Of a DNA stretch of 64,000 bases, positions 1-64,000 are shown piece after piece. The DNA comes from Piedraia hortae CBS 480.64 (lineage: Eukaryota): NCBI GenBank assembly GCA_010093745.1, contig MU005995.1, forward strand, positions 1-64,000, in the 5' to 3' direction. The translations under genes and the position numbers were made by a program. The notes below the pieces were generated by a model. That model was not told the DNA's origin, did no database searches, and worked only from the letters and a program-made list of their open reading frames with translations. The stretch's first letter is position 1. Every line of letters starts with the position of its first letter.

Positions 1-1140
1 CATACAAATCTCTACGGAAAACTAGTTGACGCGTGAAGTCGAGAGCCGAGCGACGGTTACTAATAATGCGCGTAATATACCGCATATTCACAACAAGTTC
101 CCCCAGCCGAAAAATGTGCTATCAAAGTAAACACAGTACATACTATGTCCTATTCGTGGATGCTCCCTATGATACGAAAGTACTACTTTCGTCATATGAG
201 AACATCCACGGCAGCTCAAGGCTCCAGCAATGTGTAAATTTTGCCCAACAAACGTCCGATCAAGAGACGTAAATTATCGGATAGGTTCGCAAGATTCTCG
301 TTGAGGTACTCAAAGCGTTTCACAATTCATTCAAAACTCCGATCAAGGTACACAAAATTTTTAGTAGACTACTGTAGGGGTTTGTTGAGGCTCGCAAGCT
401 ATCTTGCAAATTACCTATCCCCCTGTGTAGGCGCACAAGATGTCGTTATAGTACGCAAATTGCGCAGGTACGATGATTTTAAGCACAAAGCGACGTTGGC
501 CCAGCCAGCATCATGCATAAAGATGCCTACTTCATTAGAGAAATTCATGAACCGGCCATCAAGGACAAAAACGAACATGCTTCCATTCTACAGTCAGTTC
601 ATAGTGCGTCCTCTTTCTCACATAGGTTGGATTATTATGCCCCACTACCTCCAGAAAGCGGCCAAACATCGCGCTGACTTCAACGATCAATTGATACCCT
701 CCCAAATAGAAATGAATGGATGCCCTACACACGTAAGACTCACCCATTTCCATTCAAATGCAACACAATGCGTAAGGATGAAACATTGTGGTGTACCAAG
801 CTCCGTCACCTCGTTTCCCGCTACGCATCGCGCTAATATTATCAAGGTGCAATTTGGACGGTTAGATGTTTCTCGTTAGTAGGGGAAGCATTTTCACACC
901 CCACGTTAATTCATAATCTCGCCCCTCGGCTCGACAGAGGCTGGTGGCTACGAGCATTGCATGCTCTGTGGCTATGATACTGAGCGAAAATTTCTACGAA
1001 AGGGACTATGATACTCAAAGTGGCCTGCCTATGAAGATCTGAGGGAATTTCCATACCCGAGCATAATTCAACCGAATGTATGTAGAATGGCATATAAACT
1101 CTTCCCGATATTCTGAGTTATTGTATGTAGTACTTTCAAA

Positions 1141-2691
1141 TTATGTACTGGTTGACTTCGCTATACCTGGGGCATCTTGACTTGGCCACCAAAATTTTAA
1201 ACCTCTCCGAATATTTTGATAGCGAACCTTCCACAAATCCGAGAAATAATTTTCTCTCGGCCTCCACGGCGACATTGCACCTGCCTTTGGCATCACGTTT
1301 CTGCCCCGCAAGACATACGTGCTTTTGAGCGGCCATAGTGGCATTTGTCTTATGTCTTTTCTCTCTTCCTCAGAAAGGCAAGGCTCAACACCACCATAAC
1401 CCCTGTCCCGCATCATGCTGATGACACGACAAACTAACTGCGCTGTCGCATCCGCGCCCATAGTCCACGATGTATCGGGGTAACCCAGCAAATGAGCCGC
1501 GTTTGGGAGGCCTTCCAGCATGACGCCGTTCCAAACCAGGCATTCAGCAGGGTTCAAGGGCTCACCACCGACGTAGAATGAAATCCCACCTCCGAAACGC
1601 AAGAGCAGGCCTGTTGCTGTGACAATGATATCCTGATTGACCAGCTCCTTTCCAGACGTCAGTTTGATAGTATCCTTTGTGATAGTATCGATAACACCTG
1701 TTTCGATGCTTGCTTTGCCACTTCTCAAAGGAGCGAAGAAATCGCCATCCGGGCAGAGGCAGAGTCTCTGTTCGAATGGCTTGTACGCTGGCTTGAAGTG
1801 CGGATCCAGTGACATCCAATGAGGTAGCTGAGCCAGCATCGATCTATTTAGGAGTTTTTCCATGAAGCTTGGAAACCAAGTTCCCAGCCGGACGAGCAGG
1901 AAAGAAACCCACAGCCATTTGAGACGGAGAATTTTATACTGGAGCGATTTGTTCCAAAACGTTAGGGCACGTATCACCTTGTCGAGCAGGTCTTCCTGGG
2001 CCAGCGGCAGAACGTAGCTGGGCGATCGCTGCAAAAGGGTGACGTGGTTTGCTTTTTCCGCCATAGCAGGCAAAATCGTGATGGCTGTGGCCCCCGAACC
2101 GATAATCGTCACGTTTTTCCCAGTGTAATCCAGATCCTGTGGCCAGAACTGCGGATGGACAACGGTCCCGCCGAAATTTTCTATGCCCGGAATATCAGCC
2201 GGAGCAGGCTTCTCATAGTCGTAATATCCGGCGCATATCATGAGGAAGCTGCAACGAATGGTTTTCTCCTCCGCTCCGTTTACGGTGACTTGTAGCGTCC
2301 ATTGTGAGTCGGGGAAGGAGAAGTTGGCGCGTTCAACGTAATAGTTGAATTTGATCTTCTTGTCAATTCCTTGCAGAGAAGCCGACTCTTGTATGTATGA
2401 TTTAATTTGCCAACCCGATGCGATTGAATGTCTTCCTTTCCATGGGTTCCAGGGAAAGCTGTAGGTGTATAGATCACTGTCCGACCTGACGCCGGGGAAG
2501 TTGAAAAGGGACCAGGTCCCGCCGAGCTCGTGCCTGTTTTCTAAGATGCAATACGTTAGGTCGGGATGCGCCTCTTGTATTCTGTATGCGAAGCTTATCC
2601 CGCCAATTCCTGCCCCAACTACAACAACGTCGTAGACTTCTACCAGTGCCATTGCTGGACTTATGAAGGGAAGAACAGATGACTCCACCAA
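1141..2691 (-). CDS. FAD-dependent monooxygenase, EthA-like Baeyer-Villiger/FMO family
   Basis: Intronless 516-aa ORF with GAGIGG FAD motif, GGTW...PGVRSDSD, BVMO fingerprint FGGTVVHPQFWP, second Rossmann motif IGSGATA and DIIVTATG. Start codon uncertain (first ATG at MALVEV). Confidence 0.9.
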   Translation of the reverse strand: MVESSVLPFISPAMALVEVYDVVVVGAGIGGISFAYRIQEAHPDLTYCILENRHELGGTWSLFNFPGVRSDSDLYTYSFPWNPWKGRHSIASGWQIKSYIQESASLQGIDKKIKFNYYVERANFSFPDSQWTLQVTVNGAEEKTIRCSFLMICAGYYDYEKPAPADIPGIENFGGTVVHPQFWPQDLDYTGKNVTIIGSGATAITILPAMAEKANHVTLLQRSPSYVLPLAQEDLLDKVIRALTFWNKSLQYKILRLKWLWVSFLLVRLGTWFPSFMEKLLNRSMLAQLPHWMSLDPHFKPAYKPFEQRLCLCPDGDFFAPLRSGKASIETGVIDTITKDTIKLTSGKELVNQDIIVTATGLLLRFGGGISFYVGGEPLNPAECLVWNGVMLEGLPNAAHLLGYPDTSWTMGADATAQLVCRVISMMRDRGYGGVEPCLSEEERKDIRQMPLWPLKSTYVLRGRNVMPKAGAMSPWRPRENYFSDLWKVRYQNIRRGLKFWWPSQDAPGIAKSTST

Positions 2692-4106
2692 GACATGAGA
2701 AGTTGAACGCGAAAAATTTCAAGAGAGGAATTCAAAAGCAATGATATTATTTAGGGCGGAGGTGAAGTGGCAGAGTAACGAATGACTCATTCTACAACGT
2801 AAATTCAGCTCGATGATTTCTGCAGACATTTTAGGCGAGAAGCCTCTTCAACATTGCTCAAGATTTCTCCAAATACGAGTGTAAGCTGAAATCGACTGCG
2901 AGAATTAGCGAGTGGCGTCACCGAGTGGCGTCACCGAGGCTAAGAATCAGAACGCAACCCGATCCTTTCAGCGCGGATGTAACTCAGCTTGTAGCAAGAG
3001 ATTGAAACAAATATATCTTAAGATCTCATGGTTACTGCTACGATGAAGACGCAGTATACAAGCAAACTCAACAAAAGCGAAGTAGAACCCTGTACGTAGC
3101 ATTGACGAGATGCATAGATGCTCGAGTGGCCTCTTATCTCAATGGAATCACTTGCGTAAGTTCAATCTAGAATCAGACAAGTGCATAGAGCATTAATTGG
3201 GAAAGGAGTGATGGGAAACTGGACCAAATAAGCGAATAGAAAACTAATAAGAAAAGCAGCAAATTTTTGATGATTAGAAGTCGAGATTTCGAATGAGGAT
3301 GCCCAATCTGGAGGCTCACTCCCATTAACCTAATGGAAATCATGCCATCCATGACTGTTATGAAGCTCAATATCAAGTATCCGTGCTGCAGACTTTTCTC
3401 TCCCCGGCATTTCAAGCAAATGTGTATAATTTTTTGATGTAGCTTTTTGATGCTGCAGTTCAAAAGCAGCGAGAGCATTGCATGGTGTATCTAGCTGTGG
3501 AATCCAGGAATCAGATAAGAAAGGCGGTAATTTGATGCAGATATCTATCGCAGTGGCAACGTGACCACGAACAGCCGGCTGCAGCCTCACGAAGAGCATA
3601 TGGGCGTGCTAGATGTGGAAATGTAGCCGCACCAAAGCAGAAGCTCATACTCTATATCGAGAGTACCGCGGCGATTTCGCCATGTAGATCCTTGCACCTC
3701 ACATTAAATTCAGACTACTGCGTCCAAGGCCTTGCTGAAGTTACTTCAAACAATTCCGCATACTGGCTGAGGCCTGGAAACGGCTTGAGGTACGTGCAAA
3801 TCTTGTTTCGTGCTGATGCACTCTAACGCAAAGAACTCAGGACAAACGTGCATACCAATTCTGGTAACATAGACTCCTGGATACCAAATAAGAATGTATG
3901 ATGTTCATTGTGATGGGATGAGCTGCCCATTTACCCTGGTACCGCAACAGTAAATTCTTCACTGCTCTGAACAATGAAATCAAGTGGACAATTGAGACAA
4001 ATGTGCATGCCCCAAACAATGCCTCTCCAGGCCTCAGAGTATAACTGACAAGCGTCTTGACTAAACCCGCAGAACTAGAAAATCGCTTCACCAAATCAGC
4101 TTGACT

Positions 4107-4547
4107 ATGAACCTTCGAGCAATGTATGAAACTCTACAAGCACGGCGGCATGAAAGTGAGCAGTTCACTCAAGCTGTTGAAAAGTTGAACAGCCTTCTCC
4201 TAGACCTGAGCAGGCTCAAAGAGCGTTACACCCAACTACCAGGATGGGCCAAGGTCAACCCCCATGTTTTCTCGGACTTCAAAAACCACTGTGCAGAAGC
4301 TTTCGGAGAAAACAAGAATGAAAGCTCCGGGATGTTGTATCTAGAGCTGGCTGGCGGGTCTTTGCTTCACCAAGGCAGACCACTCTTTCGAGCGACGGAT
4401 TTCTGGCTGGACGAAGCCGCGCAGGAGATGGCCAAAACCCTCGGAGCTGTGGAAGCCCTAGAGGCTGCCATGATCTGCCACCGGTTTGAATCGATGCAGC
4501 TGGACATTTCTTTAGAAGATCTTTTAAAGAACAGGATGAACTTATAA
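4107..4547 (+). CDS. Orphan helical protein (~146 aa) with a decayed paralog at 29916-30320
   Basis: Clean ATG-started ORF; amino-acid similarity to the disrupted copy at 29.9-30.3 kb (YTQLPGWAKVNP vs YAQLPP*VKAHP; VEALEAA vs LEALEAG). Confidence 0.6.
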   Translation: MNLRAMYETLQARRHESEQFTQAVEKLNSLLLDLSRLKERYTQLPGWAKVNPHVFSDFKNHCAEAFGENKNESSGMLYLELAGGSLLHQGRPLFRATDFWLDEAAQEMAKTLGAVEALEAAMICHRFESMQLDISLEDLLKNRMNL

Positions 4548-5889
4548 ACCATCATTGACTCGTATTGTCAGTTCAACTGTTGTGAAAATTGTAGATCCTG
4601 TCCCTGCTCAGCATTTTCTCCCTTTGTTAGGGTAGAGATTGTGAGCTCACTTTACAGGGTATCCCTGCTCCCGTATTATGCCATTTAGCCACAACTCAGC
4701 CTGATGTCGTGTCCCGAGCGGCATACCCGTCTGGTTGCCTACTATAACCACATGTTACTCTTTCTCTTTCAACTCTCTTCCGATATTCCATTCCTGAGAC
4801 CTTCGAGCATACGACAGTTTCGAGATGAAACTTTCTCCATAAGGAGCTGAACGTTAATTCTTGATCGAGGCAAGCTGCAAAATTGCTTCGAGAAGCTACT
4901 ACCCCTCTATCGACCACCACGTAAGTTGCAATGAGCAAGCAGCGCATGCTCGGAGGCTTCTGCACCGAATAGCTACGACCACTGCTACCTGCTCAAGCCG
5001 CATCGGTTGATAAAAACATGTCTTGAAGAGCACGTTGCCCAAACCTGCTCAAGGATTGCCGTCAAATCTTTTGGCCATGTCAATTTCAAAGTTCACAATC
5101 AGCTGGAAACGAATTGCCCAAGAACATGAGCCTATAATATTGGCACATTTAGTGGTAAGCAAAGACAACCACAAGACTTGCCCGAGTACTTCGGACAGAG
5201 CTTTTGCCCAGTGACCCAAAAACCCGCCAAATTTTGCACAGAGCCGCTCTTGGACAACACTTTGCACGATTGTGTGCCGAAATTATGCCACAAGATCATT
5301 CTGCCCCAGGCAGTTGTCAGAAACGACCCAAGAGCCCAAACGAAACTTAAGAGAAATTCCATAGGGTGTGAAAATTTCATCTCACGAATACCATTGCGTG
5401 CGGAAGGCATCCCAGGAGACATAGCAGCCCCAGCCTCAAGATGCGCACTTCACAAGTCCAACTACAGTCGTCAACAATTGCTCAAACCTACACTTAATCA
5501 TCTAGATCATGGCGTGCATTGTCTCAAAGCATAAACCCCACAAATTAGCATGCACTCACATAGGGGAAAAGCGCGCACGTCTCATGGCCACCCAGTGTTC
5601 GTCAGATCATAGAGACTGACCCACTGAATCCGTTCGGGCAAAGAGTGATCAATAGCTATCGCCCGGACTTACCATTCTCTGTATACCCAATCAATATCGC
5701 CCTGCAACCATCTGTCTGGCGCAGGTATGTCGGTTTGCTGGGAACGCCTGCTCTGCTTTGTCGGCAGGGCATTTGGAGCAGACAACAACCCGCTATCCCA
5801 TAGACCGAACGAAACGCAACAAGCAGCCACAGAAAAGTCGCAATGCTCGGCCGTGGACTCGCTCAGATTGTGTCGTTATTTTGCAATGT

Positions 5890-5960
5890 GCATGCAAAGC
5901 TTACAAGGCTCGGCTTTGTGTCCGTGGCGACGACGTACACTGCAACAAGAGTAACTACTC
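5890..5960 (+). mobile_element. Ty1/copia reverse transcriptase fragment (N-terminal part)
   Basis: YKARLCVRGD at 5902-5931, the conserved copia RT KARL.xRG motif. Confidence 0.65.
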
Positions 5961-6037
5961 TCTCCCGAACATAGCTCTCGCCACAAACTCCGGCCTGCTG
6001 TTCTACATCTTCTTGTGACAGGGGCCGAAGAGGAACG

Positions 6038-6899
6038 ATTTGATTTGACTTTGACTTTTCACACCATGGCAGCACGACCGCGAACGGCCGTCCGCAGCCT
6101 CCCGGAAGGCATAGGTCACGCTATGCTAAGAACTATTTACAGTATTACAACTTATCTAGTCAGTATATCGAACCTCGTGTGGGCCTAATACTTATCTTGC
6201 CGCCTTCCTCGGCCGCCTTCCTCGGGGAAGTGTAGGCGGCTCGCAGCGTCTCAAAGTACAACACGGTGTTCAGCCGCGAGGAGAGACCTCGCTGAAGAAC
6301 TTTGTGTTATGCAAGAAAGCCGCAAAATCGGCTGGCTGCCTCGCCAGTTCAGCGAGATAGCGCTGACGATCTGCGTAATTGAGCTGCCGGCGTGGCCCTT
6401 CCCAGAACCAGGTCCATAGACGCCAGCGGCGAACGATCTGCATACAGCGTACGAGGTGCACGGGGTCTTCCAATGTCCGCGGGAGCAGGTCATAACTGCA
6501 TCCTGATGGTCGAAGCGGCAGTGATACGCCGCGAAGTCTCCATGTCCCGTCTTCAGGGCCAGGAGATGGTGTAGTATATTTCTTTCCGGCTGCAGTGCAG
6601 AAGGCTCGCGATCGGCGAAACCTCCTGCTCATTGCAGGTATGTACCAGAGAGGCCATTTTTGATTTCCTTTCACTACCTTTCCACCTCATCCCTAAACAT
6701 CTTCTTGACCTCCGATTTGATCCCTGCAGCAGTCGGCCTCGTATTTGGATAGGAGTCGTCAGCAATCTCGTTCCCTTCAATCTCGCAGTGACCCAGGCGC
6801 TACTTAACCTCAACGTCATGTTCGTCAGCCAGGTGATGAAATGAATGAAATGCCTGATGGACGAGACAGAGGCGTCCGCGCGCAGGCACTATATTGCTG
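6038..6899 (-). mobile_element. 5'-truncated Tad1-like LINE (RNase H end, C-terminal Cys/His domain, 3' UTR, tail)
   Basis: Minus-strand translation gives AI*CLRADASVSS/HQAFHSFHHLADEHDVEVK*RLGHCEIEGNEIAD (RNase H) and LHHLLALKTGHGDFAAYHCRFDHQDAVMTCSRG..PVHLVRC. AAAGTC/AAATC tail near 6040-6060. AGAGGAACG flanks both ends (6029-6037, 6900-6908). Confidence 0.85.
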
Positions 6900-7009
6900 A
6901 GAGGAACGGAACAGGGGTAAAGAGTGGGAGGCTGGGGGGACCGACCGGGGGACCGACCGGCCATTAGCCCAGCGCGGTCCCTCGATTTTCCAAGTTCTGT
7001 TTCCTCGTA

Positions 7010-7235
7010 CATTGTGCTCGATAGACATCTGTCTCGACGCAGTCACAGCTCCACGCAGTTTTGGCATTCACTACGGTGCCGCTACATCTCGACATGTACA
7101 TGGCCGCCAGGCTGCAGTATCAAACGCCAGATTTGGAAGCTCCGCAGGACTCTACATGGTCTCAGCGAATCACCTGCGCTTTGGTACAAACCTTTGACAC
7201 CTTCGTTTCATGCATGCGGCCTACGGCAAGCTGAG
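7010..7235 (+). mobile_element. Ty1/copia reverse transcriptase fragment (central part)
   Basis: LDAVTA...WPPG...IWKLRRTLHGLSESPALWYK resembles copia RT D(V)xxAF...LxKALYGLKQSPxxW; frameshifted. Confidence 0.75.
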
Positions 7236-7482
7236 GTGGCTAGCGATGCTGCAGTGTCGAAATCGCCGACCGGCGACCAGTGCCACTCCTTCGGGTCGAC
7301 CTGATGTTTTTGAATAAGCCAACCAGACTTTTCAGGCCCAATACACGGTCCAGCCCGAGTCTCTGAATCACAGCAGTACAACCCTTAGGATACTCCAGTC
7401 GCTTCTGCTCGCAGCGGCCGCATCCGAATGAGAAGGGAGGCTGTAACAAGCCAGGGTTACAGAAACGCAATATTTGGAGTTT

Positions 7483-8049
7483 TGTTAGGGATATGGAGAA
7501 TAAATACTTTAAAGACCTAGGGAGACTTCATGAACGTCTTTACACAAGGTTGCATTCAATAAACTACATGTCTAGTAAAATGGCAAGGAATGATCAGTTG
7601 TGTTACTTCCGCCGCGTGTCTTGAGTTTCTCATATTTACACTGTGGACGGACGTAACTTCCGTCTTCTGCTCTTTCTTCTCGTCGGTCTCCAGGCATCAG
7701 TTGTTAAAAGAACCATCAATGGTGGCGGAATGTTTTACAGTCAGTCGGTGACAATGATGGCTAAGTGACAACTCGAATGTAGCAGGGCACATCCCTATTT
7801 GGCATGCAGTCACACGTTTCCTCTGGCAGTGCGGGCGCAGGCGTCCCCCATTCGTCGTTTTTTTCCTGTTTATTGTATCTCGCAACGACTATGTATGCCT
7901 GAGTCTCTGTGGGACTGGCACTGGTCGCTCCTTTTCGCCTCTATTTTTTATCGGTCACGCTCCTTCATTCTCAAGGAATGAGTATATTGTAACTATCTAA
8001 TATTCAATCTGAAGGGTAACCTACTTATATTTGTTGCACATCCCTAAAA
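7483..8049. mobile_element. Possible solo LTR
   Basis: Starts TGTTAGGGAT and ends ATCCCTAAAA (one mismatch from the inverted repeat); ~570 bp non-coding, near copia relics. No TSD seen. Confidence 0.3.
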
Positions 8050-8939
8050 CCTATTTTGGTGATCAATGTCGTCATTGATAACATGGCGTGACTTCTTCCT
8101 GATAAACGTTCGTACTTGTATCAAAGAGGTATGCGCAGCTGTTGACGCATATTGCATCTCGCCGACTTGAATCGCAAGAATTAGGAAAAGGGAGAAGGGA
8201 ATTGACCGAAAAACGACAGAAAAAGATAGAGAATGTCAGTGGCCAGCTGGCCTAAGGATCGCTCTGGCGTCCCAATCGGTCTTTCACCTGTCTCAAGCCG
8301 TCCTCTTTACGTTCGATTTTGTTTCCGTGGCAGAGTATCATGCGTACCAAAGAAGCCTTGGGTAGTCAATTCAAGTCTTGGGCCTCGGTGAAAGCCACAA
8401 ACAGTCTAACGCTGAGGGCAGGAGGGGACGCAACACCAAGTTATGGAGAGCGGACGTCCTTCCTTCTCCAAGGGAGTGCGGAAAATGAGCTCATAACTTG
8501 TCAGTAACGAAAGTCATCGTTCACTGATATCCATCACCCAGTTCCACATCTCGTCTTTGGCCAAGCCTTGAGTCTTGTGCCACGCAAAGATGGCCTACCC
8601 GTTGTTGGCCAAGTGAACTGCATGTGCCAGTGTCCGCCCTCGCCTGTAGCAGCAAAATTGTGGACAAACGGATAACAGAAAGGCGATCTGCATCTTCGGT
8701 GATGTGACCGTTCCAATGCTTGGTTTTTGAAATGGCATTGAAAGTCATCTCATTGCGATGTGTTCAGTTTGATGACCAACTCGACCAGACAGCCGCCAAT
8801 TGCTCACATAACTTATTTCCGTCTTGGAATGTTGTTTCTTGCCCAGGAAAGCCGGAAGGCCGGGTTAATCTTGGTTCGTCCCACTCCTTCCACCTCAGGG
8901 TCGTTCGCTGGCATCTTTGCCGAACGTCCAGAATGGGAG

Positions 8940-9904
8940 CACTCGCGTACATGTTTCGGGCCTTGCCGCTAGTCTTGAGCATGCTGGATGGAAGTGGGTC
9001 TCCAGCGTGATGGGCGACCATGGATGCCTCGAAGTCAGGATGCGCCTCGTAAATGTGTTTGACCAGATTCGTATTCCCACGCTGGTGTTGTCGGTACTGG
9101 TCACAAACCCTGGTATCAAATTTTCCCGGTGAGGCGAGGTTTATCCTGGAGATATGTGAAAAAGGACCAAGAGATGCGGATAATTTTATCACGTGCGGAT
9201 TCAGTTAAGGGCATGGAGTGGTACGAAGAAGCCTGGGCATAAGCAGAGGGGTTTCCGGACGATGGGAGTAACGGCCTTGCGCTCTGGCTCGAGTGGGCTG
9301 CGTTGAATCCGGCAACTGGGGTGTTAACTGATAGTAGCTTGACGGGCCTGCGTGTAAGATGGAAGCAGTTGTACAAGCTACCGCATTTTGCCTAGAAGGG
9401 TGTGTGTTCTCGAAATATGCGGAACTCGAGACAGCGATGTTTTGGGAATGGCATGATGACGAGATAATTTGAATGATGGTTTTGTGAGGTAGGATTGAAG
9501 GGGGTGCCTGCGTTGTACGAGGAAGTAGCGGCACTAGCTACGGTATCTTGGCTAGAAGGGTGTGCATTTTCGAAGAATACGGAGCTCGAGACAGGGGTTC
9601 TTGGGTACGAAATGGTGACAAGATGATCTAACTGATCGTTGTTGTAGAGGTTGGATTGAACGTTGTGTTGTCGTCCATAGGGAACGCCGTGGAGGGCGTG
9701 ACAACATGTTAGAAGCGGCCCGGTCTACTTGGAAGCCTGCAATCCGTGACGCAGCTACTGATTGGATACTATTATCACGCTAAAAGTAGTATTCATTGCA
9801 CTATCACTCATAGCACGATTGATAGGACTCAATATTGCCTAGCGAAGCTCGGCCCGTATTTATCAGTATGTATCAGTGATAAAAGTGATACTGATACATC
9901 TCTA
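8940..9904 (-). mobile_element. Putative 5' end of a hAT-like DNA transposon (terminus, subterminal repeats, BED-finger-like remnant)
   Basis: Minus strand begins TAGAGATGTATCAGTATCAC at 9904, with many TATCAC/TATCAG copies in 9765-9900. Downstream is VCDQYRQHQRGNTNLVKHIYEAHPDF...KARNMY, resembling the BED-finger end and the following motif of hAT transposases. Confidence 0.5.
9377..9690. repeat. Diverged ~160-bp tandem duplication
   Basis: agctaccgcattttgcctagaagggtgtg...ctcgagacag (9377) vs agctacggtatcttggctagaagggtgtg...ctcgagacag (9536); minus-strand peptides VSSSAYFENTHPS and VSSSVFFENAHPS. Confidence 0.8.
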
Positions 9905-10539
9905 CGCAGGCCTGTTCAATTGCATTTCGATTCAGTGGTAGAGCGCTCGCTTCGCTTGAACTTAAGAGTGCTGTGCAAGTCACGAACCTTGTAACCCTGT
10001 CAGTCTGGGCCATGTAGTCCTTTTAATTCCAGCTCCAAGCACTCTAGGGCCGGGGTGATTCCAGCGATCTCGCCACGCTTGGCCCGAGCCATGCGAGGCT
10101 GAATGTTTACCACTCAGAATGTCCTCGAGCATCTTACATCCAGCATCGACGTCAAGTTGTCGCAAGGCCGTAGATAGCTTCCCAAGGCTCTAGCATGCCT
10201 TCGGGAGGCTGAGGTCAGTCCTTCGGGACGACACCGCCACGGCGTGAAATGATACAAACATAGAGACAAACCCAGCATCCTGTGATCCATACCACGCCCT
10301 CCGCCCAAGTTAGCGGCATCCTGCTTGCCGTTGTCGGGGCATATCATAGTGAGCGCACGGGATGTCCGTCCCGGGAAACAGCTTTGAGGCACTGTAATTG
10401 GTACGCAGGTGTACGCCACCGGGAAAGCAAAGTATCGATACGTCAGTGGGGAAGCAGGCTGAAATGCAGTCCACGGGCCATCGTAAAATGGCTCGTGCTT
10501 GTGTCCTCCAACCCTGCGATAGAGGTCTCCACGTGTTGT

Positions 10540-10615
10540 TGGTATAGGATTGCTTTTAACGCCGTTTGCTCTTTCCACCTTTCCGTTGCATGTTATTTTT
10601 TGAGGTTGCAAAGTG
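10540..10615 (-). mobile_element. Retroelement integrase core fragment
   Basis: CNGKVERANGV followed after a frameshift by LKAIL; matches the NGxVERxN..L motif around the catalytic Glu. Confidence 0.4.
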
Positions 10616-11006
10616 GGTAAGATTCTCTGGATCTTAGTTTTCCCATGTTAGGCTGCAGAGATTGGTTTTCAAATTGTAAGAGCTTGTCTTCGCTATGACT
10701 CTGCTGATTGATGCGATTTAACACCCGGTGGTTGATGTAAATGCTCTGCAATAGATCAACCTTCGCCGGTGAAAGAGAATTTCGGAGCGGTGAGTGGATT
10801 GTTGGAAGATAGTTGTCGAGTATCGTAATCGTTCTAAAGATTGAGTTTTTACAAATTATTCTTTTCTGCTGTTCAGAAGCGAGCTTATATACAAGTAGCT
10901 TCTTTGTTCAGACAACATCAAACATCACTTCATTGCCCCACTGTCCTCTTTATTATGCTCTTTGAGCATTTACTATACAGAATTCTTCTTTGTATAGTCT
11001 TTGTTA

Positions 11007-11519
11007 TCAGGCCGAGGCATGGCACTGGTACTTCTCAACAACATGGACGAGGTTTAGGATTGAAAAGGACCTCTCCGATGCGACCAACTCGGTTACGGTC
11101 GTAGCACCCCTGCATCTCACTGCAGATACCGCGTACGAATGGCCGTTTACCTGCTCCCAGAAGCCTCCTGGCTTTGACCGATAATTCCAGAAGTCGACTT
11201 CTGAATGGAAGATGCCCTCGCGACGACGGAACTCGTTGAACTTCTCCATCGCATCAACTAGACCATCACATGGCTTGGACACAGCCAGCCGCCACTCTTG
11301 CTCCTTGCGAAAGGGAAAACGATAATCTTTGTAGGTAACTGCGGGATCCAGGACGAAGGCCGTGATGCGATAGCCGGTCATGTATTGGTTGGACTGATGC
11401 TCGACCAGAGGAAGTGACAGATTGGTTTCTTCTGCGAAGACCGGATGCTTGAAGGTTTGCTCGATGGAACAAAAGTCGGGCACGCGATGCTTCAGTATGT
11501 ATGAGTCCGATTCAGCCAT
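11007..11519 (-). CDS. Hypothetical protein (170 aa)
   Basis: ATG in good context (caaaATGg), uninterrupted ORF with protein-like composition; no family recognised. Confidence 0.5.
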   Translation of the reverse strand: MAESDSYILKHRVPDFCSIEQTFKHPVFAEETNLSLPLVEHQSNQYMTGYRITAFVLDPAVTYKDYRFPFRKEQEWRLAVSKPCDGLVDAMEKFNEFRRREGIFHSEVDFWNYRSKPGGFWEQVNGHSYAVSAVRCRGATTVTELVASERSFSILNLVHVVEKYQCHASA

Positions 11520-11907
11520 TTTGATGGCTTCGGTGGTTACGGTAGATGTCTAGAACTTGGAGGAAAGAGATAAGGCATCAAATGATCTTGAGCCCCTGCT
11601 GTATGCCTTGTTGTTGGTGTTGGAAAGTATCCGTGATTGCGACCCCGCCTCCGTTACTCTCGCGCTGTGATGGAGACGGAGCCGCAACCACGGATAGATT
11701 GTAAGATCAATGAGACATTGGACTTCGAAATGTAGTCGCTTCTGATTTTGCGTTCGGTGGAGTTGGGAAAAATCGAAAGTGTGCGCGGAGCGGGCTGGTC
11801 CGCCCTGACCTCAGCCCAAATTCGCATCACAAAGTCGCCGACCCTCGTCGCAACATGTCCGGCCAACAACCCGCTCACTCTATAAACTTCCCCACTCTCC
11901 ACAAGCC

Positions 11908-12737
11908 ATGACCCTCTCACCAGACATCCAATCCCTTTTAGTACGTTCCTTCCCCAAGCACCCACCCCCATCTAACCCCACTTATAGGCAGGCGGCATAG
12001 CCGGAACATGCGTCGACGTCTCCCTTTTCCCGCTCGACACACTCAAAACCCGCCTCCAGAGCCCGGCGGGCTTCTGGGCCTCAGGCGGAGTTAAGGGAAT
12101 CTACCGCGGAATCGGATCAGCAGCGGCTGGGTCCGCACCAGGCGCAGCTCTCTTCTTCGTAACCTACGAAGGCGTGAAACGGCATGCTACCAACCCTACC
12201 TCTACGGGAGCGCAAATGCTAGCAGCGAGCTTAGCCGAAGTTGCCGCTTGCGCGGTGAGGGTTCCTACTGAGGTTGTGAAGCAGCGCGCGCAGGCGGGCG
12301 TGGCGGCCTCGAGCGCGGATGCGTTGAGGAGGATTGTGGTTGAGAGGAGGTCGTGGGGGCATATAGTTAGGGATTTGTATAGAGGTGGGGGTATTACAAT
12401 TATGAGGGAGGTGCCGTTTACGATAATCCAGTTTCCGCTGTGGGAGGCGATGAAGGGATGGAGGGGAAGGGAGTCAGCGGTGGAGAGCGCTGCGTTTGGG
12501 TCGATTGCTGGTGCGATTGCGGCGGCATTGACGACGCCGTTGGATGTGCTCAAGACGAGGATTATGCTGTCGCATGTGAAGGTTGGGGCCGCGAGGATGG
12601 CGAGGGAGGTTTGGAGAAGGGAGGGAACGAGGGCGTTTTGGAGGGGCGTTGGGCCGAGGACGATGTGGATTTCTATAGGCGGGGCGGTGTTTCTGGGGAG
12701 TTATCAGTGGGCGAGTAACCTGCTGAAGGGTGTTTGA
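11908..12737 (+). CDS. PET8: Mitochondrial S-adenosylmethionine carrier; exons 11908-11940 and 11988-12737
   Basis: 47-nt intron (GTACGT...CTAAC...TAG). Three carrier motifs [22 protein letters not shown] and [11 protein letters not shown], plus [14 protein letters not shown] typical of Sam5/Pet8. Confidence 0.92.
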
Positions 12738-12851
12738 TAGATGCGTTCAAAGAGTATAGAATTGCACTGTACATGCAGTCATCATAATGCAGTGTTTCAT
12801 ATTAAAAGATAGTGTGTAGGGTGAGTGATTTGTACTGCACATTACTATTCA

Positions 12852-14003
12852 TTATACACTGCGGTCCCGCTGGATCAATTCCTTGACCAACTCCTGCCTG
12901 GACCCAATGCGGTCATCATACCACTCGCGGTATTGCAGCCGAGCCTGCTCAGACTTGGCAGCGAGTTGAGGCCAATATCTCTCTGCATCTTCAGCTGCAC
13001 GAGCAGCGTCTTGCATACGCCCCTGAATCTGGAACAATGCCACCACATGGCTCATGAAGACGCAGTAGGCCACATCACGGCCTGGGGTGTGCACGTTCGC
13101 AGGCAGAGCCGAGTACCTCTGACAAAGGCTCAACATGCTATCGGCCGTGGGCTTGGCTACGTGATACAGCCTTAGAGAAGCCACGCAGAGCCTAGTATGC
13201 CCGGGCGAAGATGCCCATCGGTTCACCGTACTGATGAATCGGTCATACCGATCAGGGTCTGTATTGGCATAGTCGTTTTTGATGTTGGTGAGGGCACGCT
13301 GCAGAAACGACCCGGCGTCTTTAACCGGAATATTCATGTCACTTGCGCGGAAGAATGAGTCTAGAGCGGTATTTGCGCTTTTGATACTTTCCGGTCGCCA
13401 AAGTTGAGTAGAAATTAATGCCCTTAAGAGCGATTCCCTCCATGGAAACGTATTCTTGCCTAAACATTTCCAGATCTCTTCCTCGTTGCTCTCCTCTCGC
13501 ACCAACAAGACCAAATTGTTTTCAAAGCCAAGGCTCTTGGTGGGATCAGGCTGCGGAAGTTCATGCAGGCAGTCTAAGATCGTGGCTCCGGCCGCCTGAC
13601 TGGTGACTCGCGCCTGTCTTTCACTCGAATTTAGCGCTTCCAGAGATTGGCGATAGTTATCAAAGCATAGTTGTGCGATTTCCACTGTTGCAGTTCCATC
13701 TTTCACACGATCCCTCAAGAATTTCACCGGATCAGTTCGCGATGCAGTCGGCTGGGCACTCGGTTGGGCCGGATTTTGTGACAGCAGCAGACTTGTTAAG
13801 ATAGAAGCAATATGTTTGTCTGCAAGGGCGGCAGACGATCGGACGGTTGGTTTATCAGCTGCAGCAGGCGGATAAACCTCGTCCAGGTGTTGGCGGAAGG
13901 AGCCGGTAAGAGCGTCTAGCAGGCGTGATGATTCCTTTGCAGACAGCGGAAGCTGGCCAGATAATATAGCTCGCAGTCTGTGGGCCACAAACTTTCCTCT
14001 CAT
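12852..14003 (-). CDS. Conserved fungal hypothetical protein (possibly mitochondrial)
   Basis: Long intact ORF from MRGKFVAHRL; N-terminal LPLSAKESSRLLDALTGSFRQHLD resembles an uncharacterised Pezizomycotina family. Confidence 0.7.
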   Translation of the reverse strand: MRGKFVAHRLRAILSGQLPLSAKESSRLLDALTGSFRQHLDEVYPPAAADKPTVRSSAALADKHIASILTSLLLSQNPAQPSAQPTASRTDPVKFLRDRVKDGTATVEIAQLCFDNYRQSLEALNSSERQARVTSQAAGATILDCLHELPQPDPTKSLGFENNLVLLVREESNEEEIWKCLGKNTFPWRESLLRALISTQLWRPESIKSANTALDSFFRASDMNIPVKDAGSFLQRALTNIKNDYANTDPDRYDRFISTVNRWASSPGHTRLCVASLRLYHVAKPTADSMLSLCQRYSALPANVHTPGRDVAYCVFMSHVVALFQIQGRMQDAARAAEDAERYWPQLAAKSEQARLQYREWYDDRIGSRQELVKELIQRDRSV

Positions 14004-14371
14004 GCCATGCGGTCCAGTTATCACGTCACATACGACAACAGCGATCCTAACCCTACTTCCACTTCGGGCCTAGCGCAAACACCTCCCTCAAAACCCCCAC
14101 AGCATTTTCTTTTCTTCTCCTTCTTCCTCTGTGCGGCGGCGCGATAACAGTGTTTCCCCTATAGTTGCTTGACCATCTATGAACATGATGTGTCCCAGCG
14201 TCAATCGCGCCACAGAGTGAACATATTGCATAATCGGTTCCGCCCAAAATTCCGACAGGTGCCTATTAGTGGCCCTGTTTGGCTTTCTGCAGCTCCGAAC
14301 ATTTTCTCAGATACACAGATAGCTATTGACAATCCTTTTAAAAGTTTGCAGAAGCCACCCAAGGATTCAGC

Positions 14372-16132
14372 ATGCCCTTCAAAGTAGTAGCACTGATCTC
14401 AGGCGGGAAAGACTCGTTCTTCTCCCTGCTGCACACTCTTGCCAATGGCCATGAAGTCGTCGCCTTGGCGAATCTGCATCCCCCGGAGGAAGCAGAAGAA
14501 GAGGACATGAACAGCTACATGTACCAAACCGTCGGCCATGGCGTGATACCACTTTATTCCCGCGCCTTGGGTCTACCGCTTTACCGACAGGTTATCAAAG
14601 GGACGGCAGTGCATACTGGACGTGATTATCCTGACCCGTCTCTATCAAAGGCTGAAGAAGACGAGACAGAAAGCCTCATCCCCCTTCTTACCAAAGTCCA
14701 CGCCAACCACCCAGAGATAAACGCTCTATGCACGGGTGCGATCTTTTCAACATACCAGCGCACGCGTGTGGAGAATGTCGCACGTCGCATGGGCCTCGTT
14801 TCATTAGCCTGGTTATGGCATTATCCTTTCTTGCCGAGTGATCAACCTAACAGCAACGCTTCCCTTCTCCACGACCTCTCCCACGCGGGCCTCGACGCAA
14901 GAATCATCAAACTCGCCTCCGGCTCTTTACCTGCATCACTCCTCTGGTCCTCCGTCTCCGACACACGCATCATCAACCAACTAACGACTGAAACGCGAAA
15001 ATTCAGCGGAGAGGCAGGCGCAGTGCTAGGCGAAGGGGGCGAGTACGAAACACTAGTAATACGCGGACCGGCGCCTACGTGGAAATTCGACATCTCTGTT
15101 ACTAACATACAAGCCTGCATCCCAGAAGGAGGAGGCGGCATATCAAGGGTAAAGGTACATGAACCTCGCCTCATCCCAAAGCAAAACCCAAAAACAGGAA
15201 CAGTCCGTAAGATCTCACTCTGGGATAAAAAATTCCACGAAATTATTAAAAGTATCGAAGACGTGGTTACATTCCCAGAGCCCATTCCCCAAGATCCACC
15301 CCTTCAAGGCCACATTCTGGAAGTGCATACTTCTAGGGATACAGCCCTCCCCGCTGCGGAGCAGCTTAGGGAAATCTTCTCGCGCATCCACTTCGTGGAT
15401 GCTATCGTCCAGATAATCCTTATACTCCGGAATATGTCCCTCCTCCTATCCCTCGAACCTGTTCTGGAAGACGTATTTCCCACCTCACCACCCACACGAA
15501 TCACCTTCGCGAACAGCGAGCATCTGCCCCCCGGGTGCGAAGTGGGTGTGTACCTCCCTTCCGCTACTAATTCCTCCCGTGAAGCCCTACAAATCCATTC
15601 ACGCTCCTACTGGGCACCCGCTGCGGAGGGATGGTTCTCCCAGTCCGTAACCACAACCCGACCGGGAGGCGAAGGAAAAACAATCTATCTCTCCGCCTGC
15701 ACAGGTCTAATCCCCCGCACCATGAGGCTAATAGAGGGTAGCTTCGCGCGCGAAGCAGCCCTCGCGCTGCAGAATAGCCTCCGCGTGGGGAAGGGGGTTG
15801 GCTTGAAAACCCCCACCGCGGGGGCTGTGTTCCTTATAGACGGGAAGGAAGAGGGGCTGTGTGGGTTTATCTGGAAGGAAGCGTTCTCCGCCTCCCAATT
15901 CCAAAAAGAGAGCGAAAACTTTGATATCTGGGATTTGAAGTATAACTCCCACAAGCGAATCTTCGGCGGAGTTTTTGCCGAGGAGGAGGAAGGGGGTATC
16001 GTCCCCCCATTATGGGTCATAAAAGTCTCCTCCCTTCCAAACAACGCACGCGTTTCATGGTCAATCTGGGGCGGAACGGATCCAGACTGGAATGTTATAA
16101 AAACATTAGTTAGTACGACTCTCTCGTCATGA
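14372..16132 (+). CDS. DPH6: Diphthine--ammonia ligase with diverged C-terminal YjgF/RidA-like domains
   Basis: VVALISGGKDS, NSYMYQTVG, GAIFSTYQRTRVENV, GEGGEYETLV; C-terminal LQIHSRSYWAPA. Confidence 0.93.
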   Translation: MPFKVVALISGGKDSFFSLLHTLANGHEVVALANLHPPEEAEEEDMNSYMYQTVGHGVIPLYSRALGLPLYRQVIKGTAVHTGRDYPDPSLSKAEEDETESLIPLLTKVHANHPEINALCTGAIFSTYQRTRVENVARRMGLVSLAWLWHYPFLPSDQPNSNASLLHDLSHAGLDARIIKLASGSLPASLLWSSVSDTRIINQLTTETRKFSGEAGAVLGEGGEYETLVIRGPAPTWKFDISVTNIQACIPEGGGGISRVKVHEPRLIPKQNPKTGTVRKISLWDKKFHEIIKSIEDVVTFPEPIPQDPPLQGHILEVHTSRDTALPAAEQLREIFSRIHFVDAIVQIILILRNMSLLLSLEPVLEDVFPTSPPTRITFANSEHLPPGCEVGVYLPSATNSSREALQIHSRSYWAPAAEGWFSQSVTTTRPGGEGKTIYLSACTGLIPRTMRLIEGSFAREAALALQNSLRVGKGVGLKTPTAGAVFLIDGKEEGLCGFIWKEAFSASQFQKESENFDIWDLKYNSHKRIFGGVFAEEEEGGIVPPLWVIKVSSLPNNARVSWSIWGGTDPDWNVIKTLVSTTLSS

Positions 16133-16138
16133 AGACCG

Positions 16139-17296
16139 CTACGTTCCCCTCCCCCGTCCCCTTGCTCTTCCTGCCCTCCCTCCCCTTGATCCTCTAACCC
16201 TAGTAGGAACCCCCCTCCCCACCCCACCGGTGGGAACGGTATTGTAAGAATCCCTATGCACCACAACCTCCACCGTCCCCTGGGCGACATTAACCCTCCC
16301 CGCCGCCACCGCCTTCGCCAACCCCTCAGACTCCTTGAACCTCGCGACGGCGGTTCCCTTGCGGGGATCGATCGTAACATCGTGCACCGGACCGAAAACG
16401 GTCAAAGCTTGTAAAATCAATTGCTCCGTCATCCCCTGCTGGGTGCGTGCGTTTTTTAGAAATGCCTTTGTCGCCTGCGGCGGGATAGGAGATTGTGATG
16501 TCGAATCTTCAGTTGGATCGGAAGCGGGCACGACAGGCCAGGTGGAAGTTGAGCCTGGGCTTGAAGGTTCTTTTTCACCATCGCCGGGGGATATTAACCT
16601 CCGCTTTGCGAGGTCGGATTTCTTGGGTCTGCCTGGGTTCTTAACCTGGGGTGTTGCCCGCGGGGAGGCGAGTTCTTTGGCTTTTTTCTCTCGCAGTGCG
16701 TCTAGCAACGGGGTGGAGGTTATTGGCTCTGTCTCTTCGTTGAGGGGTATATCTACGGGGGTTTTTTCATAAGGTTGGGTTTGCTCTTCGAGGAAGAGCA
16801 TGAATTCTGGATCCTGGTCGATTGTCCCTTGGCGGTGGTCAGGTCGGGATTTGATCCCCACGGGGGTGCGTTGGAAGGGCGCTTCGCGGAGTTGAGGGGG
16901 TAGATGTTCTAGATCTGCGTTGCGCCAGGTTTCGGCCTCGTCGTGGAAGGCGAGGGTTGGTATGAGACTGTAGAGGGTGAAGACGGCGTTGTCGCTGGTT
17001 AGGAGGAGGGTACAGCGACTTTGTTGGTGTGGTTTGCCTGCTCTGCGCAGTTTGCCGCGGATGAATTCCCGCCAGGAAACATGAGGTCCTCCCGGGGCCC
17101 AGTCGGGGCCTAGGATTGTGTCGAGCTCGCAGAGGGTTAATCCTGGAGGAAGACGGCGGATTTCGTGCTTGAGTTTGCAGTGGCCTGCTAAATGCCGCTG
17201 GGCAGCGCTCACGGCTAGGACGTCGCGGTCGTTTTTGGGGAGCATGGGTTGCTTGAAAGTTATTTGTTGTGCTGCTGGTTGGTTGGACATAGACAT
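16139..17296 (-). CDS. UPF3: Nonsense-mediated decay factor Upf3 (Smg4/UPF3 domain)
   Basis: IRRLPPGLT...LG.DW...GK, APFQR, RQGTIDQDPEFMLFLE, TSTPLLDALREKKA; C-terminal RRM-like segment and RGG tail. Confidence 0.85.
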   Translation of the reverse strand: MSMSNQPAAQQITFKQPMLPKNDRDVLAVSAAQRHLAGHCKLKHEIRRLPPGLTLCELDTILGPDWAPGGPHVSWREFIRGKLRRAGKPHQQSRCTLLLTSDNAVFTLYSLIPTLAFHDEAETWRNADLEHLPPQLREAPFQRTPVGIKSRPDHRQGTIDQDPEFMLFLEEQTQPYEKTPVDIPLNEETEPITSTPLLDALREKKAKELASPRATPQVKNPGRPKKSDLAKRRLISPGDGEKEPSSPGSTSTWPVVPASDPTEDSTSQSPIPPQATKAFLKNARTQQGMTEQLILQALTVFGPVHDVTIDPRKGTAVARFKESEGLAKAVAAGRVNVAQGTVEVVVHRDSYNTVPTGGVGRGVPTRVRGSRGGRAGRARGRGRGT

Positions 17297-17382
17297 GACT
17301 CGGGTGTGAATTGAGGCTGACGTAATGTACACACCGCCGCGAGGCCCGTGTCTACGAAAAGCTATATATGAGCACACGTAAA

Positions 17383-20300
17383 TCACAACAATCCCCCGTT
17401 AAAGACTCCCTGCTGCAGCGTTTCTGGTGGCATGTTTGCCCAGATTTCCCGTGACCCGTTGCGTGAAGTGCTTGTGGGTGGAATGGTAACCTCTTCAAAC
17501 GCTTCCGCAATCTGCGTCTGATCCGGCCCGCCGGATGTCATTGCTTGTTCGTACGGCGGTGACTTGGCTCTTGTAATGCTGCCCTTTCGTTCTCGCGGAG
17601 AGTCAGCCGTGACAGGAGATGTGATCGTGCGTGAGCCCGTTCGTCGATGTGTGCGTACCCAGTCTGTCATTCCCTTGATTCGGGAACCGCGTGCCTCCAC
17701 ACTGCTGCTACCGCGTCGGTGTTTCGCTGTGTGATATGGTGACGATGTAGCTGCCCGTTCAATAGGCATGGGAAGAGTGCTGTCGACGACAATGTCAATG
17801 ACATCGGAATGCCGGGCGCCCGGAGCTGATGGCGGCGGTGGAGGAGGCGGTGGGACAGCAAGGTGCTGCAGCTCCGGCAGCATAGTTGGTGCTGCGTCTG
17901 CTGCAGTTGGTGGGATGATGATAACATTCTCGTCGTCCATGTGCAGCGCCTCATCAATACTCAACCGCTGGGGTCGACCGACCATCTCAGGCTCGGGTGG
18001 TGTAACTTTGCGTAGATGGCTCCTTGGGCTGGTGCTCTGCTGCGTTTCCAGTGGTACCGACATTGACCGCGGCAGTACAGCTTTCTGACCAAAGACTGTC
18101 GACGGCAGCAATGGAGCAAGATTGTCTGCTGCTGGCCGCCCTTCAGTTGCCGGCTCAGTGCGTTTCATGGCGCGAGGAGTGGCCGGCAATCCGCCGTTAT
18201 ACTTAAGCATGTTGCCAGGGTCAGCACTCTGACTGCGGTGGACGGGCGACTGCACCATGTTGCTGTCGTCTTTTGGCTCATTATGTGTGTGGCTTCGCAC
18301 CATATCCGGGCGAGGTGGAGGACCTCCACCGGGCAACGGAATGGCAGGGGCCGATGGACGGCGAGCAAGTGACTGTCGTCTAATTTCCAACTTCATCGCC
18401 GCCACGTCCTTCTTAGAGAGCCCATCGGGAATGATCATGATGCTGTCGGTTTCCGAGACGGTCGCTGACCGGCTATGCGCTCGTCGCGGCGCTAGCAAAT
18501 CCTGTATAGTTCCCTTGGAGCCTGTCATGTAAGATGGAGGCAACGAGGGTGAACGAAGTGGAAGATCAAACTCGAGACGATTAGCACCTCGACCACGGTT
18601 GTTTAGATTTGTACCGACCAGCTCCGGGGGCTGTCTCTTCGTCTTTGGTTCAGACCGCTGGGACGGGGCAGGGGAAGCCAATTTGTAAAAGTTCTCATCG
18701 TCAACCGTGATCTGGGCGGGCGCGGCTGTACGCTTCGCCGTGAGGACATGTCTTGTTGGCGAGTCTACTGGTGTATCATTCCGTTGAGCAAGTCTAGCTT
18801 TTGCCCGCTGCGTGTCCTTTTGTCGAGTACGGTTTCGAGTGCGACTATCCACTTGCTCGATGTCCCCTTCCCCAACAAATGGATTGCTCTCTGAAAACGC
18901 TGGTTCCCGCGACGGTTTACGCCTGGATGCAGACATGGGGAAGCTCGTCCACCGCTCATCCGTCTCAGGACTAGAATTCCTGGAGGACGAAGAAGGGTCG
19001 CGCACACGGTTGTCCCTTGGGCGAGATGAGGGTACTCGTGCAGTCATGGGGGTTTGTCGGTCGTCTGGACCAGTCCTGTTACGTGAAGGCAGCCGTTTCT
19101 GACGGCTTGCACCGCCTGGGGTGACGGTGCGTGCCGATGAGGGATCACGCACAGTGCGTGGTTGTAACCGCCAAGAGTTGAGTCCACCTGGCGAAAGGGC
19201 CGATTCTGCAATCGGTGTGGCCGCGATTTGAGACAGTGAAGGCTGCTCATCGAATGCCGTGATGAGCTTCAGAGACGCATTCTTGACCTTGAGCCGCTCG
19301 GCGCCGGCGCTTGCTGGTGGAGAGTTGGGAGGATGAGGGACATTTGCAGGCGGAGACCACGGTGCAGCGGCTTCGATGCTGGTGCACGAAAAGCAACGGA
19401 CGGCCAGCTCAGTTTGACCTTTGCGCACCGCAGTCTCTCCCCATTTGCGAATGAGATGAGATTGTCGAACCCAATCCGAGGGGCAGAGCAAACCTGTAAG
19501 CAAAAGAGCCTCCATCCACAGCTCCTGTGAAGCGTAGACCTCGATGGCCTCGTTAACCTCGCCAAGGTCCAGGAGTAAGGCAGCAGCCAAATGGGCTTGT
19601 CTCCTTTCCAGCAACTGCTGAACAAAAGATTGACTGACACGCTTTTGGTTTTCTGGTCCGACTGCATTCAGAGCTAAGTGAATCCAGTCATACGGATTCA
19701 TCGACAGCATATCACTCGCCTGCTTTATTTCACGCTCGCCAAGCCACATTCCCAAAGTGATGCGGTTAACAGAGTCTGCCGGACACAAGTCGAATTCATT
19801 GCGTACGAGGCTGTGAAGGTCATCATTCCAGCCAAAAACAACACTTAACATTTCACGCTGGAGCAGCTCAGGTGTCGGTGGATAATTGCCAAAGTGGGGA
19901 GTTCGCAGAGGGGTGCTGAGCAGGCGCGCAATTGCACTAGGAAATAGCTCGGCTGGCTTGGCTGGTCGATGAGAGACCGATTTTTGCTGAAACGGAGAGA
20001 GAACGCGGGACTCTGGCGGTGCATCTCCAAAGGAAAACTCGGTGCCATTGCGTACCGAACTGGCCGTATCAGGACGGTCGTATAGATAACGGCGTACCCG
20101 TCTGTTTCCACGAGAAGACCGGGAGCTCACCGACGACGCTTGGCTAGACACGGGACTCAGAGGGCCCAGACGATCGCGAAGCTCCGACTCCAAAGTGTTT
20201 CCATACCGCTTACGCGGGGACAAGGCCTCATCAGCACTGCTTTCTGTTTCAGAGTAGCGTGGTAAAGAAGTGATGGGCGGCGTTGTTGGGTTGTCAAACG

Positions 20301-21282
20301 AGGAAACGCTCTTCACCAACGCTGGGTCATTAACGTCGTACTGCTGCACCAGACCATCTCGGCCTCGAATTGCGAACAACATGCTGCTGGGCCCGTAATT
20401 GGCCATGGCAGAGAGGCCTTCGGGCGTCTGCAACGTCACCCAAGTGACCTTCTTGGTACGCACGTCCCAGGCTCGAGTGTGGCCGGCTACGTGCTGCACG
20501 ATGCGTCCGTTCTTGGACCAATTCATCCAACAATCGCCTCTCGCACCGCTCGCATCACCAAGCTGCAACATGCGAATTACTGTGGGGGGATCAGAACTCG
20601 GAGCCTTGGGTAAGCTCCAGACACGCAAATCGCCGTCGGCTGTGTGGGTAGCCAACATCTCCGTCTTCTGTCGTGACGAGGAACCATGCCAGGCGAGACC
20701 GGCGATGCGACCGGGCGGACGGTTCAAGTTCAGCGTGTGCACTATGGCAAAAGGCTGCACCGTCGCAACCAGAATGGAGCCATTTAGATAGCCAATGGCG
20801 AAGGTGCGACAGTCGGCAGCTGGAGCGAGGGCGGCGATGGGGTCGTAGATTGTGCGCACTGCGATATGCTCTGCGCTGGCGTGTTCAAACAAGATAATGT
20901 TGCCTTGGTCGTTGCCGAAGGCCAAATTGCCGTTGCGCATGAAGCTGGCCGCGCGCAGGCGGTCGTAACTGGAGAAGCGCGACAGTTCGGCGCCCGTCCA
21001 AATGTCCCATACTATCGCAGTATTGCCGGCGTCGTAGCTGACCGCCAGACGACCAGCGCTATCGCTAACATTGTCTACCTGGATCCAGCGCACCGGCTGG
21101 CGATGAAGGCTGAATCGTTTCTCTATCGCTAAACTGCCATGGTGGAGCACGAGGATCTCTCGGTCCAGCGCATACAGCAGAAAGGAAGCCGTAGCCGCGC
21201 AAGGTCCAAGTCCATCATCATCGTCTGTGGGCGGCAATTGGGCAGACGGCGAAGGTCGTCTGGGTTGCGAGACGGTCGACAT
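17383..21282 (-). CDS. Large WD40-repeat protein with central helical/TPR-like region and low-complexity C-terminus
   Basis: Intronless ~1300-aa ORF from MSTVSQP; WD repeats (AIVWDI, LRVWSL, TRAWDV), helical block AAALLLDLGEVNEAIEVY. Confidence 0.85.
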   Translation of the reverse strand: MSTVSQPRRPSPSAQLPPTDDDDGLGPCAATASFLLYALDREILVLHHGSLAIEKRFSLHRQPVRWIQVDNVSDSAGRLAVSYDAGNTAIVWDIWTGAELSRFSSYDRLRAASFMRNGNLAFGNDQGNIILFEHASAEHIAVRTIYDPIAALAPAADCRTFAIGYLNGSILVATVQPFAIVHTLNLNRPPGRIAGLAWHGSSSRQKTEMLATHTADGDLRVWSLPKAPSSDPPTVIRMLQLGDASGARGDCWMNWSKNGRIVQHVAGHTRAWDVRTKKVTWVTLQTPEGLSAMANYGPSSMLFAIRGRDGLVQQYDVNDPALVKSVSSFDNPTTPPITSLPRYSETESSADEALSPRKRYGNTLESELRDRLGPLSPVSSQASSVSSRSSRGNRRVRRYLYDRPDTASSVRNGTEFSFGDAPPESRVLSPFQQKSVSHRPAKPAELFPSAIARLLSTPLRTPHFGNYPPTPELLQREMLSVVFGWNDDLHSLVRNEFDLCPADSVNRITLGMWLGEREIKQASDMLSMNPYDWIHLALNAVGPENQKRVSQSFVQQLLERRQAHLAAALLLDLGEVNEAIEVYASQELWMEALLLTGLLCPSDWVRQSHLIRKWGETAVRKGQTELAVRCFSCTSIEAAAPWSPPANVPHPPNSPPASAGAERLKVKNASLKLITAFDEQPSLSQIAATPIAESALSPGGLNSWRLQPRTVRDPSSARTVTPGGASRQKRLPSRNRTGPDDRQTPMTARVPSSRPRDNRVRDPSSSSRNSSPETDERWTSFPMSASRRKPSREPAFSESNPFVGEGDIEQVDSRTRNRTRQKDTQRAKARLAQRNDTPVDSPTRHVLTAKRTAAPAQITVDDENFYKLASPAPSQRSEPKTKRQPPELVGTNLNNRGRGANRLEFDLPLRSPSLPPSYMTGSKGTIQDLLAPRRAHSRSATVSETDSIMIIPDGLSKKDVAAMKLEIRRQSLARRPSAPAIPLPGGGPPPRPDMVRSHTHNEPKDDSNMVQSPVHRSQSADPGNMLKYNGGLPATPRAMKRTEPATEGRPAADNLAPLLPSTVFGQKAVLPRSMSVPLETQQSTSPRSHLRKVTPPEPEMVGRPQRLSIDEALHMDDENVIIIPPTAADAAPTMLPELQHLAVPPPPPPPPSAPGARHSDVIDIVVDSTLPMPIERAATSSPYHTAKHRRGSSSVEARGSRIKGMTDWVRTHRRTGSRTITSPVTADSPRERKGSITRAKSPPYEQAMTSGGPDQTQIAEAFEEVTIPPTSTSRNGSREIWANMPPETLQQGVFNGGLL

Positions 21283-24200
21283 GACTGCTATCGCATGGCC
21301 GTATGAGAGAGGAAGACGGCCGAGGCCTCTAGCTTGGGTGCGCGACTTGTGCTGCAGGCAACCTGCAGGCCGGGGGATTTCTGTTGCACGCGAGACCAAA
21401 TTGGGGAGCAGCCAGATGAGGGACAGATGTGCAAATGTGCAGATGGAACACAGATGGACGGATGCGCAAGTGTACTAATGGGACAGATGGGGCAGATGGG
21501 TCCAAGAGATTCTCCCCGTCTCTGCTCTCCCTATGGCGCTCACGAGACTACGGGGATCGAGTGGCTCGCTCGAGTGGTTGTTGCTGCCCGTACAAGCGCC
21601 TGGCCAAGCAATGGTCGATAATTGGCCGTATTAATTGATCCAAAGAACAGGGATATTGCTCTCCAGCCGTTGCTTTAGCGCCCATCCAATGCATTGTGGC
21701 TATCACATCACAGGGACGGGAAAATGGCGGGAACCGGAAGACAGGGCGCCCCCCGTTGGCCACATTGCTCAGACCGCCCGTATGCAGCCGCCCGTCAACT
21801 TCTGCCACCTATTTTGTTGCCCACAAACTGCGGGGCTTGGGCGCCAAATTGATTGCCATCGCGGAACGTCACCCGCCCCGTTGCGTCACACTGCAGAACG
21901 CAGACTTGCCTTCTTTCTCCTGCGTTTCTCCCGGGTCGCATCGTCGTGGCCACCCCATCCTGACCCCCTCCTGTTGTGACACCTGTTCCCCACCTGCATA
22001 ATCACACTTCAGGGAATACAACAACGCGAAAGAGTCCTGTGGGTCCGGCAATAAGCAACGTGACGGTCTTTCAACCTTGTCGCCCATCTGGTGTTGTGCA
22101 CTGATCGAGTCAGTGCTTGGTCCCGGTCGCAGCGCTCCTGTCTCTGTGCGTTGAAATCTAACTTCACCGCCTTCGGTTAGCCGTTTAAAGCTTTACCCGT
22201 TGAAGCCCATGTGGCGCCAACGGTACTTTTCAAAGTGTATCAATTGCCTCCATGTACACCCCTAACGTCTTCAACTCTAGTAAAGTTTGTGGGCGCTTCG
22301 AGTTTTCGTAAAGTCGGATGATTTTTCAGCGAACAAAAGGTCCGCACCAGTCCATGACCTTGCTGGCGTATCATGCACGCTGCCAGCTTCCTTGCCTGTC
22401 AAGACCGATACGCTGATGGTTGCGTCGCGTCAATAAGCCCCAGCAACCGTCCTGGCGCACAGAACCCCGAGACGACAGGTTGTCAACAAGCAGTCCGGAA
22501 TGATCTGCCCCCTAATCGAGCGTTAAGCTCCAAAGACGAAAAGCGTTAGTGGCAGGCCTAACACCAGGCGTGACGCAAGCTTGTGGGGGAACGCCAAGAC
22601 TTCCTTCTTCCCACCAACCATTTGTTCCATCGTTGCTTTCATAAGGCATTCACAGTGTAACGCTGCACTGTCATGAATTGCGGTCCAAAAGTATAGCTAC
22701 AATCTGCTGCAATCTTGTCTATTATAGAGTACATAGCTTCAAATGCAGCTTTCCGCGGCAAGTTACAGACGAGCAATCAACAATGCATGGACACATCCAA
22801 GAAATTTGAACCTGAGACGCGCACGTGGTGCGGCGACATCAACATCAAATTGTGCTACGCATACCAACTGAAGCTGGATGGGGTCCAACTTGAAATTGAG
22901 AGCATCGTCAGCCGTACAAGAAAGTGGAAGTAGGCATGAGAAAGCCAGAGCAGGCTTCTGCTTGCCATTCCTGATTTGAAAACATATGTCAGCTACACCT
23001 CGAATGGCATCCTCGGAGTCAGAACTCTAACAAGTCTTTCATTGGCACATTCTTAGTGACCATGGATGAGCAGACAAAGATGGGCCACAATACAACCATG
23101 GAGCTATTCCAGGCAAGCCTTGCAAGTTGAGCTGATGGCTGTAAAATGCCGGGCTTATTATCGGACCGCCTGTCACACGACTATCGCTTCCAGCAATGGT
23201 CATGCGCTACAAGAATGGAGTCCATCCGTACCAACCAGAGGTGATCTCCTTCGAGACAAGGGGTCGTTTGCCTCCCCAAGCCCTGGTACTTTGGAGTTAG
23301 CTTCCAAATGAGCTTGTGTTCACCCGCTCATGAACACGTATCTCTCTGCTCATACTCGTCATGATGGACAGCCATACACAACGCTTCCCTCATGCAAAGA
23401 AACCGTGAGGCTTCTCAGAGCGGTTTAATGCATTGTATGCACTACTCTACCAACGCAAACACTCGTGTCATCCCGACCGACGTACTGAAGACATGTACAC
23501 CGTTGCGTGGCAAGATCTTCAAATGGGTTTCAACTACTCAATCATTTTGAACCAAAATGACATTGATACTACTATTGACCTTGGTAATGGTACGCCAAAC
23601 AACTACCTGGGTTTTACAATGTCTTCCTCGTACAATACAGGCTTCCACACGACACATTTTATCAAGTGGACACAGTGAATTATGCCCCATCGAAGGGAAA
23701 CTCAAGAGCTTCGGGCTCAAGACAAACACGGCCAGAGGGGTATCAGTCCGGAACCCCTCGAGGTATAAGTTCTCAACGAGGCCGAGGTCCAAGGGCGCAA
23801 GCTGGCGGACGACGTGCATACCCGAGAACCGATGTTCAAGGCTTCGATTCCGAAAATGTCGCTGATGCCCATGACAACGTGTACTACATTGAAAGCGCCG
23901 ACAGAATCGATTCACATCGTCTTCTCAACAACGTTTTATCCACTCGCCAATCAAACACCATGTCATCAGTGTGGAGCTGCCCCATGAATTATGACAAACG
24001 GGATTGGCATGTCTTTCATTGTAAAAGCTTTACGGCCATCAAGCAATCCCCTTCTCCTCTGGCAGCAGCAGCTAATATATCCCTTGTGAAGCATCTACGG
24101 AGCGATAAATGCTTCCTATGTGGTGCTACAGTGCAGACACGCTGTTCTTCGTAGATGACATAGAGGGTTATTAAACGCCATGTCGGCACCGATCACTAGT

Positions 24201-24439
24201 TCGGAGCGGGCGATCTCATCAGACTTGTGAGAAGGAAATTTCGCTGAATCCAGAACATACGGCGTCAATGCCCCCAGAGCAGGGAGATCGGACTGAATGA
24301 AGGGATCATTAGCGGCATCATGATACCGAAATATGCCGTGATAAGGAAACGCAACCCCTGCAACACTGGGCAAAAGACACTCTGGAGACAAACTACGAGG
24401 GTCTACTTTTGGTCCACGCACGGCTTAAAGTGCATGCTG

Positions 24440-26230
24440 TGACATTCTCAGGAGATGGCAAGGAAGGGGAGAAATACTGGAGGAGACGCGTCCGGCGAGG
24501 GGCAACGCAAGTTGGCTGGCCGGAAGAAGGGTGGGGATCAAATTCGGGAGAGGTACATTTCATCAACCCGAGAGACATGTATCAAAACATCTTGAACTTG
24601 CCAGAACTTCGGAAAAAAGATGCACAGGACGGAGGCAGTCTGGATAAAGTTAAGAATTCCATCTCAAAAGAGTTCGTTGCTGAGATGGATGACAGGGTCG
24701 GACTACAATTCATCCGCCCTGCATGTCCGCAGGCCACAGCCGCCAACCCTCTCAGTGCGGGGTTCTGTGCTCACGTCAAAAAAAAATGGGTGGAGGATTG
24801 CGGAAGTCAACCGTTTTCTGACGCTCGAAGGGGCTTTCCTTGCCGCGATGCAGCTCACGGTCTATCGTTGCAGCGGTTTCCCAGGGAGAGCCGCAGAGTA
24901 CACGGAGTCTCGCATCATGAAACGCCAAAAACTCTGAGTGGGGTTCATGTCTACGAGGGTTAAGCGGGGCACATCTTGCCTCCAACGGGGTTGTCACTGT
25001 TTTCTGTGACGGGACGACCTTGTCATTCTGACACCCCTCCTGCATGATGCGGCACGAGGAATTCGTAGCGAAGCTTCGTGCGAGCATCCAGCTGACAGGC
25101 GGCTGCATAGCCTAAGAGGAAGATGCTTTGCAAAGGGTCGTGTTGTCCTGTATTCGGACTTCAGAAAGCCACGAAAGTCGACTAATGAAGAGTTCACCAC
25201 AGCCACGTACTTCGTGCACATGGGGCCGTTTACCGACATGCTACGCCTCAAAGGGCACGGTGATGCCTCGAAGAGTCCGTTCTTGTTCTCATTTTGGCGT
25301 CGTCCAGATAGGCCTTGGGACGATGAAAAGTTGACAAACCTCAAGTCCACATCAAGCTGGATGGGCGATCCAAATTTAATTGAGATCATCTGATGACCAA
25401 CGCTCCCCCACTGTTTCCCTTTCTGGCTGATCCGACCAAACCGTGACGAGACCTTGCCAACATATGCGCGTTGCGTCCGTGGGTCTGTCATACCCCACCG
25501 TTCAGAACAATCGGCCTTACAGTCGTCCTCACTCCGCAATATTGCGTGATTCTCCTGGACGAGCACGACTACCATTTTATCCGCCTTGTGGTGCGATTCT
25601 GCGAGTTCAACAAAGTTATTGCCTGAGTAATGTTATCTCACACCTCGCACTTTCGTCCACTGCTTGATGTGTCGGTCTTCCAGCTTAATGAAACCTATCA
25701 AAACGATCAAGAATCGCGGGGAGCCAACATTCGACCGTGATCCGGCCGTTTGTGAGGAGTATGCACGCCAACGTACCCATGTGGTGGCTCGGTATGACCG
25801 GGAGGGATATGAGAGACACAAGAGTGCGCTGGTGCAATACGTTTGGCAGACGGAACAGCAAATACGTCACGCAGGGCTATCCATCCCCGACAACAATGGC
25901 ATCTTAGGCATATGAGACCGTTCGCTACAGCAGAGGTACAGCTCCTTCCGTTTCCGATGCCCCATGCCAATGAGACGACGTCTCTAGAAAAGCTACGGCG
26001 GTTTCGTTATAGCCCTCATCTGTACGCCGGTCCCCTGGCGGTCGTGCAAACATCCAACGATCACAACGATCACCACGGAAGCGGAGCTGCTGCCGCCGCT
26101 GGAAAAAGCTCACTTCCTGACGTTTTCGGGGAGTCATAGGCCTACGACTTCACACATCCACCGAAGCTCATTTTGCCCATAACCTAAGAACTCTGCAATT
26201 TCTGTCGGCAGAGACAGCCATGGTATTCAC
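24440..26230 (+). mobile_element. Degenerate telomere-linked-helicase (TLH)-like ORF: recombinase-like central region plus start of a RecQ-type helicase
   Basis: Across frameshifts: VNRFLTLEGAFLAAMQLTVYRCSGFPGRAAEY, GVHVYEG, TYFVHMGPFTDML..SPFLFS..PWDDEKLT, QSS/HS, then AAGKSSL (Walker A-like). Motif order matches my recollection of fungal TLH ORFs. Confidence 0.55.
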
Positions 26231-26603
26231 ACAACTTCGCCTTGTAGACGTTTAACGCCACTGGCTGAGACAAGAACTATTGCCTGGTCTGTGAGGTCGT
26301 AGTGGCGGACATGACTGTCGATGGCCTGACAAAGGTCCTGAATGCGTAACAACATCGCACTTTAGTGGGCGTCGTTGTTTGTTCTGATGGAGAGGAAGAT
26401 CGCGCTTCCTAAGAGGGTATAGCGCGGGAACCTCCTTGCTTAGCAACATGGACGTGCCTTGGTGCAGGCACCAGTATTATTTGTTTTGTGTTCGTTTGTA
26501 TCATTCAACAACGCGTCGGGAAAAATTCAAAGAAGCCGAGTGAGGGATAAGAGAACTACTCATCGCTTCGTGAATTTCCTTACCCAGAAATATCACTATT
26601 GAC

Positions 26604-26910
26604 TTTGTTTGTTTGTGTTTATGTTATTTACGCCGGGCATCTCGACCGCTAAGGGTTGGCTGCAGCCTCCCTGGGGGCATATAGGTGTGCTACACTAGGG
26701 CTATGTACGGTTGCTACCTCCCCAGCCAGCATCTACAGCCCCGCAGGGCACATCAGTCTCCTCATGCTGTAGTCGCCCTCCGCTTGCAAGTGGAACGTAC
26801 AGTCGAGATAGCAGGCTGGTCTCGAGGGATCGGACGTGCACTTTTGTTACTCTCTTTGGGTCTTTAGCGTTCAGCCTGTTTCTTCAGGCTGCTCGGCATA
26901 CAGCAATATA
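26604..26910 (-). mobile_element. LINE 3' end or LINE-derived short element with (AAAC)n tail
   Basis: Minus strand CCTAGTGTAGCAC...GGGAGGCTGC...GCGGTC...GCCCGGCGTAAAT plus AAAC tail, homologous to the LINE 3' ends at 6.1 kb and 28.4 kb. 5' boundary uncertain. Confidence 0.65.
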
Positions 26911-27599
26911 ATCAAACCAAAAACCTGTAATCCTAGGGACCCCTGTCTTGGAACACAGTTTTGAAGATTGGAGCATTGATGCCAGCTACAAAAGTGCGAG
27001 CTATTCGCATCTATCCGTGGGAAAGAATTCTGAACTACTGCTTCTATTATCGGGCATGTGAGTCACTTTGTCGATCGGGGGAGAACGAAATGGTTGTAGT
27101 CTAGTAATTCAAGTGATTTGTGAACAAACGTCGTTCCCCGAGTTTGATCAGACTAGACTACAGGGTCGCCCAGCCATAAGACGCCTTGATTCTTTACAAA
27201 GATTTGGGGACCATTTTTCCATCCCAGGGAATTCTGTATATTCAGTACATCCGGCAGTTAATCCTCGAATATTGCTGTCAAACATGTCAAGAGGCAAGTT
27301 TCTTTCCCTTCTATTCCATGGTGTTCTATGAATGCCGGAGGTGAACCCTCATCAGCCTTTGAGGGGGCAAAAGATTTGACTGCAATAGTCGCTAGCGAGA
27401 TTTATGAAACGATCCATGTAAGCTAGCCGCTGATAGCTCTTGCTTTATGCCGAAGCTTTGGGATATAACTCTGTGCACAGTGCCCTCTACAGTGAGATCA
27501 GCATTCTCTGGCTATCAGAGCCTCGACAACACAGACACTCTCGCGACGGTCGTTGAGGATGCGAACGAAAGTGCAGAGAGCAGGGGCCTTGCTGCTACA

Positions 27600-28225
27600 A
27601 ATCGCACGCCATCCTCTGAGAGACCGGAGATACACTCTCGGATGCCGGAAAGACCCCACAGAGGGTAATCCCAAAGAAGTGGCGGCCGAAAAATTCAAAC
27701 GCTGGCTGAGGACTGTTCCGCAATCAGATGTCCTCGTCTTTAGCGATGGATCGCAGACAGGTAAGTACGATATCGGATTTGGATACATCCTTTGCCAAGG
27801 TAACAGTTAGGTCAGTCTAGAAGAGCCCGCATAGACGCTTGTTCAGCTGTGTTCGATGCCGTAGCGGTAGGCGCCTGGCGCGGCCTTAAAAGGGCGATTC
27901 AAGCTGTTTCAAGTTAGGATCCGGCTACGCATCGACAATACGGCAGCCATCTGGTGCCTCAGGGCGGGCGCTTCAGTGTCATCACATTGGGCGTTCAATG
28001 CTTTCCATCAGGCTGCGGACCAGCACGTCGTGTGCATGAAAAGAATCCTGGCCACAGCGATCCAAACATCCAGTGTGATGGCGATACGCCCAGGTGCCAT
28101 GACTAAAACACTGAAAACACCGATCTGCGCCCTGTTGTGAATCTCACGAATGATCTTGGCAATGGTTTCCGCCGCCGGCAGGTGAATACCTGCCTATTTG
28201 TATGTTTGTTTGTTTGTTTTGTTTT
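27600..28225 (+). mobile_element. Tad1-like LINE relic (RNase H domain, probable 3' end with (GTTT)n tail)
   Basis: VLVFSDGSQTG..IGFGY, AVFDAVAVGAWRGL, IDNTAAIWCLRAGASVSSHWAFNAFHQAADQH; aligns with the 6.8-kb copy. Hairpin GGCAGGT-GAAT-ACCTGCC precedes the GTTT repeats. Confidence 0.8.
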
Positions 28226-28252
28226 ATATCAAAGGTTAATGCACCAGACAGC

Positions 28253-28481
28253 GGGGAATACAGGCCGCAGGCTATCCTCGCAATGCGAAGAAGGACCGCG
28301 GCTGGATAACAGCCCTTTGAGGCTCGAGATGCTTGCTAAGGAACCTAACGTATGTAGGTAGACCTAGTTTAGCACGCCCCCATGCCCTTCGGGAGGCTGC
28401 GAATGGCCGTTAGCGGTCATTTCGCCCGGCGTAAAACATCAAATCANNNNNNNNNNNNNNNNNNNNNNNNNNNNNNNNNNN

Positions 28482-28574
<93 letters not shown>
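28253..28574 (+). mobile_element. Short non-LTR retroinsertion (LINE 3' UTR only) with (ATC)n tail and 14-bp TSD
   Basis: ATGCACCAGACAGC at 28239-28252 and 28575-28588; body homologous to the LINE 3' UTR at 6050-6230. Confidence 0.85.

Positions 28575-28576
<2 letters not shown>
28447..28576. repeat. Assembly gap (35 N, 28447-28481) followed by an (ATC)n microsatellite
   Basis: Directly visible. Confidence 0.98.
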
Positions 28577-29915
28577 GCACCAGACAGCCCAATCTCAATG
28601 AGTGTCGGTTTAAATGAATGCGAATGCAAACCAGTGCCATCAAGCCACTAGGGCTTGTTGGTGTAATATCTGCCTGTTGGCATTTAGAGAGCAGGCCATG
28701 GAAGGAAATGCCTTCCACGATACGGAAGGGCTGATCGGTGGTGACGATGAACTTGCTGATCGCCGACTCCAGTTTTTGTTGATTGAAGCTAGTATAATGG
28801 CGCTTGGTGGCCTTTGGACCCTTTGAAAATCGGTCTGCAATGGGCAAAGGACGTTTGGTGGTCTTGGCGGCGTAGCCGGAAATAACCTTCTCATCAGCTA
28901 CCCTTGTTGGGTATGGCTTCTTGGGATGGCGATTGCGTGTTGTGTTGTTCTTTAGGGGGACGCCTTCAGAGTCATCACTTCCTCCTTGCAACGCGTTGAT
29001 GACTGCGACCTGTGCCCGAGCAATTTTGATGGCGGGACCGTCTACAGCCAGCTTGACACACCAGCCAAAATCAGCCTTGGGACGACTGTTGGCAGCACTG
29101 GTGTGTCCATCTCCATTGAGGTCCGCGTGCGAGGCTTATGGTCGGCCATTCCCCTTGCCTCCCAGCCTCCTGGACTGAGCGACGGTCAGGTCTTTGAGAA
29201 ATATGGGAGCGTATGAGGGGCTGATTGAGGCAATGTTGGTCTCAGGCAGCAGTAACGTCAGGGGGCTGCTTGGGCTCGTGAAGATTGTGCGTATATCTTG
29301 AAAACCGATGTGGACTGTTGGGAACGCGTTAGGGATCCAAAGGATAAGGGAGCGTGATGACTGCAGGGTGGCCAAATATGATCTCGCATGTTGTTGTGCG
29401 ATCCCGTCTTCTCTGCCTTCTGAGAAGAGCTGGGTTCGCGGGGGCCAATGATGTCCACCGTTGCCCACTATAGGGTATGGGACTCTCCTTATACTGCCTC
29501 ATACTCTGTAGTGGTAAGATAGGGACAACATGATCATATGCTTCTGGAGTGATCGCTGTAGCTAGAGATCCAATTCTTCACTTAGGCAAATGATCAAGCT
29601 GTTAACAGAAGGTGGATGTCATGGCTCAGTTGACCGTGATAGGATCACAACCTCATTTTCCCCTGAACTCCCTCGGATGACTATACCTACTAACCTTCGC
29701 ATGGCATCTTTTTCCTTGTTAATCTCAAAAATGCATTTTGACCGAGCCAGTAAATACACTCTCAGTTAAAATCCATAATGCCAGCACTCCTGCGCGTAGT
29801 GAGCGGTGAATGCGTTGAACACTTAGGTAGTCTACAAACTTCCCTGATCAGCCGAACCCTTCAAACTTATACCACACTGACTGAAGATATCACCATTAAC
29901 AGCAATCAAACAGCA

Positions 29916-30320
29916 ATGAGTTTCGACGAGGTCTGTGACGCCATGTGGACCCTCGAAGCCGAAGATGAAGCGACCGAGCATGCTGTAGCATCCTTTCTAC
30001 ACATTCTCGATCGCCTCAGAGAGCTCAAATTGCGCTACGCGCAGCTTCCCCCGTGAGTGAAAGCTCACCCGGTTGTCGCAGACGACGTTAAAAAACTGTG
30101 CCATGATGCACTCGACGAATCAAGAAGCGCCACATTTGGCATTGTGGTGTTCCTGACTTTAGACGGGCAATATATTGTCAACCAGAACTCAGCATTCTTT
30201 CGGTCTTGTACTGGGATGGTTGTGCCAAGCTTTCGAACAGGTTGAATCGGTAGCAGAGGCTTTGGAGGCACTTGAAGCGGGTGACCTAAGTTATCGGCTT
30301 CAGTAGATGGAGTTAGGTGA
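29916..30320 (+). pseudogene. Disrupted paralog of the 4107-4547 orphan gene
   Basis: In-frame TGA at 30054-30056 where the paralog has Trp; later frameshift; ends AEALEALEAGDLSYRLQ*MEL vs GAVEALEAAMICHRFESMQL. Confidence 0.75.
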
Positions 30321-30399
30321 ATCGGTTGATACGGTGACGGAGGAGGATTGACGTCAATCTCGCCTTTGTGCTTCATCCTCCCTGCCTGTGGATACTTTT

Positions 30400-31990
30400 T
30401 AGATTGCTTCCCTGTCGCGATGTCCACTACAATTTTCTAGCAATGTCAAAGCAGCATTCAGCTCTCTTGTGTATAAAAAATCCATGAATTACTAAATGTA
30501 TCACTTGATGATCGCAGAAGAACTCGTAAGGATTGAAGATGCCCTTGAAATTATGGATGTGACTGTGCTTCTTCATAAGTTGGGAGCGCAGGCTGCTGTG
30601 TATCAAGAGATGGGAGGAGGCTATGTGTGAGTTGGTGGGTGTATAATCTAGAGGCGAGAGGCTTTCTGAATTTTCTCGAAGAGGGAAGCTTCGTGCTATC
30701 TTGCCTCTCGATGCTACTGCTCGGTTATGTCTACAGCAGATTGGCATGCTGGTTTTGGGTTTGCTTGAATGTTTTGTCTTCTGCACTGTCTGGGTTTGCG
30801 TTAGTAGTACTTTGTCTTATGCAGTGTCTGGCTCATTTGGAAAGAACATCGTTCCAGATCATTTTCATCTCACCTATCTCCTCATGCGATTGTTCTCCAG
30901 CATTGCTTGAACCTGTCTTTTGTAACTCCGCTAAGCCTTTCCGGCCACAGAACTCACTATCTCACGATCCCTCAGAAACAATGTCCACGTGGCTGCTATG
31001 CTGAACACGAATCATACCCGTCACCTTGGGGTTGAACAATACAGAAACCCTGCTGGGATTATGGAACCACTTCACAATGGCTTTGCTTAAACAAAGACTG
31101 ATTCACCGGAACAATGAAACAATGCGGTGGCCCACCCATTATAACGGTCAGACTATAAGTTGACAAACAATGAAGCGCATTTCTCGACCACGTACCACTC
31201 CGCTGGTACAAAGGCTTCGGATATACAGATGGGAGCTGCCCATGACACATGGCGATTCATCGAGGCATTTTTTGTGTAGTACCATGGTGATAAATTGGGG
31301 CGAATTGATCAAATTTTGACTCATCAGACGCGCTCGAGTGCCGCAAATCGCTTGTTCGTCATTACCACGCCAGTGACAGACTCTGGTCGCAAGGACCCAA
31401 TCCTTGAGCTTAACATCTACAAGCTGAAGCCGGGCGCAAAGCCTCTGCTTGTGGGTCGCCTAGCATATCCGTACGCCGGCTCTGGGTGGTACCTATCAAA
31501 CGCAATGGCATGATAATATCAAAAGGCCGGCAGCCCCTCGACATGGTGGAGAATGATGAGATGTTTCTGGTCAATTGGAGTGTGCTTTGCCTATAAGACC
31601 TGGTGGGGTGACTCATGTCACCACTGCCGTGACAACCTTACGGCCAACAGCATTTGAGAAAATACTCCAGCAATGAAAGCAAAGCTTCCAGGGTTGGTCA
31701 CTTACATCCAACGTTCTTGTTAGCTATGATGCTAACCCAAGGCTAGCCCAGCCAACGATACGATCCCTTATCTTGCGTCTCTAGGTACGTTGTGTCAGTC
31801 AAGCGCGTAAAGCTTAAAGGGCTCTAAATGTTTCTCAAGATATCTTCTAAACTCCTGTGGACGTACCTTCTGTGCCAGTAAGGATCGCCCATCCCACAAT
31901 ATAACCTTTCTTAGGCTGACTATCTACAGATTTCTGTCGATTGATCATCAGCGAGGGTCTAAGTCTCAAATAAGTGCGTACCCAGTCGCG
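30400..31990 (-). pseudogene. Decayed paralog of the F-box-like gene at 33502-34959
   Basis: GRSLLAQKVRPQEF vs GEDLLWRSVEPRAF; FKGIFNP..CFDIARKL vs LCGHFDL..SCEIVRNI; similar span, many stops. Confidence 0.45.
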
Positions 31991-33501
31991 TTGAGGAAGA
32001 AAGCTAATAAAATCTCAGGCACTCATGCTTGCTTTCCTTATTTCCTGAACCCAACAATGCCTGCACCCTGTTACCGCCGTACTATTCACCTGCTCGCGGG
32101 TGATTGCGCCAACGCTTGCCTCGGCAATTAATGCTCTTTCAGGCACCCAACGATGTGGTCAAACAACACACCCAACGCCACGGATAGCCAATGAGTGGAA
32201 AAAGGACGATAACGGGTATGTGAGACGGAGAATGTGGGCACTGAATCAGGCGTGGTTGCGCGCCGACCCAATTATACTGTACCACCACCACACCTGCCGC
32301 GGTGCTTTGTATCTTCTGTACAATCTACAAGCCTCACTACAATGTATAAGCGCTACCTGAGCAGTATAGCGGCAAAGCGAGCAGAATTGCGATACTGTTA
32401 TACTTGCAAGTAGATGTGTACCAGTATGCATAAAAGTCTATTGATTGATCGAACAACCTGACCAATTATTCATTGAATGAACCATTTCCGTAACTATTGA
32501 CTAAATGGTGTCGCTGATCATTAACCTTCTAATCCGTTCATGCGAGGGAATTGTCCGGGAATTGTCAGCCAGATTGAGCCTTTTTGAAATTGTTCGTACG
32601 CTGAAACGTCACCTTAATATTTGATTTGAGCTTACCGTTGTTTGATGATCACTTCAAACAAACCATCAAATGTCCGAACCATTCATCAACTGTCAGTGAA
32701 CGATTTAAATAGATACCCCACCCCACCATAGTACAGTGCTCGCGTCCATGTAGCGATGAGGTATTATCAGACGCCTGCCTGAGGTAGAAAGGGCACCGGA
32801 CTTCTCAGGGTTTCTACTCCGCTGAGGATGCTTCCCCTGGGGCATGATCACGTCACAGGACGTCGTCACGATAGATGGGGTTCGGGTCGTGCTGGAATCT
32901 GGAGCAGTCCTGGTACACGTCTTCCTTCGCTTCTGACTGACATTCATAGTGATGGGCAGTTGCGGTATCACACACTATTCACTATACCACCATTGGCCGA
33001 TGTCGGGGTGAGGCGAGTAAATTGCCTCCATCCGATAATAATATCCCGGAGAGCTCTAACTCGGATGGGTACCTTCACGGGGCGTCTTTGTTGAGACAGG
33101 AGATATTGTGCAATGCAGTCAAACCTGGATATTTCGGACACTGGAAAAAGTCAATTTCTCTTTACAACGAACTGTCAGCACCTCCCAATCTGGTCTTCAC
33201 GCACCCATAAACACCCGGACAAGGCGGGGACGCTACTGAGTGACTTTGGCGAACGTGGCCGACTATAGTCATGTGCGCAGCTTGTTTGGGGTGTTGTGGG
33301 TTAGTGTATGCTTCTTCGTAGCTAGTCACATAATCAGAACACGTATCTATGCCACGTGTTAGCTCGGGTCCTATAGCTTCCTCACCTCGGTCACAGGTGC
33401 CAATCACTCATTTCCCTGCCACTCGCTGGCAGCCCGATAAGAATTTCTTTAATGCCCAATCTCCCGCATGTTACGCTGCGGCAAACCGGTCTCGCGGTTC
33501 C

Positions 33502-34959
33502 TCACACCGCAGACTTGTACAAAAGCTTCCAAATGGCTTCTAAGAGCGCCGACTGCTCGCACAGGTAAAATGCGGCAAGAGATGGTGCATGTTCCTGAAT
33601 ATTCCTGACGATTTCGCACGAAAATCTGGGAATATCCGCATGATTCAGAGTGGACCCTATTCCGTCGAGGGCCAGGATCTTGAGATCTGGGTATAAAATT
33701 GATACCGAGCCGGTTTGTAAGTTGGGTAGATCAAAGTGCCCACATAGGTAGCATGTTTTGAGAAACCGACAGTTTTGGCCCAAGTGCACGAGGGTCTTGA
33801 TGGTGAACCGGTGCGGGAGCAAGAAGACAATTTCTTCTAGATAGCGTATACCTGCGAGGAGGTCGGCCATGACCTCGTCGATTAACGAAGTTGCGTATGA
33901 AGTAGCCGCGGCCTTGTTGGACACATATATCCTCAGAGAGCGCAAGATGGCGAGGCTGTTAAGGGTTGCAAGCGTACACCCATGACAAATGCTGCTCTTC
34001 GGTTCCTCCTTGAAATCTCGGAAAGTGATGGACACGCTCTCAAGCGTGGTCATTGTTCCAATTATTCCAAATGCCCCGGCAGGGAATTGGCATTCATCGA
34101 CAGACAATTGACGTATGCAACTTGAGAGTTTGGCGCAGAACGGTACAGGGTAGACTCTTTGATCAAAAAATTCACCCCAATCGTCGCTTTCCACACCATC
34201 TCGTATGATTTGATGAATCATGTGTGTGTACGGGTCTGCATCTAGAATCAAATGGCGAAATGAAGGTCGTGGAATAAGCATCCTGGCAATCCGCCCGAGG
34301 ATGTCCTTCCCGGCCTGCATCTCACCCTCAGCAAACTCCCATTCGGCCAACTCCACTGTCTCCAGATGACGATATCGAGATAGAGCCGATAACAAAAGGG
34401 GCCATGAGTATGGCGTTCCAACGATTGCAAGACGCTTGATATGCTCAGAGACCCTTCTTGATAGTACGCAGTTTTGCAAGGCTTGATTCGGGTTCAAGGT
34501 TTGAAGAAGCGTTTGCAACGGCGTTCGTGCAGGCAATGGTTGTTGTACTTGAAATGGTATATTGTTTTGATGTCGTTGTAACGTCTGATACAGTCCCAAT
34601 GGGCGAGGCATAGATGTGTTACCTGGGAATAGCTTGTAGACGATCTGAATTCTAACGGAAAGCAATGGCGAGAATGACATTCCTTCTACTTCGTTAACAT
34701 CTACAATGCCGTTGAAGCATTCATCGGCAGCTAGAGTCAACTCTCGAATTTTGTTAAGATAGTATGCTCTCCTGGGCAAGGAGCATGACTTGAAGGCTCT
34801 CGGTTCAACGCTGCGCCATAGAAGGTCTTCCCCAACATTCGCCCACATTCTGCAAGTTTTCATCGCATTAAGTAACGAAGTCTTGTCCTTCTCCAGATTG
34901 CGCAATATAAGACGAACGACCTCTGGGGGGGTGTTGGGTAGTTCACCATAGTTTGACAT
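33502..34959 (-). CDS. F-box-like protein with LRR-like C-terminus
   Basis: Intact 485-aa ORF; N-terminal LPNTPPEVVRLILRNL..SLLNAMKTCRMWANVGEDLLW fits the F-box pattern; LxxLxL repeats downstream. Confidence 0.7.
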   Translation of the reverse strand: MSNYGELPNTPPEVVRLILRNLEKDKTSLLNAMKTCRMWANVGEDLLWRSVEPRAFKSCSLPRRAYYLNKIRELTLAADECFNGIVDVNEVEGMSFSPLLSVRIQIVYKLFPGNTSMPRPLGLYQTLQRHQNNIPFQVQQPLPARTPLQTLLQTLNPNQALQNCVLSRRVSEHIKRLAIVGTPYSWPLLLSALSRYRHLETVELAEWEFAEGEMQAGKDILGRIARMLIPRPSFRHLILDADPYTHMIHQIIRDGVESDDWGEFFDQRVYPVPFCAKLSSCIRQLSVDECQFPAGAFGIIGTMTTLESVSITFRDFKEEPKSSICHGCTLATLNSLAILRSLRIYVSNKAAATSYATSLIDEVMADLLAGIRYLEEIVFLLPHRFTIKTLVHLGQNCRFLKTCYLCGHFDLPNLQTGSVSILYPDLKILALDGIGSTLNHADIPRFSCEIVRNIQEHAPSLAAFYLCEQSALLEAIWKLLYKSAV

Positions 34960-35952
34960 TGTCAGGCACGTTCTCCCTTAGCTTGAGGTTTCTGGACGAG
35001 ATGTTGCCATTGCAGTTGTACTCATGCAGTCAGCTTACCGACTGCATCTGGTCATGCGATCCTCAACCTTTTCGATCTCGCTGACCGAGGCAGGGCTAAG
35101 TCATGGATGCATGCATGCAGAGCCCGCATGTGGAATGCCGTCACTTGCCGAGGGTAACCCCCTTTCAAGAACGGCTTCCGGTTCAAATATGTAGAGTGGA
35201 CAAGCAAAATGCCTTCGCAGGACGGTAAGCCCTTAAACATTATAACAAAGACCTGTACGCCTAATTCCCCCCCCCCCCTCCCTCTCCAGAAGTAGCCAAA
35301 AGGCTGTACGATGCTTTTGCAAACACGAACAGAACAAAGCGAATTGTGTGAGGGATGAGGGCATCGATAAGGTGGACAGTCCCAACCTTTGTCAGAGTCT
35401 AGAATTGATAGTTGAGAGGTAGTCAACAAGTAGTGACTTATTGGGGCATAAATCATCCCGAGGAATCTTCATCTTTCGGTATCAACGTAGATTGGTATAT
35501 AAGAGCCCAACCCGAAGTAACCTACCGCACTGTGAGTTAGCACGTTGTATTGGACAGCCCCCTCATTGGTTGAGTGTACCAATGCAAAGTCCCTGCAACT
35601 GATTTCGCCTATCCGGTGTTCCTAAACCATTATCCGCACTAGACTATGAAGCTAGTCAATTTCTGTGTTCACAGGCGTAGCGTACTTAATCATAGCATTG
35701 CGTTGTATTTTGTTGTTCTGTCCCCGTTCACATGTCAGCACTCGAATTGCGTCCCAAACGATAATAACTAGGTTGCTTGAGCTTAATCTTGCTTGACAGG
35801 TCCGAATCGCACCTGTCAAATCGTGCGATACAATTCCAAGTGGCGGCACGTGCGGGCGAGACCGGAGACCCCACTTCTCTGTACGGATTGCAAACAGATT
35901 GGAGTGAACCAATCAAAACACGCCCGAAATGCGGGGCCAGTTCTCAAAAGTC

Positions 35953-36414
35953 ATGCCAAATGCTAGACGCAATTCAGCAGCTGCGGATAGCGAGGACGGA
36001 GTGGAAGAGTCAGAGTATGTCAAGCTGCGGTCCAGCGATGGTTTTGATTTTGTCGTGCGCCGTTCAGCCGCCAAGATATCTCCCGCCATAAAAGCAATGC
36101 TTGATCCTGAAAGTACGTCCTTTCCCTCTCCCTGCACTGAAATACCACCTAGGGTGTACTAACATCCTATCGGATAGAGGGGTTCAAGGAAGCGGAATCA
36201 AACACCTGCGTTCTTGACATCAAGTATGGATTCTCCACGTCTTATTGACCTCTGTTCTTCTGACTTGACAAACAGTGCTGTACTCCTTGGCCAAGTCTGC
36301 AGGTATCTCAACCATGCGGAAAAGTACAAAGGCCACGCCAATGTTCCGGATCTTGAGATACCACTTGAGCACACTCTACAATTGATCCTCACTTGCGACT
36401 ATCTAAACCTGTAG
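35953..36414 (+). CDS. ELC1: Elongin C (SKP1/BTB family), divergent; exons 35953-36112, 36178-36223, 36276-36414
   Basis: YVKLRSSDGFDFVVRRSAAKISPAIKAML, GFKEAESNTC, VCRYL..KYK..VPDLEIPLEHTLQLILTCDYL. Two GT-AG introns with CTAAC/CTGAC branch sites restore the frame. An in-frame ATG also lies at 35929. Confidence 0.88.
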
Positions 36415-36899
36415 CTCGGATCAAACATACGTTTCGAAGGCTAGCCTTTTGAGAATGAAGTGGTGATATGGTGGTCTGGAGACTCTGGTCGACTGTTCAT
36501 CTTTGCAACGTCGTGGTTAAAGCGGGGAGAGACGAGATAATCCATTCTGGGATACTGCGGGAACACTTTAGCTTGTCCAACAATGTAATCGCGTTCTTTT
36601 TGGGCGTATTCTCAGCAAAACTAGGTACTACATTCCCGGCATTATAACGGTCATGGCTTGAAAGCGACAGAAAATATCGTAGACACTCGACCCCCAAACA
36701 CTCATGCACTAGTAAGTTATTTTGCCGAAATACATGATTTACTTTGCATATGCTTATCGCGATCAGCCCCAAAAGCCTTCACAGACATCCAAAACCCAGG
36801 ATTCTCACCAGTCAGCTTGCTGAAATCAGATGATGCGACTCGATTTGAGTTCATCCTCCCGCCTTGGTGAGACCAGCTGCAGGACTTTCATTCCTGCCT

Positions 36900-38080
36900 C
36901 TCGTCCTACTTCGATTTTTGCACCTGACGGAAGGGAAAATGGACGTCCTCGGCCTTCCGAGGGACACATTGGCGTGCTGAATCATGTGAACTATCTAACA
37001 CGATTCCGTCCTCTGGTGGCTCCGATCCTGAAGGGCATATGCCAACCCTACTTCTTTCTGACCCTTTACTACGGTATCTTGCGCACGAGGTCTGGATTTG
37101 ATGGGTTCGACTGACACAATCGACAGTTTTCTTTCATCAGAGCTCTTGTCCTTTATCAATGTCCTGAGCTGTTGCAAGGCGTATAAATTCCTAAGCAACC
37201 CCGATCGGAAGATTCAGATGAAGAAGACTCAGGGCTGCGCAAATGCCTCCAAAGTGCTGACAATTATCATGGGAACACTGCGCAACCTACTATCGACACG
37301 CCCTCCGGGCTAGGTTACCGAGTCGCTAGACTTGGGTGCTGCAGACCTGCCCTATACTGTCAAGACACGTAGGTAGCGAGCCCTCATGTCCGCCAACAAA
37401 GCCGTTCGTGGAAGAACTCTCCAATCTTCTCCGAAAAGGTGATTGGCTAGATTGTTCGATGCAGAGGCGATTGAGACTCCACAACAATGGTTCAACAATG
37501 TCGTGGTCGACCCTTCACAGGATGTACGCACCATTGACCTCCCTCCGGCCTGATGCAGCCGGTCCAACGTCTGAGTTGATTGAGGACCAGGTCGCCTAGA
37601 TGACACGAAGCTCAGCGAGTTGTAGCCTGTCGCGAGATTTGCAGCTCCATCGAGCTGCCGCACCGCAACGAAGACTTGTTGCACACAATCCGCGATGGGT
37701 TCGACGACACGGTGGACGAAGTCTCCAAGATGTGTTACAAGGGTAAGTCCCACACGCTCACCCGCGAGGTGACCATGGCCCTGGCCAAGTTTCAGCCAGT
37801 TCAGGTCGTTCAAGACAAATCTGAAACACCGCTATTTGAGCCGCACTACACCGAGCAGATGCTCAAAACCTACAAAAACGTGGTGAAGCATTACCTCTGC
37901 TTCTTCTCTCGCGTTGCGGTCAACGGGCCGTATTTCGCCACCAATAACGACGCTATCCCCTCGGCGGGGCCCAACGAGGCCATCAAACTATCAGACGGCG
38001 GGCGTCGTACATGGCTGAGTTTGGTTTACAACGCACAACACCACCAAGACTGCTTTTGTGTGTTGCGCTGGTCTATTTGA
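36900..38080 (+). mobile_element. Second degenerate TLH-like relic (two pieces, possibly rearranged)
   Basis: PLFEPHYTEQMLKTYKNVVKHYLCFFSRVA (37676-38080) resembles the N-terminal part of TLH ORFs; 36900-37560 contains weaker matches. Confidence 0.4.
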
Positions 38081-38124
38081 AAGTGTCGTCCTTCACTTCG
38101 GGTTATATAACGCCCCCGCCTCGT

Positions 38125-38455
38125 GGCAACGATTATCAACGGACTATTCACACGGTGGCTGGATACCTTTGTGAGCACATACTTGTCTACAGCAAAATGC
38201 AACAAGAAGACGTTCGCCACGTCCAGATGTTCTTCAAGAAGCTCACGGACAACCAACCCCAACTCGACATTGAAAAATAGGCATTTCACCAGTCGTCCAT
38301 CGCTTACCTCGGCCTCATCATCGGCAACCAAGGCGTACAGATGGATGGCACGCCATCGACACTTGGGCACACCCGCACACCATCAGAAGCTTCCTAGGGT
38401 TCAAAAACTTTTATCGCCAGTTCATCCCGAACTATGCAGAGGTGGTGCTGGCAGT
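38125..38455 (+). mobile_element. Ty3/gypsy reverse transcriptase fragment
   Basis: INGLFTRWLDTFVS / HILVYSK..EDVRHVQMFFKKL..LDIEK*AF..IAYLGLIIG / SFLGFKNFYRQFIPNYAEV. Confidence 0.8.
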
Positions 38456-40632
38456 CGAGCGGTTAGCAGAAGCAGGCAGTAAAGAAAAACATCGCACCAA
38501 GAATCAGCGTGCTGTTGAAGTCTTTGTTTTAAAGCCAGGGCAAAAACGGGTCCGAACGACCGCCCGCGGCCTCTCAAAGGACATCGGGCATACTATCATA
38601 GTTTATGTGGGATGATAACAGGAATCCCAACCGAGCCAGCAAATCTATTCCCTTAAGGCTCCTTTTATCCTCCTACTGCGTTCCTTCTCCGCCGATCGCG
38701 AAATTTCTCATTCTCGTCATGTCTTTGGGAGAAGTGCATTCTCCGTGTAGCCGCCCCAAGAGCACTCACCGCATGGGCCGCAGAGGGAACTTCTCAATGC
38801 TGAGAGCTTTCTCCTCGCTCTATTTGCTTCGAGCGAACAGGCAAACCCTGGCTCAGAGAAGAGATCGTCTCCGCCATGGGGATGGGACTTGACACACGCT
38901 GTCAATCTGGCATCGAGGTAGCGCGACCGTCTTATCACCTAACTCTTTTGTTTCAGTGACCGGATGGCGAAGGGCCTAGCTTTTCGAGGGTGATAGGGGG
39001 GCAGCAATGCGCACCCACCTCCTCCGTTGATGTTCCCTGGCTCCGCCACATGCTGATGGATAGACAGATTCGTAGCCGGTACCGCATTCAGGTCGGCATT
39101 GTCGGCAGCCATTTTGTCATTTATTTACAATTAAAAGGTTGACACGAACGAATTTGGAACTCTGTCTAGTCGTGATCATCATTCGTAACCGTCATCCAGA
39201 GTGAACTTGAAAGTCGGACTAGACAGTTTCATGCATCAAAACCAAATCACATGTTCGTCCAGGTGCATGCATGAGACCCACTGACTCCGTCCCAAGGAAG
39301 TCAGCAACTAGGCCTCAACCAGTATGGCGCGTAAGTTCATCCGGAATCGGCATGAGGTCTGAAGTCGTCAATCTTAGTTACGTTGGCTTGCAAGGGTGTT
39401 TCTGTGGCCCGAATAGAAAACCCAGAAGGATTCAGAATTCGTCTAAATTAGGAAGTGACAGCCAGTACTAGGCCATCTTGGACCTGAATCACCTTTGCCA
39501 ACAGGAAATGTGCGGGGTGGCTTGTCGTCGTAAAGCATCGAGCACTGCAATAGGATCTCTTTGCTGCTGCTTGCGGCAGCTCCCGAACTTAAATAGTGTT
39601 TATCAAGACGCCGACGTCGTCTGCCACCTGGTGCGGGAAGGTCTCAAATGATGGGGCATGCTATCACATCTTGCCCAAAGCGAGGCGCAGCTGAACTGCT
39701 CATTCTGTGCCAAACTATCTATGCTCACGGCGAGGATCGCTAGCTGCGCTGATAGTTCATGTCGAGTAAGTCAGCTCTCAATCCTCTCAAATCTTTCAGA
39801 GTTCATTCTTCAACTTTATGATCCTGGGTGTACAACAGCCTGCTGAACTAGCGGCTTGAGTGACTCACACCACTCGCACATTTCTTATCTGATCCATTGA
39901 CCACTCCCGCCACGAGGACAAGTGCGCCTCATCTCATCATTCCCAAATTCCTCCACTCAAGTTCCATACGAGCAGTCACACGTGCAACCCTCCGCCTCCA
40001 ACAGTTGAAAGTGAACCACTACCGCCCCTGAAGAACCCCTCTTACGCATCGATCCCGTCGGGAGCAATTGGGCGGTATTGGTTTTGAAGGCTACGTTTTT
40101 TGGGCAGATTCGATCTGGGCGGTAATGTCTCATGAGGAGGTCGTTGGGAAGATTTGGCTGAGTTATAAATTGGAGGTACGTACGAATATGGTTGCGGTGA
40201 AAATTTCATGGTGGCGGTTGGTGGGTGTGTTGAATGTGGTGTTGTGAGGTCGAGGATGGAGGCTTCGAGGGGGGCTTCCGAGTTGGGGGGACTGGAGGAC
40301 GGTTGTTTGGGGTTGGAGTTATTATGGTGAAGGGGACTGAGGAGGGGAAGGTGGATGTGTTTGTTGGGGTGGAGGCTTTTGGTGAGGAAGGTGGCTACGG
40401 TGGAGGTGGACGTGGTGGATACCGAGAAGACACCATCCAAATGCCATCCTTTTCTGCTCTTAGCAGAAATCTCGAGTGGCCGCTACACTGCAGCTCTCAT
40501 ATCTCACCTCTAAAGAGCATTGAAAACTCTATAGACTCATCTACCAGTAATCACTTTGTTCCTGCTGGTAAATCGTTCGCTCGATGTCTCTCGAAGCTAC
40601 CTATATTACAAGACCCCCATGCTTTTTGGCTG

Positions 40633-42402
40633 CTACAACACTATGACCCCATCCTCCACAACCAGAACCTTGTTCCCACCGACATCCTCTTCCTCTAAAT
40701 TATCAGGAGATCTTTTCCGTTTCACCCCTGCCACAGACTCTCCTTCATCGTCCATCGTCACGTCATCGTTCTTGTCTTCTTCCTGGGATTTATACTTCTC
40801 AGGAACCTGAACTTGGCTCTCTTCCCCATCATCAATCCTTAGTTCCCCATCCGCCAACTCACCCCAAAGGACGAGATCCACCTTTGTATTGTCACTGGCG
40901 ACAACGAACCCACCCTTCTCAAAGTACTGCCAGAGGGAATTTTGTAAATTATCGTCAAAATCAACTTCGTAGATGACGCCGACCTGAGCCGCGATGGAGA
41001 CATCCTCACTATCATAGCCCAGATTCGCGGTCAAAAAGTCCAGCAAGTCGCGAAGCGTGGCACCCTTCTCGGGTACCCTTACTCGGGCATAAGAGCATGA
41101 GCAAACAGCACAGGCCGGGTTCGGGGGAGCGAGAGGTTGTGCAGCAACGATACGATCGGCACTTTTTGCGGTTAGAAACACCATTTTACATCCCTCTAAG
41201 CCACGGTTATTGGCGAGGATTTTGATGCCCTGCATGACGCAGAGAGACGCGACCAGCGCGTTGGATGTGGCGATGGCAGGGATAATGTTCCCAGCCATGC
41301 GCTTGATTTCCCATTCGGACTGCAGCGGCAGGCCGAATATGGCGGCGCGGAGGTTCGCCGCGGCGGAGACAAAGTGCAGAGTTGGGGGATCGTCTTTGTC
41401 GAATTCGATGTCGACGCTGCCGCCGCGGCTGCGTGACTTTAGCTCCTCAAGCGCGTGGGCGAAGACGGCAAAGTTCTCTGCTATGGAGAGGATGCGCTGG
41501 TCTTGAAGGGCGAGGTCGGCCGCATCGAGGCCGCTCTGTTTGTCGTGGAGGCGGGAGGGATCTAGAGGTGTCGGCGGCTTACGATGTGCCCACATCTCCT
41601 TCATGCCGCAGAGCCTCTGGATGTCTTTGACAAACACCTTTTGCACCACGGCGTCAACAAGTTCGGCTCCGGCCAATGTGCGTAGCATTCGTAGCTCCGC
41701 GGCTTCAGCGCGTAATTGGGCTACTTCGGCTGCGTCTTCGCCTTCTGTCTCCTCATAGCCTCCGGCCTCGCCGCTCTCGCCGAACAGCTCGGGAAGGAGA
41801 TATGACTTGGCCCAGACAATGCAGTGGATCGTCTGCGATGGCGTTGATCTTATCGTACAAATTGGATAGCTCTTCTGTACGGGCTTAGGCGAGCAATCGT
41901 AGCACTCTGTCTTTCCCCTGCGGATTGGCTGTACCTGACCATTGTAGCCCGTCGTGCCGCTTTCTATCAGCGGGACGTCCGCGGCCAGGCACATCTTGTT
42001 AACATGACGCCGCGCGGCAAGGTTATCCAGCGCGTTGAAGACGAGATCGAAGCTCTTGTAGAAGGGGACGTTGAATTCCGGTGCCAGGATGTTGGCGCAT
42101 TTTGCATCGATTGTTACTGAGGGATTGAATTGGAGGGCTGTGGCTTTGGCAACTCGCGCTTTGGATTGGCCAATGTGTTGCTTGCGGAAAAGGAACTGCC
42201 GGTTGAGATTGCTGAGGTCGATTGTGTCCAGATCGATCAGTGTGATGTGCAAAAATGAAGAGAGAACGAGATCTTTGAGCAATTCGCAGCCGATGCCGCC
42301 GGCACCAACGAGGAGAACTTTGCTTCGCTTGATTGATTCGAGAACGGCAGGCGAGAGAGTGCGGGCGAGAGGAGCTTCGCGAGGCTGGACTTTAGGGCCC
42401 AT
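40633..42402 (-). CDS. UBA2: SUMO-activating enzyme E1 subunit 2
   Basis: VLLVGAGGIGCELLK, DLDTIDLSNLNRQFLFR, catalytic YPICTIRSTPSQTIHCIVWAK, MAGNIIPAIATSNA, C-terminal KRKR. ATG at MGPKVQ. Confidence 0.95.
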   Translation of the reverse strand: MGPKVQPREAPLARTLSPAVLESIKRSKVLLVGAGGIGCELLKDLVLSSFLHITLIDLDTIDLSNLNRQFLFRKQHIGQSKARVAKATALQFNPSVTIDAKCANILAPEFNVPFYKSFDLVFNALDNLAARRHVNKMCLAADVPLIESGTTGYNGQVQPIRRGKTECYDCSPKPVQKSYPICTIRSTPSQTIHCIVWAKSYLLPELFGESGEAGGYEETEGEDAAEVAQLRAEAAELRMLRTLAGAELVDAVVQKVFVKDIQRLCGMKEMWAHRKPPTPLDPSRLHDKQSGLDAADLALQDQRILSIAENFAVFAHALEELKSRSRGGSVDIEFDKDDPPTLHFVSAAANLRAAIFGLPLQSEWEIKRMAGNIIPAIATSNALVASLCVMQGIKILANNRGLEGCKMVFLTAKSADRIVAAQPLAPPNPACAVCSCSYARVRVPEKGATLRDLLDFLTANLGYDSEDVSIAAQVGVIYEVDFDDNLQNSLWQYFEKGGFVVASDNTKVDLVLWGELADGELRIDDGEESQVQVPEKYKSQEEDKNDDVTMDDEGESVAGVKRKRSPDNLEEEDVGGNKVLVVEDGVIVL

Positions 42403-42425
42403 TGCGGCAGTGAAGTTTTGGGTGA

Positions 42426-42546
42426 TGTGACGTGTGACATGGAACGATCGTGAACTGAGATGTGACGCGAGGTGAAAGTGATGTTGAGATGTGACATACG
42501 ACAATGACGTGTGACATTGGGAGCGGAATGTGAAGTGAGTTGTGAC
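42426..42546. promoter_or_regulatory. Cluster of six TGTGAC motifs directly upstream of UBA2
   Basis: TGTGAC at 42426, 42433, 42461, 42490, 42510 and 42541. Regulatory role is inferred. Confidence 0.5.
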
Positions 42547-42660
42547 GTCTGAATGAATGGTAAATTGCGAAATATGAAATGTAAACCCGAAATGACTTGT
42601 TCACGTAACACAGCTAGAATAACGACCAACCACAGGAATGAAGACCTCAGAAACATTAAA

Positions 42661-43734
42661 TCATGACGTGCACCCGTGCGGGGCATTTACCCAGCCTGTT
42701 AACCGGTTGGCAATATCGCTGGCATAACAAGTCGTCGCTCCGGCTGCACCCAGATCACCAGAGGATGGAATGGATCCAGAGTTGTAGATGCGTGCAGCCT
42801 TGTAGTAACGGCTGACATCGTCACATCCAGCACGAGCGATGCCCTGTTTCAGACCGTCGCCAGATGCCGTACCATCAACGCCGTCGCGCACCATTTGCTC
42901 GATTGTCGATGACGGACAAGGCACTTGACCGCTGCCAGCGCTATTGCAGGTGCCTGAGCCATCGTGACTCTGCATGAGACCGGGATTTGGGACGCTGTAA
43001 GTCGTCGTGGGCGCGCGCACACAGCCTTTTGATTCTTGCATGACAATGGCCAGAACGAAACGCGGGTCAATATTGGCGTCGTTGGCAACAGACTGGATGG
43101 CCGATTTGAGATCATTGTTCTCGTCTTTGCTGTTGATTGTCTGGGAAAACTCGACGCAAGACGAAGAGATCAACTGGAGGTTGGAATTCCACATGTGGTC
43201 AAAGCTGACCCAGCTGTCCTGAGAAGGCCAGCCGGACGACGGCTCTCCGTTGCCGGTATAATGTTTATAAGAATCAGAGCCCTGGCCTCCGCTGTACGGA
43301 GATGGAGGTGGATTACCCTTGACAGGGTCGGACGTAGGTTTGTTTGGTGGGGGCCCTCCAGCACTAGAAGTCGGGTGGGGTGCGTTGGGATCATTCTGTC
43401 CAGTTGCTCCTGTTGCGTTGGCAGAAGAGCAAGTGCCGTAACCAGGTTGGCATCCAGTACCGCAATAATTCGGTCCAACGCCGCAGAAATTAAATGGGGA
43501 GCAGCACAATCCCTGAGGGCATGTTATGCCAGAAGTTCCGCCGCACTGCCCAATCGGACCAGAGTTGTTATCCGCTGCTCGACCAGCGAGCGAGGCCAAG
43601 GGAGATGAGGCCGGGGAGCGTTGGGCAAGATGTTGTGCCGCCCTCTGCGGATGTCGATGCACATGGCCGCCCGAGTGTGGAATGGCTCCCACAAGCGACA
43701 CGGCAGCAGCGACTAGTGCAATGTTACAGTGCAT
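42661..43734 (-). CDS. Secreted protein with hevein/CBM18 chitin-binding domain and lysozyme-like (SLT/GH23-type) domain
   Basis: Signal peptide; CGG..CP.GLCCSPFNFCGVGPNYCGTGCQPGYGTC; IDPRFVLAIVMQESKG, NPGLMQSH, AARIYNSG. Confidence 0.88.
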   Translation of the reverse strand: MHCNIALVAAAVSLVGAIPHSGGHVHRHPQRAAQHLAQRSPASSPLASLAGRAADNNSGPIGQCGGTSGITCPQGLCCSPFNFCGVGPNYCGTGCQPGYGTCSSANATGATGQNDPNAPHPTSSAGGPPPNKPTSDPVKGNPPPSPYSGGQGSDSYKHYTGNGEPSSGWPSQDSWVSFDHMWNSNLQLISSSCVEFSQTINSKDENNDLKSAIQSVANDANIDPRFVLAIVMQESKGCVRAPTTTYSVPNPGLMQSHDGSGTCNSAGSGQVPCPSSTIEQMVRDGVDGTASGDGLKQGIARAGCDDVSRYYKAARIYNSGSIPSSGDLGAAGATTCYASDIANRLTGWVNAPHGCTS

Positions 43735-44599
43735 TTTCGATGATCGTCCTTGTCAAAAGGCCTGGCTTCAAAAGAGCGACAAAAAAGAGTGTAGGGAGTT
43801 GAGCTTTTGGGGAAAATTCAGAAGGGCACGGATGGAGAAGATATATATACATGGGGTCATGGCCAGCACCTGCCTCAGGGGACCCTCGCTGCGTCCTGGG
43901 AAAGAAAAAACGTTGTCATGATCAGCCCAATCGGAAGTGAAAAGTGCCTTGGGGACGGCCCGGACCGAACATCTGACACGAGGCTTCCGTCACTTCATTG
44001 GACAAGGTCAAGTTTGATACACCGTATTAAGATGCCGCCACACAGATGGCTGCCGAACCAACCATGTCACAGAGTGCTTTACTACCCACGTTCCTGCATT
44101 AGGAGCTGCACGTTCGTTGCTGCTCCTCAGAGACCCCATTTGCTCAGCCGGGTCATTCCTACTTCTCTTTTCGCCACGAGGAAGTACGCTTGTGACGAAG
44201 CTACTAACAGATTCCGGAAATTCATCTCCGGGCTCCTAGCAAGAGGGTCCCAATGATCGCCCCCTAACTCCCTAATCACAACGCTCCATTGTAGCGAGAA
44301 GGGAACTTGGTTGGGTCCAATCTGCCAAAACGTGAGACTGCCTAACGTACGCGGCGATGCTACAATCGTGAGTCAATTGTTGGTCCATGACATATGTCCA
44401 CACTTGACACAGCCTAAACTGTGCGGTATAGCCCCGCCAGCCCAAGCCAGTCTATGATCTCAGCCTTCTAGTTGGCCTAGCTGTAGTGACAGTGCAAAGG
44501 CAATCAATGTCCACCAACAGCCTCGTAGAAGTCAGACCAACAGCCCCGAAGAAGCCAAATTACCGAGTTGACTAAATGGCTGTCTTGGAAAAGACGCCA

Positions 44600-45620
44600 A
44601 CGGACGTCATCAGGCTGTCGAAGTGCTGAGTTGATTAGTCAGCGTCAAGGACTTTACTTCACATATTTCAGGCGATTTTCGTGTTGCCCACAAGCAGTAA
44701 CCTGCCCTAGAGAACTGATTGACTGCAGCAAAAATATCTGCAGCCTCTAACGTCAATCCAACAAATTTCAACAGTCCTTTCCATAGCGACACCGTGTTTC
44801 AGTCAAGGCAAGCCACTCTATCTTCTCATAAGTTGCACAAACACAGTTGGCGCTCCTTTACACACCAATCACTAAAAGTTTGGTATCAATGTCAATTAGG
44901 TGACATTAATGCTCATTGCTTACTTGAACAAATGTAGCGTGCATCAGCCAATGACGACGATCCGCCTTGCCGAGGAAACCTAATACCCTAGAGTAAGCAG
45001 GTGAATGTGTTCTGTTCAGCAATTCTTGCCAAGGGTAGGCGGATCCTATCAAAGGTCTCGTTAGCCAAACACTGGCAAACTGGGCAACACTCTGAGGAGA
45101 AGCCATCTGGCATTGGATGGCTGATTAAAACGGAGCATGAGACTGAAGCAGTGCTGGTAAAATGCGATGATTTGAGAATCTGGCTTCATCTGAAGACGCA
45201 GAGCATGCATGCATTCAGGTACCTTGCAAGTCTGCATTAGATTCCGCTCGCATCTAACATTTGTGAGCGCATCTTCAGCACACCTGTTGCGTGCTGACAG
45301 GTTATCGCAAGTCTATATCCAATGAGAAATTGGGTGCCATCATGTCTTTGAATGGCCTCCAAAGTGTCTCCAGTCGACGAAGTGCTGACAATCTCTTGGA
45401 ATGAACACCAGTCAAATCCAAAGGGCCTGAAGTATCGCACATATACGCACATTGGTCGCAGGTTTATTACCTGAAAAAAGGCACCACGGCGGAACCAAAG
45501 CCCCTGAAGCCGAATCGTCGCGCTGCCGCGGGGTACCTGTGCGAATACGATGCCTCGAGAATCTATCGCACCTGGTACCATCCCAGAATTGGCTTCTCCA
45601 CACGCATGAAAACTAGGCAT
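44600..45620 (-). pseudogene. Probable decayed or truncated F-box-like paralog
   Basis: DSRGIVFAQVPRGSATIRLQGLWFRRGAF..L..Y aligns with DKTSLLNAMKTCRMWANVGEDLLWRSVEPRAF..L..YY; ORF stops at 45237. 3' boundary is a guess. Confidence 0.4.
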
Positions 45621-45819
45621 GGTGGGATGAGTAAACGGTCGTAAGGTCGTATAATGACGATATGGCGATGGAAGCACCTGATGGTCAGGTTATAAAGGCC
45701 TCCAAAATCCAATTTCTACGAAGATAAAGAGCCTGCACAGTGAGTCCAGGGTCTGTTAGGAGCTGTCTAGCACCGTCCAAGCCTCGAACAAAGCTAGGGA
45801 GTTTGCTGCATTACAAGCT

Positions 45820-46310
45820 ACAAAGAACGAAGCCACTGTCAAATATCGCTACCCCTTACCGCTCATCAAAGAGACACTGGGCTCATTAAGTAATCCCAAA
45901 TTCTACACCAAGTTAGACGTGATAGCAATGTTCAACAGGATCGGAGTCACCGAAGGCCACAAGTGGATGACGGCGTTTATCACTCGCTTTGGTCTTCATA
46001 GATGCACCGTGACACCGTTCGGGTTGCGTAATGCACCCGCCAGCTTCCAAAGTTATATTAACTCGGCGTTACATGATGCCCTTGACGATGACTGCACTCC
46101 ATACTTGAATTACACCTTCATCTACAGTAAGAACATGGGAGGAACACTCAACATATGTCGAGGAGTTCATCAAAAGACTAGGCGAATCCGGACTCCAGCT
46201 CGACATCAAGAAGAGCGAGGTCTATGCGAAGAAGACCAAATATCTCAATCTCATCATATCCACCGACGGCCTGAGCATGGATCCCGAGAAAGACAAGACT
46301 GTTGAAGACG
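45820..46310 (+). mobile_element. Ty3/gypsy reverse transcriptase fragment
   Basis: YRYPLPLIKETL..FYTKLDVIAMFNRI..WMTAFITRFG..PFGLRNAPASFQSYIN; YLDD decayed to YLNY. Confidence 0.9.
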
Positions 46311-47024
46311 GTAGAGTTTCAATGGACCTTTCTGGCACATGGTTTTCGCAAATTAAATCCGACAAACCAAAAGGTAACTATATGCACTGAATCATTTCCC
46401 GCAGTGTTAATCCTGATTCAGGAAATTCATGTCCAAAGCGCATACGAGAAGTACCAATGGTGTAGGCATCATGACTTGTTTGTCATACATGCTCACGCAA
46501 TGGAACTATGAGCCTCGAAGTGTGCCACCTCGTGCCTCCCTAACCCAAGAGACCAATGAAGATACCCAGTAAGTATACTCACACATCTTTTTGTTTTTCA
46601 TACTCCCGGCTGACGTGATTCAGAAACATACGCTTTGACAAAGACACCGAGGTCTCTGAGAGTGACGAGGGCGAGGCGTTCGAGTATGACGGCGGAGTTG
46701 CGTCGGAGGCCCGCGACTGTCCAAGGACAGAAATTAGTGCTCTCGTCGACGCCGATGCTAGGCGTCGGATGCTCGAGAACATTCTGAGCGGCAACACTCA
46801 GCCTCGCATGGTCCGGGCCAAGCGTGGCGAGATCGCCGGCAGCACTCCGGCTCTCGATTGCTCGGAGCTAAAATTGAAAGGCTACATGGCCCAGTTCGAC
46901 AGGACGACGAGATCCATGGTCTTGCTCACGCATAGTGCGTTGAGCATGGAAGAGCAAGTGGGGGTTGTAACGGGAGGAAAGTTCAAACTGAGCACGAGGG
47001 TCGGCAGGCGTCTCAGCCACGAGG

Positions 47025-47234
47025 TGGTTGCAACGAAAGGCCATAACAGTTCGCTGTAATGCCCACGGACTGCAGCTGCTTGTGGGCGATGCATTCAATG
47101 AGAACGCTTTCTTCAAGACTGTCATGAGTAAAGCACAATCTGTCGTAACCTTCTTCATCAACTCACCCGTACAACTGGAACGGCTGCGTACCAGACTGCA
47201 GGCAAGGCTTTTACCTTTGCTTTGGCTGCGATGA
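47025..47234 (+). mobile_element. hAT transposase fragment (CxxH region)
   Basis: VRCNAHGLQLLVGDAF...KAQSVVTFFINSP. Confidence 0.75.
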
Positions 47235-48054
47235 CTCATCAGCTGAGTGGAATTGTGATGTCTGTTTCCCGTAAGTTGGGACAAGATAATGTCCACACTG
47301 CAGAGAAGCGTGGGAGGGGTATAAACACAAAGATTAGGCACTAAGGCCTACAAAAGCGCAGTCTAATATCACCCAAGCATCTCGGCCTGGATGAAAATGG
47401 CTTTTGCTCGAGAAGGCGACCCCTCTGGCCTCAAGCACGATCCTCTGAAGCTGCTCCAGTAATTGCAGCGGTAACTGCTCAAGCCCGAGGATAACCCGCT
47501 TTTCCTGTTGCTCGCAGATGCGTCAAGCCACCAAGGAGGCACAGGGACTTGTTACTCCGGGGCCAGGCAGGTTGCTCGATGGAAGTCTCGCGCAGCTAAA
47601 TCCGGGATGAAGATGAATGGAATGGTTGGGCATGACCTCGGGAGGAGATGGGACTTAGAGACACCCTGATTGATAATGAGAAGGCGATTGAGAAGGGATA
47701 GGCAAGTGGAACGAGAAGAATAAGATCTAGTGTCGTATCGGGAAACTCAAGGTGCTTTGGGGGATCGATGGGGAACCCCGAAGAGGATGTGATTCAAGGG
47801 GACATCGATGCATCTGTCGAGGCCATGGGATGGACAGCCAGATCACCTATCATGTGGATGGAGGTGCCGGCAGCTGGAGACAAGACACAATCAACAATCC
47901 CATCCCTCGATTAGCGTGGTGGATGGGATAGCCTTTATACAGACGAATGCTCCAGATGCCAGCTCACCAAAGCGGGAGCGGATCACTGGGCCACGCAGCA
48001 TCTCAACCTCTAAAGCCTGTCACAAGCAATATCACATCTCCCCATAGGCATCCA

Positions 48055-49524
48055 TCATTCCACATCCTCCATCGTCAAATCTTCCACCTCATCAACCAAC
48101 TGCTCCAATGGAACCGTCAACCCATCCTCCTCATCTTCCTCCATTTCCATCGCCTCCCTATTTCTATACAACGTCATATTCTCCCTCAACTCCGGATCGG
48201 CCTCAAGATCCTGCAAGAACTGTTCATAATCCACCTCCTCCTTAACTGTCTCCGGACCCAAACGCTTAAGTTTCCACTGTCTCGTCTTCTTCTTCCTCCG
48301 CGCGGGGTAATGCTTCCTCACGAGCACAACATCCGGAACACGCGCAGCATGTTTCTTCGAGTCTAGAATCGCCTCGAATTCGGGGTGGTTGAACTGTGTT
48401 TCTTTGAGATGGTAGCCCATGACGCTGTCTCCCACGTTGAGGATTGCGCCAAGATGGGTACGGACGAGATAGCTTTCGCCAAGGTCGGAGGCTTTGGCGA
48501 CTGTTGCGTCCGCGAGCTGGAACCGGCCGTGTTCGGGACCAGTGGGCTCGATATCCATTACGACGAATTCGACGAGGGAGGGGGTGGATGCTAGCGCTGC
48601 GAAGGGGGCGCGCCAGAAGGTTACGGCGCTGAGGTCGGCGGTTTGGAGGGTATCTGGGTCGACGAGATTGACGGCTGTGCCGACTCGGTAGCAGAGTGTT
48701 AAAGGAGATACGTTTCCCAGTTGGCGGGCAAGGGGTATAGGTAGGGCGACGAGATCGTCTTTGCATAAAGGCACGAGCTCGCAGGAGAAGGTGAATTTGT
48801 AGGATTTTGTGGATGTGTGCACGTCTGCGGAGATGAGTTCTTGGCTCTTTTTTGTTCGAACGGGCGTGACGGAGTGGAGGAAGTCGACGAATTTTTCGGC
48901 TTGGTTGCGCGCGGCGAAGTAGAAATCTATCCCGCTGTGGACTTCTTTGATGTTGATGGTATCTTTGTGGGCGCCTTGCTTGAGAATTAGTTGTTCGAGG
49001 TAGAGGAATGTGCGTTTGTGGAGGACTTTTTGTCGCACTTGGACCACCGCCCGCCAGGTGTTGTGTGTATATGACTTGGCGCAATCGGGACACTGCTTGT
49101 ATTGTTGCACGTATTCAACCTCGATGGACTGCTGCAGCACCGTGCCGGAATAGACCTCTTGCTGTACGGTAAGCTCAAGTTTTATGCGACGTGAGTGTGG
49201 CTCTGTCCAGATGAACTTGGCGTCTACGATTCGGCTCTTGTGGAGTCCCTTGAGCTTGCGCAGACAGAGCGCCAGAAGTTCGGGAGATTCGCGAGTAGCT
49301 ACGACCCATGTACTGGGCGGCGACAGCCAGCGATCGCAGTCGCGGCACATGAGCAGAATGCCATCTCGATCGATTCCGCCTGTGATGTCTACGGTGAGGC
49401 TTAGGCAATCGGCGCAAAGGGCTCCGGGCGCTTGGGTGCCATCTATGGCGGCGCCGCAGTTGTGGCATAATATAGTAGCGGCTCCGCCTGTAGGAGCTGG
49501 CAAGGGGATCGAATCAGCTGCCAT
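48055..49524 (-). CDS. NMD3: 60S ribosomal export protein Nmd3
   Basis: Four CxxC pairs, FIWTEPHSRRIK, WRAVVQVRQKVLHKRTFLYLEQLILK, acidic C-terminus with NES-like LEQLVDEVEDLTM. Confidence 0.96.
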   Translation of the reverse strand: MAADSIPLPAPTGGAATILCHNCGAAIDGTQAPGALCADCLSLTVDITGGIDRDGILLMCRDCDRWLSPPSTWVVATRESPELLALCLRKLKGLHKSRIVDAKFIWTEPHSRRIKLELTVQQEVYSGTVLQQSIEVEYVQQYKQCPDCAKSYTHNTWRAVVQVRQKVLHKRTFLYLEQLILKQGAHKDTINIKEVHSGIDFYFAARNQAEKFVDFLHSVTPVRTKKSQELISADVHTSTKSYKFTFSCELVPLCKDDLVALPIPLARQLGNVSPLTLCYRVGTAVNLVDPDTLQTADLSAVTFWRAPFAALASTPSLVEFVVMDIEPTGPEHGRFQLADATVAKASDLGESYLVRTHLGAILNVGDSVMGYHLKETQFNHPEFEAILDSKKHAARVPDVVLVRKHYPARRKKKTRQWKLKRLGPETVKEEVDYEQFLQDLEADPELRENMTLYRNREAMEMEEDEEDGLTVPLEQLVDEVEDLTMEDVE

Positions 49525-49955
49525 GTTGAAGTTGTCGCTGTCACCACAGTCTGCCAATATTTTCAGAGGGTATGACGTATGACGTCATGGTGTGCGCTAA
49601 CCAAACTTGGACAGCACGCCTGGCCTTCACCTACGGAGGCCGGCTATATCAGCCAATCAGCCCAGCGTTAGACAATGATCACCGCCGGCCTCAATCCTTC
49701 TCGAGGCCATTTGATATCCGTTTTGGTCTGGGAATGTCTATCACTGACCGGCTGATCCAGAGATGCCCAGCATGTCGGCCCGGTACGAGGTCCCAATGTC
49801 TCGGGCCCGAATTGTCCATCCTACTGCAGAACAACCCCGCAAGCCTAGGAATTAAGGCCGCGGGGTTTCCCTCAACAAGCGAATGCGGCCTCACGGCATC
49901 ATGCAGGCCTCTGTAGTATATAAGTTTGCTACACAGACTTCCAATTGCCATCCAG

Positions 49956-51445
49956 ATGATGACTTTTCTATACTTCCTTGCTCCCATTGTTGCCCTCGTA
50001 GCTTACATTGGCTACAATGTGATTACTGACCCTCTTAAAGGTATTCCTGGCCCTTTACTCGCTCGCTGGTCTCGACTATGGCTAGTCTGGCATTCCCGCA
50101 AAGGCGATATGCCTACAGTCATGATAGATCTCCATCGGAAATACGGACCTCTTGTCCGCACCGCACCAGATGAAGTGAGTATTTCCGACCTCGCCGCAGT
50201 TAAGACCATATATACACCGGGTACACGCTTCAAAAAGAGCGAATTCTATCGGCCATTCAACAACGACCGCGAATTCGATCTATTTGGCGGACGCGATGAG
50301 CGTCTTCACGCACAGCAACGCAGGCTCGTAGCGCGAGCATATACCATGGACTCTGTCCGAGACAACGAAGACGGCGTAGACTCTATCATCCGCATATTCC
50401 TGAAATGCATCGACAATCATGCTGGCAAAAAAATGGACATGGCAAACTGGCTGCAGCTCTTTGCATTTGACGTAATCGGCGAGGTAACATTTAGCAAAAA
50501 ATTCGGTTTCCTCGAAGCCGGCAAAGACAATGGCAGCTTCGCACATATCAATGCCGCTCTCAAAAGCGCCTCCTGGATCGGCATGGTGCCCCAGCTCTAC
50601 GCAATCAACAAGCTTATCCAACCTTACGTTGGCGTCCTCGTCGACTCCGACCGCTCATTTGGACCGATGATGAACTACGCCATGAGCGCCATCCGCGACT
50701 CGCAAGGCGAAAAGAACATTTTAGGTAAACTAAGAGCCGTGCACAAAGAAAAACCAAATGAATTCACCTTCCCTAACATGGCCAACATGGCCGTTAGCAA
50801 CCTCTTCGCCGGCTCAGACACAACAGCAATCTCCCTCCGCGCAATCTTCTACCACCTCCTCACGAACCCTGAACACTTACAAAAACTCCTCCATGAAATC
50901 GACACCTTCGCAGCAGCAGGCAAACTAAGCGACCCAGTGCAGTATTCCGAAGCGGAGAAAATGCCCTACCTCCAAGCCGTCATCTACGAGGGGATCAGAC
51001 TCCATCCCGCCGTCGGCATGAATCTCCCTCGCACCGTTCCCGAAGGGGGTATGGCCCTCGCAGGGGTATTTTTCCCAGAAAATTACACAGTCGGTGCGAA
51101 CCCGTGGGTCATGCATCGCGATAAGGAGGTCTATGGCGATGATGTTGACGCTTTCCGGCCTGAGAGATGGCTAGGTGAGGGGTCAAGTGATATGCTCAGG
51201 TATTATATGGCGTTTGGGATGGGTGCGAGAGGGTGTATTGGTCGGAATATTGCGTGGCTTGAAATGTGAGTATGATAGGGAAGTGTTGATGGGGTTTGTG
51301 AGCTGACGGGGAAAGTTCGAAGCTGGTCCCGACGTTGTTGAGGCGGTATGAAATGGAGATTGTGGATACAAAGTGGGAGTATGATTGCCATTTCTTTGTG
51401 GTGCAGAGGGAGTTGAATATGAAGTTGACGCCTAGGGTGAGGTGA
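49956..51445 (+). CDS. Cytochrome P450 (pisatin-demethylase-like); exons 49956-51265 and 51316-51445
   Basis: N-terminal anchor, PGP, AGSDTT, EGIR, FRPERW, FGMGARGCIG heme motif; 50-nt intron GTGAGT...GCTGAC...AAG. Confidence 0.93.
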
Positions 51446-51599
51446 TTGCCGTTGGTAGGTTGTGTGGATTTTACTCTTGTTATTGCATATAACTCTGAAA
51501 GATGCCTGGTGTCTTGCCCAAAGTTTCATACAGGAGATCCGCCTGTCTGAGGGTCAAGCCTGCACAGGGTTTGAGAACACTAGCCGGCAGAAGAAATGG

Positions 51600-52007
51600 T
51601 TAAATAAGAGGCAGAGCAGCGATTAAACAAGTGATATAATCATGCATATTTACAAAAACAAGTTTATCAACAGCTTCATCAGTCAGGACCTCTTCCAGCT
51701 CTTCCTCCTGTCTTCGCAAAGTGAGTGTCGCTACGTAGTTGATCGTCGGCGTCCTGCGTCTGGAACCCCCTTCAAATTCCAGTCGAGAAATCGGTGGTGG
51801 TGTCCCGGACACCCTGCGGCACGTTATGTCTCCGTGCAGCTCGAGCTGCAGCAGCTCCTCGCATAAGTCGGAGCTGAAATTGATCACGTCCTTGTTGTCG
51901 AAAATCGCTTGGAAGGCGCTGTTCTGGATCAGCGCACCCAGCTGGGCCATGTGAGAACTGATGAGAGCGGCGAACACTCGGGAGCTGTCTGGTGTCTTGT
52001 GGGACAT
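51600..52007 (-). CDS. Hypothetical protein (135 aa)
   Basis: Intact ATG-started ORF; faint similarity to the 4107-4547 protein (LEFEGGS vs LELAGGS; LTDEAV vs WLDEAA). Confidence 0.5.
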   Translation of the reverse strand: MSHKTPDSSRVFAALISSHMAQLGALIQNSAFQAIFDNKDVINFSSDLCEELLQLELHGDITCRRVSGTPPPISRLEFEGGSRRRTPTINYVATLTLRRQEEELEEVLTDEAVDKLVFVNMHDYITCLIAALPLI

Positions 52008-52398
52008 ATTTGGGTGTGAGTGTGGCGTTTCGAGGGGCGGTCTTGAGTGTGGACTGTGGTGGGAGGGCTTACAACGAACGCGGACGAGTGCTCGATAGAA
52101 GATAGTAGACAGTGAATGATTGGAATGGTCAAGAGGAGAGACACGAGTTAGGATATACCTCCTAATTCTAACTGTACGTCCTTTTTTCCTCTAACTAACT
52201 CGTTGTCCGGTCCGTGAATGGGCGGCGTTGTCTGGACCCCTTCGCTGCCCAAGCACCAGGGCCGGGGATTCCCCGAGGGGCGCGCTCCACTTGTCCGGAC
52301 AGATCAAAAAATCCTAACCCTAAACAGCTCGTCCTTCCACCACCCAAACCACCACCTCACCTCACCTCACCCAACCTCCAACCCACACAAAAACAAAA

Positions 52399-52406
52399 AT
52401 GGTAAC

Positions 52407-52471
<65 letters not shown>

Positions 52472-52955
52472 AAGGGAACCCCCCCCCCCCCCCCGCTTCC
52501 CCCTAACCCACTCCCCTAACAGTTCCCAGTCATCAAACCTCAAAATCGTTCCCCCCGCTCACTATCCAACCACCACCTCCCCCTTTAAATTCGCGCCCAG
52601 CGCTCCAGGCGTGCAGGACTCTCTCCGCACCACCGTTGCCAACCCCACCCAACCAACATCCACCCACCCACTCGAATCCCGCCTCAAACAGTGGCGCGCG
52701 CAGCAGGATGCCCTGAAAATGGAACTTTTGCGCCGACAGTTTGGGATTGCGGAGCCGGTGCGTCGCGCGGTGGAGTTGAACATTGTGAGGGCTGGGGAGG
52801 GGGTTGTTTGTAAAGAGTTGGGGGGGAGTAGTAAGGTTCATGAAGAGATATTGATGGGGAGGGAGGCGGAGGTGGATTGGGAGGATGTGTATCCCGGGGA
52901 GGTACAGGAGGGGTTTAGGAGGGAGATGGAGGGGTTGATGGGGGTTAGAATTTGA
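52399..52955 (+). CDS. UMP1: Proteasome maturation factor Ump1; exons 52399-52401 and 52530-52955
   Basis: ATG followed directly by intron GTAACG...CTAAC...CAG; HPLESRLKQW..KMELLRRQFGIAEPVRRAVE..VHEEILMGREAEVDWEDVY. Confidence 0.9.
52409..52494. repeat. Intronic homopolymer tract C53-A12-GGGAA-C16
   Basis: Counted directly from the sequence. Confidence 0.95.
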
Positions 52956-53218
52956 GGGAGGGAGGTAGATTGGGGATATTGGGGAATGGGAAAAGTGGAT
53001 GAGGTGATAGGGCTCTATGCACGATAAGCGGGACGATGAGAAGTGTACTGTACAATGCCGTAGAATGGTATAAGATAATGCAATCGCAATATTCCCCTCT
53101 TGAGGTAAGTTGAGTTGAGCAAGTGGTGGGTCGCTCCGCTTATGTCCCCACCATCATAGCATATCCGGACTATGAGGCATAGAGAAAGAAGAACTATACT
53201 GTACAATGCCGATGAATA

Positions 53219-53799
53219 TTACAAAATAACACAACCACAACATCCCCCTCCCCTTTCCCGTTCATTATCACGACTAGATTGCCTCTCCGCCGTCGTCCCA
53301 CCCATCGAAGCCTTCCTATTCTTCTTCGGATTCTCATTCCCCGCATCCCCGAAATCAGGAGGCTTGACAGTAATATGCACCACATTCGGTTTATTGAAGC
53401 TTATGCCGTACTCTGCATCCCGCGTTAGCATCCTTACTCTTTCCCCCCCCCCCCCCCCCAAAAAAAAAGAGAACACGATGAAAACCCACCGATAAGAGCC
53501 CTATTATCATCAATCAAATGCCCCATAGTAATAAGCCTAATTTCCGCCGGCGAAATCGGTTTCGCGACACCCCATTCCTCCTCCTTCCACTCCCGAAATA
53601 ACATCTCCTTGAGCCTGTAGCCTTTTATCGTTCGCGGGTCTTCGTCTCCCGTCGCTGAAGCCGGAGTTTGGGTGGATGTAGACTGTTGCAGAGTAAACTC
53701 GTGTTTCGCACCAGTGCTGAGGAGGAGGGTTATCCGCAGATCTTGGGCAAGCGTCTTTTCTGCAGCCTCGTCGGGGGGTTTTATGGGTTGCATTTCCAT
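53219..53799 (-). CDS. UBL3/membrane-anchored ubiquitin-fold protein; exons 53799-53490 and 53412-53219
   Basis: LKEMLFREW..W..P.SPAEIRLITMGHLIDD, NVVHITVKP, C-terminal CCGCVIL CaaX box; intron GTGGGT...GCTAAC...CAG. Confidence 0.85.
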
Positions 53800-53856
53800 T
53801 TGAATGATTCAATGAATGGGGGGTTGAGACTTAGGTGGGTTTGGCGATGCGACCGT

Positions 53857-53927
53857 GATGATGATGATGATGATGTTGTTGTTGTTGTTGTTGTGTTGTT
53901 GTTGTTGTTATGGTGGTGGTGGTGGTG
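53857..53927. repeat. Compound microsatellite (GAT)n(GTT)n(GGT)n in a divergent promoter
   Basis: Directly visible. Confidence 0.9.
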
Positions 53928-54105
53928 TTTTTTTCTTTTTCTTTGGAAGGGTTGTTTGAGTGGTTTTCCTTGGTTGGAACGGGCACACATGACCTTGGTG
54001 TCGTTGATGACCGCCGGATCGGCCCGACCGTTGCGACCGCTCCGCTCCCGCAATTGTGGCGCTGTCATTTGGACGTTAGACGTCAGACGACATTTGTTAG
54101 GTGGC

Positions 54106-55259
54106 ATGGATGATCTTGATGAGGTTGAGTCCTTGAGACGGTTTTTGGAAGAGCAGAGGAAGGTCGCTTCGCCTGAAGTGTCTACGGGTGGTATGGGAAT
54201 CTTTTTGGTCTGACGACCTAAGCTGAGTTGTGTAGTTTTAGAAGATGCAGAGTTCATCGCGGATAATGCTATTGATGTGTTTCCTGATTTGAACGGGACG
54301 CGCTCCGCTGCGAAATTGATTGCTGAGTCTATGGAGAAGAGGGGCTACTCGCTTCGCTCGTGGTCTGCTCACTCGCTGCATCCGTCGCGGGAGGAGTCTA
54401 GTGATGTTGAATTGGTGGATTATGTGTTCATGCTTGATTTGTTGAATTTTTCGTTTTGGTCGGTTAGAGATGAGAAAGAGAGGTTCAAGGTAGAGTATAG
54501 GGACAAGGTGTGGACAGGCTATGATTCTTTGCTTGCTGCGTTGAGAAGGGCGTTGGACGAGGGTATACCTGTTACGAGACCGCAGTTTTGGGGAGAGGCA
54601 TCAGATGAGAAGTTGAGACATGTGTTTAGGAGTGCGACGGATGAGGAAATGCCGTTGTTGAGTGAGCGGGTGGATATCCTCAGAGGTGCCGCGAGTGTTT
54701 TGAAGGTTGGTCCTTTAGACGTGATGAACGAGGGCTAACGGTACAGGGACTGGAGATGGGCTCTGTCTATCAGCTAATTGAACAGTCGAATCATTCTGCT
54801 ATTCGTCTCATTAACCTGCTGACAAAACACTTTTCCAGCTTCCAGGACACTGCAATCTACAAAGGCAGAAAAGTGCACTTCTACAAACGGTCACAGATCT
54901 TCGTGGCAGACCTCTGGGGAGCATTCCAAGACTCAAGTATTGGCCACTTTACAGACATCGACTCCCTGACAATGTTCGCTGATTACCGCGTTCCGCAAAT
55001 GCTGCATACTCTTGGAGTATTGTCGTACAGTCCTCCTCTGCTGGAAGCCATCAAAGACGGCAAGGAAATTCCCTCTGGATCAGACTGGGAGATTCAGCTC
55101 AGAGGATGCAGCATCTGGGCAGTGGAGCTGATCAGACGGAGAATCAACAAATCCAATGCCGTCCTGATCGACTTCTACCTCTACGACCTTGCAAAGGAGA
55201 AAGAAAGGAGTGGAGTCAAAATGCTTCCACACCATAGAACAAGATCGATATGGTACTGA
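54106..55259 (+). CDS. QNG1: Queuosine salvage protein (DUF2419 / queuosine-nucleotide N-glycosylase); exons 54106-54190, 54236-54705, 54747-55259
   Basis: DLLNFSFW, WTGY, FYKRSQIFVADLW, LTMFADYRVPQML, EIQLRGCSIWAVE, HHRTRSIWY; 45-nt and 41-nt introns restore the frame. Confidence 0.93.
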
Positions 55260-55260
55260 A

Positions 55261-56766
55261 TCACACCGATATTTCCCTTTTTCTCCATCCGTTTACGCCT
55301 CTCCATGCCCATAACCACAACAGACAAGCTGTCCACACACTTGCAGCCATGGCCCAGAACGTGGACTCATAGCAACGCACGCCCGAGCACAGCCCATCCG
55401 GACCAGCAGCACGCTGATACACGGCAGAGTAGATTAGACCCCAGAGGGTGGCTCCCACTGCCGGTGCAGTTGCAAGTATGCCCCAATTTGTTCCAAAGTT
55501 TTCCACTCCCCATACTATGCTGGTAATGATGGGAACAAGACTGAAGACTGCACCGTAGCCAGCTCCAATGGATGCAGAGACAATCCAGAACAGATCAGCC
55601 TTGTCCTGCAGAGCACCAGAGGCCAGAACAACTTGCCCAACTGACATGATTAATGCAAAGACGATGAGAAACAAGACTCGTGAAACTTCCCACCTGCCAT
55701 CCGTCGTAGGAGCAAGAAGATCCGTCAGGGTCCCAGTCGCAATTCTGGCAAGAGTCGAAGTTGCTGCCACAACAGAGACATGCGTAGCCGCACCACCAGC
55801 ATTATCTGGTCGCAGAGTATCCAGCACAGTTCCCATATTATTGATAAACGCCTCTCCGGGCCCGGTGACCAGGAAGAAACCAGCAGCCAGCCACCACATT
55901 GTGTGGTCCGTTAGAAAGTTCTTAGTCCTCTCATTCAGTAATCCGTCAGCGTTCTTTGGACTCTGCTCCTCTTCCTCCACCAAAGTTCCATATTCCGTCG
56001 ACTCCTGCACAATCAACTGTTCATCCTCTTCAACCCTCAAGGCACTAAACCCAACACACCCAATAACAGACAAAAACACAGCCAAGAAAACAAAATACCT
56101 ATACACATCCACCTCCCTCTCCCCCTCCGGCAGGATATCATACAGCAAATGCACCCCCACCTGTGCCTGCCACATTCCACTCAACCCAAAACACGCAATC
56201 GGCAACGCGAGCGCGAGGCCCTTGAAGCGACCCCTCCCAAAGTTCTTCGCACACGTCGTGACTGCGGAGATATACATGCAGCTCGTCGCACTCCCAATCG
56301 GCACAAACGCAGCCATCATAGCCTGGGGAGGCCAAGCCGCAGGCCCTGCTCTATAAACCATCGCGGCAAACGCATATCCCACACCAAACAACACCCCCGC
56401 GAACAGCGACGGGGTAGCTGGCCCGAGACGATCACACACAATCCCAAACAGCGGAACAGGAAGATACATCGCCAACTCCGCAGCGATACTCACGCCATTA
56501 ACCTGCAGCTGAGAGTAATGCAGCCTCTTCTGAAACAAGGGACCGTAGAGACTAAACGCCATAATGCTCCCCGCGCCGAGACAGTTTATTATCGCCCAGA
56601 GAAACGACAACTGAGCGACAGCGCGTTTCCGCAAAGCAGCTCTCTGCCGCGCCGCGATCCCAGCCGCGACGTTTTCAAGAAAAGTACTGCCATCAGGCCG
56701 GAGGAGAGGCGCTTCCTCGCCATTTTCTTGCTGACGGTACTCACGTCTATCGATTCGGCGAGACAT
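55261..56766 (-). CDS. MCH1: MFS transporter, MCH1/nodulin-like family
   Basis: About 12 hydrophobic segments; AGSIMAFSLYGP, SAVTTCAKNF, GPGEAFINNMG, WGVENFGTNWG. Confidence 0.85.
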   Translation of the reverse strand: MSRRIDRREYRQQENGEEAPLLRPDGSTFLENVAAGIAARQRAALRKRAVAQLSFLWAIINCLGAGSIMAFSLYGPLFQKRLHYSQLQVNGVSIAAELAMYLPVPLFGIVCDRLGPATPSLFAGVLFGVGYAFAAMVYRAGPAAWPPQAMMAAFVPIGSATSCMYISAVTTCAKNFGRGRFKGLALALPIACFGLSGMWQAQVGVHLLYDILPEGEREVDVYRYFVFLAVFLSVIGCVGFSALRVEEDEQLIVQESTEYGTLVEEEEQSPKNADGLLNERTKNFLTDHTMWWLAAGFFLVTGPGEAFINNMGTVLDTLRPDNAGGAATHVSVVAATSTLARIATGTLTDLLAPTTDGRWEVSRVLFLIVFALIMSVGQVVLASGALQDKADLFWIVSASIGAGYGAVFSLVPIITSIVWGVENFGTNWGILATAPAVGATLWGLIYSAVYQRAAGPDGLCSGVRCYESTFWAMAASVWTACLLWLWAWRGVNGWRKREISV

Positions 56767-56912
56767 TGGTCCAGTGTCATCTGCAAGCAATCATATTGTC
56801 GGAAATCGATGACGTCGGCTGTCAATTTCGTGATCCTGATAGAATCCGGAGACGGAGCGGGCCGGACCTTATTTCTCTGTGAAATTCCTGGCAGAGACAT
56901 TCGTACGGCAGA

Positions 56913-61290
<4,378 letters not shown>

Positions 61291-62284
61291 GGGTACTTTG
61301 CCAGAAACTGTTGATAGACATGAGTAGACCAGACAAATTGTGTGCAAATAGTTGTGAGGATCACCGAATTGAATGGTTGACGCGATAGGACAGATGCAAG
61401 TTGGTAGAAAGACTGGACGTCAAGGCGACGCCATCCACCGCTGCTCTATACAGGCCACGGAGGCCAGCCTACAAAGAACCGCTGAGTACACAGCACAATT
61501 GGGGATACACAGGCAGAGAGACACGAAGCCACTGATACCATCTACTTACATTACCGATACACCTTCTCCGCGACGCCGCCAACCGCCACGCCGGCGATGA
61601 AAGTGTGAAGGACATCAAAAATTACGCCGCCCAGGCCCCCGAAGGAGACTGGCGCCATGTCCTTGCCGCGCTGTGCAATGCAGAAGGCCACGACGGAAGG
61701 AGGAGATGCTTGAGCCTCCCCTTCGCAACAAGGTAAGTATGAAGAAAGAAGAAAAGGAAGAGGAGCAAGAACCTCTTAAGAGCGAGGGCGAACGCGCTAG
61801 CACGGACCATGCAGGGGTTTGGCCAATGAGAAGTGGTGCTAATGCGGCAGGGCGGAATGACGAAGTGCCATGGTGATGATGTCACATGTGATCAACGTCG
61901 CGGGATGGTTGAAAGTCATCTGAGAGGTAGAGGGCTCGGGATTCACTTATCTTTTCGTGAGGCCAAGATTTGATAAGGGCTACTTGTCTTGAGGTGTGGA
62001 AACGATGAACACGATAAGGAGATGTGCGGGGGTACGATATGCATTGCAAGAGTGCTGTTTGCTATTGAATACCTCAACACGTAGATTCATGATCATGAAT
62101 ACAGGGTGTGAACCCCTCTCCAACCTTCAGTGTGTAGTTAGAAAGGCATCGTCATCTGTTTACGCTTCATCAACCGTCCCAGTCTTATTTCACCATCACC
62201 TTTGCCAACCTTCTCAATGCACGCCAATCCCCTTCGTCAACTGACTGAAAATCCCCAAGGTCGATGGAATGCATTGCTCCCTGA

Positions 62285-62617
62285 GCCACCTTCGGTCTCT
62301 TTGGGCACAGCCACCTTCTTGACCGCACCAACGGCAAACGACGGCAGCTATGGCGGAGTTGAGAAGCGACCAGAGGCATCGTTCATGCCCATGTTTGAGA
62401 TTGTAATGGTGCCGCCCCGGTATTCCTTCGGCTTTAGTTTGCAATTCCTGGCACGCTTACTGAGATCCTTGATTGTTGCAAGAATCAGCCTTGAAGGTAG
62501 TAGGCTGGGGAGGGTTGATGACAGCCTTGAATCGGTCAGTGGCATCATTCATACCCATGTTGGATGTTGTAATAGTGCTACCCTGGTAATCCTCCGGCTT
62601 TAGCTTGCCGTCTCTGG
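62285..62617 (-). pseudogene. LAT1: Two overlapping-content fragments of pyruvate dehydrogenase E2 (catalytic domain)
   Basis: [33 protein letters not shown] (62617-62500) and [42 protein letters not shown] (62490-62285). Confidence 0.85.
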
Positions 62618-62619
62618 TA

Positions 62620-63670
62620 CCTGTGAGGACCACATGTACCGTATTGGTGTGACCCATTCCTCCACGCCACCCCTGGACGCAGATGACGGTATCTCCTTTT
62701 GCCACCACGTCCGACTTGATGGCATTCATATCGTCCCATTGAGCTGCTGAGCCACGTCCTCCTTTTTGTGCATTTCTGAAAGTTGGTTTTTCGCCGGAGA
62801 TTGGAAAGGGTAGACACCACGGTAGAGCTGTGAGTACCACGATACAGCCGCGAGTACCAATATGATCTGGCACACACGACGGTACTTCGGAATTAGTCGC
62901 AGGACCTCGCCCCTACCGCTGTCCAGCAAAAGATGACGTTTCTGAAGAGATCGTCAAGCAATGGGTGGCATCTGCATTCCGCTCAGGGAGGCGTTCGCTG
63001 CAGCATGTCTCCATGGAGGGAAAGCGGTGAGCAACCACATTGCTCAGCTCGTTGAGTGTCGTGATGTACGGCACAGTCGTCTCTGCCGGCAAGCACATCT
63101 CGTGCATCATGGCCACGGCTTCACCTGCAGTATCCTCCCTTGACCGTCCCAACCGACAGTATCAAGACAGCCTGCTCTGCCAGGTACAGCATTGCTGGCA
63201 TCCCAACCTCAGCATGTCGAGCTGTAAATCATGCTCTCCAACATTTGGGTTGTACAGATGACCTGTTTCCCGGAGAGGTTGCAACGGCAGATCATCATTT
63301 CTTGGGCAATGAAGCCTTGGACTGGCGAGATATCTGCCGAGATTCAACTCCTTCCTCATTTGAGCGGTCGTCACCCCTCCCTTGCGATACTTCTGCTTCA
63401 GATCCACTAGGTTTGAGGAAAGGAGGTTCGACTTTCTTGATACCTTGTGCTTCTCAGTCCGCGAGAACCACCATCACGCCGTACACGAGGTAAGCTGTTC
63501 ACGCCCTGCTGGTTCTCGATCTTGGTGATTATCTGTAGGTCCTTGCCCTCATCGCCCAGAATCTTGCGGATGGCTAGCACGACAACTTTGCCGCGAACGA
63601 ATGAGGCGAAGATCATGTCGACACTGCTCTTCACACCGAACTTTATGTCGGCGTTGTCCTTCTCCGAGAC
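62620..63670 (-). pseudogene. PYK1: Decayed C-terminal half of pyruvate kinase with a ~120-bp unrelated insert
   Basis: [91 protein letters not shown]; frameshifts and stops. Confidence 0.9.
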
Positions 63671-63673
63671 TTA

Positions 63674-64000
63674 TCAACTTTGATGCTCAGGTGAGCCCCA
63701 TATCAGGCCCCATTTCCACGCAGATGCAGCTTTACGCATGGCATCGCCGCGGTCATTCATGGGTGTGATGTGCTCGTAGACCTCATGTGTCAGTCGACGA
63801 CTGTATGGGTCGTAGCGGTAGGCCAGCATTGTGGGGTTGTGGATCATGGCGCTTTCCAGTTGAAAATGGTCACCCCTTAGGTACAAGGTGCAGCCCACTT
63901 GCTGGTCCTTGGACAAGCGAGGAGACGTGCAGCCGATGATCTCACCCTTAGAGAGCGGGGCTTTCTGCGGCACGACGACATTGTAGCCCGCTGCTCTCAG
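63674..64000 (-). pseudogene. DPH1: Internal fragment of diphthamide synthesis protein Dph1 (continues past the window end)
   Basis: PQKAPLSKGEIIGCTSP..FQLESAMIHNP..AYRYDPYSR..KWGLIWGS; conserved GDGRFH and LGRQG decayed; truncated at the PYK junction. Confidence 0.85.

What the first reader, a model, noticed from the sequence alone, without database searches (positions are those of the whole stretch)
62185..64000. Same-strand mosaic of fragments from unrelated housekeeping genes (DPH1-PYK-[insert]-PYK-LAT1-LAT1)
Seen: on the minus strand an internal DPH1 piece abuts the 3' half of pyruvate kinase within ~10 nt. PYK runs in frame into a PDH-E2 piece ([19 protein letters not shown]), then a second E2 piece follows, then an unidentified C-terminus (SVDEGDWRALRRLAKVMVK*). 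Another coding-like ~120 bp ([25 protein letters not shown]) sits inside PYK. No introns, UTRs, poly(A) tails or transposon sequence separate the pieces. Inference: a process that concatenates sense-oriented coding fragments, such as LINE RT template switching between mRNAs, cDNA-patched break repair, or Helitron-like capture. It could seed chimeric genes or trans-acting small RNAs.
Basis: partly seen in the sequence, partly recalled or inferred. Interest (0 to 1): 0.72.

Follow-up and report, generated by a model that had tools for sequence, protein, structure and literature searches.

The report
Expressed patchwork pseudogene of three genes
A small fungal genome carries one transcribed stretch stitched together from decayed copies of three of its own housekeeping genes; patchwork pseudogenes of this kind are known, and the data at hand cannot settle how this one was made.

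Summary
On the minus strand, 62185-64000 holds head-to-tail pieces of DPH1, pyruvate kinase (PK) and the pyruvate dehydrogenase E2 subunit (twice). The Pfam E-values run from 2e-21 to 2e-9.

- **Source:** the DPH1 piece is 83% identical to Piedraia hortae DPH1 and at most 68% to other fungi. The copies therefore come from this lineage's own genes.
- **Not a misassembly:** a DNA contig at single-copy depth and an RNA contig from a second sample both span every junction with 0 differences. The locus is transcribed.
- **Corrections:** the "unidentified C-terminus" is the E2 C-terminus. The "coding-like 120 bp" is a 112-nt insert between adjacent PK codons, of unknown origin.
- **Decay:** the PK piece has about 10 frameshifts. 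The DPH1 piece has none, is an open frame that runs off the window, and shows a mild excess of synonymous changes.
- **Neighbour:** a U1 snRNA gene lies 445 nt downstream on the same strand.
- **Mechanism:** unresolved. There is no poly(A) relic, no Helitron-like end, no RIP (fungal repeat-induced point mutation) signature and no multicopy signal. The lack of introns is uninformative.

I lean to an RNA/cDNA origin, because of the shared orientation, the 3'-anchored pieces and the expressed parents. This is a new member of a known kind, of moderate interest.

The parts
63680..64000 (-). DPH1-derived piece (parent residues 210-316 of 423). It is an open frame that runs off the window, and a stop codon at 63674-63676 follows 2 codons after homology ends.
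   Evidence: Pfam E 2.2e-21. 83% aa identity to P0001 of Piedraia hortae, at most 68% to others. The parental contig differs at 50 of 321 nt with no gaps and diverges at 63680 into the parental continuation. Applying the 33 listed differences reproduces P0001 at 102 of 107 codons.
63457..63679 (-). Pyruvate kinase piece, first part (about residues 204-275 of 527), starting at ..SEKD.. directly after the DPH1 piece.
   Evidence: Pfam PK E 1.2e-19; tblastn and frameshift-aware alignment to P0149.
63345..63456 (-). 112-nt insert of unknown origin between adjacent PK codons (RGD|LG).
   Evidence: Read from the sequence. No match elsewhere in the window beyond chance: observed score 21 against a shuffle mean of 20.6. 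One weak hit to an HTH-repeat protein, P0181, E 1.2e-4 summed over 5 stretches.
62625..63344 (-). Pyruvate kinase piece, second part (about residues 276-516 of 527), ending about 11 codons before the parental stop.
   Evidence: Pfam PK E 1.2e-10 and the end of PK_C. Over the whole PK piece, 183 of 311 aligned residues are identical to P0149, with 10 frameshifts. The parental PK contig matches 62641-62729 with 15 differences in 89 nt, and its loose ends read as PK sequence.
62499..62624 (-). E2 (LAT1-type acetyltransferase) piece a, residues about 341-381 of 444, in frame with the end of the PK piece.
   Evidence: Pfam 2-oxoacid_dh E 1.6e-9. 30 of 37 residues identical to P0144 and 34 of 39 to P0132, with no frameshift.
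62185..62498 (-). E2 piece b, residues about 331-436 of 444, overlapping the region copied in piece a and running to within about 8 codons of the E2 C-terminus. Stop codon at 62185-62187.
   Evidence: Pfam E 2.3e-9. 56 of 101, 47 of 96 and 60 of 94 residues identical to P0144, P0137 and P0132, with 1-3 frameshifts. 77% nt identity to piece a over 92 nt.
61741..62184 (-). Spacer of unknown origin. It may hold the parental E2 3' UTR and the U1 promoter. 61741-61808 is about 90% conserved next to another U1 copy.
   Evidence: No Pfam hit in any ORF of 75 aa or more. No A-rich tract or Helitron-like end. X1 record 5 matches 61718-61808 with 6 differences and 3 gaps.
61611..61740 (-). U1 snRNA gene (a neighbour, not part of the mosaic). 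It starts with ATACTTACCT and has an Sm site.
   Evidence: Rfam RF00003, 53.2 bits (gathering score 69.5), E 2e-10, model positions 1-166. The DNA contig covering 61610-61745 has depth 36.3 against 12-14 for its neighbours, suggesting about 3 copies.
61741..64000 (.). Transcribed region: one RNA contig with 0 differences, running 6 nt past the window end. Strand unknown.
   Evidence: X2 record 12. X2 is shown to be RNA by two GT..AG intron skips at 54189/54235 and 54703/54745 and by zero cover at 58885-59047.

Best explanation
This is a real, single-copy, transcribed composite pseudogene of Piedraia hortae or a very close relative. Decayed copies of the organism's own DPH1 (internal part), pyruvate kinase (3' 60%) and E2 acetyltransferase (a short internal piece plus the 3' end) are joined head to tail in the same sense.

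**Shown:** the pieces, their parents, the abrupt junctions, single-copy status, transcription, and neutral-looking decay of the PK and E2 parts.

**Inferred (about 0.4):** the pieces were copied from mRNAs. A reverse transcriptase either switched templates or produced cDNA fragments that were ligated into a chromosome break. Synthesis would begin at the 3' end of the E2 message, re-copy part of E2, move to PK near its 3' end, and then move to DPH1.

The composite now behaves as non-coding DNA in its PK-E2 part. The DPH1-like open frame at its 5' side may have stayed under some constraint, with the PK-E2 patchwork serving as its 3' untranslated region.
For: - **Pieces and parents:**
- **Junctions are real and the locus is single-copy and transcribed.** X1 record 4 (DNA, depth 13.5) and X2 record 12 (RNA, a different sample and study) cover 61716/61741-64006 with 0 differences.
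- **Parents still exist elsewhere.** The DPH1 parent contig differs at 50 of 321 nt and goes on into parental sequence where the mosaic switches to PK. The PK parent contig differs at 15 of 89 nt.
- **Points toward RNA templates:**
  - All recognisable pieces share one orientation.
  - PK ends about 11 codons, and E2b about 8 codons, from the parental stop, which is a 3' bias.
  - Only exonic sequence is recognisable.
  - The parents are expressed. The PK parent's RNA contig has the highest depth of those laid, 1094.
  - A reverse-transcriptase relic lies in the same window at 45760-46302, RVT_1 E 1.1e-8.
- **Possible constraint on the DPH1 part:** 0 frameshifts in 321 nt against 10 in about 930 nt of PK (p about 0.05). 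At least 22 nonsynonymous and at most 28 synonymous differences, against 56% nonsynonymous expected (p about 0.06).
Against: - No A-rich relic lies downstream of E2b.
- PK lacks its last codons and its 3' UTR, so it was not primed from a poly(A) tail.
- At least 4 template switches would be needed. The fungal and mammalian chimeras in PMC2104539 (abstract and section 5 read) have one or two.
- The 112-nt insert sits between adjacent PK codons with exact resumption. That fits a later insertion or a parental intron better than a detour during reverse transcription.
- Shared orientation of three junctions has a chance probability of about 1/8, so it is weak evidence.
- Absence of introns is uninformative, P(0)=0.64.
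- The RT relic looks LTR-like rather than LINE-like, and only by Atlas look-alikes.
- Both statistical hints for DPH1 constraint are marginal.
- The transcript's strand is unknown.
Confidence: 0.4

Rival explanations
1. DNA-level capture. Fragments of genomic DNA from three loci were inserted at a chromosome break by end joining, or copied in by serial replication template switching, in one or several events.
For: - The junctions are abrupt. The DPH1|PK switch is located to within about 2 nt by the parental loose end.
- The pieces are 0.11-1.0 kb long.
- The backward re-copy of E2 (piece a lies inside the span of piece b) resembles replication slippage or template switching.
- The 112-nt insert looks like further filler.
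- The pieces have decayed unequally, which suits stepwise accretion.
- Yeast breaks are known to capture mtDNA, cDNA and nuclear fragments (PMC11372161, abstract and passages read). That paper's reference list cites Yu et al. 2018 on 'large and complex DNA insertions' in Dna2-deficient cells; that paper was not held.
Against: - All pieces are in sense orientation (chance about 1/8).
- Nothing but coding sequence is recognisable.
- Two pieces end at the 3' end of their coding sequence.
- No microhomology could be checked without the parental DNA.
Confidence: 0.3
2. Transposon-mediated capture. The composite is the cargo of a non-autonomous Helitron or another capturing element, gathered stepwise.
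For: Same-strand multi-gene fragment arrays that are transcribed are typical of Helitron cargo. This rests on PMC3288121 and PMC4289320, of which I saw only search listings and the starts of the abstracts. The 5' end of the composite lies outside the window.
Against: - No hairpin followed by CTRR-T occurs on either strand of 61741-62300, although only 4 of 200 shuffles give one.
- The visible part is at single-copy depth, 13.5 against 12-14 for neighbours.
- No transposase or Rep/helicase domain appears in any ORF of 75 aa or more in the window.
- The genome is the smallest among 101 Dothideomycetes, 16.95 Mb (PMC7082219, passages read).
Confidence: 0.1
3. A truncated DPH1 paralogue that is still functional, either as a protein lacking the third domain or as a regulatory RNA. 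The PK-E2 patchwork would be merely its 3' UTR. This concerns present function and does not exclude the origin models above.
For: - The frame is open for at least 107 codons and runs off the window.
- No indel against the parent in 321 nt.
- Listed differences fall at codon positions 1/2/3 as 5/10/18 (33 of the 50 differences were listed).
- The RNA contig has depth 210, comparable to the parent's 221.
Against: - The selection signals are marginal (p about 0.05-0.06).
- 21 of 107 residues differ from the parent.
- The frame stops before the part of P0001 that follows residue 316. The role of that part (third cluster-binding cysteine) is from my own knowledge and was not tested here.
- The start of the frame was not seen.
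Confidence: 0.15
4. Duplication of a block in which the parents were already neighbours, followed by deletions; or an assembly artefact.
For: The parental gene order could not be examined, because no genome is held.
Against: - The parents lie on separate DNA contigs (records 6 and 7). Their RNA contigs have very different depth, 1094 against 221.
- Piece a of E2 duplicates part of piece b, which simple deletion does not explain.
- An artefact is excluded by contigs from two samples that span every junction with 0 differences.
Confidence: 0.04

Closest known systems
LINE-mediated chimeric retrogenes: MINE and the tripartite WEIRD/Mg-SINE/MGL chimera of Magnaporthe, and U6-L1 chimeras of mammals (PMC2104539, abstract and section 5 read)
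   Same: Copies of different cellular transcripts are fused directly, in the same orientation. Many are transcribed, and they occur in a filamentous ascomycete.
   Different: Those chimeras carry a LINE or SINE 3' part and 10-20 bp target-site duplications, and they have two or three parts. This composite has at least five parts from three protein-coding genes, no LINE part and no A-rich end. Its flanks could not be checked.
Helitron gene-fragment capture (maize stepwise capture, PMC3288121; Pleurotus and other fungi, PMC4289320; search listing and start of abstracts only)
   Same: Arrays of fragments from unrelated genes on one strand, which can be transcribed as chimeric RNAs and can grow stepwise.
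   Different: No Helitron-like 3' terminus was found and the visible part is at single-copy depth. No Rep/helicase is nearby.
Capture of cDNA, mtDNA and nuclear fragments at double-strand breaks in yeast (PMC11372161, abstract and passages read; Yu et al. 2018 seen only as a title in its reference list)
   Same: Insertion of one or more foreign fragments of about 0.05-1 kb with abrupt junctions, while the donors stay intact.
   Different: Those are experimental events at an induced break. Here the event is old (about 16% nt divergence from the DPH1 parent), fixed and transcribed.

Membership tests
LINE-mediated chimeric retrogene (template-switch type) | Copies of different cellular transcripts fused directly in the same transcriptional orientation | tested here: met
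   DPH1, PK, E2a and E2b all lie on the minus strand. The junctions are resolved to a few nt.
LINE-mediated chimeric retrogene (template-switch type) | The 3' component is a LINE/SINE, or an mRNA 3' end with a poly(A) tract | tested here: not met
   No run of 5 or more A occurs downstream of the E2b stop in 62300-61741; the richest 20-nt window holds 10 A. No LINE domain lies in the mosaic. Decay over a long time could have erased a tail.
LINE-mediated chimeric retrogene (template-switch type) | Flanking target-site duplications of 10-20 bp | not testable with these tools
   The 5' end lies beyond 64000 and no genome is held.
LINE-mediated chimeric retrogene (template-switch type) | Parental introns absent | tested here: inconclusive
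   No insertion of 40 nt or more other than the 112-nt insert. Only 0.45 introns are expected, P(0)=0.64. The parental gene structures were not available.
Helitron with captured gene fragments | 3' hairpin followed by CTRR, inserted before T | tested here: not met
   No such site on either strand of 61741-62300. The 5' TC end is not testable.
Helitron with captured gene fragments | Repeated termini or related copies in the genome | tested here: not met
   The DNA contig over 61716-64006 has depth 13.5 against 12.3-14 for flanking single-copy contigs. This covers the visible part only.
RIP-mutated repeat (repeat-induced point mutation) | TpA/ApT above about 0.89 and (CpA+TpG)/(ApC+GpT) below about 1.03 (thresholds recalled, not from a call) | tested here: not met
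   The indices are 0.51 and 1.40 for 62185-64000, and GC is 53%. Differences from the DPH1 parent run in both directions (table 1).
U1 spliceosomal RNA (RF00003), for the neighbouring gene | Match to the covariance model, with the 5' splice-site-pairing end and an Sm site | tested here: inconclusive
   53.2 bits, below the gathering score of 69.5, but E 2e-10 over model positions 1-166. The 5' end ATACTTACCT, the CAUUGCAC loop and the AAUUUUUG Sm site are all aligned; the last stem is missing.

The most novel reading that the evidence does not exclude
The locus may be a living chimeric transcription unit rather than dead DNA. A truncated DPH1 paralogue would be kept under selection in the smallest known Dothideomycete genome, and its long 3' region, built from PK and E2 sequence, would tie its RNA to those mRNAs. 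Alternatively, the site just upstream of a U1 snRNA gene may repeatedly capture cDNA of expressed genes. The unequal decay of the pieces, the 112-nt filler, and a third, younger DPH1-like fragment elsewhere in the genome (record 8) all point that way.
Probability: 0.1. Interest if true: 0.7.

Novelty: new member of a known kind. Interest (0 to 1): 0.4.

Why it matters
Composite pseudogenes record how eukaryotic genomes copy and paste pieces of their own genes. This one has at least five pieces from three housekeeping genes. It sits in a 17-Mb, gene-dense, repeat-poor fungal genome and is still transcribed at a level like its neighbours.

If the pieces prove to be RNA-derived, it would be a more complex template-switch or cDNA-capture product than the two- and three-part fungal chimeras in print. 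If the DPH1-like frame is under selection, it is a case of gene birth from a truncated duplicate. Otherwise it is an ordinary decaying relic.

Tried and rejected
- **Whole genome:** none is held. Parents, flanks and a genome-wide count could not be searched directly.
- **Exact look-up of three candidate Prp43 proteins:** not in the collection.
- **Earlier findings of this scan:** nothing by place, sequence or words.
- **Parental PK and E2 proteins of P. hortae:** not recovered. In one search, 10 hits among 36 candidates were mostly insect PKs. In one search, 50 hits among 381 candidates included none named P. hortae. Related fungi were used for mapping instead.
- **Sequencing runs:** no listed holder is on record as RNA. 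X2 proved to be RNA only through intron-skipping contigs.
- **E2 parent:** no E2 parental contig was laid at 80% likeness or more. This could reflect divergence or the tool's human-likeness filter, so no conclusion is drawn.
- **Origin of the 112-nt insert:**
  - No repeat in the window.
  - One weak HTH-repeat hit, and a Pfam VbhA hit at E 0.048. Neither is significant for a single stretch.
  - An intron reading was rejected as unlikely: there are no GT..AG ends at the PK codon boundary, and the two observed introns are 41-45 nt. It is not excluded.
- **Other tests:**
  - RIP: rejected.
  - Helitron 3' end and poly(A) relic: none.
  - A 16-nt palindrome at 62085-62100: about one is expected by chance in 64 kb (my estimate).
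  - Type of the RT relic: look-alikes are mixed.
- **Other mosaics in the window:** none among 300 ORFs of 75 aa or more. About 240 of these were scanned; overlapping frames inside known genes were skipped. Shorter fragments would be missed.
- **Not run or not held:**
  - Metagenome scan for relatives' intron positions: not run, because fungal PK and E2 hits there sit on cDNA-sized contigs.
  - Paper PMC6346745: not held.
Full report
**Setting.** The window is an ordinary gene-dense fungal region. ORFs of 75 aa or more carry these Pfam domains:
- an FMO-like oxidase
- a mitochondrial carrier
- Dph6
- Upf3
- a Gemin5-like WD40 protein
- an F-box protein
- a ThiF-type E1 enzyme
- Nmd3
- a P450
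- Ump1
- a queuosine-salvage protein
- an MFS transporter
- Tyw1
- a Prp43-type DEAH helicase (58894-61290, + strand)

GC is 45-58% throughout. The finding lies just past the helicase, at the right-hand end of the window.

**Observation.** On the minus strand, reading from 64000 down to 62185, Pfam recognises the following:
- Diphthamide_syn, E 2.2e-21
- the PK barrel in two ORFs, E 1.2e-19 and 1.2e-10
- the end of PK_C, weak at 22.4 bits, running in frame into 2-oxoacid_dh, E 1.6e-9
- a second 2-oxoacid_dh piece, E 2.3e-9

| Piece | Window (minus strand) | Parental residues | Identity | Frameshifts |
|---|---|---|---|---|
| DPH1 | 64000-63680 | 210-316 of 423 (P0001) | 86 of 107 | 0 |
| PK | 63679-62625 | 204 to about 516 of 527 (P0149) | 183 of 311 | 10 |
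| E2a | 62624-62499 | about 341-381 of 444 (P0144) | 30 of 37; 34 of 39 (P0132) | 0 |
| E2b | 62498-62185 | about 331-436 of 444 | 47-60 of 94-101 | 1-3 |

The 'unidentified C-terminus' aligns to the E2 C-terminus, so E2b is the 3' end of the E2 coding sequence. E2a lies wholly inside the span that E2b copies, and the two share 77% nt identity over 92 nt.

The 'coding-like 120 bp' is a 112-nt insert (63345-63456). It lies exactly between the D and L codons of the PK motif RGDLG, and PK resumes at the very next codon.

**Source of the pieces.** The DPH1 piece finds 1065 proteins at E of 0.001 or better among 1220 candidates. The best is P0001, named by its source as a Piedraia hortae CBS 480.64 protein, at 83% identity. 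All others are 68% or less.

In one search, a contig present in both runs matches 63680-64000 with 50 differences in 321 nt and no gaps. Applying the 33 differences that the tool lists to the window DNA reproduces P0001 at 102 of 107 codons. The five misses lie at the alignment ends, where differences are not listed.

That contig is therefore the DPH1 gene of the same organism. The window is P. hortae or something very close to it, and the piece is a diverged copy of the resident gene.

Where the mosaic turns into PK (63680/63679), the parental contig goes on with sequence that translates to the next residues of P0001. This fixes the junction to within about 2 nt.

A second contig matches 62641-62729 with 15 differences in 89 nt. 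Its RNA depth, 1094, is the highest seen here. Its loose ends translate to PK sequence on both sides, so it is the PK parent. It shows that PK homology ends a few codons after ..HTNT.., about 11 codons short of the PK stop.

No E2 parent was laid at 80% likeness or more.

**Reality of the junctions, copy number and expression.** X1 may be the source of the window. Its record 4 covers 61716-64006 with 0 differences at depth 13.5, like the flanking single-copy contigs (12.3-14). The composite is therefore single-copy.

X2 comes from a different sample and study. I take it to be RNA for two reasons:
- One of its contigs skips two GT..AG introns of the queuosine-salvage gene (54189/54235 and 54703/54745).
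- Depth accounting shows zero cover at 58885-59047, upstream of the helicase.

X2's record 12 covers 61741-64006 with 0 differences at mean depth 210. That compares with 225 for the helicase and 221 for the DPH1 parent.

Misassembly is therefore excluded, and the composite is transcribed. Contigs cannot give the strand, the ends or a reliable level.

All four contigs (mosaic and DPH1 parent, in DNA and in RNA) stop 6 nt beyond 64000. No difference is required in 63977-64000. Mosaic and parent therefore share an identical stretch of at least 30 nt there, and the DPH1 piece continues out of the window.

**State of decay.** The PK part has about 10 frameshifts, and E2b has 1-3 plus an in-frame stop. 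These parts are dead as coding sequence.

The DPH1 part is different.
- It has no indel against its parent in 321 nt.
- The frame is open for at least 107 codons.
- Of its 50 differences, at least 22 are nonsynonymous and at most 28 synonymous. About 56% nonsynonymous would be expected if the copy had drifted neutrally while the parent stayed constrained.

The one-sided p is about 0.06. The chance that all 10 frameshifts fall in PK is about 0.05.

Two readings fit. The DPH1 piece (and perhaps E2a) may be younger than PK and E2b, which would mean stepwise accretion. Or all pieces may be of one age, with the DPH1-like frame constrained for part of its history.

A rough calculation from the synonymous divergence supports the second reading as possible. 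A neutral piece of the same age would be about 78% identical to its parent.

There is no RIP signature.

**Mechanism.** RNA contigs show 2 introns in 7.3 kb of neighbouring genes, so 0.45 are expected in the 1.66 kb of copied coding sequence, P(0)=0.64. The parental gene structures could not be fetched, because no genome is held.

Negative results:
- Downstream of E2b there is no A-rich tract and no hairpin-CTRR end.
- Nothing in the visible part is repeated.
- No transposase or Rep domain lies nearby.

For an RNA origin:
- All pieces share one orientation (about 1/8 by chance).
- PK and E2b end within about a dozen codons of their stops.
- Only exonic sequence is recognisable.
- The parents are expressed, PK very highly.
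- A reverse-transcriptase relic lies in the window (45760-46302). Its type is unclear.

Against an RNA origin:
- At least four template switches would be needed. The chimeras described in Magnaporthe and mammals have one or two (PMC2104539, abstract and section 5).
- PK lacks its 3' UTR.
- The 112-nt insert resumes PK exactly. That looks like a later filler insertion or a parental intron.

I rank the origin models as cDNA-based assembly (template switching or capture at a break) about 0.4, DNA-level fragment capture or replication template switching about 0.3, and transposon cargo about 0.1.

**Neighbourhood.** 445 nt downstream on the same strand lies a U1 snRNA gene (61740-61611; Rfam 53.2 bits, E 2e-10, full model). 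Its DNA contig has three-fold depth, and another copy shares about 68 nt of upstream sequence. It is a bona fide multicopy gene with its own promoter, not a piece of the mosaic.

Whether the position upstream of a strongly transcribed snRNA gene matters is speculation. One possibility is that it acts as a break-prone or targeted site.

An RNA contig (X2 record 11) follows 61605-61732 and then departs. The point of departure is exactly the place where the + strand, being the complement of the U1 5' end, reads CAAG|GTAAGTAT, a perfect 5' splice site. This may be a spliced antisense transcript or a paralogous locus, and I could not decide between them.

**Comparison and verdict.** The closest described things are:
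- LINE template-switch chimeric retrogenes
- Helitron cargo arrays
- complex insertions at double-strand breaks

The locus shares with all of them the direct fusion of unrelated gene pieces. It fails, or cannot be tested for, the features that define the first two.

It is best filed as a new member of the known kind 'composite (mosaic) pseudogene'. It is notable for the number of its parts, for its expression, and for sitting in the smallest Dothideomycete genome, 16.95 Mb and 7,572 genes (PMC7082219, passages read).

I found no description of it in the searches. Supplements were not consulted.

Interest is moderate at 0.4. It would rise if the DPH1-like frame proves to be selected, or if the full genome shows more such composites.

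Noticed in passing
window 61611-61740 (-): A U1 snRNA gene (Rfam 53.2 bits, E 2e-10) lacks the last stem of the model. Its DNA contig has about three-fold depth, so there are several identical copies. About 68 nt upstream are roughly 90% conserved at another copy.
   Followed up: partly
window 61732/61733 (+): RNA contig X2 record 11 (1121 nt) matches 61605-61732 and then leaves the window sequence. It leaves exactly at CAAG|GTAAGTAT, the perfect 5' splice site formed by the antisense of the U1 5' end. This is either a spliced antisense RNA or a paralogous locus. The main RNA contig over the mosaic starts at 61741, one base outside U1.
   Followed up: partly
elsewhere in the genome (X1 record 8, laid on window 63769-63856): A third DPH1-like fragment lies on a 1649-nt contig, with 10 differences from the mosaic in 88 nt. 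Six of these are shared with the parent, so it is closer to the parent than the mosaic is. It has low RNA depth (about 9). DPH1 has therefore been partly copied at least twice.
   Followed up: no
window 45760-46302 (+), with repeat arms 10019-10107 / 46793-46881: A decayed reverse-transcriptase ORF (RVT_1, E 1.1e-8) lies next to an 89-nt, 84% inverted repeat shared with the 10-kb region. This is a retroelement relic of unclear type.
   Followed up: partly
window 14342-16129 (+): An intact-looking Dph6 gene (Diphthami_syn_2, E 2.1e-24) lies 48 kb from the DPH1 fragment. This is probably a coincidence.
   Followed up: no
laid on window 59440-59504, 60391-60414, 63492-63556, 55899-56167: Run X1 also holds contigs at about 260-fold depth, roughly 20 times that of this genome. 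They match only the most conserved bits of the helicase, PK and MFS genes. They probably come from another, more abundant organism or data set within the coded run.
   Followed up: no
window 22000-40000: About 18 kb has few Pfam-recognisable ORFs (only an F-box and a Skp1-like bit) and slightly lower GC. There are also long CAT/CAA triplet runs at 28484-28576 and 53856-53893, and poly-C/poly-A tracts at 52431-52479 and 53443-53474.
   Followed up: no
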